DNA of 64,000 nt. Source: Haliotis rufescens. Lineage: Eukaryota. Both the position numbers and the translations under genes were made by a program. This document shows, piece by piece, positions 1 through 64,000 of this stretch. Within the stretch, counting starts at the first letter, position 1; every line of letters starts with the position of its first letter. The notes below the pieces were generated by a model. That model was not told the origin of the DNA. It did not search any database and saw only the letters and a list, made by a program, of their open reading frames with translations. The stretch is taken from contig NW_025964361.1 in NCBI RefSeq assembly GCF_023055435.1, forward strand, positions 1,178,001 to 1,242,000. Reading direction: 5' to 3'.

Positions 1-485
1 TATGTTTCAGTTTATGGAAGACTGCGTGAATGCTGTTTCAGTTTATGGATGAACGCTATGTTTCAGTTTATGGATGACCTCGTGAAAGCTATGTTTCAGT
101 TTATGGATGACCGCATGAACGCTATCTTTCAGTTTATGGATGACCTCGTGAAAGCTCTGTTTCAGTTTATGGATGACCCAACGCTATGTTTCAGTTTATG
201 GATGACCACATGAACGCTATGTTTCAGTACAGGGATGACCATGTGAACGCTATGTTTCAGTTTATGGATGACCTCGTGAAAGCTATGTTTCAGTTTATGG
301 ATGACGGCGTGAGCGCTGTGTTTCAGTTTATGGATGACCTCGTGAAAGCTATGTTTCAGTTTATGGATGACGGCGTGAGCGCTATGTTTCAGTTTATGGA
401 TGACCTCGTGAAAGCTATGTTTCAGTTTATGGATGACCGTGTGAACGCTGTGTTTCAGTTCATGGATGACCGCGTGAACGCTATG
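1..485 (+). repeat. 33-bp tandem array spanning the splice acceptor of the TTC6-like exon (>=15 copies, runs off the window start)
   Basis: Unit gctatgtttcag|tttatggatgacc(t/g)cgtgaa(a/c); TTTCAG ends at 10,41,66,99,132,165,194,227,260,293,326,359,392,425,458. Confidence 0.97.
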
Positions 486-581
486 AAGGACTACCAGGAG
501 GCCATCAGCCTTGACCCCAGCTACTCCCTCGCCTACTTCAATGCTGCTAACATCTACTTCCACACCAGGCACTTCAAGCAG
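459..581 (+). CDS. TTC6: TTC6-like exon FMDDRVNAMKDYQEAISLDPSYSLAYFNAANIYFHTRHFKQ
   Basis: tttcag| at 458, |gtcagt at 582; 123 nt; TPR motif. True acceptor is ambiguous because of the upstream array. Confidence 0.85.
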
Positions 582-1389
582 GTCAGTTGCCTTCAGACAT
601 ACTGAGGTCAAGTTCACAGCAGGTCAAGGCCCACAGTCAACTCCAACACTTACATAGCCATGGCAATAATTTTACAACAATTTGTTGGAGAACAAGGTTG
701 GAAAGTAATTTCCTTTGTATGCTGGCTGGTGCAGGTTTGCTGGAAATTAGTTGACATTCTGAATACTAAAACATGAGCGCTCAGTTCTGAACTCACATTT
801 GTAACTCACATTTGTAATTCACGTATAAACTGTTGTTTGTCAGGCGCTGGAGTACTACAGTCGGTGTATAGAGAACAATCCCCGAGACGAGTCTGCCTTC
901 CTCAACAGAGCTATCACCAAGGTCAGCTGTGTCCTCATTGTGGTGTGGTCATTAGACCCATTCAGGGAACATTAGTGTAAATGTTGTAGGAGTAGATACA
1001 ATTATCACAAATAGAAATGTATTGCTATTTTCACTGGTCTGCTAAAACACTCTGCTACAGAGCTACCATTACCATCCACCTTTGTGGTAAAAGTGGTAGT
1101 CCAAGTTTGCTGTGCTGCAAGAACCATGTCTGTGTTAAGATGACTCCAGCCCTATAAGCCCACACAGTTGGGTTGTCAGGTTTTGACAAGAATGTTCTAT
1201 GTGAGATGACGAGGACGACGATGACGATGACGATGACGATGATTGATGATGATGATTGATGATGGTGGTGATGATAATAATGACGATGATGATGATGACG
1301 ATGGTGACGATGGTGGTGGTGGTGATGATGATACTAATGACGATGATGAAGATGGTGATGATGACGATGGTGATGGTGATAACGGTGAC

Positions 1390-1426
<37 letters not shown>

Positions 1427-2648
1427 GTGGTGGTGTTGCAGGTTCTCCTGAAGGATGGCCAGTCTGCACTGTCCGACTTCCGCTCCGCCATCAAGCTGAG
1501 TCCGTACTCGGCCCACATGTACTTCAACCGCGGCAACCTGTACACCTCCATGCAGCAGTATGACAAGGCAGAGAAGGACTACACTAAAGGTGGACATGCA
1601 GGACAGAAAACTAGGGATGATTATTGGGCAGACCCGTGGGGATTATGTGTTAAATGTTGATGTTGATGTTGGGATGCGATGACATGCATCAACCAAGTCA
1701 GCGAGCCTGACCACCCGATCCCGTTAGTCGCCTCTTTCGACAAGCATAGTCGCCTCTTACGGCAAACATGGGTTGCTGAAGACCTACCCCGGATCTTCAT
1801 TCATGGGTTTTCTGTATTAGAATTGGTCCCCATATGCATATGCTTTTCAGAAGAGATGACTTAATGGATTGGGGGGTCAGTTTCGGTGCCTTGGTGTATT
1901 GGATGATCATACCCAACTGTGTGGTACAATGCTCATAACATTAATCACCAGTTTGTCTGCTCCAGACCTATTTATAGGCTGTTATCATTTAGCTGGGGGC
2001 GGTCGGGTAGCCTAGTGGTAAAAGCGAATCCCGACATGGGTACAATGTATGAAGCCCATTTCTGGTGTCCCCCGCCGTGATATTGCTGGAATATTGCTAA
2101 AAGCAGCGTAAAACCAAAACTCACTCACTCACTATCATTTAGCTGCAATATTGCCCATAATTAAGGGTGCATATAACACACGAGTGTGTATTATACACGA
2201 ATAAATAAGTCTTGTGTACATTGATCAATCGGAAGGGGTGCTAATTGGGATTGTTCACTTGCCAATATATTAGCAAATATCGCCGTGGGTGCTTATTAGA
2301 GCGGGGCGCTTATTACGTCGAACACGGTATGTGACATGGCCCCAGTAGCTCCTGCTTGTCACAAGCGTCAACTGAAATGAGGATCAGAGGTCAGAGGTCA
2401 TGTTGTCATATAGCTGAAATATTGCCGACTACAGCTAACAACAAACCAGCATAAACAGATAACTTTCCTACAAACCTCACTTTGTGAATATTTGTTTGTT
2501 TTCAGCTCTGAGTCTCCAGCCCGACGATGCCCTGGTCTTGAAGAGGCGTGCAGATGTGCGAGGGAAGCAGGGTAAACGTGACCAGGCCGTGGGGGACTAC
2601 AGGAGAGCCATAGAGCTGCAGACTCGACCCCATAAACCTGCTGAGTAG
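459..2648 (+). CDS. TTC6: 3' part of a tetratricopeptide-repeat protein gene (TTC6-like); join(459..581,844..921,1442..1589,2506..2648); 5' part lies upstream of the window
   Basis: Four GT-AG bounded exons with consistent phases (0,0,1) give consecutive TPR motifs and end ALSLQPDDALVLKRRADVRGKQGKRDQAVGDYRRAIELQ...*, resembling the TTC6 C-terminus as I recall it. Confidence 0.8.
844..921 (+). CDS. TTC6: TTC6-like exon ALEYYSRCIENNPRDESAFLNRAITK
   Basis: ttgtttgtcag| and |gtcagc; 78 nt; TPR motif; not in the ORF track. Confidence 0.9.
1204..1435 (+). repeat. Imperfect (GAT/GAC/GGT)n microsatellite abutting an acceptor
   Basis: Direct read; causes the poly-D/M/H/S/I pseudo-ORFs. Confidence 0.97.
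1442..1589 (+). CDS. TTC6: TTC6-like exon VLLKDGQSALSDFRSAIKLSPYSAHMYFNRGNLYTSMQQYDKAEKDYTK
   Basis: gttgcag| and G|gtggac; 148 nt; canonical TPR (YFNRGNLY). Confidence 0.9.
1669..1800 (-). mobile_element. Family B short retroelement, partial
   Basis: Matches other family B copies (gatgacatgcatcaaccaagtcagcgagcctgacc...ggatcttca). Confidence 0.85.
1996..2132 (+). mobile_element. Family A tRNA-derived SINE with internal deletion, nested in an old family B copy
   Basis: A-box TAGCCTAGTGG, (ACTC)n tail, 13-bp TSD tatcatttagctg at 1983-1995 and 2133-2145. Confidence 0.9.
2150..2327 (+). mobile_element. Truncated copy (right half) of the TA-TSD MITE at 49788
   Basis: Near-identical to 49921-50098. 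Confidence 0.85.
2506..2648 (+). CDS. TTC6: TTC6-like terminal coding exon, stop TAG 2646-2648
   Basis: tttgttttcag|; phase-1 join gives ALSLQPDDALV...HKPAE*. Confidence 0.9.
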
Positions 2649-3653
2649 AGCTGCATCTACCCAGGCATGCTATCTCATAGACCTGTATGAACGTGTTGGG
2701 TGGAGCTGTACATATCTACTGACTGGTGGGTGGCACCAATGATTTGAATGTGAAATCTTGAACCTCTTGGGCAGAGGCCTATACCTACTGATTGGCCAGT
2801 GAGGTCAGACATCTGAGGAGACCCCATACAATTCTTCAGTTTTGAAGAGATGTATGACTACTGATTGTCTTGTAGACTGATGTTCCGCATATGATAAGCA
2901 TAAACCTGTTTGGAAGAACTCATACATCATGTGATCTTACATCGGGGATGAATTTGGGACAACACTTAGAGGACTACACCCCACCTATTGTGTGTGTGTT
3001 CCACGTTGACATGGCATACAGGTACCAATTACCCCTCAGTACAGTCATCATGGTATTCTGTTAGAATGCCGCGATTTCATGGCATAATAATGTGATTATT
3101 TTAAAGAATCTGTGATATCTGTGATTCTGTGATATTGATGTGGTCGCGGAGGAATTATTACCTCAACTTACCCTTTACAAACTCAGATGTTTTATTGATA
3201 GGTGTGATTCCTTTTATCCAAAATATGCTCGTATCAACGCTGCAGCTGTTAGTTCAATAGGTTGCAGTTTGGCCATGTTATACCACTCAACGTTTTATAA
3301 GGATAGTGAATCATTACTTATAATATCTGTAGAGGAAAGATCTTAATGTCCTTATCAAAAGTTGAGTGGTATGTTTCATTATGGCAAATATTCTGTCAGT
3401 ATTAAAGGAATGTGGTGAACATTTATGTGGTTTGCCATTTCTACAGTCACTTCAGCCAAAATGCATGCACTACTTAGGCATCACATTACACAATATTTCA
3501 TCCAAAACCCAACCTTCCACATTCCCTCCTAAATAATGTTTACACCCAAACATTTCGATTCTAGCATGTACAGTGTACCAAATGCCTAAACAGTCAACAT
3601 AATGTTTATGTGATGCTATATGTTATATACAAGTGTTGTTGATGTGATTTCCT

Positions 3654-3659
3654 ATTAAA
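3654..3659 (+). promoter_or_regulatory. Candidate poly(A) signal ATTAAA for the TTC6-like gene
   Basis: ATTAAA followed by T-rich sequence ~1 kb after the stop; another ATTAAA near 3401. Confidence 0.3.
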
Positions 3660-4443
3660 TATATCTTTTGTCTCATATGAATTTATGGAATATTTATGAA
3701 TTTATTATATATTTCAATGTGAAAGACTGAGTTTTCTGAAGCTGAGAAAAGTGATTTTTTTCATTGCAGTGAGCATAACACTTGATATTTCACTGTAGTG
3801 AACTTGACACTTTGACAGAACTATTGTCATAAAAGAGTTACCTGCCCTCAAATTATCTCCCTTTACCTAGTGTCTAGCCTAAACACAAACCGTTGGTGTC
3901 TTTTTTATGTTAGTCCCACATTAACAGGGCAAAATAATGACAGATGGTCATTTCTTGAGTTAATTTTGCTTCTTGCGTTTGTTATTCTCTTGGAAATGTT
4001 TCATCACAAACTGAAAATTTATCATTTAACTCGTCAATTGAGATTGTTGGTTGCGTAAAGCACTCCTGAAAATATCTCCTTTTCTCCTGCCACTTGATGA
4101 GAGAAACATGATATTTCACTCGACACGTGGAATATCCTCCATGTATGCCGCCTGTGTTACACTTCAAGCAAGGTAAATGATTCATCAGGTCAATAATTAC
4201 GTTGTAACCAATTTGTAATAGATAAAGGACTCGGACACTATTTTATTGGGACATAAGGTAGTTGGGAGAATAATAATGTTTCCAAAACTTTCCTTTTTGT
4301 CCTGATAAAGTTCTTTCCCCTCGCATAAGAGCACAGCTCCAACAGGATTGTGCGGATCAGCTACTTCCTGTGATAAAACAACATGGAGTGCTTTACATCT
4401 GAACACTACATGGACTGCATTTTAAGTGTGTTTTTTAATACAA

Positions 4444-4585
4444 GTGAGTGAGTATAGTTTCAGGCTGCTTTTAGCAATATTCCAGCATTATGTTTGGACT
4501 TCGGACATTGTACACCTGTGGGGAATCAAACCCGGGTCTGGGGCATGACAAGTGAACACTGTAACCGCTGGGCTACCCAACCCCC
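4444..4585 (-). mobile_element. Family A SINE, diverged
   Basis: gagtgagtatagttt...ttagcaatattccagca...gctacccaaccccc. Confidence 0.75.
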
Positions 4586-4663
4586 TTTTTAATACTAGAG
4601 TCATTTATTGATACAAACATCTATTCCCCGATGATGACTTCTCTTATGATTCCTTTGTTGACT

Positions 4664-4898
4664 GGGGAGCACGGGTGGCCCAGTCGTCGCGATTCGCTGT
4701 GCAGTGTTGCGTTCGAATCCCGGTTCGCCCCGATTATGTTTCTAGGTTTGTCAGCACCATACCCGTGCTCGTGGGTTTCACCGAAGTGGTAAACGTCTGA
4801 GACCTGCATCACTTCGGGCTTTCCTCCCACATTAAGCTGACACGCCTAATATAACTGTAATACTGTTAAAAGAGGCATTAAACCCAACTCACTCACTC
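4664..4898 (+). mobile_element. Family C tRNA-headed SINE with V-domain-like body
   Basis: A-box TGGCCCAGT, B-box GTTCGAATCC, gtgggtttc...tttcctcccac body, (ACTC)n tail; homologous to 51716-52005. Confidence 0.85.
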
Positions 4899-5144
4899 CT
4901 TTGAATTTCGTTGGCCAATGGCCAGTCAACATTCTTCAAGAAGGCAGTATTCACTGCACCAAGTTGCATCCCTTTCCCAGAACAGCTGACCATAGGTTCA
5001 AATCACAGACTTAATCCGTAAGCGCCTGCAACACAGTGATACTTCAATCTATCAACATGTATCTGGTGTTTGCTTATCTTCATTCGCTGGCATTGTTGCT
5101 ACGCTCTTAGAAAGAAAACCGACACAAGTAGAGGATCCATAACC

Positions 5145-8100
5145 TTTATTCAGTCATGCAAAATAAATGTTATGCTGAAGTTCCTATTTACATATATACA
5201 CAATGACAATGTGCTGGATGGCAGATATGATTGAAAGATATACTATATGTTGGACAACTGCTTGTTGTAGAAAAGTACAAAATGAGTTTGTGCTTACAAC
5301 TTGTATGACTTAAGTGATCAAATGCTTTTAGTAAACCACAAAACTGAAACCCTTTCCTGAAAGGAACATATATCAGTCAGTACTAAACTGGAATGATGCT
5401 AGATTAAATTGTCCATGATTTCAAACCATTAAAGCTAGGGGTTCCCGTGGTACTGAAACAACCAAACTAAAATGAATTCCATCTGAAATTGTCATGTATG
5501 TAGGACAAAAATAAGACAACACATAATATTGTACAATAACAATGATGTAAGAATCTTTTTTGCAAGACAATGCAACTAGACTTTACAATCAGTGGACTGG
5601 ACAGTAGTACCTATGTGATATGATTGGAGATAGCACCTAGACAAGGCTGGATGATACGTGAAATATGAATATCAAAATATCTTCTGTCGGTATAAAAATA
5701 GTTTGATGTGAGTTATGGCTATAGAAGTTGCATTGTCTAAGCCAGGTTGCTGCAAGTCAAGCACACTAACTATTCAGCTGGGATGGAGGACGAGGAGTGA
5801 ACGACGGTGCTTGTGCTGCCTCCTCACATGGAGACTGGGACTACGAGGGTGTGTCGTTGTTCAGCAGACACCTCTGCTTCTCTACAGAGGATTAAACATT
5901 CATCATCATCAAATCTAACAAACTTTGGGATTGACCATTGTATTCACTTGGTAAATGAAAACGAAATTGTCAACACCACAAATTGGTTCCGCTTCTCATG
6001 TAAAGAACCACAATGAGACTTTTTTACCACCATGAACATAGAATAGTCGGTCCTAATATACAGATGAATATTGTTATTGTAGCACTAGTCATCTGTGATA
6101 GAAAAATAGTTAATACATTTCAAGAATCTCAAAAGACAATCACATCTAAATACTTTTGAATTTGTTTAACGTATGTTGAAAAGCTTTCACATCTAACATG
6201 TTTCATAAATAGGTTTGAATGGTTACAATTGCTGGTTTTGAAAATATGACCCACCTCTGTAGAGAGGGTATCCCATTTCTGGCTATATTTACATGTATCA
6301 CACAAGCCAACACAGCATGTCACAGAGGTGGCTCTACCAGCAGACAAACTCACCATGGCTCCTTTCCATCATGATGTTAGCCTCTGGGAAGCTATCCAAA
6401 CTGACACTGATATTAATTCAGAATACTGTAGAACTTTCAAAAACCATACATTTCTCTCAGAAATAACCTGCCCAATTATACAATCCTCCCATGAGTAAAG
6501 TGAGGAAAGCTGGCATGTTTTCAGATATCAATATTTGATATATTTGGCCAAATCAATGTCGATTCAAATCTTAATTTGCAAAAATAAAACTGATTGATTG
6601 AAAATATGTTTTAAACATCTTTTCTTAATTGCATTGATGGAAAAACACATTTGAAATATGCCTCACTTCTTGCATATGTTACTGAATTTTCCTTAAATTC
6701 TGAAAACTACCAAGTGTGACACCATCCCCTGTATGCAGGCATGTACAAGGTGTATTACTAGCTGCACAACGTCCTGGGTCTATGGTGAGTACAGTTCTAT
6801 AACACTCTTGTCACACCCTCCAAGCTGGGATTGGCTCTAGAGTGCAGGGTTCCACACATGATCAATGATACATCTAATAACAAAACACCAATCAACAAAC
6901 ACGACAGATCCACAACCAACCAATCAGAGGCAAGATAGCATTGTGAATGTTCCAAGTCAAGACTGACTTTACATTATATAGCAAATTGGTACTCAATGTT
7001 TTGTACAGTGACTGGTTGGCAAACCCATCAAACAATAGATGATACAATATTTAAAGAGAATATGATGCAAGTTGAAACTAAAACTTCTCCAGTGAAAGTG
7101 ATGAAAAATGTTTACTGGCTAAACGTATCATTTATTTACTGTTGTTGCTTAAAGTCCTTGTCACAGCATGAGACACAACATCACATTCAGTGTCTACATG
7201 TACTTTGGCATGTTGAATATTTTGGCTATATCAACATCTAAAATCTGTCTATACTGACTGGAACGTGTTTCTTTGGCTACTGAAAAAATGCATCGGAATA
7301 AGATGACGATGATCACGACATTTTACTGGCCAGTACTTTCTTAGACTAACACAAGTAATGCTGATTTTTCTTACTCATGGACGCTGTAGTTTCTGATAAA
7401 TGATCGCTAACAAGAAATAAAACTGAACAAAATGCAAATATAAGCAAATAATCTCTTGCAGTTTCTATCTCTGTAGTCCATGCCAAGTCTGAATTTACTA
7501 GCCCAAAATTATTTTAGTATTCAATCTTTAAGTATTATCATCTTGAAATATCCCTTCTTTCATACCCTAAATTGCTGCGATACAAAAAGACAAAGTGGTG
7601 CTCAATCTTGGTACTTAAAAAGATAATTTTTAAAACGGTACATTGAAACAAAAAGCTTGCTGATCTTTTCTCAAGGGAGTGAGAAGCAAAAGCAATAATA
7701 TTTTAAAACATATCTCAATTTCCTTTACAAATTAAAAGATCTGTGATGATTGGCTCTATGATCAGGTTGTATGGGACTCGGGGATCAACAAGAGATCTAC
7801 AGCCGATGTTCATCAATGATGGCTGTGAATATACCTAGTTGTCAAGAATATACTACCATGGTCACATGGAATGTCAAAGGTCATTGTAGTGACTTCCTGC
7901 TCAATTTGGAGTTAGTTCTGTGACACATGTAAATGAGTTCATTCCAGAAAGACAGGTCTTCAGGTCCAAGAAACGTGAATGTTCACAAACGAAAAAGGAC
8001 CTGATCCAACTTTCCCACCACAAACAAGGTTCATGAACGTATGTACATATATATCCTCAATGGAACAAATATTACCTGACAAAACCAAAGAAGAGATGAA

Positions 8101-11100
8101 AGTACAGTGCATTTAAAGAAAATCACTTCAAACTTAAAAGGTCAGATTAGAATTGATTTTCCATATGATTCAATAGCTGTTTTTGACAGAAGTGAAATAC
8201 AAGTCCCTGTACACAGTAGCATAATACATTATTCATATTGTACAATACAGTGAGGATTCTATGTTACAGAAGCACCGCTATCAGTGTGTTAGGTCCAGAC
8301 ACCATCAGTAAATAACTCCTTAACTACATATCACCAAACTTGTCACACCTGTCCAATATAGACACGACTATCTAGATCCAGCTGTGAATTTGTAGCAATG
8401 TACTGCTCTGCTTTTACTATCCAACATTGTCGTAGTTACGTACTGCCCTGCTTTTACCATGTTTACTATCCAACATCGTCATAGTTACGTACTGCCCTGC
8501 TTTTACCATGTTTACTATCCAACATCGTCATAGTTACATACTGCCCTGCTTTTACCATGTTTACTATCCAACATCGTCATAGTTACGTACTGCTCTGCTT
8601 TTACTTTCCAACATTGTTGTAGTTACGTACTGCCCTGCTTTTACTATCCAACATCGTCATAGTTACGTACTGCTCTGCTTTTACTATCTGAAATTGTTGC
8701 AGCTATGTAACTCTCTGCTTGTACTGTCCGAAATGATTGTAGCAAGGTACTGCTGTTTTCACAATCTGACATTGTTGGATAGTACAAGCAGTACAGAGCT
8801 ACAATTTCACAGCTAATCAATGCCCTGTATAAACCCGGATGTTTTTGCACAGCAAAGACGGTATAGTAACAAAACTAACAACTCTAAACACAATCATCCT
8901 CAACTCTTGGAAGGGGATTATTAAATAACCAACATTTCTTAAATGGGGATAACTGCACGAACAAGCAAATATGAATTATTCAAAAGTGAATGACAAGTTG
9001 CAAATTTCGTAAAAATTGATTAACAATGCTCAAAGTAACAAGAATAACATTGCACCCATCTTGTTCTAGTATTTTCATCATGGAGGTAAAAAACAACATT
9101 TGAAACAATTCCTGTTTTCAAAATACATTACCTTTCATCATTAAGTTCAATGATTAAGAATGAACAGACTTAATAATCCTCGGACTAGTGTTGTCATAAA
9201 CACAATAAATTACCTCAAATTATATTCACAGGATATCGATCAGAATCCATAAACAAATTGTTTACATGAAGTAAATTTTGCAGCCGTTCATCATAAATTA
9301 ACATCCATCCATTGAGCCCTACTACACAGATCCTACAAGCAGAAAGAATTAACTACCAAGCTAACTGAAGCACTCTGCCATTTATTTTTCCATGACTAGA
9401 AAAATATTAATTATAGTAAAAATATTTCAGCTATTGGGCAAGATACCATATTATTCTATGTATGTCAATAAATATCAGGCCAAACACCAAAACAAATCCT
9501 ATAGAATAGCAAGTGAAGCGAATGCTACTCAAAGTGTGTTGTAGTTACGTGACACATTTCCTACACAATATTAGCACATCCGCTAATAGAAAGGATCTGA
9601 CAGGATTTAACCATACTGAATCCTATTTGATTTTTAAATAGACATTGATTGACTGACTGATTGCACAGCACACGATCACATTCAACATTATGGTAATATA
9701 TTTAAGATTAAACAGCATTGCAGATGCTCCCCCTCCCCCTCCCCCCACCAAACCAGTGTAAAGTGTAACATTTCAAGGTTTTGTAACAAAAATATTTTGA
9801 TAAACATCAAAATATTTTTAAATCCACACACTTAAAGCAATATGGTTCACAATATTTTGCATTGATGCTTGAATAAGAGTTGAATTTTTCATAATCTCAT
9901 TGCACACTTTGACGTCATCCTTCGAAGAGCTACGAATGCAGTAGTTGACAGAAAACAACGTCCTGCGCTGTTTATGTTTCTAATAGAGTTGAGCACTGAC
10001 TGTGAAAGATCTCTTGAATGGCTTGAGTTAAGGCACACTTTTCAGCACCACAGAATCAGGTCCTATGTAACGATGCAGTCAACTCACATTACAATAGTTG
10101 CGATATGTTTCTTTCAAAAAGTCCTAAAGGACAAATATATGCTACACCTCTCATCACTAGACGCAGGACCTCACTCATCTTGAAGCAAGGTCTTCATCAC
10201 TAGATACAGAACACACCATTATTTTCCTGACAAAAACTGTCGAAACATTCGAAACATTTTGCATATCAACTGTCTTCTGAAAGTGCAGGGGTATTTCAGT
10301 CCAAACTCACATACATGCAAACTTCCACCCATCAGATGAATAGACACGGAGTCAGGTGTATCGTGTCAGACTCATCGAAACCCATCTCTCGAGACTTTTG
10401 ATGTCAAAAACCTGGTTGAAACTTGTTTCCATCAAAATCACATCGCCTAGGAAACGGATTCAGAATCCACTACATCCATAGTTCAGTATTACAGGATGCA
10501 AGTTCACGCATCTCTCTCCTTGCATCCAAAGCAGCACTTTTGATAATAGTTTCCATAAGCTTGCCTATCAATCAAGCATTTGATCACAAAGCAAACATGT
10601 CTTATTGTCACCAATAATGAGCCACGATGGCTCCAAATAGACCCCAAAAACATTTCATATCACATTCATGACTCTCAAAATCTGAGCAATCACTGCCATA
10701 AAGGCTAGCTGAGGCATCTCTGATAAAACCAATGCTTACAGAATTCTATCTGACAGAATCCTGAATCAAACAATTACTGTCAAAATTCTCACTGGACATA
10801 TCCGTCAGAAGCAGCCTTGATCTTGGCAGCCAACGGAAGCAGCAATGGAAGCAGTCACTCACAGATACCCAAGACAGAATCTCATCAGATTCCACACAGC
10901 GGACAAACTCCTGGACTACCAGCAGGTCAGCAGGTCATCTCAACATCACACTTCAGCAGACAGTGTATAGAGAACACAGCTGGATTTCCCTGGTCTGATC
11001 CAGCTGAGACAGGTTTGGACTAGTCATCCTTGCAGATGGGTCGATGGACACTTGGAGAATCTTTATTCCATAATAACAGTGGAGAAATGTAGTGTTTTGA

Positions 11101-11370
11101 CAATGAAGGGCGAAGTTGGTTTCATCTCAAGGACGTATCGACGAGGTGAAGGACAGTCAGAGAGATGAATGGAATCATTGTGGATACAGATGGAAATGAT
11201 GGTTATCAAACTCCTGAGACTTGGAAGATGACAATCACCATGGAAACATGATGGTTGTCATGGTAGTGTGTTGATTAGAGCCAGGTAGACAGCTGAGACT
11301 TGACCTTCTTCAGGTGGAGGAGTCCTGAGGGCCACTTCTTGAGCAGGGCGAGTGACCGCTTTCTTGCTAG
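5145..11370 (-). other. Probable long KLHL5 3' UTR, with AATAAA at 5150-5145 (other AATAAA near 7131 and 9381)
   Basis: About 6.2 kb with no recognisable SINE, unlike adjacent introns, ending at an AATAAA on -. Confidence 0.5.
8401..8760. repeat. 40/49-bp minisatellite (~7 copies, decaying) in the putative 3' UTR
   Basis: tactgccctgctttta[ccatgttta]ctatccaacatcgtcatagttacg. Confidence 0.9.
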
Positions 11371-11430
11371 TCAGCTAGAAGGGACATGGACCACACACGC
11401 GCCCGCTCGACCCGTACACAGTGACGCAAC
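11371..11430 (-). CDS. KLHL5: KLHL5 terminal coding exon [19 protein letters not shown]
   Basis: ttgttgtttcag|; TGA at 11373-11371. Confidence 0.95.
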   Translation of the reverse strand, partial: VASLCTGRAGACVVHVPSS

Positions 11431-14400
11431 CTGAAACAACAAACATCATCATCCTTGAAACAATGAGTAGCACCATCTTTGAAACAACATGTCTCTGCTA
11501 TCAAAATTTGTAAGATTTGTCAGTAAATGAAATTAAGTCATGGATAACGCAGGGCTTTTTTACTTCAACCATGACATCATCCTTGAAATAACAAACAAAA
11601 ACATCATTGACAACAAACAACATGCTTGACAACAATAACAAAAAACATTCTTGAAACAGAAAATAACATCATCCTTGAAACGACATGTCTCTGCCATCAT
11701 AAGATTTGTCAGTAAGTGAAATTACGTCGCGGATGACACGCCTTAAGGGGGTGGTCGGGTAGCCTAGTGGTTAAAGCGTTCGCTCATCATGCCGAAGACC
11801 CAGGTTCGATTCCCGACATGGGCACAATGTGTGAAGCCCACTTCCGGTGTCCCCTGGCGTGATATTGCTGGAATATTGCTAAAAGCGGCTTAAAACCATA
11901 CTCACTCATTCACTCACAGGCCTTAAGACCCCAACTATCATTTTACAGAAATACTCCTTAATCATATATTATCAACAGATTTTACTGAAATACTCTTTAT
12001 TAATATTATCAACAGATTAAATAGGACAGTGGACTATGCTTTCAAAAGACCAATATTCAACTTTTCACCAAGGTGATCATGAATGACACTATCAGCCATG
12101 CCTGCGCGTACCAGACGGGTGAAGCACCAGTAAAATCTCCACTATAGCCCCACGCTTGCTTGTAACACATACCTTGGTCCACTCATTGGTGATGGGATCA
12201 TACGATTCCACATCATTGAGGTACTGTTGGCCATCATAACCCCCCACAGCGAACAGCTTGTCTCCTAGTGGGCAGAGGCCCACAGCATCTCGGGGGGAGC
12301 TCATCGGGGAGATCATGGTCCACTGGTCCGTCTTCGGGTCATATCTGGGGGAGATTCAGTATCGTGTCACCAGTGTCAAACAGAGGATGACAATCATTTA
12401 CGGAGCTACTACTACTACAACTACAACTACTACTGTAATACAATAACTTGTTTGGGGTGAAAAAGTGAGTAGAGGTTTGATTCTGCCACTGTACAGCTGC
12501 CAGGCCAAGCATCATGAATGAAATCATCTTGGTTTGTCACTTTTGATCCCTCCGGCCAGAAAATCATTACAACAAAGGAATATAACTCTTCGTTATTTTT
12601 TCATTAAAGAATTTCTTACAATCAAATGAAAATATCACAGAAGTATCTATACAACTATTATTTGCATTTGCATAATATTCCAGATAAATGACAGCAGCCC
12701 GTAAATAACCAAGTCTGGACCAGACAAACCAGTGATTGATATAATGAGCAACGTTTCAAACTGACATGGTAGGATGACACGGAATCAACCAAAGCACCAA
12801 GTATCGAGTACGATATGCATAGGTTGCTGGGGACCTGTTCTAACTCAGATTTCCATTGGGCCCTCTAAGAAAATGTATCTGCCAATGATGAGTGGTCCAT
12901 TGTTTATCAGTGAACTATAAAGCGGCCCTTCAACACATTATAGTCCTCACCGTTCTGCACACTCAAATCTGCTGCAGGTGGGGTTGGTAGCCGGAGCCTC
13001 GTGACCCCCGACAGCATACAGGAACCCGTTACATGTAGCCACGCCCACGCCACCCCGCCGTTTGGACATCGGGGTGCAGTGTGTCCACTTGTTGGTGTGT
13101 GGGTCGAAACACTCCACCGACTTCAAGCAGGAGCTTCCATCACGACCACCCACAGCAAACAATCTGGTGGAAATAAAAAATTGTTTTACTCCCAACTAGA
13201 GCATCCTGAAATACTGTTTCTGTGTTAAGTTTATCACTGTGAATCCATACTGAGCACAGCAACACACGGGGAACCCTGTCACAGATGAGAACAATTTTTA
13301 TGGCATAACCGAGGATCATCTGAGACTTAAGTATCTTCAGCTAGTCATCAATTTGTTTAGTGACAGAGGGAAACTCTATAACAGTCATACCATAAAACAC
13401 ACTTCATTTATCAAAATAGCACCTGGTTCACTAACCTAATAATGCCTTCAACACACAATCAGTAGCTTGTTAAATTTGTGATGTAATTTCAAAATGCTGC
13501 AGTTTGTGCATCAGTTTTTTTCTCAAAATAAGCAAAGAGAGGTTTACATTGCTTTTAGCAATGTCACAGCAGGGGATGCCAATAATGGCTTAACGCATTG
13601 TACTCTTGTTGATAATTAAACCTGGTTTTCCATGTGAAAAAAACCAACCCATTGACTACCAGGCTAGTCTGCCCACTAAGCTGCTTCAGGACGAAGGCTA
13701 CTGGTGATAAGTTAGCCCAATGGGTTGGTACTACTGGGAAACTATTTCCCACACTGCCCAATATGGAACATTTTTAACATACATGACCCAGCAGGAGAAA
13801 AGGGACCTTACAAGTGAAAAAATCACATCTTTGAAAAATCATCTTCACAATTCACAAGCTTCAATTTATATTCATTACAGAGATACTGACATCAAAAATT
13901 TGGATTCATTTTCTGCAAAGTCCCATTTTCAGACTTATTACTGTTTATGTATTAGGTGCAGCTTTTAAATATAATGTCTGATTAATTGAACATAGACATG
14001 TATGCTGAAATGTTTGAAATAATGCTTTTACTACATAGCGAACTAACGAGAGAAAAATTAGATATTTTTGTACAGTCCGCACACATGGCCATTTTTTACG
14101 GAAGTAAGTTGACGTCACATGTCCCTCTTCATGACGTCACAACACAACTGTTTCCTAGCACCCATAAGGTCCTTTTCTCATGGTGGGTCACATAGAATCT
14201 TGTCAAGGGATATGACGTGACAGCTGTCCCCACAACCTTCTACAGGATGAAGACATGTGTCCACTGCGTGTTGTACTTACTTCCCAGCAAGGGAGGCGAC
14301 GCCCACGGTGCTGCGTGTGGTGGACATAGGGGCCACATAGCTCCACTGTCGGGCCTGGGGGTCCCATCGCTCCACGGTGTTCAGGTATGACCAGCCATCA

Positions 14401-17400
14401 TGTCCTCCCACCGCGTACATCGGCCCCTCCAGAACACCCACTCCTGCAGAAGACAAGGCATCAGATCAGTGACAAGAAATAAAACATAGCCATTGAAATC
14501 AAAACCATCTCTTTCAGCACTTGACCATGGCTTCACAATCTCATTAAAATCAGACCTTAGTTCTCGTTACCGCTAAACAAAGATCTGAGGACATCCCATT
14601 AGGGGTCACGTCAGAACGACCTTTCATCTGCCCAATCAGAGCGTCGCTTACCAGATCATAAAAGTGACAGTCGGAATGTGATTTCTAATCATGCATCCTC
14701 GTAAACTTTAACACAGGGTATTCCGAACAATAGTTACGAGTTTAACGACTGAATCCCTACAATCTGGACCATCTATTAGCCATTCCAGAATATTCTTTTG
14801 TTCAGGTTTCAAATTTTTAATCGAGGTTTTGTCAAAATATGTTTCGAAGTGTTGTTGCCAATTTGAAAATAGTGCCATAAAGCACGAGAAAGCTGCCTTC
14901 TGATTGGTCATTCCATTGGTCGGTCAAAGTTCGCGCAAGGTTGGTCTGACGTGACCCGTAATGGGATGTCCTCAGAACTAAGATCTGATTTTAATGAGAT
15001 TGATGGCTTCAAGAATTGACAATAAGCACACATAATAAATCAACAAGGACTAACTGATCTTAACACTGTGACTGTCGTAACTTCCCTACTCTAACATAGC
15101 TAACAACAGTCATATCTTCAAAGTCATATTTGGGATAACACTTTCTGAGTAAAGTACAGATTCTCGTACTTGTTGTGGGTCAACAGTATCCCAAGTCAGC
15201 CTTACCCAGACCATGCCTGTGGGTGGACATAGGAGGCATGAGAGTCCACGACTTCTTCTTGGGGTCGTAGCACTCCACGGTGTTGAGAGTCTTCAGCCCA
15301 TCTCGGCCCCCAACGACAAACAACTTGTCCTCCAAGACAGCAACACCAAACTGCAGCCTGCGACCATTCATGTTGGCCACCTGCGTCCACGTGTTGGTAC
15401 GGAGGTCATACTTCTCGATGCTTGTGGCTCCTGGAACAGTAAGACAATCTGAGACTACGCAATTTACATCTCACTGCTGCACTGCCTCGAGTCCAGTGCC
15501 TGTTCCACAAACCGATCTTAGCGCTAAGAGGATTGTAACTCCTCCACCTTAACATAGATAGACTTACGACAATCATAGCACTATGATCGTTTTGTGGAAC
15601 GGGGCCCCTGAAACTAGAAAGCATGGCTGTAGTAGAACTAGCATTTGTCTAAGCCGTTTGTCATGGTCAAAACTGATAATATTTACACCTGACCAGAAGA
15701 TCTTAATAAGTGCTGTAATCTGATTGGTTAAAAACTTTATTGAATGAAACTGGTTACCAGGATGTGAGGACTTTTCACTACACATGAATACTTCGATCTC
15801 TTTCTCAAACCCAAATATGAAAAAAACATCTATTCCGGCTCGATGACAAAATACTGCATTGATCATATAAAAGTTTGACCAATATTTATCCTAACAACAA
15901 GTTAGTTGTTTTTCTCCACATTTTGCAAACGAGGAAGGTTCTGTTGTGATGAGAAGCCTAGGACGCCATCTACTGTATCATGACGTACGTACTAGCATAC
16001 CAGTGAGAACTCACACAGTGTAACAGAAACCTACTGACAAGTTTTGTGTTACTTCATTAAACATAATGGGTTTTCACATGTCACTGGATATCAAAATTTC
16101 CAGAAATGTTAAAATCAGAAACCTCTGGCTAATGTCAGATCTAAATGAAATAAGCTACAACTCTTCAATGGTTTTACATCCGATTTGAAAATCAATCAGT
16201 AATCTAAGGGCCTTTTATTGCAGTCATTATCTTGATCAATTGACTTCCATTTCAGTCTTTAACAATGGAGTTGATGGCGCCACCTGAAGTAAATGTCACA
16301 TTCAGTAGCTAAGAGTAGATTTCACAAAAGCAACTGTCTGACTTAGGAACTCGACAGACCTATGTTCCAAGATAAAACAATGTTTAATACTTGAAGTACT
16401 GACAAGACTAGGAGAAATTTGGGGAAATTTTCAAAATATGACAAATATAGTGGCTGAAATTTTAGTTTACCAGGCTACTAACATAATATTGTCGGGGCAG
16501 TCGGGTACCCTAGTGGTTAAAGCGTTCGCTCGTCACGCCGAAGACCCGGGTTCGAATTCCGACATGGGTACAATGTGCGAAGCCCATTTCTGGTGTCCCC
16601 CACCGTGATATTGCTTGAATATTGCTAAAAGCGGCGTAAAACCAAACCCACTCACTCACTCATAATATTGTCACTTTGTGATTTTAATGCATTCCCATGT
16701 TGTAGCCTTATTTGTATTCTGTATTCTACATAACAAAAAGAATTAACATCACTATTAGCTATCAGTTATGTCTGTGAGATATATACATCTAATATTTGTT
16801 TTCAGAAAGGAAATCCTATTAACAGATACCCTATGCATATTGAACAAAGCATGCTACATATAACCAGTGCTTCATCTATGACAGTAATACCGACAGTGCT
16901 CATACACATCGTCTCCAGAGACTAGTATCAGTTTATAGATACGAGAGTTACTGAAATGCTGATGTGAAGTTACATCCAGAACAGCCAACAAAGGAAAAGT
17001 CCCCGCGCATCAGGTCAATTTAATCGTAATAATCTGACTTAAACTTTGTAACAGATACGATGATGACTTGGTGTGGCCATAATAAACATTGCAGACAATG
17101 TCTGACATTTACCATATCGTGCGTTGGCCTCAACCAGCCCAATAAACAATGATCAAAGTTCCTTCTAGTTTCAGTAAGGAGAACTAATTTATCTTGAGGG
17201 CTTTGAGCTGTCATCACTTCCAGTCTATCCCATCATTTGGATAAATATTCACATTCTGGCAACCTTTTTCATGGGCAGTTAATACTAACATGATAATTGA
17301 TACTAAATATTTACTGTAAATGCCAAACTGTTTTCACTTTATATATACTTCAGTTTGCCTCTTCAACCAATATTTCAAAGAGACTAGTGTCTTTCAACTA

Positions 17401-20400
17401 CTCTCAAACTTTGTAGCTGATGAAACATTAAATGAGATATTAATAATTGAATCGCTGGTGCCAGTGATTCACAGAAAGACATACCAAAAATATATACAGA
17501 TATTACAGATGGAAAAAGATTTAATATGTGATCTAGTTATGATACCTTGTTTGGTCATTGGGCTTTAGATGCTTGCTGTTTCAGTATCGGAATCTAGGGA
17601 CCATTTAACCATTGATTTGCAACATGAAAGTTTTTACCATGAACTCGTGACTTATTTTGAAACACAGTGATGCTATGCCAAAAGGCGAGGTATAAATGAC
17701 CCTGATGATGGACTTGTGAGGCTTACCTTAGGTACAGTCCATGCCTCCCACGGCATACATGACCCTGACGGTGGACTTGCAAGGCTTACCTTTGGTACAG
17801 TCCATGCCCCCAACGGCATACATGACCCTGACGGTGGACTTGCAAGGCTTACCTTTGGTACAGTCCATGCCACCCACGGCATACATGACCTCGACGGTGG
17901 ACTTGCAAGGCTTACCTTTGGTACAGTCCATGCCTCCCACGGCATACATGACCCTGACGGTGGACTTGCAAGGCTTACCTTTGGTACAGTCCATGCCTCC
18001 AACAGCATACATGACCCCGACGGTGGACTTGCAAGGCTTACCTTTGGTACAGTCCATGCCTCCAACAGCATACATGACCCCGACGGTGGACTTGCAAGGA
18101 TTACCTTTGGTACAGTCCATGCCTCCCACGGCATACATGACCCAGACGGTGGACTTGCAAGGCTTACCTTTGGTACAGTCCATGCCTCCCACGGCATACA
18201 TGACCCCGACGGTGGATTTGCGGGGCTTGGTGCGGGGGCTCTGGAAAGAGGACCTGCGCTCCGGGAGCAGATGGTACTTGAGGGCCTCCATGATCAGGGT
18301 CTGGCACTCCTTGTCATCCCGGAACAGTGGGTTCGTCTCCACACAGTCCGCAATGAACTGACAGAAAAAAAGCAACACATAGAGTCAAGCTTTATATACA
18401 GGAAGATTTAATGCCAGTATTAGCAACCTATGTAATGTCAAACCATTTACTTTAAATTCATGATCCATTTCGTCCTTATAAATGGGTAATATTGTGTTAT
18501 GTTTTGTTTATTCTTTTAAGATAAATAGATTTTTATCAAGGAAAGGAAACCTAAGACACACAACACAAAAAATTTCTAAATACCTTCCCGATAAAAAAAT
18601 AAAAATTATTGGGGATTATGTTACTTTCGTCTTACTAGATAGGAAACCAATACACAAACTGAATATATTTAAAAAATCAATGATGAGTGGGAGTTGTTTA
18701 TCATACAATAAAACACTGCAGGTAGAATAACCATGAGGGTGTGGCTCATCAACTGGGAACAACTCAATAGACAATTCCTTCTCAAAATAACGTCTTCCAA
18801 AAAAAGACATCACAAGTTGCAAGCTCATGTTTGAATCTCTAGATATGCATCATGACAACACACTCAATACCCACATACCCAAAACGAACTCTGCAGGACT
18901 TTGCTGCTATGCACATGACATATTCTACGTAATAGATACCACAACCCTAGGCAATTATTCCCTAATATTAGAAATATCGGCATTTTCTTTAATACGGTGA
19001 CAGTTATAAATTCCACTGGCAAAACTTGAGTCTTTCCCGGAGGCAGGTCTTTGTCAAATGTAATCAATACTAATCATAACCATTCTTGCCCATAACACCG
19101 ACTCCACACCCTAATCTCTCATCTATCTGGCTTCTCTCAATCTACTGATCATCCCTACAGCTTCAGGAGGAGTCCGGCAATCAATACTCCGCCAACGGAA
19201 GCCAGACGCTCATGTTCATCCATCCCTTCTAACCAAACGTTGTACTTCTCAGTTTTCACTTGTCAATAATTACTGCTTTCCGTTTCGTTACCCTCCATAC
19301 GAGACGCTCCTTCCCTTACAATACGAGCCACATCGGAGCATGCTTGATCTCAGAACATAACTTGCTTAATGTGGAGCATGGTTGTAATACTATCACCAAT
19401 TTACACTCAAATAACCTCCCAAACACGCAAAACCAAATCAGCCATGTTATCTCTTATGATTTTGGCACAACCAAAGCCAGAGTTTCACCACATTATTTCA
19501 GTCACGCTGATGGAATTTCCATTTCTATAATGACATGTATGGAAGTGTACGTCCTCCCCAAACAAAGTAAATCCGCACACAACCACATTAATTGTCGCCC
19601 TCCTTGGAGACCCACCGCTTGCTAATTCGGCAATTGCTGGCTATCCCAAGATGCTGTTAGTTTCCCCTCAATCAACAACCTGAACCAGATTGAGACATTA
19701 AGTAAGTCTTGACCCTAACATGGCAGGGTCAGTGTCACCAAAGAAGCATCTCCCAGACTGACAGGGTGACAAGTAGCTGTTAGGCATGTAGTGGTCAATA
19801 TCGCAGACAGCCACAACAGGGATGATGGGGAGAGTGAAGGGGTGTTAAGCCAATCAAGTGACTGAGGAAGGTTTTACGCCACATTATCATCACTGCAGCT
19901 TAAGATGGAGTTCCGGTTCCAGAAACTATATTGGTTTTGGAATCGAACCCTGATGTTTGGTATGATGAGACAAGCTGTGGCCTGTGAGTGAGTAGGGGTG
20001 ACTTCCACTTCATCAACATTTCAGCTTTAGACATGGAGATCAGATTTAAAAAGATTTTCTTTCGGTTTTGGAACTGACCCCAGGTCTTTGGCATTACTGA
20101 GTTGTAGAGTTTTACACCCATTGACAACATTTCAGCTTTGGACATCGAGATTTGGCTTCATGAACTGTATCAGATTCTGGACTGATCCCTGAGCTGACTT
20201 GCACCAATGATCTTAGCGCTATGACTACCTAAAGTCTTGCACCAGTGATCTTAGCGCTATGACTACCTAAAGTCTTGCACCAATGATCTTAGCGCTATGA
20301 CTACCTAAAGTCTTGCACCAATGATCTTAGCGCTATGACTACCTAAAGTCTTGCACCAATGATCTAAGCGCTATGACAACCTAAAGTCTATGTTACAGTC

Positions 20401-23400
20401 ATCTCAGTACTAAGATCACTTTGTGCAAGTACCCATGTCTAATGTCTATCTGTCTGTTTGTCTATCTGTCTGTACCAAAGAACACATGAGGTACCTGACC
20501 AAAGTAAGCTACCTAGTTTCAAAGATTGAGGCAACATGAAACATTTTCTTATCATTATTCAGATGTATGCATTCCCAGTGAAGATCCGGGTAGAGAATAG
20601 GTCTTCAGCAACCCATGCTTATTGTAAAAGGCAACTATGCTTGTCGTAAGAGGTGACTAACAGGACAAAAATCGGGTAGTCAGGCTCGCTGACTTTGCTG
20701 ATTGATGTCTTCATATCCCAATCACGTAGATCAGTGCTTATGAATGTTAATCACTGGATTGTCTGGTCCCGACTTGAGTATTTACAGACCGCCGCAGGTG
20801 TATACTTAGTTGGTTGGTTTGTTTGTTTAACGCCGCACTCAGCAATATTCAAGCTATATGACAGCGGTCTGTAAATAATCAAGTCTGGACCAGACAATCC
20901 AGTGATTAATATCATGAGCATCGATCAACGCAATTGGGATCGATGACATGCATCAACCAAGTCAGCGAGCCTGACCACCCGATCCCGTTAGTCGCCTTTT
21001 ACGACAAGCATAGTCACCTTTTACGGCAAGCATGGGTTGCTGAACACCTATTCTACCCCGGAAGTGTATACTTAGAACAATGAATTGTTCTCCAGTATAT
21101 CTCTGGGGGTATGTACTCATTGATGATGCAGATGAGGGACAGGATGACAGCATCATCAGGGTAAGAGGACATGCTAAGTGAGCCATTCCAAGTTCCCAAG
21201 GGTTACCCAGACAGTTCAGAGCACAAATTCATGGCAGAAAAATCTTGTATTTATTTTAGAAATCTATATCAACACAATTTAGAAAGCATGCAAAAGTCAA
21301 AATGTCATTACAATTCTTAACAGAAAGCTTAGTTTAATCACAAGTGTTAAAACATTACATTTCAATCTTTTCAAGGAAAATCTAACAACCACATTGCTTC
21401 CTTTAAAAGGCACTAAATACGCAACAAAAATGAGAATAGAAACATTTTCACTCATTTCCCATGATCTCATAAACACTCAGCAGGCTATACATCCCATATT
21501 CCTACCACGAGAATTCTAAAGTTGCCTTTTTTCTGTAGAAGTATTCAAAACTAATGTTTTCCAGACACTTTCATTACAGTGTGAACGCAACATAACCTTC
21601 AAAATATAAAAACAACAGTTTCACACTTGTTGACAATCCAACCGACAAGATCTAGAAGTCCCCAGAACACTGAGGCCCTGTTCCAGCCCTCGCTAGGCAA
21701 CATAAAATAAAGGAAGCTTAGTGTCAAGCGAACAAAACCATATTGTTGGAGCCAAAAACCCAACATAGATATGAAAATTTCCCATACCCTCCCCTGCTAA
21801 AACTGTGTATGATTGCTCCAACAGTTCCTGGCATTCCTGCACCAGGTTAGGCATGTTTCAACCATGTAGAGGAATGCCAGACGGAGGAGGAAAAAGTCTG
21901 TCAGCTGCTTTCAATGTCAGTGCATCTGTCACCATCCCCCTGTCAACACCCTGTCTTGCCCTGCCTGTGGAGCACAGTCGAATGATAACTTTGAACTGTA
22001 ATCCATGATTTGTTTGTTTGTTGTTTAACGCCGCACTCAGCAATATTCAAGCTAAATGACGGCGGTCTGTAAATAATCAAATCTGGACCAGACAATCCTT
22101 TGATTGACATCATGAGCATTGATCCACGCAACTGGGATACGATGACATGCATCAACCAAGTCAGTGAGCCTGACCACCAGATCCCGTAAGTCGCCTCCTA
22201 CGACAAGCATAGCTGCCTTTTACATCAAGCATGGGTTGCTGAAGACCTATTCTACCCCGGATCTTCACAGGTTTGTAATCCATAAAGTATTACCTATGAT
22301 AGTGCCAGGAGCATGCTTTATGAGCACTTTCTATGCTCTGAAATTATCATAAATCTACGTCTGTCTGTGATGTTGTGGACAGAGCACCGAGAGCAGATGT
22401 CTGTGATGTTGTGGACAGAGCGTCTGCCCCGAGAGCGGATGTCTGTGGTTCAATCCCCTGGCTGTATCGTACCGAAAGACGTCAAAAGATGCTACTTGTT
22501 GTTACCTTGCCTGGTGCTCACCATTAAGGGGACAGGAGTCAGTATACTGTGTGTGAGTGGGGTAGTCATGTTAAACTGCAGCATGGTATCTCAGTAGGCT
22601 AGCACTATAAAACCAGCATTAGACCAAACTAGTGCAAGTAGCCACACATATACACCAGGAGTGGGACAAGTCCAAATTTACTACCTACCCCCCTATTACC
22701 CGACCCTACCCGGGTACCTGCTGTAGGTCTCAAGAGGTAGGTACAAACTGTCCGATTGGGAAATGTTTGACCGTAGCCCTGGCAAAATGGGTTTAGATAC
22801 ATGTATAAAACGATCTGGTGTATACACTGAAGCTGACTGAAGTTTTATTTTTATTCAAACATAAAAACAGTCAGAAGGAATGGGCATAGTAGTCAGAAAG
22901 AACTGCGAACATTAGTGATTTGTAGTTTAAACAAAGAGTTCTAGATAATTTTTGTCATTAAACAATATATCACGTGACTAATCACACGTCCGGGTAGTCC
23001 TGTGGGAACCCAGATCCTACTCAGTACCCACCCGACCTGAGTACCCAAGTTACCCGAGTTACCCGTCCCAGCCCAGCCGTCCCAGCCCAGCCGTCCCAGC
23101 CCTGTCTCCATGTAAGTACAATAAACATGACGTTTAACCCCTTTTCACCTCCACTCATGATGTTCATGATGTTCATGATGTTCATGATGTTAGACCCTAG
23201 CGATTTGACAGTTTCAGCTCTTGCACTTTGCTAGAGTTATACATTTGTTGAAAGTCATAACATCAGCTGTAAGACCCTCATAAATCAATATGTTGAATTT
23301 AAAGTTATGACAGCATCAACTCTAAAACTAACAAACATGGATGTCAGAATATATATCATGTCTAAGGCATTTATAAGTCTACAGGCAAAGTTATGACAGC

Positions 23401-26400
23401 AGCAGCTCTAGATGAAGCTGAATTTAGAAAATGAACAAAGGAATCAGGCATTTCTATTTTAGGATTACAAGGAGTTTAGCCTAATTTCTGTGCTTAAATT
23501 CCCCTTCATCATCCATCATTCTAGAGTAATCATCAAATTGAAAAATGTTTTGAATTGGTGAATACAATCATTATTCAAAACCAAATATTTTAAAATTTCA
23601 ACCCTCATTGTTGGTTTCTTTCAAAATTAAGAAAAATATCCAATAATATATCTGTCCCACTATATATATAGCTGTTGAAGTTATCCATAATTCACATGGA
23701 TCTAGTTCAACGACCATCAGCTGTTTACAAGCCAAGGTTACCCAACTGAAGAACTCCCTTGTCGTCACTTAAAGGAACGAGCCTGATCCCTATGGGGCTT
23801 AAGCCCCGGCACTCAACTATTGTCAGAATGGAAATAATCATCATTAATTAATGCAGAGCACACCATCGACAGGTCTGAACTTTTGATTAAATGCAGTGGA
23901 GTGGAGTGGAGGCAGTGGGGGATTACTGCATCATGAGTGACAAAGGGGAACACCATCAGCAGCAGCAGCCAGAGCTGTACACAGAGACAGAAGACTGTGG
24001 CCAAACGCTGGTTCAGGCTTGTCAAGCTTATTTATCATTTCTGTCAGAGAATGGTAGTTTTTCATGTAGGAGCTTAGCTACAAGGTATTTCTTTGAGAGA
24101 TCATGTAAGTTTATTAACTTGCAAAGAAAAAAAAATGGCCATTTTGACATTTTGGGATCTCGGAGAGAAGGTATTTCTGTGATGATAACACACCTTTTTA
24201 ATAACTGAGAACATAGATACAGAGTGTTTTAAGAATGCATGTCGATTTTCTAACCCAAGCTTAGATACAAAGAATTTCTGTAAAAAGATTGTAGGATATT
24301 GATAACTACAAAAACATACACTGATACAGATACTGTCGTCCTGAATGCTATTTATAAGACGTGAATCATTAATAATGAATGAATTGTTATCTTTGACAAG
24401 GAATAAAAATATCCAAATTTAATTTGGAGGTTTTAATCATATATATATTTTTTGGAATAGTTTCTTATAAAACAAATAATTCAATAGACACAGATAAATA
24501 TCTCATATGACCTTTTCAAACTCAGTTTTTGGGACAATCTTCTCACAAGACCTGCACATAACCAAGGCATTAGTCAAGTGGAAATGACATGTTGGATATA
24601 CAAGCCACAACACATGCTTGTCATACAGACAATAGACGTATTCTTACACTGTAGTCTTGAATCAATAGAGAATTGGAAAAAAACATATCTCAAAGCAAAA
24701 AACACACGAAGACTAAGCCAAGGGTGCTTTGTTCACAATGAACCTCCAACACAAAAGGCACGCTAGTGAGGCCATATATTGTGGTGGGAGCCCTACCCAG
24801 GCCACATGATGGCCTGCTAGAGCCCTCTGGGACGATCAGAGTCTCCGTTATCTAAGGTTTACAATAACTCTGCACACAGAATGAGTCTGAGTTCACATAA
24901 ACAAGCAATGGGATTACCTGAGTCTTCACGTAGGTTTTAGACGTGGCATAAATGGACTACTACAAGTTGTTGAGAGAATGAATGGAGTTTCAGACTGCCG
25001 GTTGTATACATTGAAACCCTGCAAATCTGGATGCTCGTTTCCAGTAAAACTGGCACATTGTCCTGATTAATGGGGTTCAATGCACCAACCACAAATAGTT
25101 GTTTCAACAGTAATTGTTCGGAAGAAAGGGTTGCTGCATTAACAGTGTCCACATAAATGAGGTTTCATTGTATCCTTTTGATGAATATTCTGATTTAGCA
25201 CAGATAGACCAATGGGTAATAACATGAAGTATTTCCCATATAGGTTGAAATACTGAATGTAAAAATCTTTCGATATTTGCACTTATGCATTTTAGTGAAT
25301 CTCTGAAGTTGGATGGGCAGTCAAAGCTACATGACATCATACTCCTGCATTGTTAAAAAAATCCATATAACATCATCCACTTTTTGTGACATCAGAAATG
25401 GACAATGATTTCACAGCAGAAACAGCATCTTGGAGAGCTGACGTTTCATAAATTTTCTTCGCTTTCTTTTTTAAATTGACAATGGATGGAGGCTTGGGAT
25501 ATCATTTCATCATTCAGGATAGACAGTCCATTATTCCTACAGCAATCAGAGCCATCAAACTCCAAGGTCAAACTAGGAATCTTGTCATGGACTCCACTCC
25601 AAGTCCACAAAGCCAACTCAGTGCATGCCATGACTACCGCAACTTGATCACAGCACTAAGGTCCAAAAGTAAACAGAGCTTCAGCCATTTTGACCACCTA
25701 ATTCCCATCTAAGCAACATCTGACAAGCATGGAACCGATTCCAGTCTATACTTTACAGGGAAAGGTCTGATGTCTTAACCTAATTTGTAAAAGCTCTCAC
25801 CTGTGGCGCCATCAGTGGAAGCTTGATGTGAGACAGAAGTTTGGGAAGACATTTTTTCCTGTTATTCAAATCATGTTTGGACCACTTGACAAGAGCTTCG
25901 AAGATGGTTTCTTCGTTGGGTACGTTGAGGTCATCGCTGGCAAGGAGGTTACAGACTTCCTCCGACGGGAGGATGAGGAATTCCTGGTTGTTCATCACCT
26001 CCACAAAGTTCTCCTGCAACACCAGGGACATGGGCATTGGAGTGCTGCTGACAGACTACAGCAGTAGAAACTAACAGTATTCGTCCACTAGTCCTTATAA
26101 TCATAACATTAAGCAAAACCCTTAAAAATGGCAATTTTCTACTAGTCCTTATGATACCTTTAACATTGAGCAGTTTGGCAAGGACTATAGGACTAGTGCA
26201 AATTTCTAACCATTGACTACTGAATACACTCAAGGATGTGCATCCCACTAGACACAAAGTTCTACCTGCTAATTACACAGCGAGAGAGTAATCATATGGC
26301 AGATGAGTGACCGTCTGAGTAAGAGTGAATGAGAAAAGATTTAAAGTCACTTTGGCAATATCAAAGACTCTGCAAGTGAGCGTTTGAATTTTGTTTTATG

Positions 26401-29400
26401 TTATAGTCAGCAATATTTTGATACATTATAAGGACTAGTGGACTACAATGCAAGTTTCTACCACTGTCTACAGATCATATTGAACACAGCATACTGGTAT
26501 ATGGACCCAGGAGCCCCACTGGAGTACTCACCATCACGTAGTTGTTGGCCACCTTGTAGAGGTTGGTGCATCCCTGAGCGTCGGCAAACTGGCGGATGCC
26601 GATACAGTTTGAGGGGTGGAGCTGCTTCATGAGGAAGCTGCAGCATGCCTCCACCACCTCCGACAGCTGCAGCAGACATGCCGTCGACAACAGACTCTCC
26701 ACAGTCTCCTCCTTCAGCTCGATCTTACCTGCAACACACACAAGGGTCAAGGTCAATGTCAGTCTCAAGGTCATGATATGATACATAGGCTTCACAAACT
26801 GTGCCCTTTACAGATTCAAACCAGGGTCTCTGTGTGATGTAGGTCAAGGGCAACATCAGTCTCAAGGTCATGATCTTACACATAGGCTTCACAAACTGTG
26901 CCCTTTACAGATTCAAACCAGGGTCCCTGTGTGAAGAAGGGGCACTATGAATTACATGTGTCATTGGAGGTGTGTACAGGGTTTTAGGGACTAAGTTTTT
27001 GTATACCCCTCAGTCGTAACATCCTGTGCTCACTGTTATAGACACATGTAACTGATCATAAATCTGATTCCAGAGGAACTTCTATCTTGTTAAATAGTCT
27101 TGTTAGACTATAAACATTACAATGTCCCGCTGTCCTTGTACGGGTTCTACAACTGGCCAATCAGGTTTTGTTTCTTGTTTAACGCCGCACTCTGCAATAG
27201 TTCAGCTATATGATGATGGTCTGTAAATAATCAAGTCTGGACAAGACAATCCAGTGACTAAAATCAGGTTTTGTTTCTTGTTTAACAAAGCCGCACTCAA
27301 CAATATTCGAGCTATATGACGGCGGTCTGTAAATAATCAAGTCTGGACCAGACAATACAGTGATTGACATCATGAGCATCAACTCTAATCTGGATCTTCA
27401 CTGGCCCACTGGGCTAGGGTCAGGCAGGTTGGTGATTGGTCAATCTCAATTAGGTACAATGATTAACTAAACAAACTAAGTCTGGACCAGATAATTCAGT
27501 GACTGATATCATGAGCATCAACTTACACAATTGGGATATGATGAGATGAATCAACCAAATCAGCAAGGCTGACCATCCGATCTCGTTAGTCACCTCTTAT
27601 GACAAGCATGAGAGCTGAAGATCAATTCTAACCCGCATCTTCATGGAACAACAGGACAATCAGATTCTAAGATGATTTATGATAAACTTATCTCCAAACT
27701 ACCCTACATGTAGAGTTTAATTATTTGTTGTTTAACACCACAGTCAGCAAAACTCACTATATATCACTGTGCCCAAAACAACTGACTCGAGGCCAGTCAA
27801 ACCCTTGATGTAAAGAAAGAGCAATGTCCAGTGCTACACTGACAGTCTTCAAGGGAGTGAAAAGGAATGTTTTCTGGTATGTTTCTGTCATCAATATTTT
27901 ATCTTGATAATGTCTGTGATGAAATCCTATTTCTACAGACAACTATGGGACATTCTGAAACTGGAATTAATGTCTAGAGGAATAGGCTTATGGATAATGT
28001 GTTCATTCTTCAAGATAAGACCAGTTAAATTTCCCAGTTTGGCTATGATCTTGCAATGTTGAACAATGTTTACTCACAACAAAGAGTAAATAAAGAGGAA
28101 TCCAAGTGTCATTATTCACCATTTTACCTCCTGAAGTCAGATCTGGGTTCACTTGCACCACACGGTTTGAGAGCTATGATGAACTTCCATACTTTTACAA
28201 GACTTGGAACAGTCATAGTTGTAAGATCACTTTGTGCAAGTTTGTTTGTTTATTTGTTGTTTAATGCCAAACTCAGCAATATTCCTGCTATATGACGGCA
28301 ATCTGTAAATAGTCAAGTCTGGACCAGACAATCCAGTGATTGACATCATGAGCATCGATCCACGCAATTGGGATTGATGACATGCATCAACCAAGTCAGC
28401 GAGCCTGACCACCCAATCCTGTTAGTCGCCTCTTACGGCAAGCATAGTTGCCTTTTACGGCAAGCATGTGTTGCTAAAGACCTATTCTCCCCCGGATCTT
28501 CATGGGACACTTTGTGCAAGTGGACCCAGGTACCTAAATTTCAAGTGGACCCAGCTACCTAAATTTTAGCAATATCAAAGTAGGACACCAAGAATGGGCT
28601 TCACACATTGTACCCATGTGGGGAATGAAACCCAAGCATTCATCATGGCAAGCCAACACACCTACCATTAGGCTATCCCACCACCCCTAACACCCATGGA
28701 GATAACAAGATAAATAAGATCCCCTAGTATCGCTCATGCATGCTGCAGATATGGGAGAATGTCCTCCTGCTGCTATCAGTACACCAGGCTATGACAGCTG
28801 ACCCCAGTACAACAGCATGTTGCTTAGGTTACAGGCAGAGTACAGACATGTGTTCTTGTTGTTACAGCCAGTACAGCCTGTACCAGAACACCATACCTTG
28901 GGGACCCGACACGAAACAATGTCCACAGAGTTGTTACCGAGACAAAGGTCGTGCTGACCCCCGTGACCAGGCTGAGGATGACGAAGATGAAGAAAATGAC
29001 ACGCAGCTTATCAATGATTAATATTCCACCAGCTTCATATCCGCTGATTAAATTTCTGTCAATGACACAAGACTTGAGATATCACCAAAGACAGGTATAG
29101 TTAAATTACCATCCAGATCATTCATGAACACTCACTGAATGAAATTAGAACGTAGTATATGAACAACTTGATTAATTCTTCATAAAAAATTTAATAAAAC
29201 ACACAAAAATACACAAACAGAATTACTCAAACTGAAGACAACATGCTCTCCACTCCCCACCAAAAATAAATAAATTTAAACAATCCATCTAGATCACAAC
29301 ATGACATTTTTTTAAATAAACGAGAATACCATTCTCCTGTAGTTTTGTTGGAGATGAAGAACCTTGAAACACAAAACCATTTTTTGGCCACAAAGATTAA

Positions 29401-32400
29401 CTCCCACTACATCTGTTCCATGGTGCTACACATGATCATATGGCAATGTGTATTGAAAACACCACAAGAAAGTTGACTGTGAGGGAGCATTTGCCCTGTG
29501 TTTTTTCTTCAACTAACCTAATGAAGGTAATTTGCCACTGGCATGTTTCTTGTTGAATTTCTCAATGGCTCCCACGGCTCTACAAACAATGGAGTTACTT
29601 CCCCTCAGGTGGACAAAAAAGTGATGGAAAATGAAAGCATCTGCTCATGTTTTTCCTTCTGAGAGCTGAGCAATACACAACAAAGACTACAGCCGAAGTA
29701 AAACCATACTCTCGCATTCTACAAGAGGTTATCACTGCAGCCTAAAAAAGTGATCTTCGACATCACTTCCCTCGGCCTGACATTCAGCCTGCTTCTAACC
29801 TTTCTTGTATTGAAATCACATGACAAAAGGTTAAACATGTCAACAAATTCTTTAACAAATCCTTATTTGAGACCAAACTATGTGGAACACATTTGAAATG
29901 TTTTTCTCACAAGACCGTATAGCTAGAAGGTATTTGGAAATAATTAATCCAGGTTCTTTTCCAAATATTAATAATGGGTGAACATACTTTTCTATTTACA
30001 TTAGAAGGAAATGAACACACTTCCTTCTTGACTCTAATACATGACACGACAATGACATACCAACTACAATGATATCCTTTTCAGGACAGTCAACTCGTTC
30101 ACTTTGATTTTAGTACTAAATTTATTGCTTACACAGCTGTCAGCATATTATAACTACCACATATTTTTGGTACCTAGAATGAGTGAGTGAGTATAGTTTT
30201 ATGCCGCTATTAGCAATATTCCAGCAATATCATATCATGGCGGGGTACACCAGAAATGGGCTTCACACATTGTACCCATGTCAGGAATCGAACGTACCTA
30301 GAATGAGGGAGGGAGAAGTGGGGAGGGTATAGCTACCATATATGGCGGTATATAGTGCGAGTTTTTAGTACCTAGAATGAGGGGTATGAAAGGGGGTCGT
30401 CCTATGCATGGGGTAGAAGATCCCATGCCATGTGCTGGAGTTATGTATAGAACAAACAATCGAAGAAAAAGCCCAAAGACAAACATACTTTCTTACTGAG
30501 TGAGTGTGTGAGTGAGTATGGTTTTACGCCGCTTTTAGCAATATTCCAGCAATATCGTGGCGGGGGACACCAAAAATGGGCTAAACACATTGAACCCATT
30601 TTGGGAATCGAACCTGGATCTTCGGCGTGACGAATGAACGCTTTAACCACTAGACTACCCGACTGCCCAGTTACAACAGCATGCTCTGGTGACGTCCTTC
30701 ACTCCAGATTGCAGTAGAGATGGAGTACGTACATTAGCATTGATGTTGACGGTTTCTACAGGTCGATTATAGGTGGAGTCGTATCATAGACAGCGCTATA
30801 CAGTACATCACAATGGCCCGTATATAGGCAAGCCTGAGCCAGACAGACCAATGGTTGACAGCATGAGCAAAGATCAATGCGGTAAGGATATGATGACAAT
30901 CAATGTGACCAACCAATCCCAATACATATCTTAGTCGACTGTTCAGAATTAGAGCCTAAATGTTTTAGCCCATTGGTCCTCATAAACATAGCAATACAAT
31001 TAATAATGGCAAATATCTACTCATCCTTATGATACCTTAACTACTGGGCAGTTTGGCAAGGACTACACACTAGTGCCAACTTCTTACGCTTCTGTTACGT
31101 CAAGCTTGGGGTACAGGTTCCCTGTCTGGGAATCTATACAAGGAACTGAATCAAGAAAGAAAATTGATAATTGAAAATCTGCAATTCAATGTCATTGTGC
31201 AGAATACCAAACATAAGCAGACATTATTCCCCCCAAAAAGTCACAAACCAAGACACCTCTTGACATAAATTCAAAGTTGACAAATGTCAGTCAGCCCGAC
31301 TTTAGAGAAAGCTCTGAAAATTTAAGGCGAGTGGAATGTCATTTGCTATCCAACAATGACATCAAATACACGAAACCTTCTGATGTGCTTATCTAGTTTA
31401 AACAAAGTGCTAACCCAGCCCCAGGTCATTGGAATATAACAGCTGCCGCTCTTTAATCTTCACTGAATAAAGTTAACCCAAGTCTCACATCAAACCTTCC
31501 TTCCAGTGTGCTAAAAGCTGAGAAAGGGTTCCTGATGGCGCTAATGAAGCTGAAAATATGATTCTCGCCGTATCTAAAGGGGCACGGAAAATAAAATTAC
31601 CCATCCCTCTATCTGCACAACTTCCAGCCCTGTGTAAATCCAACGTGGTTTGTAAAACTCTCCAATACCATTCATTACCACAGTTTTATCTATCAAGCCT
31701 CATTAATTTGCAGACATCAATAATTACCCAGGATTTTAAAAGAAAATGTCAAGAAACATGAATAACTCTCGCGATGACTGAATGAAGTCATTAGGAAAGC
31801 CAAGCCTCTATTTGCGCAGGACGGCCATGATCCAAGACACAAAACCCCAACAATATTTGATTGTGGAGAACTAATCAATGTTTACTGTCCTTTTCTGCTT
31901 GTGAACTAAAGTATCAGATGCTCATCTCGTTAATAACATTGTCTACAGTGCTGTCCAAGCCGGCCACGTGTAGTGCGCTTCCTTCATCTAGAGGCATAAT
32001 GAAGTCATCTTGACAGACTGACTCACTGTGTGGTCAACTCAGCTGGACACCTAGAGCTCCACACCCAGAGCTCCACACCCGGCTCCACACCCAGGGCTCC
32101 ACACCCAGGACTCCACACCCAGGGCTCCACACCCAGGGCTCCACACCCAGCTCCACATCCAGGGATCCACACCCAGGGCTCCACACCCAGGACTCCACAC
32201 CCAGGGCTCCACACCCGGCTCCACACCCAGGGCTCTACACCCAGGGCTCCACACCCAGGGCTCCACACCCGGCTCCACATCCAGGGATCCACACCCAGGA
32301 CTCCACACCCAGGGCTCCACACCCAGGACTCCACATCCAGGGCTCTACACCCAGGGCTCCACACCCAGGGCTCCACACCCAGAGCTCCACACCCGGCTCC

Positions 32401-35400
32401 ACATCCAGGGCTCTACACCCAGGGCTCCACACCCAGGGCTCCAAACCCAGGGCTCCAAACCCAGGGCTCCAAACCCAGAGCTCCACACCCAGGGCTCTAC
32501 ACCCAGGGCTCCACACCCAGAGCTCCACACCAAGAGCTCCACACCCAGGGCTCCACACCGAGGGCTCCACACCCGGCTCCACACCCAGAGCTCCACACCC
32601 AGGGATCCACACCTGATCTTAGTCATCTTAGTGTTAACTGTTGTAATTTCCATATTTTAACACAGACATGTACCATACCACATGTTAGTCATCTTAGTAC
32701 TGTCTTAACTTCTATACCATCACAGACAAGCACCATACCACAAGGCGATCTTAGCGCCTCATCTGGCGTACTTACACATCTTAACACAGAGTAGCTCCAT
32801 CTTACAAAGTAATGATCGAACTAATACTGCCATTAGCCCCCACACATTAACAAGGACTTTTGCCATTTCACAAAATCCAATTTGAGCTATGTATGCCTAA
32901 ACATAGATAAGCAGAAAAGATATCATTATTATAACAACTGCATATGGATAAGAACTGGATTTGTTGTAACCAACGTCACCTATATAAGATGTCAATTTTC
33001 CTAGTGTTGACTTCACATTCTACCTCTGTGGCATGTAATCTCCACCAACAAACGGGTCAATGCTCATCACAAACTAAACTCCTCTCTAGGGATTTTAACT
33101 AATTTCCATGCAGATTTCTAATATCAGGGGCAACGATGGTCAGTGAATTGTGAAAAGTAAGGAAATAGAAGTACAGACAGGTCAGTAAGCTCATCCTCAA
33201 GACCCCAAAGCGATCACTGTGTCCCTGTGGGACAAGCATGTCCTCAAAGGCTAGTTCTCATAATGTTTAATCAATCTGTGACCTGAATTTCAAGCCCCAT
33301 CATTTGAAGCCTGATCTGGGTCAGTGGCTAATAATCCCAAATTGAGAAGTTCTTCAATGGAAGGAATCTCAAATGACCGAATTCCGGAGTGATGTCACAT
33401 AATGAGTTGGCCGAGTGTTGAACTTCATGATTGTGTTGTGTGTTGATCAGAATAATTCTTGGAACAAAGGAATCGCACAAGGTTATCAATGGCACTTTTA
33501 TAGAACATGCATTTGTATAGTATCTTTAATTAACATACCATGATAAGCATTCTGTCCTAGCTAGACTGTATTAGTTGCCTATTATCTTTTTATCTTTTTA
33601 ACATAAGCTTACAAGAATATCTCATTTCATAATTTCATGAACTTATGTTTTTCTGGAAAATTACTTTAGACAAATTTGACCCAGTGTATTACAAAAAGAA
33701 AAGACTAAAACTACTCTAAGAAAATAGGTTATGCTAAGACCCATGCAATCAACAATGACTTTGGTCAAACCAAAAATGGAAAACGGTTTTCTTGATAGCG
33801 AGAAAGTCATAGAATAAACCAAACATATTTCATATCTTTCATCAACAAATAATGACTGTTGTATTTCAAGTGAAATCACCCACTGGGATAATTCTAGGGT
33901 GGGGTCTTGTGCTTTTAGCCCCTACATTTGAAAAAAAGGCCCACATTTTCAAATACAATGGGTCATTTTAACATTGTACTCTATGGGCGTACCTCTGGAA
34001 TATTTGAAATTTTCACATAAAGAGCCCATGTCAGAAATTTACTAGAGTGCACCCTGCACCCAGATTAACAAAGTCCCAATTTATCAAATGGCTGTAACGG
34101 GGTAATGTTTGTTTGTATATATACATATAGGTGAGTTGAGGACTTTCTATATGTAGATATAGTTAGCTAATTTCTTAAACTTTCATGACTTTCTTTGTTA
34201 AATACTAAAAGACCATATCCTGTACCAAACCCAATTGAGACTAATAAATAATCATTTTCAGAAGATTTTATTGTTAGTATTATAATCTGAGCTTACGAGA
34301 GCAACACCAGAATCAGGCTTCAGACAGATGACTGAAGTCACAGACTCCAACACCCCCCAAAACAAGACATCAATTCACCGAAAATTGAAACTGCTTTGTC
34401 CTGAAACATCTCCTTTCCATAAATTGGTTATCCCGGCCAGAGCAACACCATGCTCCCTAAATCAGATGGCTGGGCCGGTGATGGAAACAACCCCTGCAAC
34501 AGCAGCCTCTGCAACCTCCCTCCACCAATCAGTGACACAAGTGACTCACAATGTGACACTGCGTCTGCCTCCTAACGCGATCAGTGATGGGGACTGGCCA
34601 TCATAAAAAAAAAAACATAATTGGGGTTCCACATTGTCTGTTGTCTGTGATTCTCTTTGAAACTGAGGGGGGCCTCGCTAAGTTGTAGTCGTGGTTGTGC
34701 TTCGCTGTTGCCGTACAGTGATACCCTGCTCCCCGCTGTCAGACAAAAGCAATTTCACACAATCAAGACCCTACTTTGCTTTCATCCTAAAAACTGCACA
34801 ATTTGTTAGGAAAGCACAACACGAAAAAACATTTGTGTTTTTCCACGTAAGAATCTGTTTCAAGTCTGGCAGGTCGACTGGGAGTGCGGTAATTGTTGGC
34901 GCCCTTGTCTCTCAGCAAGAGGGAACCTACACGATGTTACAACACCTGGAACAGGTGTAGGGAACTGGAACTGGAACAGAGCAGGGGCTCCAGCTTGCTG
35001 TAGTTGTTGGCACCAATGTCTTCTCATGTTAACAGAGACAGAGCCCAGTTTCCTCTAGAACTCGGGCGCAACATCATCCTGGTGTGTAGTGTGATACGGG
35101 TCTAGATAAGAGAGGTGGGATGCATTGGTTTCCGTACCTTTCTTTTTTCAGCACATCTTTTGGCAGCCTGATTAGTCTACACTCACCTCAGTAAAAGCCG
35201 GTGAAATACTCAAATGTCTAACTTCTTTGATAGGCGTTAATGATTTGTAATGAATAGTCTCAGGGATCTCAACACCATTATCATCCAGTAATTGAGAGAG
35301 CAGGGAAAACACAACTTTGAGCAATATTCCATCAATGGGGCTGGGGACACCAAGAATAGGCTTCACACATTGTACCCATGAGGGATCAAACTCAAGTTTT

Positions 35401-38400
35401 CAGCTTGACAGGTGAATTCTTCAACCATGAGGCCACCCACTGCCAATCACTCAGATAAAGCTGCTATTCGTTCTACTATAACTGGGTGATGGGGCAGCCT
35501 AGTGGTTAAAGACGTCACCAGAGCATGCTGTTGTAGATGTTCAGAAAGAAAGGGGGCAGTCGGGTAGCCTAGTGGTTAAAGTGTTCGCTCGTCACGCCGA
35601 AGACCCGGGTTCAATTCCCCACATGGGTACAATGTGAGAAGCCCATTTCTGGTGTACCCCGCTGTGATGTTGCTGTAATATTGCTAAAACTCACACACTC
35701 TACTGTAACAATTACTGTTGAAACAATAATCCAAAATATTGTTTCCACATAAGACCACTACTGGGTAACCTAATTTTGGAAAAATAACCATGTCATACCG
35801 GGGTACATCTTTTTGGCCAAAGAAACAGAAACTGGCACAAAAAAAATCTGGAAATGGTAGCATGTTAGTATTTCTTCTTTGAGAGGCATTTAGAAGTTTT
35901 GAACCTACACCGAAACATAGCTCCAGATTGTAATAAAGAAGTTGTTCATCCATAAATCTTATCCTTACTTATTATGTTAGTATTTATTTTGCAGGACAGG
36001 TCCCTCTCACAAATTAAAGTCCAGCCATAACTGATTTTTCAGTCTTGGCCCATAACAGCCATGTGAAAAGAACAAGGTCTAAAAGCGGGAGACAAATGAG
36101 AAATGAGCAATGGTGTAAAGGGCGATGTTTGGCAACAGTTTCAAGACTAACGGGCAGAAGTGGGCACCTAGACAAACTGCTTCTGCCAGTCCGGGCACTA
36201 ATGTCTCGTGCTTGTTTGTACAAGGTCTGACAGCCTGTTACATGATCCAGTGTAGGTGATGGACCCAAACGCTCAGGGTCAGGTAATATATTGTACCATA
36301 CAGTAGTCTCAGGGGAGGACGGAGATATACACTGTATCACCATACACTAGCATTCTGGGCCAAACACATCAAGTCGACCTGCCTAAATGTCTTGGCATTA
36401 TTTACAGTATATTATATACACTGTTGTAAATGAACTGCATCATCCGTAGCTGATCTCACTAGACCATGAATTTGTTTTCTTGACTCGGGCATCAGACTAG
36501 TGGCCAAATGTACAGGCCAAGGTTCAATTGTGTACAAAAAATTTATCAGTGAAGTGGACATTTTTCCAGGATCAATATTGATGATTATTTAATCCTTAAT
36601 TTATCAAAGTGAAGACTCTGTGCCTTTTTGAGTTCATTTTCCCCTTCTGTTTAACAAGATTCAAATATTCATTCCTGTGCGGAACTAAATACTTTCAAAC
36701 ATGCAAAATTAAACATGTTTTCAATTTTAAAGAATATTGAACTTGAAAAATATAATTCAACTGCAGTTTAGTTTCATGCATTCACCATGCACGTTCACTA
36801 CTGACAAGACTACAAAAACCTTCTACAAAATTAGCGGGGAGATGCAGGAATATCTGTTCTTTAATGTAGCTAAAACATTTGCACCTAAACAAATGTTGTG
36901 GTTTTTTCTATTATCAGTGTTTCCATTTGCTGTGATCCCACTCTGAAAGCCCGTGACAATGCCCAACTTTGTACTGATCGGAATGCATCAACATGGCTCA
37001 GTCAGCAACACAAACACGCCTACTGATAACTTTCAACTTGTGAACAGTATAATGTTTTTGTTTGAGGGTCAACATTACCAAAGTGAACTCACCCGACCTG
37101 GACTCGACACACTAATGTTTATACACAGCTAACCATCTCCAGCTTGAAAGTTTCACAAACAATAATGGCTGGGATTCTCAGGCAGCTTTAAAGTAACATC
37201 TTTGATGCTTTGGCAGGAGGAATGACACAAAGAATGGGAGTTTGGCATTTACCAGATCCGATCATCATTCCCTACAGCTACACTGTATCGGCCTGGGGTC
37301 AGACCAGTCAGCAGGAGTTACACACACACCACACTGACAGTCTTCCAGGACAATGCTGAGTCTACCACGCAGTAGTAAGTAGTATTTCAGGTGGAGCAAG
37401 TGAACCTGCCAAATCTGAGTGAGTGAGTGAGTATGGTTTTACGCCCCTTTTAGCAATATTCCAGCAATATTATGGAAGGGGACACCAGAAATGGGCTTCA
37501 CATACTGTTCCCATGTCTGGAACCGAACCCAGGTCTTCGGTGTGACGAGCTAACGCTTTAACCACTAGGCTACCCGACCACCCCATCCAAGTCTGATCTG
37601 GTGGGATTTAATGCCGCTAATAACAGTATTCCAGTTATATCATGGCATTTTGGAGGTACAATAGATGAAGTCCTACGATTGCCTTATTCTTGACAGATCT
37701 GGTGGATCAAGAAACCTATGACAAGGTACCATCTGATCCGGGTATGAGGGGATACTAGGTCAGCCAGGCTGGTTCCCTATGCCTGCAGTGAATTTTAGAG
37801 TTTTCTTTCCCATTAATGAATTTATCCATCAGACTTCAGATAAAAGACACTACAGCATACTGACACATATTGCTGTACTTAAGTCACAAGTACATACAGC
37901 CTTCAACACTAGTTTTCTAGCCTGAGCCTACTAAATTGTGCTGAGGACAAGAAAAAATTATATGACTGTAGTCCTTCACTAATAGCATCTGAAGGCTGTA
38001 ATAGACCAGGTCTCAGTGGTTCAATTTTTCCACAAACCGGAACTAAATAAAACTGCCAGAAAATGTAAACATATTAAACGTTCTTGTCTTGTTCAAGCAG
38101 GATTAGCTGCAAACAAAATAAGGCTAACACTACTCCTGTGGACTAGTCTGTAAAAAATCAAATTTCTATGGCTGGAATAAAATTGGAATGTAGAACTGTG
38201 AGCTATAGCTTTGTGCCAATGCATGGTATATGTACCGCAGGTATAGTCTGTCTTACAGACCCTGATACAAATATATATCAAATACAGCCCATGCAAGTCT
38301 ATAATGTTTGGCAAGTCTAGATCACTGCAGTATCTGAAAATGAAGAGAGTCACTGGGCTCCTTTTTATTATATTTTTATTAAGATAACTGAACAACTGTT

Positions 38401-41400
38401 TTTTTATGTACGATATGTTCATTTCAGAGACTAGATGTTAGTCTACCGCAGGTACTACAGCAACACATAGCTAGCACAACATGCCGAGATCAAGTTCCTG
38501 CTCTTTCTGACCTGGGGAATGCTGGCACCAACCCTGTGTTGTGACATGCATCCATGATCAGTTCCTAGCATCTGCCAAAACACGTTTGTTGAGGGTTATC
38601 CCATTTTTTGTGCAGATTGTTTCAATATCCTCTTTCTCTCATCAGTTGAAGGTCATTAGTAGGACAAGACACAAATAGTCTTCAATTCAAACACAAATAT
38701 TTGCCCACATGGAATTATTGAGGAAATACAAAAAACGTTCCACATTTTTACAGGGAACATGCTTTTGTCAACACTCACTGACAAAAAAAAGGTTCAAACA
38801 CTAAGAATCAACTTTCAAAACTTTTGTCACATACTTTTTGTGGCTAGTATTTCAAAACAACACATGCTTAGATCAGACCTGAGGAATGCATTAAGAAGGA
38901 TCATATCTTGGTCCAAAACTAAATTAAATAGACATTTCCAGTCAAAATATGATTTGCATCATTAACCATTATGAGCAACATCAAACAATGACGCCAAAGA
39001 ATATGATTTTAATGATATGAGGCTGCAGACATGATGACGTGTTCCCCAGTTGCACCTTCAGCCAAGGAGTATCAAGTAAGCAAGTGAAGGAGTGATGGCA
39101 TATACAACAGTAACATATTTTCAAGACCTGTGTTACATTGATGGCAACTGCAGCAATATCATACAGGGTCCAGAGGATGGGCTTCATGTATTGTCCACAT
39201 GTAGGGAATCCTAAAAACAATTCAGGGCACCATGCAGATGCCTTCACCACTTTGCCACCAATACACTCATCTTAGTGTGGGCATCTTTCAAAGACAATCT
39301 GGTTGGTGTATTGCATGTATCCATCATGTAGATGCATCATTTCTGGCAAATGTGTCACAACTGAGGTTCACAATTGTTAACTTACAAAATTCAGCTTCTC
39401 ACATAACATGCGAGTTCAGTTAGGATTGGCTGTATTTTCAATTGGATGACATACAATGTTGTATGAACCACAAGGTTTACTGCTCAATACTTTAAAGGAG
39501 GCATCTACAAGGAGAAAATGGCTGACAAATCATAGTAAATAATCAAGGAACTGACTTTGATTCACTCATCTTACAGCTGACCCGAAAGAAAGCACAAGAA
39601 GCTGATTCCTTAACAGAAAGAAGAGCTTCTAATAAGGCTAATGAAGGCAGAAAATCTAGACTGCCAAGAGAAAATTTAAAAAATCCTTTCTTGAACCAGA
39701 ACCCATTTGTCCCCTGACTGCATAGCGAAGAGTTTATTATCAACCGTCCTGAAATTACCCCATGATTCAGGCCTATTTCCTCCTTCACCCAACAGTCATG
39801 GATCCTGACCTTTAGCAATAGATCTGCATCAATATTTAGCTTTCTAGGATAACTGGTGAGTCGATCTGGATGCTTCCAACATCCTGCCTCCCACCTGTCT
39901 CTCAGTGTTTATTGATATGTCATCCAGATATCTCATCATCCTTTCAATGTTATTACAGGCAAAGGACTCCCCATCCCACCAACGTAGAAAGGACTTCTCC
40001 TGCAATCATACACATCATTGCAACTTGTCCAGACAGTCCTTGGAAGATCCTGGGTCATTAGATGTAATTCTGATTATTAATGCCTGCAGTGTTTCAGACA
40101 ACAAGAAGATAGTAGGAGATGAGTGTGGTTTTATACTTAATGTTGTCACAGCAGCTGGAATGTAGGCTTGTGATCAGAGTGAGTCAATGTTGTTTTGTGC
40201 CACGGTGACTATACTATAGCTGTCATAGAAGTGTGTGGACAATCAGCTACAGTTGATGGCATGAGACATGATCCAAGCTGTCAAATTAGCCAGTCACACA
40301 TTTTCCATTTTAGCTCTTACAACTCCTACTTGACACTTGAGCAAATCTACTCCAGAATCCACAATATAACTGATATATAGCTATGGGGATAACTGATATA
40401 TACCCATGGGATAGCTGATATATACCCATGGGGATGACTGATATATACCCATGGCAATAACTGATATATACCCATGGGAACAATTGATATACATCCATGG
40501 GGATAACAGATATATACCCATGGGACTAACAGATACATCCTGGCATGGCATGGATTAATTGCTCACTGGGCTAAGGTGTTGCATCCCATATAGCCATGCC
40601 AGGAATTACTTAACATAGGTTTGAATCCCTCTTGAGGATCCATGGTTTGTCACCACCATACCTTTCACTATTCAAGGATATTAAACAGTGATGCTCAATG
40701 CTAACACTGCTAGTAAAAACAGCACGCAACTTCTATTGTCCTCCGAAGATTTTTTTAAACTTAGATATTTGAACTTTCTCGGTGTTCATCATAATGCTGA
40801 TTAAATATGGATTTCATGAAACAAATACCTTTTAAGAACTTAATTCTCTTACATTTCTGACAAGCAGGTTCATCAAAATCTTGTGCAGCTATTAAGCATG
40901 AAGAAACACGTTCGATCCAACCCTGACATTTCCAGATCAAGTCTCCCTCAGTTCCTGCTGTGGAAATTACTTTATTAAAGGCTGATGAACAAATCGGAGA
41001 GATTCAATGGATGCTGATCAGCTGTTCAACAGCTGACAAAACCTGTCGATTTGGATTTACAGGAGTGTGAGATGCATGTCAAGCTCCCCATCATGAGGGC
41101 AGTCACCAGGGCTAGACTAGCTGAGCAAGCCAGGGCTACCAGACTCAGACAGGAATCATGTGCTCAGACTCTGTCACAAGTGGAATTCTGCACTGATCAA
41201 TTGGAGACAGCACTTGTTTCCCCAAGCTTAACAATAATCATACCTAGGAAGTAGCAGGATTTCAGGCCCCTTCCTTCTCCTCACATTTGTGGGTGGACCA
41301 TTTTGATGATATATGGTATTCATATGGCATATGCATTCATATGCATTTGTTTCCATGTCTATCATTTCAAACAATAAATACCCCTTCATAATCAACCGTT

Positions 41401-44400
41401 GACATTTTATGTATAATAATATCATCAAATATGTAATATTGATTGTTTGTTTTTGTATTTACAGGAATGTAAATTATGTATGTCTGTATATATGTATATA
41501 TGAATCATAATGTTTTGTCTTTTAAAATTGCATCTGTCCCGTAATGGAACGTTTCTGCAATAAATATTATCGATCTTATCTTATGGCATTCATTTTAATA
41601 GTTTGTTTTTCTTCCTTGTTGAATTTAAACCTCAAGGTAACAAAAAATCAGAACAAAAAGATGGAGAGTTTGGTGTGAACTGTGTCTGTGTGCTTAATGT
41701 TGGAGGAAAGCCTAAAGTAAATGCTGGACTTAAACGTTTACCACTTTAGTAAAACCCATGAGCACGGGTATGGTGCTGACAAACCAAGTAATATATTCAG
41801 GGAGAATCTGGGATTCAAACCCATGATTTGGCATGACAAAGGGCCACAACTCCGTACACCGAACTGCATGCCTTAAATGACAGGGCCACCTGTGAAGGGT
41901 CCCCTAAAAGGATTGAAGAAAATGAACATATATAATTGTCTAGAAGATTCAAAGATCCCAATACTTATCTTACAACTGACAATATCTTTATTAATGCAGT
42001 TCCCTGGTCACTCCAGCAATGATGTGTGCATTTCTTCCCCAGATCCAAGTTTAGACTCAGCCCGGAAAATTAACATTGTGTGCATGAGCAGTACTCATCT
42101 GTCTGACAGCTGTGCCATACGACATAAAAAGATCAATTTAATTAAACTGTTCATGCTATCTAAGCCCCATCTAGATCTATTCCTACTCAAGGAGACATCT
42201 GATCTGTGGTCAATTAGTCTGTCACAGAAGAGGCTATGCAAAGCAGAGTCTTAATGGCGGTAATGAGAACCATCTTCTCCAGCCGTCACCCTCTGCATCA
42301 TCATCACACAAAATAGCAACACTTTCAATCAAATTGTTTTTTCCCTCCCCGAACATGTGATATGTTTTCACAACTGCAGAGGAAGGCAATATGTATTGCT
42401 TTAAGTTTAATTCTAGCTGCCGTGAACACGGGGCTAATGAGGAAGAGAAAACGGCAACAGGTTCAAGTTTATTGAAGGGAACAGAAAAGGAGCAAGGAGT
42501 TGACTTCTGGATAGTTTTCATCTGTTTAAAGAGGCTGGGTGAGAAAGCATGGGATTCTATGCAGTGCAGTAATATTGCCCGTCACTTCTTTCATTGCACC
42601 AGGTTTGATTTGTTTAACAACAGACTCAGCAATAAGCCAGCTATATTACAGCTATATTGATGGTAAATAATCAAGTCTGGCCCAGAAAATACAGTGACTG
42701 ATATCATGAGCATCAACTCTAACCTGGATCTTCACAGGCCCACTGGTCTAGTGTGAGGCAGGTCAGTGATTGGTCAATCTCTTAAGGTCTATCCAATCAT
42801 GTACAATGACAAACTAAATAAGCCAGACAAATCTTGAGATTAAACGTGTCAATTGTGATGTCACAAGCAAGTGATGTCACATCAAACATTATGACATAAT
42901 GGATGGATTCTTTACGTTTTGTTTGTTTGTTTATTTGCTGTTGTTTAATGCTGCACTCAGCAATATTCCAGGTATATGATGGCGGTCTGTAATTAATCAA
43001 GTCTGGACCAGACAATTAAATAATTGATTTCATGAGCATCGATCCATGCAATTGGGATACAATGACATGCATCAACCAAGTCAACGAGCCTTACCAACCG
43101 ATTCTGTCGCCTCTAATGACAAGCATGGTCGCCTTCAATGAGTCATGATAATATGAGTTACACTTGTCTAGAGCAATGTGTACAGAATTTTGAATAATGA
43201 TCCCAAACCAAAGGTACAAGTAATGCAGATTTTTTTTCACTGAATATTGGTGGACAGTTTGTTTTACAGACTCTGAAAAAAATATATCAAATACAGCCCA
43301 TGCAAGTCAATAATGTTTGGCAAGTCTAGATTTCTGCAGTATCAGGATGAAGAGAGTCTCTGGGCTCCTTTTTATTAAATTTTCATTAAGATAATTTAAC
43401 ATCTATTTTTTTTCTGTACGATGCGTTCATTTCAGAGACAAGATGTTAGTCTATGGTGGACACTAATTTATCCAATGGACATAGCAAGTTTGTACTGACA
43501 TTACGATGTCATATCTTGTTAACAGACAGTTAGGTTACAAGATGGCAGCTGGCCAGTCAGGTAGCTAGGTCCCATCTTCCCCGGAGGTCACCAGCCTGAG
43601 ATATCTTCTCAATCAGCAACATGGCCCCTGCTCCACAAAGAGATCTATCGCCACAACTATCATAAATACTTAAACTAGTCACATCTCAGATCACTTTATC
43701 CTTACACTGGTAGGATTAACAAATAATGGAATACTTCCGGGTATCCTCACTGAAATATCTAATCTCTATTCACAGATAACTTTTTCTCCCTTCTGCACTA
43801 AAAGTTCTCTCAGGAGAGAGAAAATATAACATGGTTTCAATTACATGGTTTCAAAATTCAAGGGTCATGCAGTACACAATTATTATTTTTATCAACAAAA
43901 ATAGCAATAAATTGCACTGAAATGCAGGATAAAGAAAAATAATAGCATGATTTAACAATAATATTGAGATCAGATGCAAAAAAGAGTCAAACATAGCAAC
44001 TAGACCATAATTTGTGTTCATTTTTAAGGATTTAACTAGACCTGCTCTGGGTCCTATATCTGGCCCAAAGTCTGCATCAAATGTCAGTAAAAATTCCTAA
44101 TTCATTATAAATATATAAAACAAAGTTCAGGTCTTTGTAGTGGTAACCCGTATTTCACTGGTAACAGGACCAATAAAGAGAAAGAGATTTTAAAGCTTAG
44201 TTCTATATTATCATTACAATGAATGCAATTCAAAATACAATGTTAAAATACCTCTAAATAGCAACAAATAAAAATTTAAACAAAATCCCAATTTTGAACA
44301 AAATAACAAAAATAATTCCTAATTTGTCTGCAGGGGCACTCAGTTTAAAATCCTACATACCGGTAAATCCCCACATCTCTACTGGTTGAACAGCACATTT

Positions 44401-47400
44401 TAAACTCATTTTGTCTCCAAATTCTTTTAATGCCAGTTTTAAGTACGTGCATTTAATGAGAGTTAAGTTACAGATGAGTTGATTATGATGAAAGCACTTG
44501 CTAGCCCAGTCGGAGGTCCTGGCCCAATGTACACATGGAGATAGGTCAAGCACCACAGTGGCCTACACTCAGTCTAACGCCTATCAGGTTACCTGAAGTA
44601 ATTAAAGTCCAGGAAACAGCCCTTTTGACTCTAAACAGGTGATCTGCTTCAAAGCAGCAGAGATCCTGTTCATAGAAATTACTCTGTAGATTGAGGCATA
44701 AGATATAAGCCAGACATTTAATATGAGAGGAAGGCTTCCTCTGGATTAAGACAGCTTTTACTCTCTGCTGGTATAGTTAATACTTGGGTTGAAATGATAC
44801 ACCGGTGCATCGAGAATTTTCATGCGATGATACGATACACGATATCCTTTTTTCTGTATCGATACAAGACGGCACACTTGTTAAAAGTATTTACTTACTA
44901 CTCGTTTATAATCTTATGACACCCATAATTTTTGTCAGACAAATATCATGAAATGTTTTGTAATTAGGGTTTAAAGTTCACTACTAAAAATAGCAGACAA
45001 ACCAAGGATTCACGATCAAACCAAGGATTCACAATCATCAAACCAAGGATTCACGATCATCAAACCAAGGATTCACAATCATCAAACCAAGTATTCACGA
45101 TCATCAAACCAAGGATTCACAATCATCAAACCATGGATTCACGATCATCAAACCAAGGATTCACAATCATCAAACCAAGGATTCACAATCATCAAACCAA
45201 GGTTTCGCAATCATCAAACCATGGGTTCACAATCATCAAACCATGGATTCATGATCATCAAACCAAGGATTCACGATCATCAAACCAAGGATTCACGATC
45301 ATCAAATCAAGGATTCACGATCATCAAACCAAGGATTCACGATCATCAAACCAAGGATTCACAATCATCAAACCATGGATTCACGATCATCAAACCAAGT
45401 ATTCACGATCATCAAACCAAGGATTCACGATCATCAAACCAAGGATTCACGATCATCAAACCAAGGATTCACGATCATCAAACCATGGATTTACAATCAT
45501 CAGATACTGATATGGCTAAGGAACGCACCTCTGCACATCGACTTGCAGCATCTTGGCTGACTGTGCCACCTGTGCACCAGACTTGAGGCACTAGTGTTCT
45601 TATCACCCAGATCACCATGAGTGAAGTATAAAATGAACGACCTATTTCAATTATGCCATCTTAGATACAAGATCATGTTTCTGCTGACAAAGTTTGAGAA
45701 TGGCTGCTAGTGGTAATAAATATGAAGGAAGGGAACATCATTTGACACTCCTGGCACAAAAGATAACACTGAGAGGGAGATCTCTTGATACAGAAAGGGC
45801 ATTTTCACAAAGTCAAAGGAATATGGAGGGTCATAAATGCATAAATGCCAGGGGAGAGAAATCAAAGAAGAAACATTCAGCCAAGCAGAACATATTTCCA
45901 TAGACAGGTTACAGCAATTGCTCTTGTGTACAGACTACTGTTTTTTACACTGAAAAAGTAAATGACATATTTTTCACAGAATCATTACAAAAGACTAATA
46001 GTTTCCGCTTAGCATTATCATTACCAGAAAGAACTGTTACCCCTGTGTCTTAAGGAGCTCTCAAATCAGTTACCAGAATCAATTGAGCAAATTGTTTTAC
46101 ATCTTCCCGAGGCAAGAGAGTTAACTGACTATAAAAGCCAATGGAGTTACATTTTGGTTGGACTAATAAGTCTGAACTAAAATCGCACAACAAAATCTAA
46201 ATCCGGTTTGTAAACTGTCATGGAGATTTCGTTCAATTGCAGGATTTTCAAAGCACGTGCACCGCCAACGCGTCAACAGATATTTGCTAAATCTTTTCAT
46301 GTTTTTAATAAATATGCTCACGTGATTTAATGCACTTCACGATGTAAGACCCGTTTTATCACAATATAGATCATTATTATTGATCTGATCGTCTTGAGTG
46401 GGCGCCGCCATGTTGTTTGAAGCAAATGCAAGTGATACGAGAGGTAGAATCTGATTGGACCACAGGAGAGGCATAGAAGGGACATAACTTGTAATAGCCA
46501 CTGGAGGGGCTACGATCGAGCCCAGGAATTCCAGCATAGTTAGGCAAGGGTGGGAACTGGACTTTTAAAGTCAGTTAACTCTCTTGCCTCGGGAAGATGA
46601 TTGTTTTACTGCGACAAGTCCGTAAACTAAGCTGGGGTCTCTGAGCAAAGAAATCAACAACCTTGAGGAACATGCAGTGATCACGTTTTTGTGTGGATGT
46701 TTGTTTGTTTGTTGATAAACGCCATACTCTGCAATATTCCAGCTATATGACATCGGTCTGTATATAATCGAGTCTGGACCAGACAATCCGGTGATAGATA
46801 TCATGAGCATCGATCCATGCAATTGGGATGCGATGACATGCATCAACCAATTCAGCAAGCCTGACCACCCGATGCTGTTAGTAGCCTCTTACGACAAGCA
46901 TGGGTTGCCGAAGACCAATTCTAAACCTGGTTGTGTGGTTGCACCCCTATGACATCATGTAACGTCCACAACAAAATATGTCTATGTAATGCCCTTCCTT
47001 CTGTATGAGACCCAGAACTTATCAATCATCCTCGTGTATTATTCAAAGCCTAGATGAACCATGTGGATTTTACCAGAAGAAAATAAACACACAACCATTC
47101 AAGACTGTAAGTTCAGGGCCAAACATAATTGAATTATCAAAGTCAAACAGAAATTCGCATCGATCTTATGAAATAATGTCCTTTTGAATGTTTTGAAGCG
47201 AAAGTAATAACATTATAAAAGTTCAACTAACTCAATACGGATTCCACAAAGGGCATTGTCACAAACATGGATCATTAGAGATACTGCTTGCCTTTCAACT
47301 ACCATAATGTGCAGACACCGGTAATAGTGCAACTAATATTGATTATGCAATGATCTGTGTGGACTCTAGTAGAGATTTGAATTATTGAGGGAGGCTTTCT

Positions 47401-50400
47401 TCAGGTGAAGGGATGGAGAGAGATTAATCATCTCATCCTGAAATATTTACAGGTGTTGACAGGGGGGGGGGGGGGGGGGATTTCTTTGTTTGACAAGTTA
47501 CTACTTGACACAACCTGTGATGTTTCTGCTGCAGGGGAAGGTGTTAACATGGCACAGTAAACACTTACGTAATGTCACCATCGCTCCAAACACTTCTTCC
47601 ATCCAGGTGTGCTATTGTCAAGGATCATCATATCAAACAGAGTATTTGCATCAGCCGACCATGAGACAGAGCACACTCATAGACTTGACACGGTCATAGG
47701 TTTTATCGTTTTATGAAGTGAAAGAGGATTGTAGTAAAGCAAATATTAGCAAATGAATTCTTACTGATGTAGAAATAGCATAGACTTCCTCATAGTCTTC
47801 ATGGGGATTGTGGATTAGAGTGAGTGAGAATGGTTTTACGCCGCTATTAGCAATATTCCAGCAATATCATGGCGGGGGACACCAGAAATGGGCTTTACAA
47901 ATTGTACCCATGTCGGGAATTGAACCCAGGTCTTCGGCGTGACAAGTGAACGCTTTAACCACTAGGCTACCCGACCGCCCCTTGTGGGTTAGAATTGGTC
48001 CCTCATAAAACTATGGAAGAGGTGACTTAATGGATTGGGTGGTCAGGCTCGTGTCCTCAAGGGATGGTTAGCTGCTCACAGTATCAATCACTGGATTGTC
48101 TTGTCCAGTCTTGATTAATGATGCTGCCATCATTAGCTGGAATATTGCTGAGTGCTGGGTTACATAACAAAGAAATTGAAGATTCAAAGAGATGTCATAC
48201 CCATCACTTTCTAACTTTAGTGAAGAAAACAATCATAAGAGAAGAATATTATGACACAATATTGCAGGAGATGCTACAACCCTAGTTGTAGACCTAGACC
48301 AATGCGCTCTATGTTGGATGTTGTCATTTCACTAAATTACTCCAAAAGAGTCAGTCATGATCCATAAAAAATGTCTTCATAAACCTTACAGATTCTTGAA
48401 AGGTAGAAATTCAAGATCTACAGGGCTGTAGCTTTAACCAGAGCTCCAGATAAGCTGCGTATCTGCATAAAATACGCATCACAAATGCAGAAATACGCAG
48501 TAAAATAAAATCCAAGCGTATCAAATACGCAACGAACATTACAGATACGCTACAAAAATAAAGCTTGTGCGTATCATCAAAATAGTGTGAAGTAACCCTG
48601 TGTATTCGATTAGCAAATCAGCAACTTATTTTGAAATTATAAACGGGCCTTCCGTCAACCTTGCCAAACTCCACGATGACAGTTACATCATGATCATTTG
48701 CCATCACACTTTCTTGTGGAAGTATCATGGTATGTTTGAGTCCTATAAAACTCTCGAACCCACACGACACCAGTTTGCAGGGACTAGATGAATAGTGTTT
48801 TTAAATATTTAACTTAAATACCCACATGTGTAAAAACTAGTGGGTAACAGAAATTTGAATACCCAGATAGAATTACTAATACCCAATGATTTTAAAATGC
48901 ATGGGTAAAATACCCACAACACCAAAAGCTTATCTGGAGCTCTGTTTAACACACTTAAATTCATATTTGGCTTCATATTCAGTCTTCCTTTATCTCCTTG
49001 AGTGCACATCAAACAAAATCTGTCTTGTAAGATGCGAGTACAAAGAACAGCAGACCATCATTATCATTTCCTTCGATATAACATTCTAAAAAAACAATGC
49101 TAGGCAACACAAAAGGATTGTGCTATACGAACACAGAGAAAAAAACAGCTGTCACATGACTTCAGCGTTGTTGCATGTTCCTTTGAAAAATGTTAGTAGT
49201 GTGATTAACACACACTACAGAACAAAGTCTAGAGACATCAAAGCAGGCCGTCTCTGCCACAGCTCAGCACAGATAGACTGTCCTTGTTCCAGATTATAAA
49301 CTCGCTCGTGAATTAGATAATCTGTGTCCATTACATTCCCTAGGGCAGATGTCACAGACCGGCATATGCCAAGATGCACTACACGATTCCTCACAACTTC
49401 CATTGTCCCAATCAGTTTGACAGACAAATAGACAATTCTATTCCAATTTTTTTGAAATCTCTGAACTAAAACCCAGGATGAACATCATCTTAGAACTGTA
49501 TGAGCTCCACTTACTTGAAGTCAAAAGGATCAAACGAAAATTCTGGAAAAGAAACTGTTTTCCCGATAGAGGGATGATTAAATGGAAAGGATAAATAAAA
49601 CGCTGGCATTTTGAGATAAATGTCAGATAACACGTAATTGCTTACCAGGATATATTTTGCCTTTTTTTGTTATTTATATACGGATTGTCAGCATAACATC
49701 AATAAACAGAGGTATTTATAAAAATGAAATTCATATGTATCATATTAATAGCTTTTAGCAAAAAGGAAACAAATAAAAAAATAAATACCATATTCGACGT
49801 AATAAGCGCCCAGGGCGCTCTCAAAATTAGTTGAAAGTTGAATGAGTTGAAAGATAAATTTCGTGGTTTATGCTGAAAGCCGAAATGTTATGTACGACAG
49901 ATATATTTATCCAGAATTTAATTGCCCATGATTAAGGGTGCATATAACACACCAGTGCGTATTATACGCGAATAAATAAGTCTTGAGTACATTGATCAAT
50001 CGGAAGGGGTGCCAATTGGGATTGTTCACTAACCAATATATTAGCAAAATTCGCCGTGGGCGCTTATTAGAGCGGGGCGCTTATTACGTAGAATACGGTA
50101 TATCTCCAACATAGATCCCCTATCTTCCTGTGTTTCCATTGATGCAGCCAGCTGTGCTGGGAGGTGCGCCAATGGGAGCTAACTACTTCTGTTACTTCAA
50201 ATACGCCTGAATATTTGAAAGAAAGCTTTTATATTCATACACTTTGTTGAGGATAGTCCTGCATTACTGAATAAACATGCATAATTCATTGCATCTACTA
50301 TTGAATAATTCTCCAATTTCAACTCGAATACACCTGTAATCACCTGCCCTCTACCTCATCTTGATAAGGTCATGCTAACATGGGTTTTCACCAAAAATAA

Positions 50401-53400
50401 TAGGTTTTCATAGCTGGCGTGTAAACACTTTTTCTAATGGACTGGGGTATCAGGTTACACACGAGATAGGGCTCCTTTCATACACGACCATCACAAGACC
50501 TGTGATGAGGCACATAAAGGCACAAAAATAAATCATGTCCCAAGAATGAAAACGCAAATTAAAAAAAATATCAAATTAAGTCAAACATGCAATTTGAAGG
50601 TACCTGTTGTGAAAGTTGAAATGAGTCAGGCTCGTGATGCACGATTGTCTCCAAAGAACATAAATTAAAAAAAATATTTATTTTTTTAAAAAATTCAGAC
50701 GAACATGGAATCAAAATGTTCCTGTGAAAGTTGAAGTGAGTCATGGGATTTAGCGACAATTAATGTATCACCCTTCTATTTGTTATAAGGCCATAATAAT
50801 GTATTGATTTCCATCTTCCTCGCTACCAAACACCCTGCCACAACATCTCATTGTCCCCAAGTACAAATGAACACAATTACTGCCTTTCTCTAATTCATTA
50901 AATACACCATGTCGTCCTACAACATTCATACTGGCGAATAACCTCGGCCTTGAACACTTTGTTGAAAAAAATAAATTTAAAAATAAAAAAACAAAAACAA
51001 AAAACAACAATAATAAAAATCCCCCTCTCACATTTTTTTTATATGTTGTCAAAATTCAATTTCATTGTGGCCTTATGGAGATGATTATGACCCAAGTCCT
51101 TCTTTTCCTCTACTGTATGTCTCAATGTCAATGCATTCACTTATCAATTTGGTCAGTGATGACACCAGACTTGTCTGGGGACTTTACGAACAATTAGGAC
51201 TTTGCTCATCCAGAAACGTCACCACAATAACCTCTACAGCCTATGGGAAAATATCTGTTATACTGAGATCCCACTGTACACTGACAGAACTACGTGCCTT
51301 ATATTGTGAGGTCCAAAACCCCAATCCAGTCATAATGAGTGTAATTTATCCTTGAGTGAAAAACAATGATAAAATCATGCCTACTGATCAGCCTCTAATA
51401 CGTGTTATCAGGACCTTAGTGCTATGGTGTCGTGACTCTTCCTTAATTTGATTTAAGGCAGTGTTTTTCCAAACTGGTCCCTATGTGTGGATTGTTTGTT
51501 CGTTTGTTAAATGTCAACAATATTTCAGCTATATCACTGCAGCCTGTAAAAAATCAAGATTGGGGCAACAGCCTCGCCATCAGGGTATGATGATAAACAT
51601 ATTAACCACTGAATATAACCAGCTGCTTTTTTTTTACCACTCATACACTTGACTTTCAGAAACTAGATCAATACCTATGTGCAAATCTCCATGGATGTGT
51701 TCATCAAACAAATTTGAGTGAGTGAGTGATTGAGTGAGTTGGGTTTAACGCCGCTTTTAACAGTCTTCCAGTTATATCACGGCGTGTCAGCTTAATGTGG
51801 GAGGAAAGCTCGAAGTGATGCAGGTCTTAGACGTTTACCACTTCGGTGAAACCCACGAGCACGGGTATGGCGCTGACAAACCTAGAAACATAATCGGGGC
51901 GAACTGGGATTCGAACCCACAATCAAAGGTTTCTGGCGTGCCCAAGGGACACAACTCTGCACAGCGAATCGTGGCGCCTTAAACAACTGGGCCACCCGTG
52001 CCCCCGAGTGAGTGAGTGAGTGAGTGAGTGAGTGAGTGAGTGAGTGAGTGAGTGAGTGAGTGAGTGAGTAATTCGACAAAAGCCAGAGAGCAATACACAG
52101 TGAAACCTTGATAATATGGAAAACCTCTTTTCTGACCATCTTCATCTACATACACAAAAGAACACTAATTCATAACCATGAATCGTCAAAGAGAATTGCA
52201 CACCAGAACAATTTGATTGTAAACCATCCTGTCCAAATTATCCATGTTTCACTGTAAATGTTTTCAGACAATCCAGGATGTTTTTTCTCAAACGACATTC
52301 CACCTGAGAACAAGTAAATCTGAATGAGCACCTTGAGATGAACACACCAATCCATCCTCCTCCATATCCTATAGTTTGGCTGGGTGACGTCTGTAATCAC
52401 AGTCCCAGCCAAGTGAAGATGCTTAAGTGTTATTGATGAGATGGAGACAGATCTGGCCACATAACTACCTGACACACTAATGACCGGACACCATCAACCT
52501 GCCCCATGTCAACCACCTCCCCAGACAAGGCAATTCTACTGTGTTTCTATCTGGGACAGGCAAGGCAATTCTACTGTGTTTCTATCTGAGACAGGCAAGG
52601 CAATTCTACTGTATTTCTATCTTTGACAGGCAAGGCAATTCTACTGTGTTTCTATCTGGGACAGACTAGGCAATTCTACTGTGTTTCTATCTGGGACAGG
52701 CAAGGCAATTCTACTGTGTTTCTATCTGGGACAGGCAAGGCAATTCTACTGTGTTTCTATCTGGGACAGGCAAGGCAATTCTACTGTGTTTCTATCTTGG
52801 ACAGACTAGGCAATTCTACTGTGTTTCTATCTGGGACAGACAAGGCAATTCTACTGTGTTTCTATCCGAGACAGACTAGGCAATTCTACTGTGTTTCTAT
52901 CTGGGACAGACAAGGCAATTCTACTGTGTTTCTATCTTGGACAGACAAGGCAATTCTACTGTGTTTCTATCTGGGACAGACAAGGCAATTCTACTGTGTT
53001 TCTATCTGAGACAGACAAGGCAATTCTACTGTGTTACTATCTTTGACAGGCAAGGCAATTCTACTGTGTTTCTATCTTGGACAGGCAAGACAATTCTACT
53101 GTATTTCTATCTTGGACAGGCAAGGCAATTCTACTTCTATTTCAATTCTGTTTCCATTTCAGACAGTCAGGTGTATCAGATTTCCTTGTTTGTGAGTAAT
53201 TTGGTTAATCAGCCTCATGTTACCTTATTATTGTGACAGCCAATGGATCCAGCTGGAGGTAATCATGAGGAAATCATTACAACTATGCAAGGATCGAGGC
53301 AAGTTTGTCCATGATTCATAACGTTGTTGACATGGGTGACAACTATTTCCTCCAGAAGGGACGCCAGCACAAAGAACATAGTCCGCAGTGAATAAGCTGG

Positions 53401-56400
53401 TGTTTATTTATGCAGTCAGCATTATTACACCTCTGCCACAGCAATCCTCATGGATCAGGTAAACCAGTGGTTGACATAATGAACAATGTCCTCAGGTCAT
53501 GATGACACAGTCAGCCAGAACAATGTCCTGATGACACATTCAGCCAGAATAATGTCCTGATGACACACAATCAGCCAGAACAATGTCCTCAGGTCATGAT
53601 GACACACAATCAGCCAGAACAATGTCCTGATGACACATTCAGCCAGAACAATGTCCTGATGACACATTCAGCCAGAATAATGTCCTGATGACACACAATC
53701 AGCCAGAACAATGTCCTCAGGGCATGATGACACACAATCAGCCAGAACAATGTCCTGATGACACATTCAGCCAGAATAATGTCCTCAGGGCATGATGACA
53801 CACAATGAGCCAGAACAATTTCCTGATGACACACAATCAGCCAGAACAATGTCCTGATGACACAATCAGCCAGAACAATGTCCTGATGACACATTCAGCC
53901 AGAATAATGTCCTCAGGGCATGATGACACACAATCAGCCAGAACAATGTCCTGATCACACAATCAGCCAGAATAATGTCCTCAGGGCATGATGACACACA
54001 ATCAGCCAGAACAATGTCCCGATGACACACAATCAGCCAGAACAATGTCCCGATGACACACAATCAGCCAGAACAATGTCCTGATGACACATTCAGCCAG
54101 AATAATGTCCTGATGACACATTCAGCCAGAATAATGTCCTCAGGTCATGATGACACACAATGAGCCAGAACAATTTCCTGATGACACAATCAGCCAGAAC
54201 AATGTCCTCAGGTCGTGATGACACATTCAGCCAGAACAATGTCCTCAGGGCATGATGACACACAATCAGCCAGAACAATGTCCCGATGACACACAATCAG
54301 CCAGAACAATGTCCTGATGACACATTCAGCCAGAATAATGTCCTCAGGTCATGATGACACACAATGAGCCAGAACAATTTCCTGATGACACAATCAGCCA
54401 GAACAATGTCCTCAGGTCATGATGACACACAATGAGCCAGAACAATTTCCTGATGACACATTCAGCCAGAATAATGTCCTCAGGTCATGATGACACACAA
54501 TGAGCCAGAACAATTTCCTGATGACACATTCAGCCAGAATAATGTCCTCAGGTCGTGATGACACAGTCAGCCAGAACAATGTTTTTAGGGGGTGATGACA
54601 CACAATCAGCCAGAACAATGTCCCAATGACACACAGTCAGCCAGAATAATGTCCTCAGGGCATGATGACACACAATCAGCCAGAACAATGTCCTCAGGGT
54701 ATGATGACACACAACCAGCCAGAACAATGTCCTCAGGGCATGATGACACACAACCAGCCAGAATAATGTCCTCAGGGCATGATGACACACAACCAGCCAG
54801 AACAATGTCCTCAGGGCATGATGACACACAATCAGCCAGAACAATGTCCTCAAGGTGTGATGACACACAATCAGCCAGAACAATGTCCTCAGGGCATGAT
54901 GACACACAATCAGCCAGAACAATGTCCTCAGGGCATGATGACACACAATCAGCCAGAACAATGTCCTCAGGGTATGATGACACACAATCAGCCAGAACAA
55001 TGTCCTCAGGGCATGATGACACACAACCAGCCAGAACAATGTCCTCAGGGCATGATGACACACAATCAGCCAGAACAATGTCCTCAAGGTGTGATGACAC
55101 ACAATCAGCCAGAACAATGTCCTCAGGGCATGATGACACACAATCAGCCAGAACAATGTCCTCAGGGCATGATGACACACAATCAGCCAGAACAATGTCC
55201 TCAGGGTATGATGACACACAATCAGCCAGAACAATGTCCTCAGGGCATGATGACACACAACCAGCCAGAATAATGTCCTCAGGGCATGATGACACACAAC
55301 CAGCCAGAACAATGTCCTCAGGGCATGATGACACACAACCAGCCAGAACAATGTCCTCAGGGCATGATGACACACAACCAGCCAGAACAATGTCCTCAGG
55401 GTATGATGACACACAACCAGCCAGAACAATGTCCTCAGGGCATGATGACACACAATCAGCCAGAACAATGTCCTCAAGGTGTGATGACACACAATCAGCC
55501 AGAACAATGTCCTCAGGGCATGATGACACACAACCAGCCAGAACAATGTCCTCAGGACATGATGACACACAACCAGCCAGAACAATGTCCTCAGGGCATG
55601 ATGACACACAATCAGCCAGAACAATGTCCTCAGGGCATGATGACACACAACCAGCCAGAACAATGTCCTCAAGGTGTGATGACACACAATCAGCCAGAAC
55701 AATGTCCTCAGGGTATGATGACACACAACCAGCCAGAACAATGTCCTCAGGGCATGATGACACACAATCAGCCAGAACAATGTCCTCAAGGTGTGATGAC
55801 ACACAATCAGCCAGAACAATGTCCTCAGGGCATGATGACACACAATCAGCCAGAACAATGTCCTCAGGGCATGATGACACACAATCAGCCAGAACAATGT
55901 CCTCAGGGCATGATGACACACAATCAGCCAGAACAATGTCCTCAGGGCATGATGACACACAATCAGCCAGAACAATGTCCTCAGGGCATGATGACACACA
56001 ACCAGCCAGAACAATGTCCTCAGGGCATGATGACACACAACCAGCCAGAACAATGTCCTCAGGGTATGATGACACACAACCAGCCAGAACAATGTCCTCA
56101 AGGTGTGATGACACACAATCAGCCAGAACAATGTCCTCCTGTCGTGATGACACACAACCAGCCAGAACAATGTCCTCAAGGTGTGATGACACACAATCAG
56201 CCACAATAATGTCCTTCTAATCCTCATTAGTCCTCACTGACTGCAAGCACATGTTATTGGGGACCTACTCAATGGTAATAAGTCATTACGTCAACGTAAG
56301 GCACCAAAGATTTAAATCTGAAAGGGAGCAATATTTGAAAAAACCTTCTGATGCAATAACTGATCAATAAATAAAAATAAAAACATATACGTAAAAGAGT

Positions 56401-57988
56401 TAATTTGTCAATGCACATGATGGATGATATAATTGTACCAAATCTGAATATAAAAAAGTTCTAATAAATTGTAAGCAAGAAATATCCATCAAATTATGTT
56501 CTTCTCTGTGATGTCCAACAAGTCATGTGAAATCAGTGGTGGAAGTGTGAAGAGGACTACACGACTCAGCCTTGGAAAAGCTGTCCGCACAGAAACAAAC
56601 TTGTGTTTGTATTTCACAATGCTATCCATAACTACTGTCCATTCACTATAACAATCCTAACAGTTATCTCCCCTATGTAGACCGCCTGATTTAAATAGAC
56701 TACATTATTTTCCTCTCCTGTCATGGCATGTCTGCATTAAATCTGCCAATAGGGAATTGTGCGAGCACAAAATGCTCTGCTATTGTTGTTTTATGGTACT
56801 TCACAATAAACCAACCGCCATAAATGCCATGAATATTGCAACAGTGTTGCACACCAACAGCCAAACCTACTTGTGTGGGGACATAAAATCGAACTTCACA
56901 GCCTGTAGTATTTTGCAATGACTGACTATGGCCACAAGTAATGGAGTGAATATTGCATAATACTGAATCAGCAATTTTCCAGCTACTCTCATCTAGTTAA
57001 TGACACATTTTTTGCATCACATCCAGGAAGCAGAGTTACAGCCTTATCAGTAGACTAACATCTAGTCTCTGAAACGAACTATTTTATAGAGAAAAATTAT
57101 TTTTTTTAAATATAGTTATAAAATATTATAAAAATGAGTCCAGAGACTAGCATCTTGCCTTTGAAATAAACTATTTTATAGAAAAAAATTATAATTTATA
57201 TTTTAGTAAGGTAATCTAGACTTGCCAAATATAATAGACTTGCATAGGCTGTATTGGATATATTTATTTCAGGGTCTGCATGGCTTTATCACAAGGAGTG
57301 CCCAACGTAACCTTGTCAGTCCTGGTAACCTAAACACCGACCGTGTTAGTGTCAATCGGACTTAATATATCACAGTACTCCAGACAGGTCACTTGTAAGA
57401 TTCTCTTCCTTGCTGATCCTATCTATTACAATCCAATGTATGTATCACCAACTCAAGGCCAATACTGCTATTACAATCCATATATGACTGGGTAACGACA
57501 TGTACCATCTTTTCACGTCTTTTGGTATGACGTGTCCTGGGATTGAACCCTGGACCTTCCACTCTCCGGGCGTGCGGAGGCGGATATTGCTGTAATACTG
57601 CTGTCTGTGATGTAACAACAACACTAACCCTCCTCTCACAGGGTTCTGTACCAAGCTTCACCTACCTGTGTATGTGTAGTTAATGAGGGACACCATTGCA
57701 TCTGGGTCCACATCCTTCATCTTGATCTCGGACATCGTAGCTTCCCTGACATCACTTGTGAACATCGCAGCAAAGTAGTCCGAGGCTGCGCTGAGGACGA
57801 GCCTGTGCGCTGGAATACGCTTTGTTCCAGCAATAAGGGTAACATCACACAGAGTGTTTTTGCTCACATAGTTCTCCATTTTTTTCATCATCCTCTCGGA
57901 ATGGTTGATGGAGCGAAACTCGTCCCCAAACTCGTCCATTCTATTGCCCTGGAAGTTTGCATAGGTGTGGTGATGGTGAACCAGGTAC
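11371..57988 (-). CDS. KLHL5: Kelch-like protein 5-like (BTB-BACK-6xKelch, CUL3 adaptor family); complement(join(11371..11430,12173..12344,12951..13163,14281..14443,15206..15430,18168..18357,25801..26013,26532..26728,57666..57988)); 568 aa from Met at 57939
   Basis: All nine exons are GT-AG and phase-consistent; peptides [103 protein letters not shown] match KLHL1/4/5. Confidence 0.95.
11748..11917 (+). mobile_element. Family A SINE, full length
   Basis: A-box, B-box GGTTCGATTCC, ACTC tail, TSD gccttaag. Confidence 0.92.
12173..12344 (-). CDS. KLHL5: KLHL5 kelch exon (YDPKTDQW...[10 protein letters not shown])
   Basis: tctcccccag|, AAG|gtatgt; 172 nt. Confidence 0.95.
12951..13163 (-). CDS. 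KLHL5: KLHL5 kelch exon ([26 protein letters not shown]...ECAER)
   Basis: tttccaccag|, CG|gtgagg; 213 nt. Confidence 0.95.
14281..14443 (-). CDS. KLHL5: KLHL5 kelch exon ([33 protein letters not shown]...)
   Basis: cttctgcag|, AA|gtaagt; 163 nt; not in the ORF track. Confidence 0.95.
14536..15002. mobile_element. Non-autonomous TIR element with ~65-bp TIRs and 9-bp TSD (Mutator-like by TSD length)
   Basis: CAATCTCATTAAAATCAGA...TCTGATTTTAATGAGATTG; atggcttca at 14527-14535 and 15003-15011. Confidence 0.9.
15206..15430 (-). CDS. KLHL5: KLHL5 kelch exon ([12 protein letters not shown]...STHRHGL)
   Basis: ctgttccag|, G|gtaagg; 225 nt. Confidence 0.95.
15494..15610. mobile_element. Short palindromic MITE (family E)
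   Basis: gttccacaaaccgatcttagcgcta ... tagcactatgatcgttttgtggaac. Confidence 0.75.
16494..16660 (+). mobile_element. Family A SINE, full length
   Basis: 12-bp TSD cataatattgtc at 16482-16493 and 16661-16672. Confidence 0.95.
17690..18222 (-). repeat. 63-bp tandem array spanning a KLHL5 splice donor (exon copy + 7 copies + a degenerate partial)
   Basis: GT donors begin at 18167,18104,18041,17978,17915,17852,17789,17726; unit reads [18 protein letters not shown]|KPC. Confidence 0.98.
18168..18357 (-). CDS. KLHL5: KLHL5 exon, linker and first kelch strand (FIADCVE...[11 protein letters not shown])
   Basis: tttttctgtcag|, AAAG|gtaagc; 190 nt; the donor is repeated 7 more times downstream. Confidence 0.92.
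18482..18790 (+). pseudogene. Possible decayed LINE (CR1/L2-like) endonuclease fragment
   Basis: Degenerate motifs [11 protein letters not shown] and frameshifted RIT..T.IDN.F resemble APE IIGDFN / PTR / IDNIF. Confidence 0.3.
20197..20430. mobile_element. Family E MITE whose left TIR is amplified as 5 x 38-bp tandem (20198-20388)
   Basis: Unit cttgcaccaatgatcttagcgctatgactacctaaagt; right TIR ctaagatcactttgtgcaagt. Confidence 0.85.
20575..20796 (+). mobile_element. Family B element lacking its tail
   Basis: gtgaagatccggg...tgcttgtcgtaagaggtgactaa...tttacagaccgccg. Confidence 0.88.
20810..21062 (-). mobile_element. Family B element
   Basis: 12-bp TSD gtgtatacttag at 20798-20809 and 21064-21075; (AAAC/AACC)n tail. 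Confidence 0.93.
22009..22271 (-). mobile_element. Family B element, full length
   Basis: TSD tgtaatccat at 21997-22006 and 22274-22283. Confidence 0.92.
22420..22648 (+). mobile_element. Old SINE with Meta/MESC-like body (second fragment on - at ~57500-57575)
   Basis: ggttcaatccc B-box, gtaccgaaagacgtcaaaagatgctac, cctggtgctcaccattaagg, gctagcactataaaa resemble mollusc MetaSINE-type bodies as recalled. Confidence 0.55.
22656..23104. mobile_element. hAT-like non-autonomous element with ACCCG subterminal repeats
   Basis: caggagtgggac ... gtcccagccctg ends; right end triplicated (ccgtcccagcccag); no TSD seen. Confidence 0.55.
25801..26013 (-). CDS. KLHL5: KLHL5 exon, BACK domain (ENFVEV...PLMAPQ)
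   Basis: gttgcag|, CAG|gtgaga; 213 nt. Confidence 0.95.
26532..26728 (-). CDS. KLHL5: KLHL5 exon, end of BTB / start of BACK ([13 protein letters not shown]...NNYVM)
   Basis: gttgcag|GTAAG..., ATG|gtgagt; 197 nt. Confidence 0.95.
26746..26934. repeat. Two-copy ~97-bp direct repeat next to a KLHL5 acceptor
   Basis: ggtcaagg...cagtctcaaggtcatgat...cataggcttcacaaactgtgccctttacagattcaaaccagggtc twice. Confidence 0.9.
27160..27645 (-). mobile_element. Cluster of partial family B copies (includes a local tandem duplication)
   Basis: Repeated ttgtttaac...gtaaataatcaagtctggac segments. Confidence 0.8.
28143..28529. mobile_element. Family E MITE interrupted by a family B element
   Basis: TIR ctgggttcacttgcac / gtgcaagtggacccag. 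Confidence 0.7.
28242..28507 (-). mobile_element. Family B element, full length
   Basis: 14-bp TSD cactttgtgcaagt at 28228-28241 and 28508-28521. Confidence 0.93.
28563..28687 (-). mobile_element. Family A SINE, diverged
   Basis: ggacaccaagaatgggcttcacacattgtacccatg core. Confidence 0.75.
30184..30293 (-). mobile_element. Family A SINE, 5'-truncated at the B-box
   Basis: 14-bp TSD gtacctagaatgag at 30170-30183 and 30294-30307. Confidence 0.9.
30498..30668 (-). mobile_element. Family A SINE, full length
   Basis: A/B boxes and GAGT tail. Confidence 0.9.
32046..32614. repeat. 14-bp (with 12-bp variants) GC-rich minisatellite ctccacacccaggg, ~40 copies
   Basis: Direct read. Confidence 0.97.
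35317..35443 (-). mobile_element. Family A SINE, diverged
   Basis: gcaatattcc...ggggacacc...ggcttcacacattgtacccatg. Confidence 0.7.
35552..35700 (+). mobile_element. Family A SINE preceded by an extra partial head (35484-35510)
   Basis: ggggcagtcgggtagcctagtggttaaag...ggttcaattccc...aactcacacactc. Confidence 0.9.
37417..37584 (-). mobile_element. Family A SINE, full length
   Basis: Imperfect TSD ccaa(a/g)tctga. Confidence 0.92.
38268..38445 (+). repeat. Dispersed repeat family F (other copies 43279-43453 on +, 57051-57266 on -)
   Basis: atatcaaatacagcccatgcaagtc...tttggcaagtctaga...atttcagagactagatgttagtcta shared. Confidence 0.85.
40367..40538. repeat. ~22-23-bp minisatellite ataactgatatatacccatgggg, ~7 copies
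   Basis: Direct read. Confidence 0.92.
41690..41890 (-). mobile_element. Family C SINE, old copy
   Basis: gcttaatgttggaggaaag...aaacccatgagcacgggtatggtgctgacaaacc. Confidence 0.75.
42600..43138 (-). mobile_element. Two family B copies (42600-42737 internally deleted; 42917-43138)
   Basis: Similarity to other family B copies. Confidence 0.8.
44998..45502. repeat. 22-bp minisatellite aaaccaaggattcacgatcatc, ~23 copies
   Basis: Direct read. Confidence 0.97.
46698..46930 (-). mobile_element. Family B element (variant with a single atgcttgtcgtaagagg motif)
   Basis: TSD ttgtgtgg at 46689-46696 and 46931-46938. Confidence 0.9.
47820..47981 (-). mobile_element. Family A SINE nested in an old + strand family B copy (to ~48172)
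   Basis: TSD ttgtgg(a/g)ttaga at 47808-47819 and 47982-47993. Confidence 0.92.
48439..48944. mobile_element. Non-autonomous TIR element, 18-bp perfect TIR
   Basis: CAGAGCTCCAGATAAGCT / AGCTTATCTGGAGCTCTG, flanked by tttaac on both sides; AATACGC (left) and AATACCC (right) subterminal repeats. Confidence 0.88.
49788..50098. mobile_element. Tc1/mariner-pogo-like MITE
   Basis: TA|ccatattcgacgtaataagcgccc ... gggcgcttattacgtagaatacgg|TA. Confidence 0.88.
51716..52005 (-). mobile_element. Family C SINE, full length, adjoined by (GAGT)n at 52006-52069
   Basis: A/B boxes, homologous to 4664-4898; GAGT tracts on both sides. Confidence 0.9.
52523..53135. repeat. 35-bp minisatellite gacaggcaaggcaattctactgtgtttctatctgg, ~17 copies
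   Basis: Direct read. Confidence 0.97.
53481..56216. repeat. 2.7-kb satellite with a 39-bp unit (29/31/37-bp deletion variants in the left ~1.15 kb)
   Basis: aatgtcctcagggcatgatgacacacaatcagccagaac; source of the 500+ aa pseudo-ORFs. Confidence 0.98.
57666..57988 (-). CDS. KLHL5: KLHL5 exon, BTB domain (..MDEFGDEF...LINYTYTG)
   Basis: cttccattgcag| at 57989, ACAG|gtaggt at 57665; frame is open upstream of Met 57939 ([16 protein letters not shown]). Confidence 0.92.
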
Positions 57989-60119
57989 CTGCAATGGAAG
58001 GAAGACTGTCAGACTTACATGTCTTAAACACAAAACATTCACAAATGAAGGAAGTATTAATGTGGGCTTTTCCCTGTTGTCAAAAAAAAGCCTAGGGCCG
58101 CCAATTCCTCGTTGATAATGCAAATGCTGATGCTGTCTGCCGACTCTGAGTGATCATCTGTTTGGTAAAGGAGCAATTCAAAAGGAGGCAAAAATAACAT
58201 GTACTAGATTTGACTAGTTTTTTGACAGCTATTGTTAATGCAATTTGTAAGCCAAATTAAATGGGATTTGTGCTTTTGGTCAAGTATATTTTACACATCA
58301 TTCATAGTCTTGCTTTAATTTGTTCTAGTCTGGAGAAAGACCAGATGCATTCATTTCACTGAGATCATCTTAACGGAAGGTATGGCTAGCTCAGTGATCC
58401 TCAGTGTAAGCTGGATACAAACAGTCTCAGATATACAAAACATGATTGGATCAGACAAACTCACAATACATGATATCAAGAATGAATTAACAGAATTGAA
58501 TTTATTTCCTAACCAAGAAGAGCCCAGATAGCTGAAGCAAAAGCACCTCCCCACTGTTAACTGACATCTCTTGGAACAAGGGGAGATCACTCCCAACATT
58601 ACATCACCACAGGTACCACACACAGCTAACACACTGACTCATTCTGAAACCGAGCCACACTTTAACCAGGACATCATCTTAAACTTCATAATCCTAGAGA
58701 GGAAATGTTTCAGTGATGGTATCACACTGTATATGATGCATGTTTTATTGCTTGGAGAATACACATATTTTCCCTACTACATACTCATGTCCTCAGCGTT
58801 GCTGACATATATATATATATATATATAGACTCTCTCCACACTACTGAGAATATGAAGCTTTAAATCTATTCACACCAAAACCTAACACACCTTGAAAAGC
58901 TTATTCTGAATTCAGAATAAGCATAGACCCTCTATTATCTACATGACGGTATGAATAAAGTTTACATGCTACTAAACTGACACTTAGTCAATGAAAACAT
59001 GTCTTTGAAATAGTTATAAAACCTTTTCTCTTCTGCTGTTTTCATTTATGGAATCAAGAAAACTATCAAAAACTAGACTTTGTTTAGTTTGATCTAGACT
59101 TGCCTAGGCTTTTAGTATATTATATGTATATTCCTCTACTTCATTGCCAAATTTGAAAAAAATCTTTGGGAAGTTTTGGATGACAATCAGTCAAACTGAA
59201 CAGATGTGAAACTCTGCCCCCGAACAAGGAAATAACAAAGTGCATATACAGGAACCTTTGAACCAAGCTCCTCTCCTTTGTGCAAAAGAAATACCAATGA
59301 ACCGTGTAAGGACTTCCTCAAAGAGAGTACAACATCCATTAACACAAATATCAGGTACTTATAAGCCAAGCATCAAATCATCTTCTAAACAAGGCCATCC
59401 AGAGCCATGACTAGGAGATCCCAAGTGTTGCCGAGAGGACATCCCAAGTACAGCTCTGTGATGATGTATCAGAGGTCATGTGACATGTGGTATGCAGTGA
59501 TTAGAGACATCCTGTGAAGCCTTGTAGGAAGTGTCCTCCCTCAGAGCCGGAACCACGCTCGGAACCACGCTAGGCTCATATCCCGTTTACTTCTGACCAT
59601 GGAATTCAGATACAGGGTCCTAATCATATATTTTCTCCATATTCTCGCACACATAAAGGTTTGGACAAACAAATCATTATGATAAATCATTGTTTGCTGT
59701 AATGACAGACTCAATGAATAATGGAGGCAGTAAATATCACATCTGAATTGGTAATAAATCACCAAGGCAATATTCAGAACACTACACAAACATTACTCAA
59801 CAGTTACACTTGCAAATATTGTTTACAGAGTAATAAAGATGAATTATAACCCCCCAAAAAGTAAATATCTGATGTTTAATTTGCAAAGGTATCCAATGGA
59901 ATGTCCGCAGAGCGCCAAAGTTGATTCTGGAAAACGTGTAGACCTTGAAACAAGTTACCAGGCAGAAGAGCAGGAACCTAGGAAGCACCAGACTAGCACC
60001 AGAACAACCACTAGGCACGGACGGTGTGAGAGAGGGTGTGAGAGAGGGTGTGAGGCAGCTAACAGATAGGGTGCGGGGTAGGTCTCATGGAGGGTGTGGA
60101 CAAGGTCGTCGGCTCTCAC

Positions 60120-60318
60120 CTTCTCTCATAGTCCAAGTGGAGTATATGCCAGTTCTGCATCTCATAACCTGGGCACTTGCAGTTGGCATTGTCCAAATCT
60201 TCGGTCTCGACCCGCTTTCTTGGGCGGGTGAGGTTTATTGAGAGATGAAGTGAAAGGGCAACTATGAGAGTGAGTGAGATGTGCGAGGAATCTCGCATTG
60301 AACCAGGCCTGTCCACAT
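60120..60318 (-). CDS. Candidate upstream KLHL5 exon (VDRPGSMRDSS...HLDYER)
   Basis: Acceptor ccttccacttgattctccgcag|, donor AG|gtgaga. Its only open frame is phase-compatible with exon 57988 (AG+G=Arg). No homology recognised; it may be partly 5' UTR. Confidence 0.5.
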
Positions 60319-60605
60319 CTGCGGAGAATCAAGTGGAAGGTACAACTCAGGTGTCACTGGCACACTTCAGACAAAACCCAGGCAGACCTATAGGTGTCTG
60401 TGTGTAGGTAACCAAGAACACTGATTAATTATGAACCAGACCGCTAACTGCAAGTCTCATCCTGTGGGGATGAAACATAGACTAGAAAATGATCTTAGCT
60501 GCATCTAGTGAGGGGATTAGGGATTCATATGTTCGCATCATTATTTGTACATATTATCAAGTTCTGCTGCAGAACAAATCATGAATCCATCAGGATTGAC
60601 AGCAT

Positions 60606-60675
60606 GTTACACTATCAAAAACTTGGTCAAAGTTTTCTTTAACCAAGTTTTTATCAAAGTTTTGGATAGTGTAAC
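60606..60675. mobile_element. Tiny palindromic MITE-like element
   Basis: gttacactatcaaaaact ... agttttggatagtgtaac. Confidence 0.6.
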
Positions 60676-60906
60676 GGGGCTTAAGCCTATATTCCTGTCA
60701 CATCGTCAGGTTATTTAATACCATATTTGCACTGAACAAAAGGTTCAGTCAGTGTCATCACAGCTACAGCATTACAGCCCTTGACGTATGATTATATGAA
60801 GCCTTGTGTCTGAGCACAAGCAGGGAGAGAGAGGGGAAAGGTGGGCTCTCCCTCTACCCACCAATGCAGCAAAAAGATCTAATGCTGGAAATCACCAGTC
60901 CCCGGT

Positions 60907-61165
60907 ACCCGTGAAGATCCAGGTTAGAATAGGTCTTCAGCAACCCATGCTTGCTGTAAAAGGCAATTATGCTTGTCGCAAGAGGCGACTAACGGGACTT
61001 GTGGTCAGGCTCGCTGACTTGCTTGATGCATGTCATTGTATCCCGATTGTGTGGATCTATGCTCATGATGTCAATCACTTGATTGTCTGGTCCAGACTCG
61101 ATTATTTACATACCGCCATCGTATAGCTGTAACGTTTTTGAGTGTGGCATTAAACAACAAACAAA
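60907..61165 (+). mobile_element. Family B element, full length
   Basis: 14-bp TSD caccagtccccggt at 60893-60906 and 61166-61179; (AAAC)n tail. Confidence 0.95.
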
Positions 61166-61697
61166 CACCAGTCCCCGGTGCCAACACTAATAATTATCAA
61201 TAATATTCCTTATTGATTTTCAAAGTTTTCAACAAGTAGTTCCTCTGATGAAGTCCCAGTTGTAACCGATTTGCTCCCTGTGTTTGGCCTGTGATGTTTG
61301 CCAGTATGCTGTAGCTGGTCCTGGGGGGACAAGTCTGGCAGGGGGGTCAGCTAGTTATCACTTCAAGACAAGGACGGGCTGCCAGCTGGCACAAAGGGTC
61401 ATGTAACTGACACTAGGGGTTGTTGTTGCTCAGTGCCGGCAATGCCTCTCATCCCTACTCCAGGCAGATACATGGCCCTGACACGCCAAACTGATAATTA
61501 TCAATTTCAATAAACACATAACTACAGTGCGGCCAGCCCAGCATACTGTGCAAATAGTCTAAATCAACTGACTTTCACTCCGCAATAACATGCTAGTGTA
61601 AGTTTCTGGTGTGGGGTTCAGATCCTCGCATCAGTGTTTGTCCAGTTTGGATCTGTACGTGAGATATTACTGCCTGCTATGAGATCAATACCACACC

Positions 61698-61880
61698 GTG
61701 GCCAACCGGTTCAGGAAGCAAAACAGCTCTCTAACATCAAAGGTAAGCAAAAAGGAATCAATCTCAGACCGTAATAAAAACTTGCGAAAAGACCTCATAA
61801 AAAACAACAAAACTCTTCGGTTTGAGACATCAAACATAAACTCACTAATAACAAAAATTGAAATAACAAGATGCAGATGT
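61698..61880 (+). pseudogene. Possible LINE ORF2 N-terminal fragment
   Basis: LRFETSNINSLITKIE resembles the APE start motif NINSL..KI. Confidence 0.3.
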
Positions 61881-64000
61881 GAAAGGTACATTCTGAATGG
61901 ACTCCAAAGTAACCATCAGTGACTCCATACACAGACTGGAGCCAATATAATCTTATAAAAATCAAAAACTAAAAAATGCTTTTATTAAAAAGAAAGCATT
62001 ACCATCTACACCATATTTTGATTGTTGAATTAACTTATTTCTCCACACACATCCAGCTCCATATAATAAAATTCAATAGTTACCCATATGTCTTCTAATT
62101 GGGAAGAAAACTCAACCCTATCTCGGCAATAAAATCTTTACAATATAAACCCAGCAACATGACAGGAGAAGTACCCTGAAGTGAAGCATAAATTTGATAG
62201 GAAGGTGTAAGCTTATGCCACCATCCAGGGCTAGTATATCACTCCAAGATAATGGGCTATATATACCCTCCGTGAGCTTTGTTCTCCCGTTTGATACATA
62301 GGACACCCGTAGTGGCTAATTATACAAGCAATTATCACATGCCAAGGGAGATAATTCTCGACATTTGCCGTAGTGTTTATTGCAAGTGATGGCTCTCCCA
62401 GGCACGACCCTCCAGAAGCTAATCATATCAGAAAGCTGGTAACCGAGTCTATCTGATGTATTTGTATGTATCGCTGCCTTTACCTACAGTTTAGAGTGTG
62501 GTTTTTACAGACTGATATACAACTAATTGACTCGGGAGTATTGGACGCCTATACTTTAAGTAAACTCTCACCACCAAGACAGCCACATGCTGAATTGAGA
62601 TTTAAGAAGCCTCCTTTTGCTTCAGTGAAGATAGATTTATGCATTTAATTGCACCCTTTACAGACCTGCAAATGCTAATACCACATAGCTGGCCGGATTC
62701 GTTAGATTCATGCCTACTTAAGCCACCCCAAAACACACAGGGACAGACTTCTGGAGATCCATCAGTACAAGACTCCTGAAAATCTAGAACCTAAAAGATC
62801 TAGTTGTAAACCACTAGTCCGAAATGAGCTGCAGATTAGTTGAATATGACCAGTGGTGTCTACCACTGACACAGTGAATGGTTGGTGTTGAGTATATGAG
62901 TTATATTACAGCTCAGCTTGATATGGTGAAACCAATAATCACCTTTTGGTCTCTCGGTGTTCATAATCAAGGCTCTCAGTTATCTGGGGTGCCAGATATC
63001 AGAACTCTCCTTCCCTCTGTTAATATCTGGCTATGATGTTATAAAAATATTGTATTTGAAGGAATTATCAATCAATAGTTAACACATTATGGCCATGTGA
63101 GAAATTAAACCCGGCCTTCGGCATCAGAAGCTAAAACACTGACTGGTATAGCCTACCCACCTCACTGGATAACTGTCACAAATCTCCCCGAGGCAAACAT
63201 TAGTAACACTATAGACAGGTACAATATTCAAAAGCTGGACATCATTAACAATCTATTAACCTTTAGAGACAAGTATCATTTCTCAAAATCCTCCTGCTTT
63301 TTAAACACACAATCGTGTAATTGATCCCAGTAATTCAATACATAAATACTCTTGTCCGCTATTTCTACTTATTATCATCTATTCTCAACCTTGTCATTTC
63401 TAGAATCACATTTCCCTATTGAAAAGGCCCTGGACATTACAGCCACACACAATATCATCCCGGCAAGATCCCCAACCTTACCTCCTTCATCCCTGAAAAG
63501 TTACCAGTTTGGAATGGCTACATAACCGTCCCTGTTACAGTGTAGCGATGTGTATCCTCTGTAACGATCCCGAGACCTGTGGCTTTACACTACACGAGCT
63601 GGCTATCAGACTGACTGATCTGACCGGCCAACCTTGTCAACACAACAAGCCACTTGTACCTAGCACATACTCTGTGTGTAGCAGTTACAAAACTTCCTTT
63701 TAAATGTCACTGCTCAAGTGCCTTACAGCCTGATCCCCAGAACAAACATGATGTCACTGGGGATTGCGGCAGGACCACTCCAATAACCACATCTCCCCTA
63801 AATGTCACTGGTGACACCCAGCCATATCATTTCAGAAATTGAATACATATGTGCAAATCAGCCCTGTTATATACATATCACTCTGGAAGACACACAATGC
63901 ACATGAATATCCATGACTTCTTTTAAAGGGCAATGTAAACATTAAATATTTTTGCTGAAGATATAGCTGTCAGCAATATTATACTACTCAAAAAAAAAGT

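Follow-up and report, generated by a model that had tools for sequence, protein, structure and literature searches.

A 33-bp mirage-type minisatellite across the 3' splice junction of a TTC6 exon

When the end of an intron and the start of the exon that follows it are repeated together in tandem, each repeat brings with it a potential acceptor, and it must be asked which of these the gene uses and what the others would do to its product. An exon of TTC6 raises this question in a 64,000-nucleotide window (G000:C583:1178001-1242000) taken from a 1.33-Gb genome, where an earlier note on the sequence had described a ladder of tandem acceptors just ahead of the exon and had proposed that some of them add a short peptide, in varying number, to the encoded TPR array. 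As the window opens inside the array, the upstream sequence was fetched (L004), and window coordinates equal L004 coordinates minus 9500. Array and exon positions given below for the window are on the forward strand.

The TTC6 junction and the anatomy of the array

The gene, which the earlier note had called TTC6-like, is collinear over 38 exons with Pinctada TTC6 (2075 aa): residues 3-2071 of that protein map by tblastn to 38 collinear segments between window positions -75954 and +2627. Identity to the Pinctada protein is 56-89% over 19 C-terminal exon segments and exceeds that to the Branchiostoma and Polypterus proteins, and a profile search over 1.84 billion representatives returned clusters named TTC6 from Polypterus, Heterodontus, Protopterus, Esox, Lingula, Pinctada and Branchiostoma, so that the identification as TTC6 stands. 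From these identities the genome is probably that of a mollusc, or at least of a lophotrochozoan. The array-bearing intron is in phase 0 and 1242 nt long, with the array forming its final 540 nt. It follows an exon at L004:8576-8715 that ends ...TNRGVIQQ (...cagcag) before gtgcgt, and it precedes an exon of 41 aa at 459-581 that starts FMDDRVNAMKDYQEAISLDP and encodes the second half of a TPR. This exon matches residues 1914-1954 of Pinctada TTC6 with 78% identity by tblastn, with no insertion at the junction, and orthologue alignment across the junction places the presumed authentic acceptor, tgtttcag, at 451-458 in the last copy of the repeat. Joining the upstream exon to acceptor 458 gives ...NRGVIQQ followed by FMDDRVNAMKDYQEAISLDP, a regular 34-residue TPR that is conserved as a single copy in all the orthologues. 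The first 27 nt of the exon are also the exonic part of the repeat unit, and the exon has near-invariant columns in the orthologue alignment. The exon's donor, gtcagt, is at 582-587, and tblastn with Pinctada TTC6 places the next exon at 844-921, the following one at 1442-1589 and the last mapped coding exon segment at 2506-2627. The earlier note had read an open reading frame from 186 to 605 at the array; that frame is indeed open, but the exon ends at 581 (cag/gtcagt) and not at 605, which is the stop of the reading frame and lies within the next intron.

Within the window, Tandem Repeats Finder (TRF) reports a 33-bp array at 50-485 with 13.3 copies, 86% matches and a score of 648, and with the upstream sequence added it reports the array at L004:9445-9985, equivalent to window -55 to 485, with 16.8 copies and a score of 725. 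TRF, the unit table and the alignment together assign positions 1-485 of the window to the minisatellite, which as a whole comprises about 17 units from -54 to 485 (L004:9446-9985) with matches of 83-86%. Each unit consists of the final 6 nt of the intron (tttcag) and the opening 27 nt of the TTC6 exon. A motif scan finds 16 acceptors, at -22, 10, 41, 66, 99, 132, 165, 194, 227, 260, 293, 326, 359, 392, 425 and 458, the leading unit at -54 having no acceptor ahead of it. The sequence 'tttcag' is common to 16/16 copies and at least 8 nt upstream are common to 13/16, and a TTC start is found in the last copy only, which continues into unique exon sequence.

The spacings between these acceptors are, in order, 32, 31, 25, 33, 33, 33 and 29 bp and then eight times 33 bp. 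The distal units, at 1-193 in the window (acceptors 10, 41, 66, 99, 132 and 165), are degenerate, and the frame is broken there by units of 31, 25 and 29 bp. The eight exact 33-bp units that follow, with acceptors 194-425, form an in-frame block at 194-458 that is free of stops. This block has a 66-bp higher-order pattern in which units of an LVK type alternate with units of a GVS or RVN type; there is no difference between the units at 260, 326 and 392 and hardly any between those at 293 and 359, these being recent 66-bp duplicates. One unit of the block is a variant that starts with TACAG in place of TTTAT (228-232, by motif scan), a change by which acceptor 260 loses its branch-site-like motif and a new out-of-frame AG appears 5 nt past acceptor 227. 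On most points of anatomy, then, the earlier description holds: its count of at least 15 tandem acceptors in a 33-bp unit is right for the window and rises to 16 with the upstream sequence, its unit of intron end plus exon start is borne out by the unit alignment (6 nt plus 27 nt), the motif scan agrees with its eight exact, stop-free proximal spacings and its out-of-frame distal spacings of 29, 25 and 31 bp, the alternation of LVK and GVS over 260-425 is seen in the unit alignment, and the TTC codon does mark the last copy alone.

Origin of the array and its known relatives

Fifteen instances of a 21-nt core of the unit are found at the locus, far more than chance would give, and the core has no other true match in the 1.33-Gb genome; elsewhere there are three unrelated matches with 2 mismatches, against 4 matches for a reversed control. 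Since the unit core is unique to the locus, the array has arisen by local amplification and is not a dispersed repeat. An origin from a dispersed repeat or a transposon was rejected on the same grounds, the stray matches being about as many as for the reversed control. The locus is present once in the assembly.

Relatives of the gene carry the repeated segment once. The FM.D..NAM segment is single-copy in 24/24 orthologue sequences that contain the motif, with the upstream exon leading directly into it, and the orthologue fragments have a one-copy arrangement, some with an intron at this point (ORF ...FQ/FM.D) and others without. The comparison of orthologous introns that the earlier note had proposed gave the same picture, with a single acceptor and no array in the orthologous introns of 275-440 nt on contigs JAAUXW010295241.1 and RCNA010070801.1, and with the intron missing entirely from a third contig, JAAUXV010123304.1. 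Given the single-copy state of the relatives, the expansion is lineage-specific and 458 is the ancestral acceptor. To judge from the same sequences, intron presence varies around exon 459-581: the phase-0 intron before FM.D is found in this genome and in several relatives, others read through it as ...VNQFMQD... (L052), and in L051 it is the following intron, after ...FKQ, that is missing instead. Boundary duplications at this exon also seem to occur in other species, with one orthologue fragment (P0015) duplicating the exon end and the first part of the intron that follows, so that LAYFNAANVYFHTR.FNQVG... is present twice, and another (P0002) having, 23 residues before the real '...FQFMQD', a second '...LQFMQD'.

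The array is a mirage-type minisatellite, that is, a tandem duplication of an intron-exon boundary, of a kind already described in amphioxus. Its units are arranged head to tail, each contains both intron and exon, and the edge unit joins the unique exon sequence at 486-581. Amphioxus mirages have been reported in Adh3, troponin C, the globins BflGb6 and BflGb9, and PGBD5 (PMC3087553; PMC3902484), and like them the TTC6 array spans the boundary, repeats the splice site and has the authentic copy at its edge. The closest in layout is BflGb6, an acceptor-side mirage with 3-6 copies of 150-160-bp units (PMC3087553; PMC3902484), in which, as here, the unit combines the 3' end of an intron with the 5' part of an exon; the TTC6 array differs in its shorter unit (33 bp) and its greater number of copies (17). 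Edge units are left out of homogenisation in the amphioxus mirages, and these mirages have been reported from RT-PCR to be harmless to regular splicing (PMC3087553; PMC3902484). Length instability and undisturbed splicing have been demonstrated for the amphioxus mirages, whereas the TTC6 array is known from its sequence in one assembly, and its host is no lancelet, the best matches being molluscan. In the searchable literature we found no report of such arrays from a mollusc, and no acceptor-side case outside amphioxus.

Minisatellites whose first unit lies over an exon-intron boundary are also known from human donors, in F7 IVS7 (37 bp), IFI6/6-16, CBS IVS13, LMNB2 and PDGF (PMC1557585). In F7 the exon-proximal donor alone is used among 5-9 identical ones; in IFI6 the authentic donor is followed by 25 pseudo-donors, of which the nearest two are used along with it, and CBS likewise uses its authentic donor and two nearest pseudo-sites (PMC1557585). 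The TTC6 array resembles those of F7, IFI6 and CBS in that near-identical sites are repeated and the edge unit of the minisatellite holds the real junction; such arrays are natural models for the choice between splice sites. It is the mirror image of F7 and IFI6, where the first monomer spans the donor, since here the last monomer spans the acceptor, and in contrast to the human donor arrays each of its copies must also supply a branch site and a pyrimidine tract. NAGNAG acceptors are a further, more distant, point of comparison, in which two AGs 3 nt apart have one branch site and one pyrimidine tract in common. Nearby alternative AGs could add or remove whole codons in both cases, but the AGs of the array are 25-33 nt apart, have candidate branch sites of their own and originate from a minisatellite, which places the array outside the NAGNAG class.

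Acceptor choice and its consequences

Acceptor 458 has, as the earlier note had stated, no separate polypyrimidine tract or branch region: only repeat sequence is present for 540 nt upstream, and the branch site and pyrimidine tract must therefore come from the repeat. A yTnAy motif is found 21-29 nt before every acceptor but 260, in the form of the TTTAT that copies the first codons of the exon. For acceptor 458 the motif scan gives a candidate branch site TTTAT at 426-430, with the branch A at 429, 29 nt upstream of G458, and the interval 429-456 is free of AG; acceptors 293-425, by comparison, each have an extra AG (AAAG or GAG) 11-13 nt upstream. Pyrimidine content ahead of the array acceptors is 0.53, and the 19 examined acceptors of the gene span 0.41-0.94. 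With their shared sequence from -8 to -1 and their typical pyrimidine content, the upstream copies are intrinsically credible acceptors. Masking of these copies by RNA structure was rejected, the array RNA being less structured than shuffled controls (z = +2.5). Just before the array, at L004:9418-9422, is a consensus CTAAC, 57 nt ahead of acceptor -22 and about 30 nt from the expected site of a single ancestral acceptor, and we infer this to be the ancestral branch site.

The frame computation agrees with what the earlier note had foreseen for each acceptor. With acceptors 194-425 the transcript would be longer by 33 to 264 nt, with the frame kept and no stop, equivalent to one to eight 11-residue units, and acceptors -22 to 165 (7/16) run into a stop within 11-48 codons.

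We consider it probable that the array is a near-neutral mirage-type minisatellite in which the exon-proximal acceptor, 458, does the work and draws its branch site from the preceding unit. A founder segment of 33 bp would have happened to span the 3' splice junction and would then have been duplicated; slippage or unequal exchange, in part through 66-bp dimers, would have brought it to about 17 units. Copies would accumulate on the intron side and leave the gene intact while acceptor 458 is chosen. Exon definition could make this choice, the last AG pairing with donor 582 across the 123-nt exon, and purine-rich exon sequence, which adjoins the last copy only, may aid it; the branch site would be supplied 29 nt upstream, by TTTAT in the preceding unit. 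The 15 upstream acceptors would be intronic decoys in neutral drift, of which 425 or 392 might occasionally be used, adding 11 or 22 residues, and distal ones would yield stop-containing transcripts whose removal by nonsense-mediated decay is expected.

Several lines of evidence agree with this near-neutral reading. The array is real and its unit is confined to the locus, the orthologues are single-copy with one acceptor in their introns, and the Pinctada alignment runs directly into 459-581. The copies carry neutral variants in which conserved residues are replaced, and the AG-free interval ahead of 458 sets this acceptor apart from acceptors 293-425. Sister arrays in TTC6 have units of 73 and 86 bp, extra copies of which would shift the frame; the gene is intact, and therefore the authentic acceptor is preferred there. 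The amphioxus mirages and the F7 and IFI6 donor arrays are precedents (PMC3087553; PMC3902484; PMC1557585). On the other side, nothing intrinsic disqualifies the upstream acceptors, which have the same -8 to -1 sequence and the same pyrimidine content, nor are the copies hidden by folding, and the strong CTAAC motif before the array could drive use of the first acceptor.

The first alternative is the one favoured in the earlier note, that several of the acceptors from 194 to 425 are used to an appreciable extent and place 1-8 extra 11-residue units inside the TPR, the number of which might vary between alleles. The eight exact 33-bp spacings and a frame open over 194-581 are what such use would predict, the acceptors match the authentic ones of the gene and are not masked by RNA structure, and IFI6 and CBS each use two pseudo-donors, in IFI6 constitutively (PMC1557585). 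We regard it nonetheless as unlikely, in the first place from the substitutions in the block. Of the 11 distinct variants in the eight in-frame units, 9 are non-synonymous and 2 are synonymous, which matches the neutral expectation of 15% synonymous changes, and 7/11 lie at CpG sites. Residues conserved across phyla (RVN, FM) have become LVK, GVS, HMN and YR in the copies. Judged by these changes, the in-frame copies evolve neutrally, with no constraint at the level of the protein. The stop-free frame was considered as a sign of selection and rejected, because a single change could turn only a few of the unit's codons into a stop and the substitutions are neutral. In addition, unit 227 has a competing out-of-frame AG and its branch motif is gone, no orthologue has an insertion here, a word search gave no repeated FMDD units in any protein of 76-243 aa, and the sister arrays, with units of 73 and 86 bp, are out of frame.

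The spacing itself carries less weight than the earlier note had given it. Indel-bearing units number 0/8 in the proximal block and 4/7 in the distal region, with a naive one-sided p = 0.026 that is confounded, since 3/4 of the indel units are at the degenerate outer edge and the proximal block contains recent 66-bp duplicates. The contrast could reflect selection on the frame, implying some use of upstream acceptors, and to that extent counts against the near-neutral reading. However, exact 33-bp proximal spacing is weak evidence for frame selection, as 66-bp duplication and degenerate edges explain it equally, the recent duplication accounting for exact spacing without selection. A preference for unit lengths that are multiples of three, which the earlier note had expected of such arrays, did not appear: the six arrays verified in this analysis have units of 33, 45/23, 63, 73, 83 and 86 bp, at most 3/6 of them multiples, where the chance rate is one third (p = 0.32).

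A second alternative would give the ladder a regulatory role, with its distal acceptors, or all of them, binding U2AF and U2 unproductively or yielding stop-containing transcripts, and TTC6 output lowered in consequence, whether by slower splicing, by retention of the intron or by nonsense-mediated decay. There is material for such dampening in the 16 equivalent U2AF-type sites within 540 nt, in the 7/16 acceptors that lead to early stops and in the CTAAC 57 nt before acceptor -22. Both the unproductive binding and the lowering of output nevertheless seem improbable to us, as degeneracy is greatest in the distal units, where the edges of an unselected array would be expected to show it, and the occurrence of comparable arrays across unrelated genes suggests a mutational by-product rather than regulation specific to this gene. 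Very improbable is a constitutive coding role, in which acceptor 194 (or 227) is the real one and a fixed 88-residue insertion results: the frame open over 194-581 would allow it, but the substitutions are neutral, orthologues have no insertion and acceptor 194 is no different from its neighbours. Tandem arrays are error-prone in assembly, but a wrong number or order of units is hardly credible here, since distinct variants and indels, in order along the array, set the units apart from one another, there are no N runs, and several comparable arrays lie nearby.

Boundary-spanning arrays in TTC6 and other genes

TRF was run over 163.5 kb around TTC6 and the arrays were crossed with the mapped exons. 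Tandem arrays make up 18% of the gene. Of the 27 arrays, 4 include an acceptor and none a donor. Beside the 33-bp array, these are an acceptor-spanning array of 6.3 copies of an 86-bp unit with 97% identity at window -28847 to -28307 (G000:C583), an acceptor-spanning array of 29 copies of a 45-bp unit at window -25218 to -23903 (G000:C583), which decays to 23-bp subunits that each end in 'gttacag' and 2-4 exon bases, and an acceptor-spanning array of about 16 copies of a 73-bp unit at window -11377 to -8952 (L005:8123-8751 and L004:17-548). The 73-bp unit consists of about 29 nt of intron end and 44 nt of exon start, its copies are 96-98% identical, and the array is in two blocks parted by a 1.27-kb AT-rich insertion. 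Across the three sister arrays copy identity is 91-98%. A tRNA-like sequence, probably a tRNA-derived SINE, is found at L005:7826-7900, in the TTC6 intron just past exon L005:7675-7785.

Under a null with the founder unit placed randomly within the gene, the chance of an acceptor being the sum of unit periods times acceptor density, 0.5-0.85 acceptor-containing arrays are expected, so that P(>=4) is 0.001-0.011, or, with the flagged 33-bp array left out, P(>=3) is 0.011-0.052. The excess of acceptors among the arrays of TTC6, coming from one gene, is suggestive. Arrays also tend to abut acceptors without including them. Several further arrays in TTC6 end no more than 35 nt upstream of an acceptor. 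Among repeats placed in this way are a (GAT)n microsatellite of 221 bp at 1205-1425, which stops 16 nt short of the acceptor for exon 1442-1589, a 13-bp repeat of 2.5 copies at 790-822, which ends 21 nt ahead of acceptor 843, and a 13-bp array of 86 copies at window -65727 to -64631, which ends 33 nt before another TTC6 exon.

These observations bear on what the locus may mean. We think two linked propositions doubtful, namely that minisatellites of this genome have a bias, in their origin or their persistence, towards 3' splice junctions and that the in-frame ladder is used, giving TTC6 proteins of lengths set by the variable repeat. If the acceptor preference is true, it would point to mutation that is linked with the acceptor sequence or with splicing itself, and would extend 'mirages' beyond the cephalochordates. 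If the last acceptor alone is used, the array is an ordinary by-product of a minisatellite-rich genome. Together with its sister arrays, it shows that boundary-spanning minisatellites, so far known mainly from amphioxus, occur in another animal lineage and are tolerated in a conserved gene, and the array may be an instance of a genome-wide tendency in a non-chordate animal. Its 16 near-identical natural 3' splice sites with candidate branch sites are a ready-made experiment in acceptor competition, one that sets exon definition apart from intron definition, and scanning from an effect of position. As such the TTC6 array matches, on the acceptor side, the array of human F7 donors from which a case for oriented scanning was made, and it has a built-in read-out, as the proximal block would add codons and the distal block would lead to nonsense-mediated decay.

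Arrays that span a donor were found in two other genes. Window positions 17692-18228, on the reverse strand, hold 8.5 copies of a 63-bp unit that includes the end of a Kelch-family exon and its donor 'gtaagcc'; the Kelch-family gene is 17 kb downstream of the TTC6 array, and its frame is open through the 63-bp units. The second was found in the myosin-head family, which had been picked beforehand regardless of repeats and in which 1/6 arrays near exons is donor-spanning: 5 copies of an 83-bp unit at L038:1130-1545 (G000:C113, about 17.0037 Mb), on the reverse strand, repeat the donor 'gtcagt' and the last 17-20 bases of an exon ending ...DDECNFPQ. Elsewhere on the same contig, at G000:C113:13.93-14.29 Mb, about 15 tandem myosin heavy-chain copies on both strands are nearly free of minisatellites, as against 18% in TTC6. 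The biggest array in the window, at 53496-56215, has a 39-bp unit in about 73 copies and is 2.7 kb long.

Follow-up and report, generated by a model that had tools for sequence, protein, structure and literature searches.

We found two tandem arrays that span exon-intron junctions in a 64-kb stretch of Haliotis rufescens DNA (hereafter the window), one with a 33-bp unit across an acceptor and one with a 63-bp unit across a donor. Both had been proposed from inspection of the sequence, and both are real. We consider it likely that they are ordinary intronic minisatellites whose founding duplications straddled an exon-intron junction by chance, an arrangement described as a "mirage", and the observation apparently amounts to a known kind of repeat in a new lineage. 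The original prediction took the pair as the sign of a genome-wide splice-site VNTR system, selected for frame-preserving units whose length is divisible by three (3n). Such a frame-selected system is not supported by our analysis, as the sampled junctions show no enrichment of arrays and the share of 3n units is near one third.

The arrays were evaluated against the tandem-repeat background of the 1.33-Gb source assembly. TRF reported 34 tandem-repeat rows in the window, which cover 11.3% of it when overlapping rows are merged, and repeat coverage was 17.4% in a set of dynein loci and 9.2% in the other sampled loci. Minisatellites, counted as arrays with a period of 7 or more, occur in the sampled DNA at a density of 0.3-0.45 per kb. 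A kinase search of the genome mainly returned intron-less copies, which were used for background repeat density only. Another abalone species is known to have a polymorphic 27-bp minisatellite in an intron (PMC6905558).

An acceptor-spanning array in a TPR gene

The 33-bp array is located where it was claimed to be, on the plus strand at window positions 1-485 (TRF: 50-485, period 33, 13.3 copies, 86% matches). The window begins inside the array, and adding 900 bp of upstream DNA (locus L001) extended it by 55 bp (L001:846-1386) to a total of 16.8 copies. The unit joins 9 nt from the 3' end of an intron (ATGTTTCAG) to the 24 nt with which a TPR-gene exon begins. In every copy, ATGTTTCAG precedes TTTATGGATGAC...GCT, and the copy carries a good acceptor with the boundary TTTCAG/TTY (slashes mark splice sites). 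The array contains 16 TTTCAG acceptors, which comprise the authentic one and 15 decoys. Two sequence variants of the unit (..CTCGTGAAAGCT and ..GGCGTGAGCGCT) alternate over five copies and thereby form a higher-order period of 66 bp. Altogether, the array occupies the last 513 bp of a 1243-bp intron.

This intron is flanked by an upstream exon (L001:3-116, plus strand) that ends in ...NRGVIQQ/gtgcgt and by the authentic phase-0 exon at 459-581 (plus strand; FMDDRVNAMKDYQEAI...HFKQ; Pfam TPR_11, E 4.9e-7), which reads FMDDRVNAMKDYQEAISLDP...HFKQ/gt from base 459. The following exons of the TPR gene, also on the plus strand, are located at 844-921, at 1442-1589 (Pfam TPR_1, E 1.3e-10), and at 2506-2648, the last coding exon, which terminates in TAG. 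A 221-bp (GAT)n run is present at 1205-1425, ahead of the exon at 1442-1589. As predicted, the TPR frame is open across nine exon-proximal copies (ORF 186-605, 139 aa) and is interrupted by distal copies of 29, 25, 31, and 32 bp.

Searching with the protein encoded by the ORF at 186-602 identified 14 short ORFs from other organisms. Five of these (P0001, P0003, P0004, P0005, and P0008) have no intron at the position in question and continue as ...LLTNRGV..QFM.DRVNAM..., and seven (P0002, P0007, P0009, P0010, P0011, P0013, and P0014) show intron read-through up to ...Q directly before FM.D, which implies that the same phase-0 TPR intron exists in other species. When the exon pieces were aligned singly to the intron-less homologue P0005, L001:3-116 aligned to residues 9-46 and window positions 459-581 to residues 47-87, with no gap. 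The last acceptor, at 459, is thus the functional one. Based on these alignments, only the exon-proximal acceptor gives the conserved TPR protein, and the other 15 acceptors are intronic decoys.

The original prediction also proposed that such arrays are raw material for intron gain, a proposal that does not hold for this intron. The TPR intron is old, and we saw no new intron at the array: the position is shared by the ORFs of other species with the phase-0 read-through, seven in number, and the array accounts for only the final part of the intron. In the Rogers model (PMC4974935, PMC3265369, PMC2891723), a tandem duplication around AG/GT includes splice signals, as is the case in H. rufescens. 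However, the duplication in that model falls within an exon, where a new intron results, whereas the H. rufescens introns pre-exist.

A donor-spanning array in a BTB-BACK-Kelch gene

The 63-bp array was likewise confirmed, on the minus strand at 17692-18228 (TRF: period 63, 8.5 copies, 94% matches), and comprises eight donor-spanning copies. The unit consists of 52 nt from the end of an exon and 11 nt from the start of the adjacent intron (GTAAGCCTTGC). Directly after base 18168 (minus strand) comes the authentic donor, with the boundary AAAG/GTAAGC, at which the exon end is succeeded by GTAAGCCTTGC, and seven decoy donors follow bases 18105, 18042, 17979, 17916, 17853, 17790, and 17727. AAAG/GTAAGC is kept in six of the seven decoys and one has GTAATC; six of the seven match the authentic site over ACCAAAG/GTAAGCCT. 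The copies are 90-100% identical to each other, with one adjacent pair being fully identical, and the 63 bp beyond the eighth copy are unrelated sequence (40% identity). The frame is open across seven copies (216-aa ORF) and is closed by a TAA just ahead of the donor in the eighth, in agreement with what had been predicted. The array occupies the first 477 bp of a 2737-bp intron.

The exon that ends at the authentic donor (18168-18357, minus strand) terminates in phase 1 and, by its translation, encodes the end of BACK and the start of Kelch blade 1. The next exon (15206-15430, minus strand; ATSIEKYDL...HRHGLG) begins at 15430 after ...tactgttccag and completes the codon that is split by the donor at 18168; further Kelch-like exons are located below 15206 on the same strand. 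The gene also includes a BACK-domain exon at 25801-26013 (Pfam BACK, E 8.8e-26), a BTB/BACK exon at 26532-26728 (Pfam), and a BTB-domain exon at 57666-57939 (Pfam BTB, E 1e-21), all on the minus strand. The BTB and BACK exons (Pfam) determine the assignment to this gene family, and the Kelch exons are named from translation only; we take both the Kelch identity and a likeness to vertebrate KLHL4/5 from our reading of the translation. Neither the final exon of this gene nor the 5' end of its first BTB exon was found. A 97-bp duplication (two copies, 26745-26934) stops 16 bp upstream of the acceptor of the exon at 26532-26728.

Long open frames run through both arrays (139 aa and 216 aa), as would be expected if they were true coding repeats that are translated within an exon. 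We nonetheless regard this as extremely unlikely. In the TPR gene, the copies of irregular length break the frame, the conserved sequence is kept only if the upstream exon is spliced from its donor to an acceptor (the repeated block is FMDDxVxAMFQ), and the seven homologous ORFs of other species read through an intron at exactly the point where FM.D begins. In the Kelch-like gene, read-through stops at the TAA and loses the rest of blade 1 unless the donor is used.

Ordinary minisatellites that straddle a junction by chance, the reading we prefer, could come about in the following way. Short tandem duplications with units of ~10-100 bp would arise throughout the introns of this genome, and we infer that the duplicated units then grow and contract by slippage or unequal exchange. 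Where a duplication happens to cover a junction, the exon body would retain one intact edge copy, and the extra copies with their spare splice sites would fall on the intron side. Normal mRNA would be produced from the copy nearest to the exon body, meaning the first copy of a donor array and the last copy of an acceptor array; for the acceptor side, exon definition is assumed to favour the acceptor closest to the downstream donor. Because normal mRNA would still be available from the proximal copy, such an array should be nearly neutral at any unit length. The spare sites are presumably silent, although some decoy use may occur, given that the decoys are intact and have the same sequence as the authentic sites. 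Signs of turnover include the identical neighbouring 63-bp copies, the higher-order period of 66 bp, and the degeneracy of the outer copies; the first two point to recent turnover, and minisatellites usually have degenerate copies at their edges.

Junction frequency and unit length in unrelated genes

To obtain an independent sample, we searched the genome for the dynein-heavy-chain family (PF03028), which yielded 26 loci from 16 genes. Introns were annotated by tblastn with full-length dynein proteins and subsequent splice-site refinement, and 16 dynein loci with 32 complete introns (64 junctions) constitute the intron test sample. TRF detected 17 arrays inside these introns, and two arrays span a junction. 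One has a 59-bp unit in 19.5 copies (L038:377-1527) that includes ~24 nt of the exon end (...LTSYPSDK) and the donor AAG/GTATGT; the other has a 58-bp unit in 4.4 copies (L037:1290-1543) that combines 40 nt of the exon end with GAAG/GTAGGT. A third array, with a 22-bp unit in 33 copies (L058:2029-2752), begins at intron base +1 and has GTGAGT in each unit. The dynein exons flanking the arrays are open and 37-77% identical to their homologues, and the proximal donors keep the homologue spacing (residue counts differ by 0 and -2). Two further candidates were not counted: a 31-bp array in 32 copies (L040:1710-2712) proved purely intronic, as spliced alignment places the donor 56 bp upstream, and a 26-bp array next to an acceptor (L050) was borderline. 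The postulated lineage-wide process of short tandem duplication that strikes exon edges is supported by these additional junction-spanning arrays in unrelated genes, and by the mirages in the literature.

For the null expectation, arrays were collapsed to one unit, and the founding unit was placed randomly in its own collapsed intron; a unit was considered spanning if it reached 3 bp or more into both the exon and the intron. In the dynein sample, two spanning arrays were observed vs 3.01 expected (sd 1.40), and, with only 64 junctions, the counts would also be compatible with junctions being enriched about two-fold or depleted several-fold. The two genes of the window (11 introns, 22 junctions) have two spanning arrays vs 0.26 expected (P about 0.03), and all 43 introns together (86 junctions) have four vs 3.27 expected (sd 1.49). 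A second null, which places units uniformly across all collapsed intron sequence, gave nearly the same expectations (3.01 for dynein and 0.25 for the window genes). The excess in the window is not independent evidence, since this window came to notice for its two arrays among 802 windows of the genome that were inspected. In this small sample of unrelated genes, ~3% of junctions are spanned by an array, which matches random seeding at 9-17% repeat coverage. The enrichment at junctions implied by the original prediction was thus not recovered among the independent junctions.

Splice junctions could instead be preferred seeds, with a process tied to splice-site sequence, splicing, or transcription that raises junction arrays above random. 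The window counts are in line with this, as are the dynein array that starts precisely at intron base +1 and a surplus of arrays whose ends lie 10-40 bp upstream of acceptors. This surplus (six arrays ending within 40 bp upstream of an acceptor vs 2.0 expected, P about 0.02) hints that array placement within introns is not perfectly uniform. Yet the unbiased dynein sample falls below expectation under two different nulls, most arrays in the same introns contain no junction, and arrays are also frequent outside annotated introns (0.31 per kb in the other loci). Preferred seeding at junctions is therefore unlikely in our judgement.

The unit lengths give no indication of selection for frame either. 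Units of 3n length were found in 23 of 63 minisatellites in 45 other loci and in nine of 27 in the window, amounting to 32 of 90 (36%), which is near one third. The periods quoted for purely intronic arrays in the window (14, 22, 35, 38, and 39) are correct, and these arrays all lie within introns of the Kelch-like gene; that most intronic arrays are non-3n is merely the expected two thirds. The junction-spanning arrays of the small independent sample show no 3n enrichment, with units of 59 and 58 bp, and these two, together with the 22-bp donor array, occur in dynein genes with open flanking exons, which implies that frame preservation is not required for an array to persist. Nor does the open frame add evidence, as it follows automatically from a 3n unit that is mostly coding sequence: in such a unit, 24 or 52 nt are coding and three to four codons derive from the intron, and nearly every copy is consequently open. 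The 3n units and open frames of the two window arrays are probably a coincidence plus the automatic result of copying coding sequence. An absence of enrichment and a 3n share near one third were two of the three outcomes named in advance as speaking against the proposed system (the third being a lack of alternative site usage), and the sampled loci show both.

These data also bear on the idea of a functional splice-site VNTR, in which the decoys are used, 3n units are selected, and the number of copies determines a quantised exon length or NMD-coupled expression. Both window arrays do have 3n units that are open in frame over seven to nine copies, and their decoys are identical in sequence to the authentic sites. 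We still find a function of this kind very unlikely, given that non-3n junction arrays and the 22-bp donor array are present in apparently intact dynein genes and that the 3n share and the open frames are what would be expected without selection. Use of the decoys would moreover add 11-aa blocks to the 34-residue TPR repeat or 21-aa copies of a Kelch-blade strand, inserts that would presumably be damaging and that are absent from homologues. The known precedents, amphioxus mirages and human F7, are reported to be silent.

Comparison with known junction-spanning repeats

The junction-spanning arrays have a close counterpart in amphioxus, where the minisatellites termed mirages (Canestro et al. 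2002, as cited in PMC3087553 and PMC3902484) are found at 5' and 3' boundaries in Adh3, globin (BflGb6/BflGb9), troponin C, and PGBD5. They are reported not to disturb splicing; regular splicing and length polymorphism were demonstrated by RT-PCR and allele comparison, the units in Adh3 measure 10-72 bp, and the globin arrays have degenerate edge copies, too (PMC3087553, PMC3902484). Mirages and the H. rufescens arrays have in common a tandem unit of tens of bp that lies across an exon-intron boundary and multiplies the splice signal together with the exon edge, inner copies that are homogenised and edge copies that are degenerate, the involvement of either boundary, and their having been put forward as raw material for intron gain. 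In H. rufescens, the units are of minisatellite size and arranged head to tail (33 bp in 16.8 copies and 63 bp in eight), and they span boundaries of exons that were identified by homologues and Pfam. The difference is that the mirages belong to cephalochordates and were described gene by gene. To the mirage literature, our analysis adds a junction frequency (~3%), a random-placement null, and a test of 3n units.

The layout of the 63-bp array, with an authentic donor followed by identical pseudo-donors, is exactly that of the 37-bp VNTR in intron 7 of human F7, the first element of which spans the junction and in which only the most upstream of the identical donors is used (PMC1557585). For F7, this exclusive use of the first donor, by a 5'-to-3' scanning process, was proven experimentally (PMC1557585). 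In the 63-bp array, six of the seven decoys are such sequence-identical pseudo-donors. Unlike the H. rufescens arrays, the F7 VNTR is a single locus in a repeat-poor genome, and the F7 work has no acceptor-side counterpart (PMC1557585).

An immediate consequence concerns annotation, as gene predictors and ORF finders will read false long open frames through arrays of this type. We consider low, copy-number-dependent use of the spare sites quite unlikely. If it occurred, thousands of polymorphic junction arrays would act as heritable dials on isoform ratio, with in-frame inserts from 3n units and NMD from other units, and the arrays would provide standing raw material for intron sliding or gain in the lineage. 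If ~3% of junctions hold arrays of spare sites, the genome of H. rufescens would offer a large natural experiment on spliceosomal choice between identical sites, on both the donor and the acceptor side and with in-frame as well as out-of-frame units, and one that is also relevant to whether introns slide or are gained through duplications at junctions.

Placement of tandem arrays in introns

Array positions were compared with uniform placement in 43 introns drawn from the window, the DNA with 900 bp upstream of its start (L001), and independent dynein-heavy-chain loci (L034-L059), which comprise 32 dynein introns and 11 from the window genes. With each array reduced to one unit, six arrays had their end in the last 40 collapsed bp before an acceptor against 2.0 expected (P about 0.02), and a Kolmogorov-Smirnov test gave P = 0.055. 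No excess of donor-adjacent arrays was seen in these introns under the same uniform placement (3 versus 2.0 expected). In the Kelch-like gene, a two-copy duplication of 97 bp (window 26745-26934) leaves out the BTB/BACK exon's acceptor (26728), stopping 16 bp short of it on the upstream side.

Some exon edges are directly adjoined by (GAT)n/(TGA)n microsatellites. A gap of 16 bp separates the end of one such 221-bp run (window 1205-1425) from the acceptor of the TPR-gene exon at 1442 that follows it, and similar runs in two dynein loci (L047:1895-1986 and L045:2635-2665) begin 2 bp past an exon match or stop 10 bp short of an acceptor.

Repeat-rich introns and dispersed elements

Units of 18/36 bp fill more than half of one dynein intron (L035:1248-1495, about 250 of 453 bp), and every unit, read on the gene strand, has a CTTACTGAC or TTGACTGAC that resembles a branch point. 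A dynein acceptor (L050, G000:C135:6540665-6540994) is adjoined by a 26-bp array, which is followed by about three copies of its unit in inverted orientation; TAG|GTATGT occurs in some units.

A dispersed SINE-like element has two copies in the window (2025-2116 and 11807-11898; 90% identical), and its 22-bp tail recurs at 1725-1769, 20989-21033 and 28423-28467. Element or tail also occurs at three loci elsewhere in the genome (L020, L013 and L021). The element ends in TAGTCGCCTCTTACGACAAGCA, and this end is often present twice, as one duplication. ARAGORN called no tRNA across the 64-kb window.

Gene-copy clusters, intron turnover and false open frames

Four kinase-domain copies that lack introns and score equally or nearly so (L004-L006 and L008, G000:C13:14815671-14824951) are spaced about 1.6-2 kb apart, with 218-220-bp tandem arrays in between. 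At least 15 myosin-head gene copies cluster on one contig (G000:C113:12.86-14.29 Mb), many having very long open frames (800-1900 aa) that surround short exon matches.

When the TPR-gene exons (L001:3-116 and window 459-581) are compared with short homologous ORFs from other organisms (P0001-P0014), the intron before FM.D is seen in the ORFs of some species and missing from those of others, which indicates that animals have gained or lost an intron at this position.

Within the Kelch-like gene, the first intron (31 kb) holds a 2.7-kb array of 72.8 copies of a 39-bp unit (window 53558-56215), whose false ORFs of 307-559 aa, on both strands and in several frames, are a trap for gene callers.
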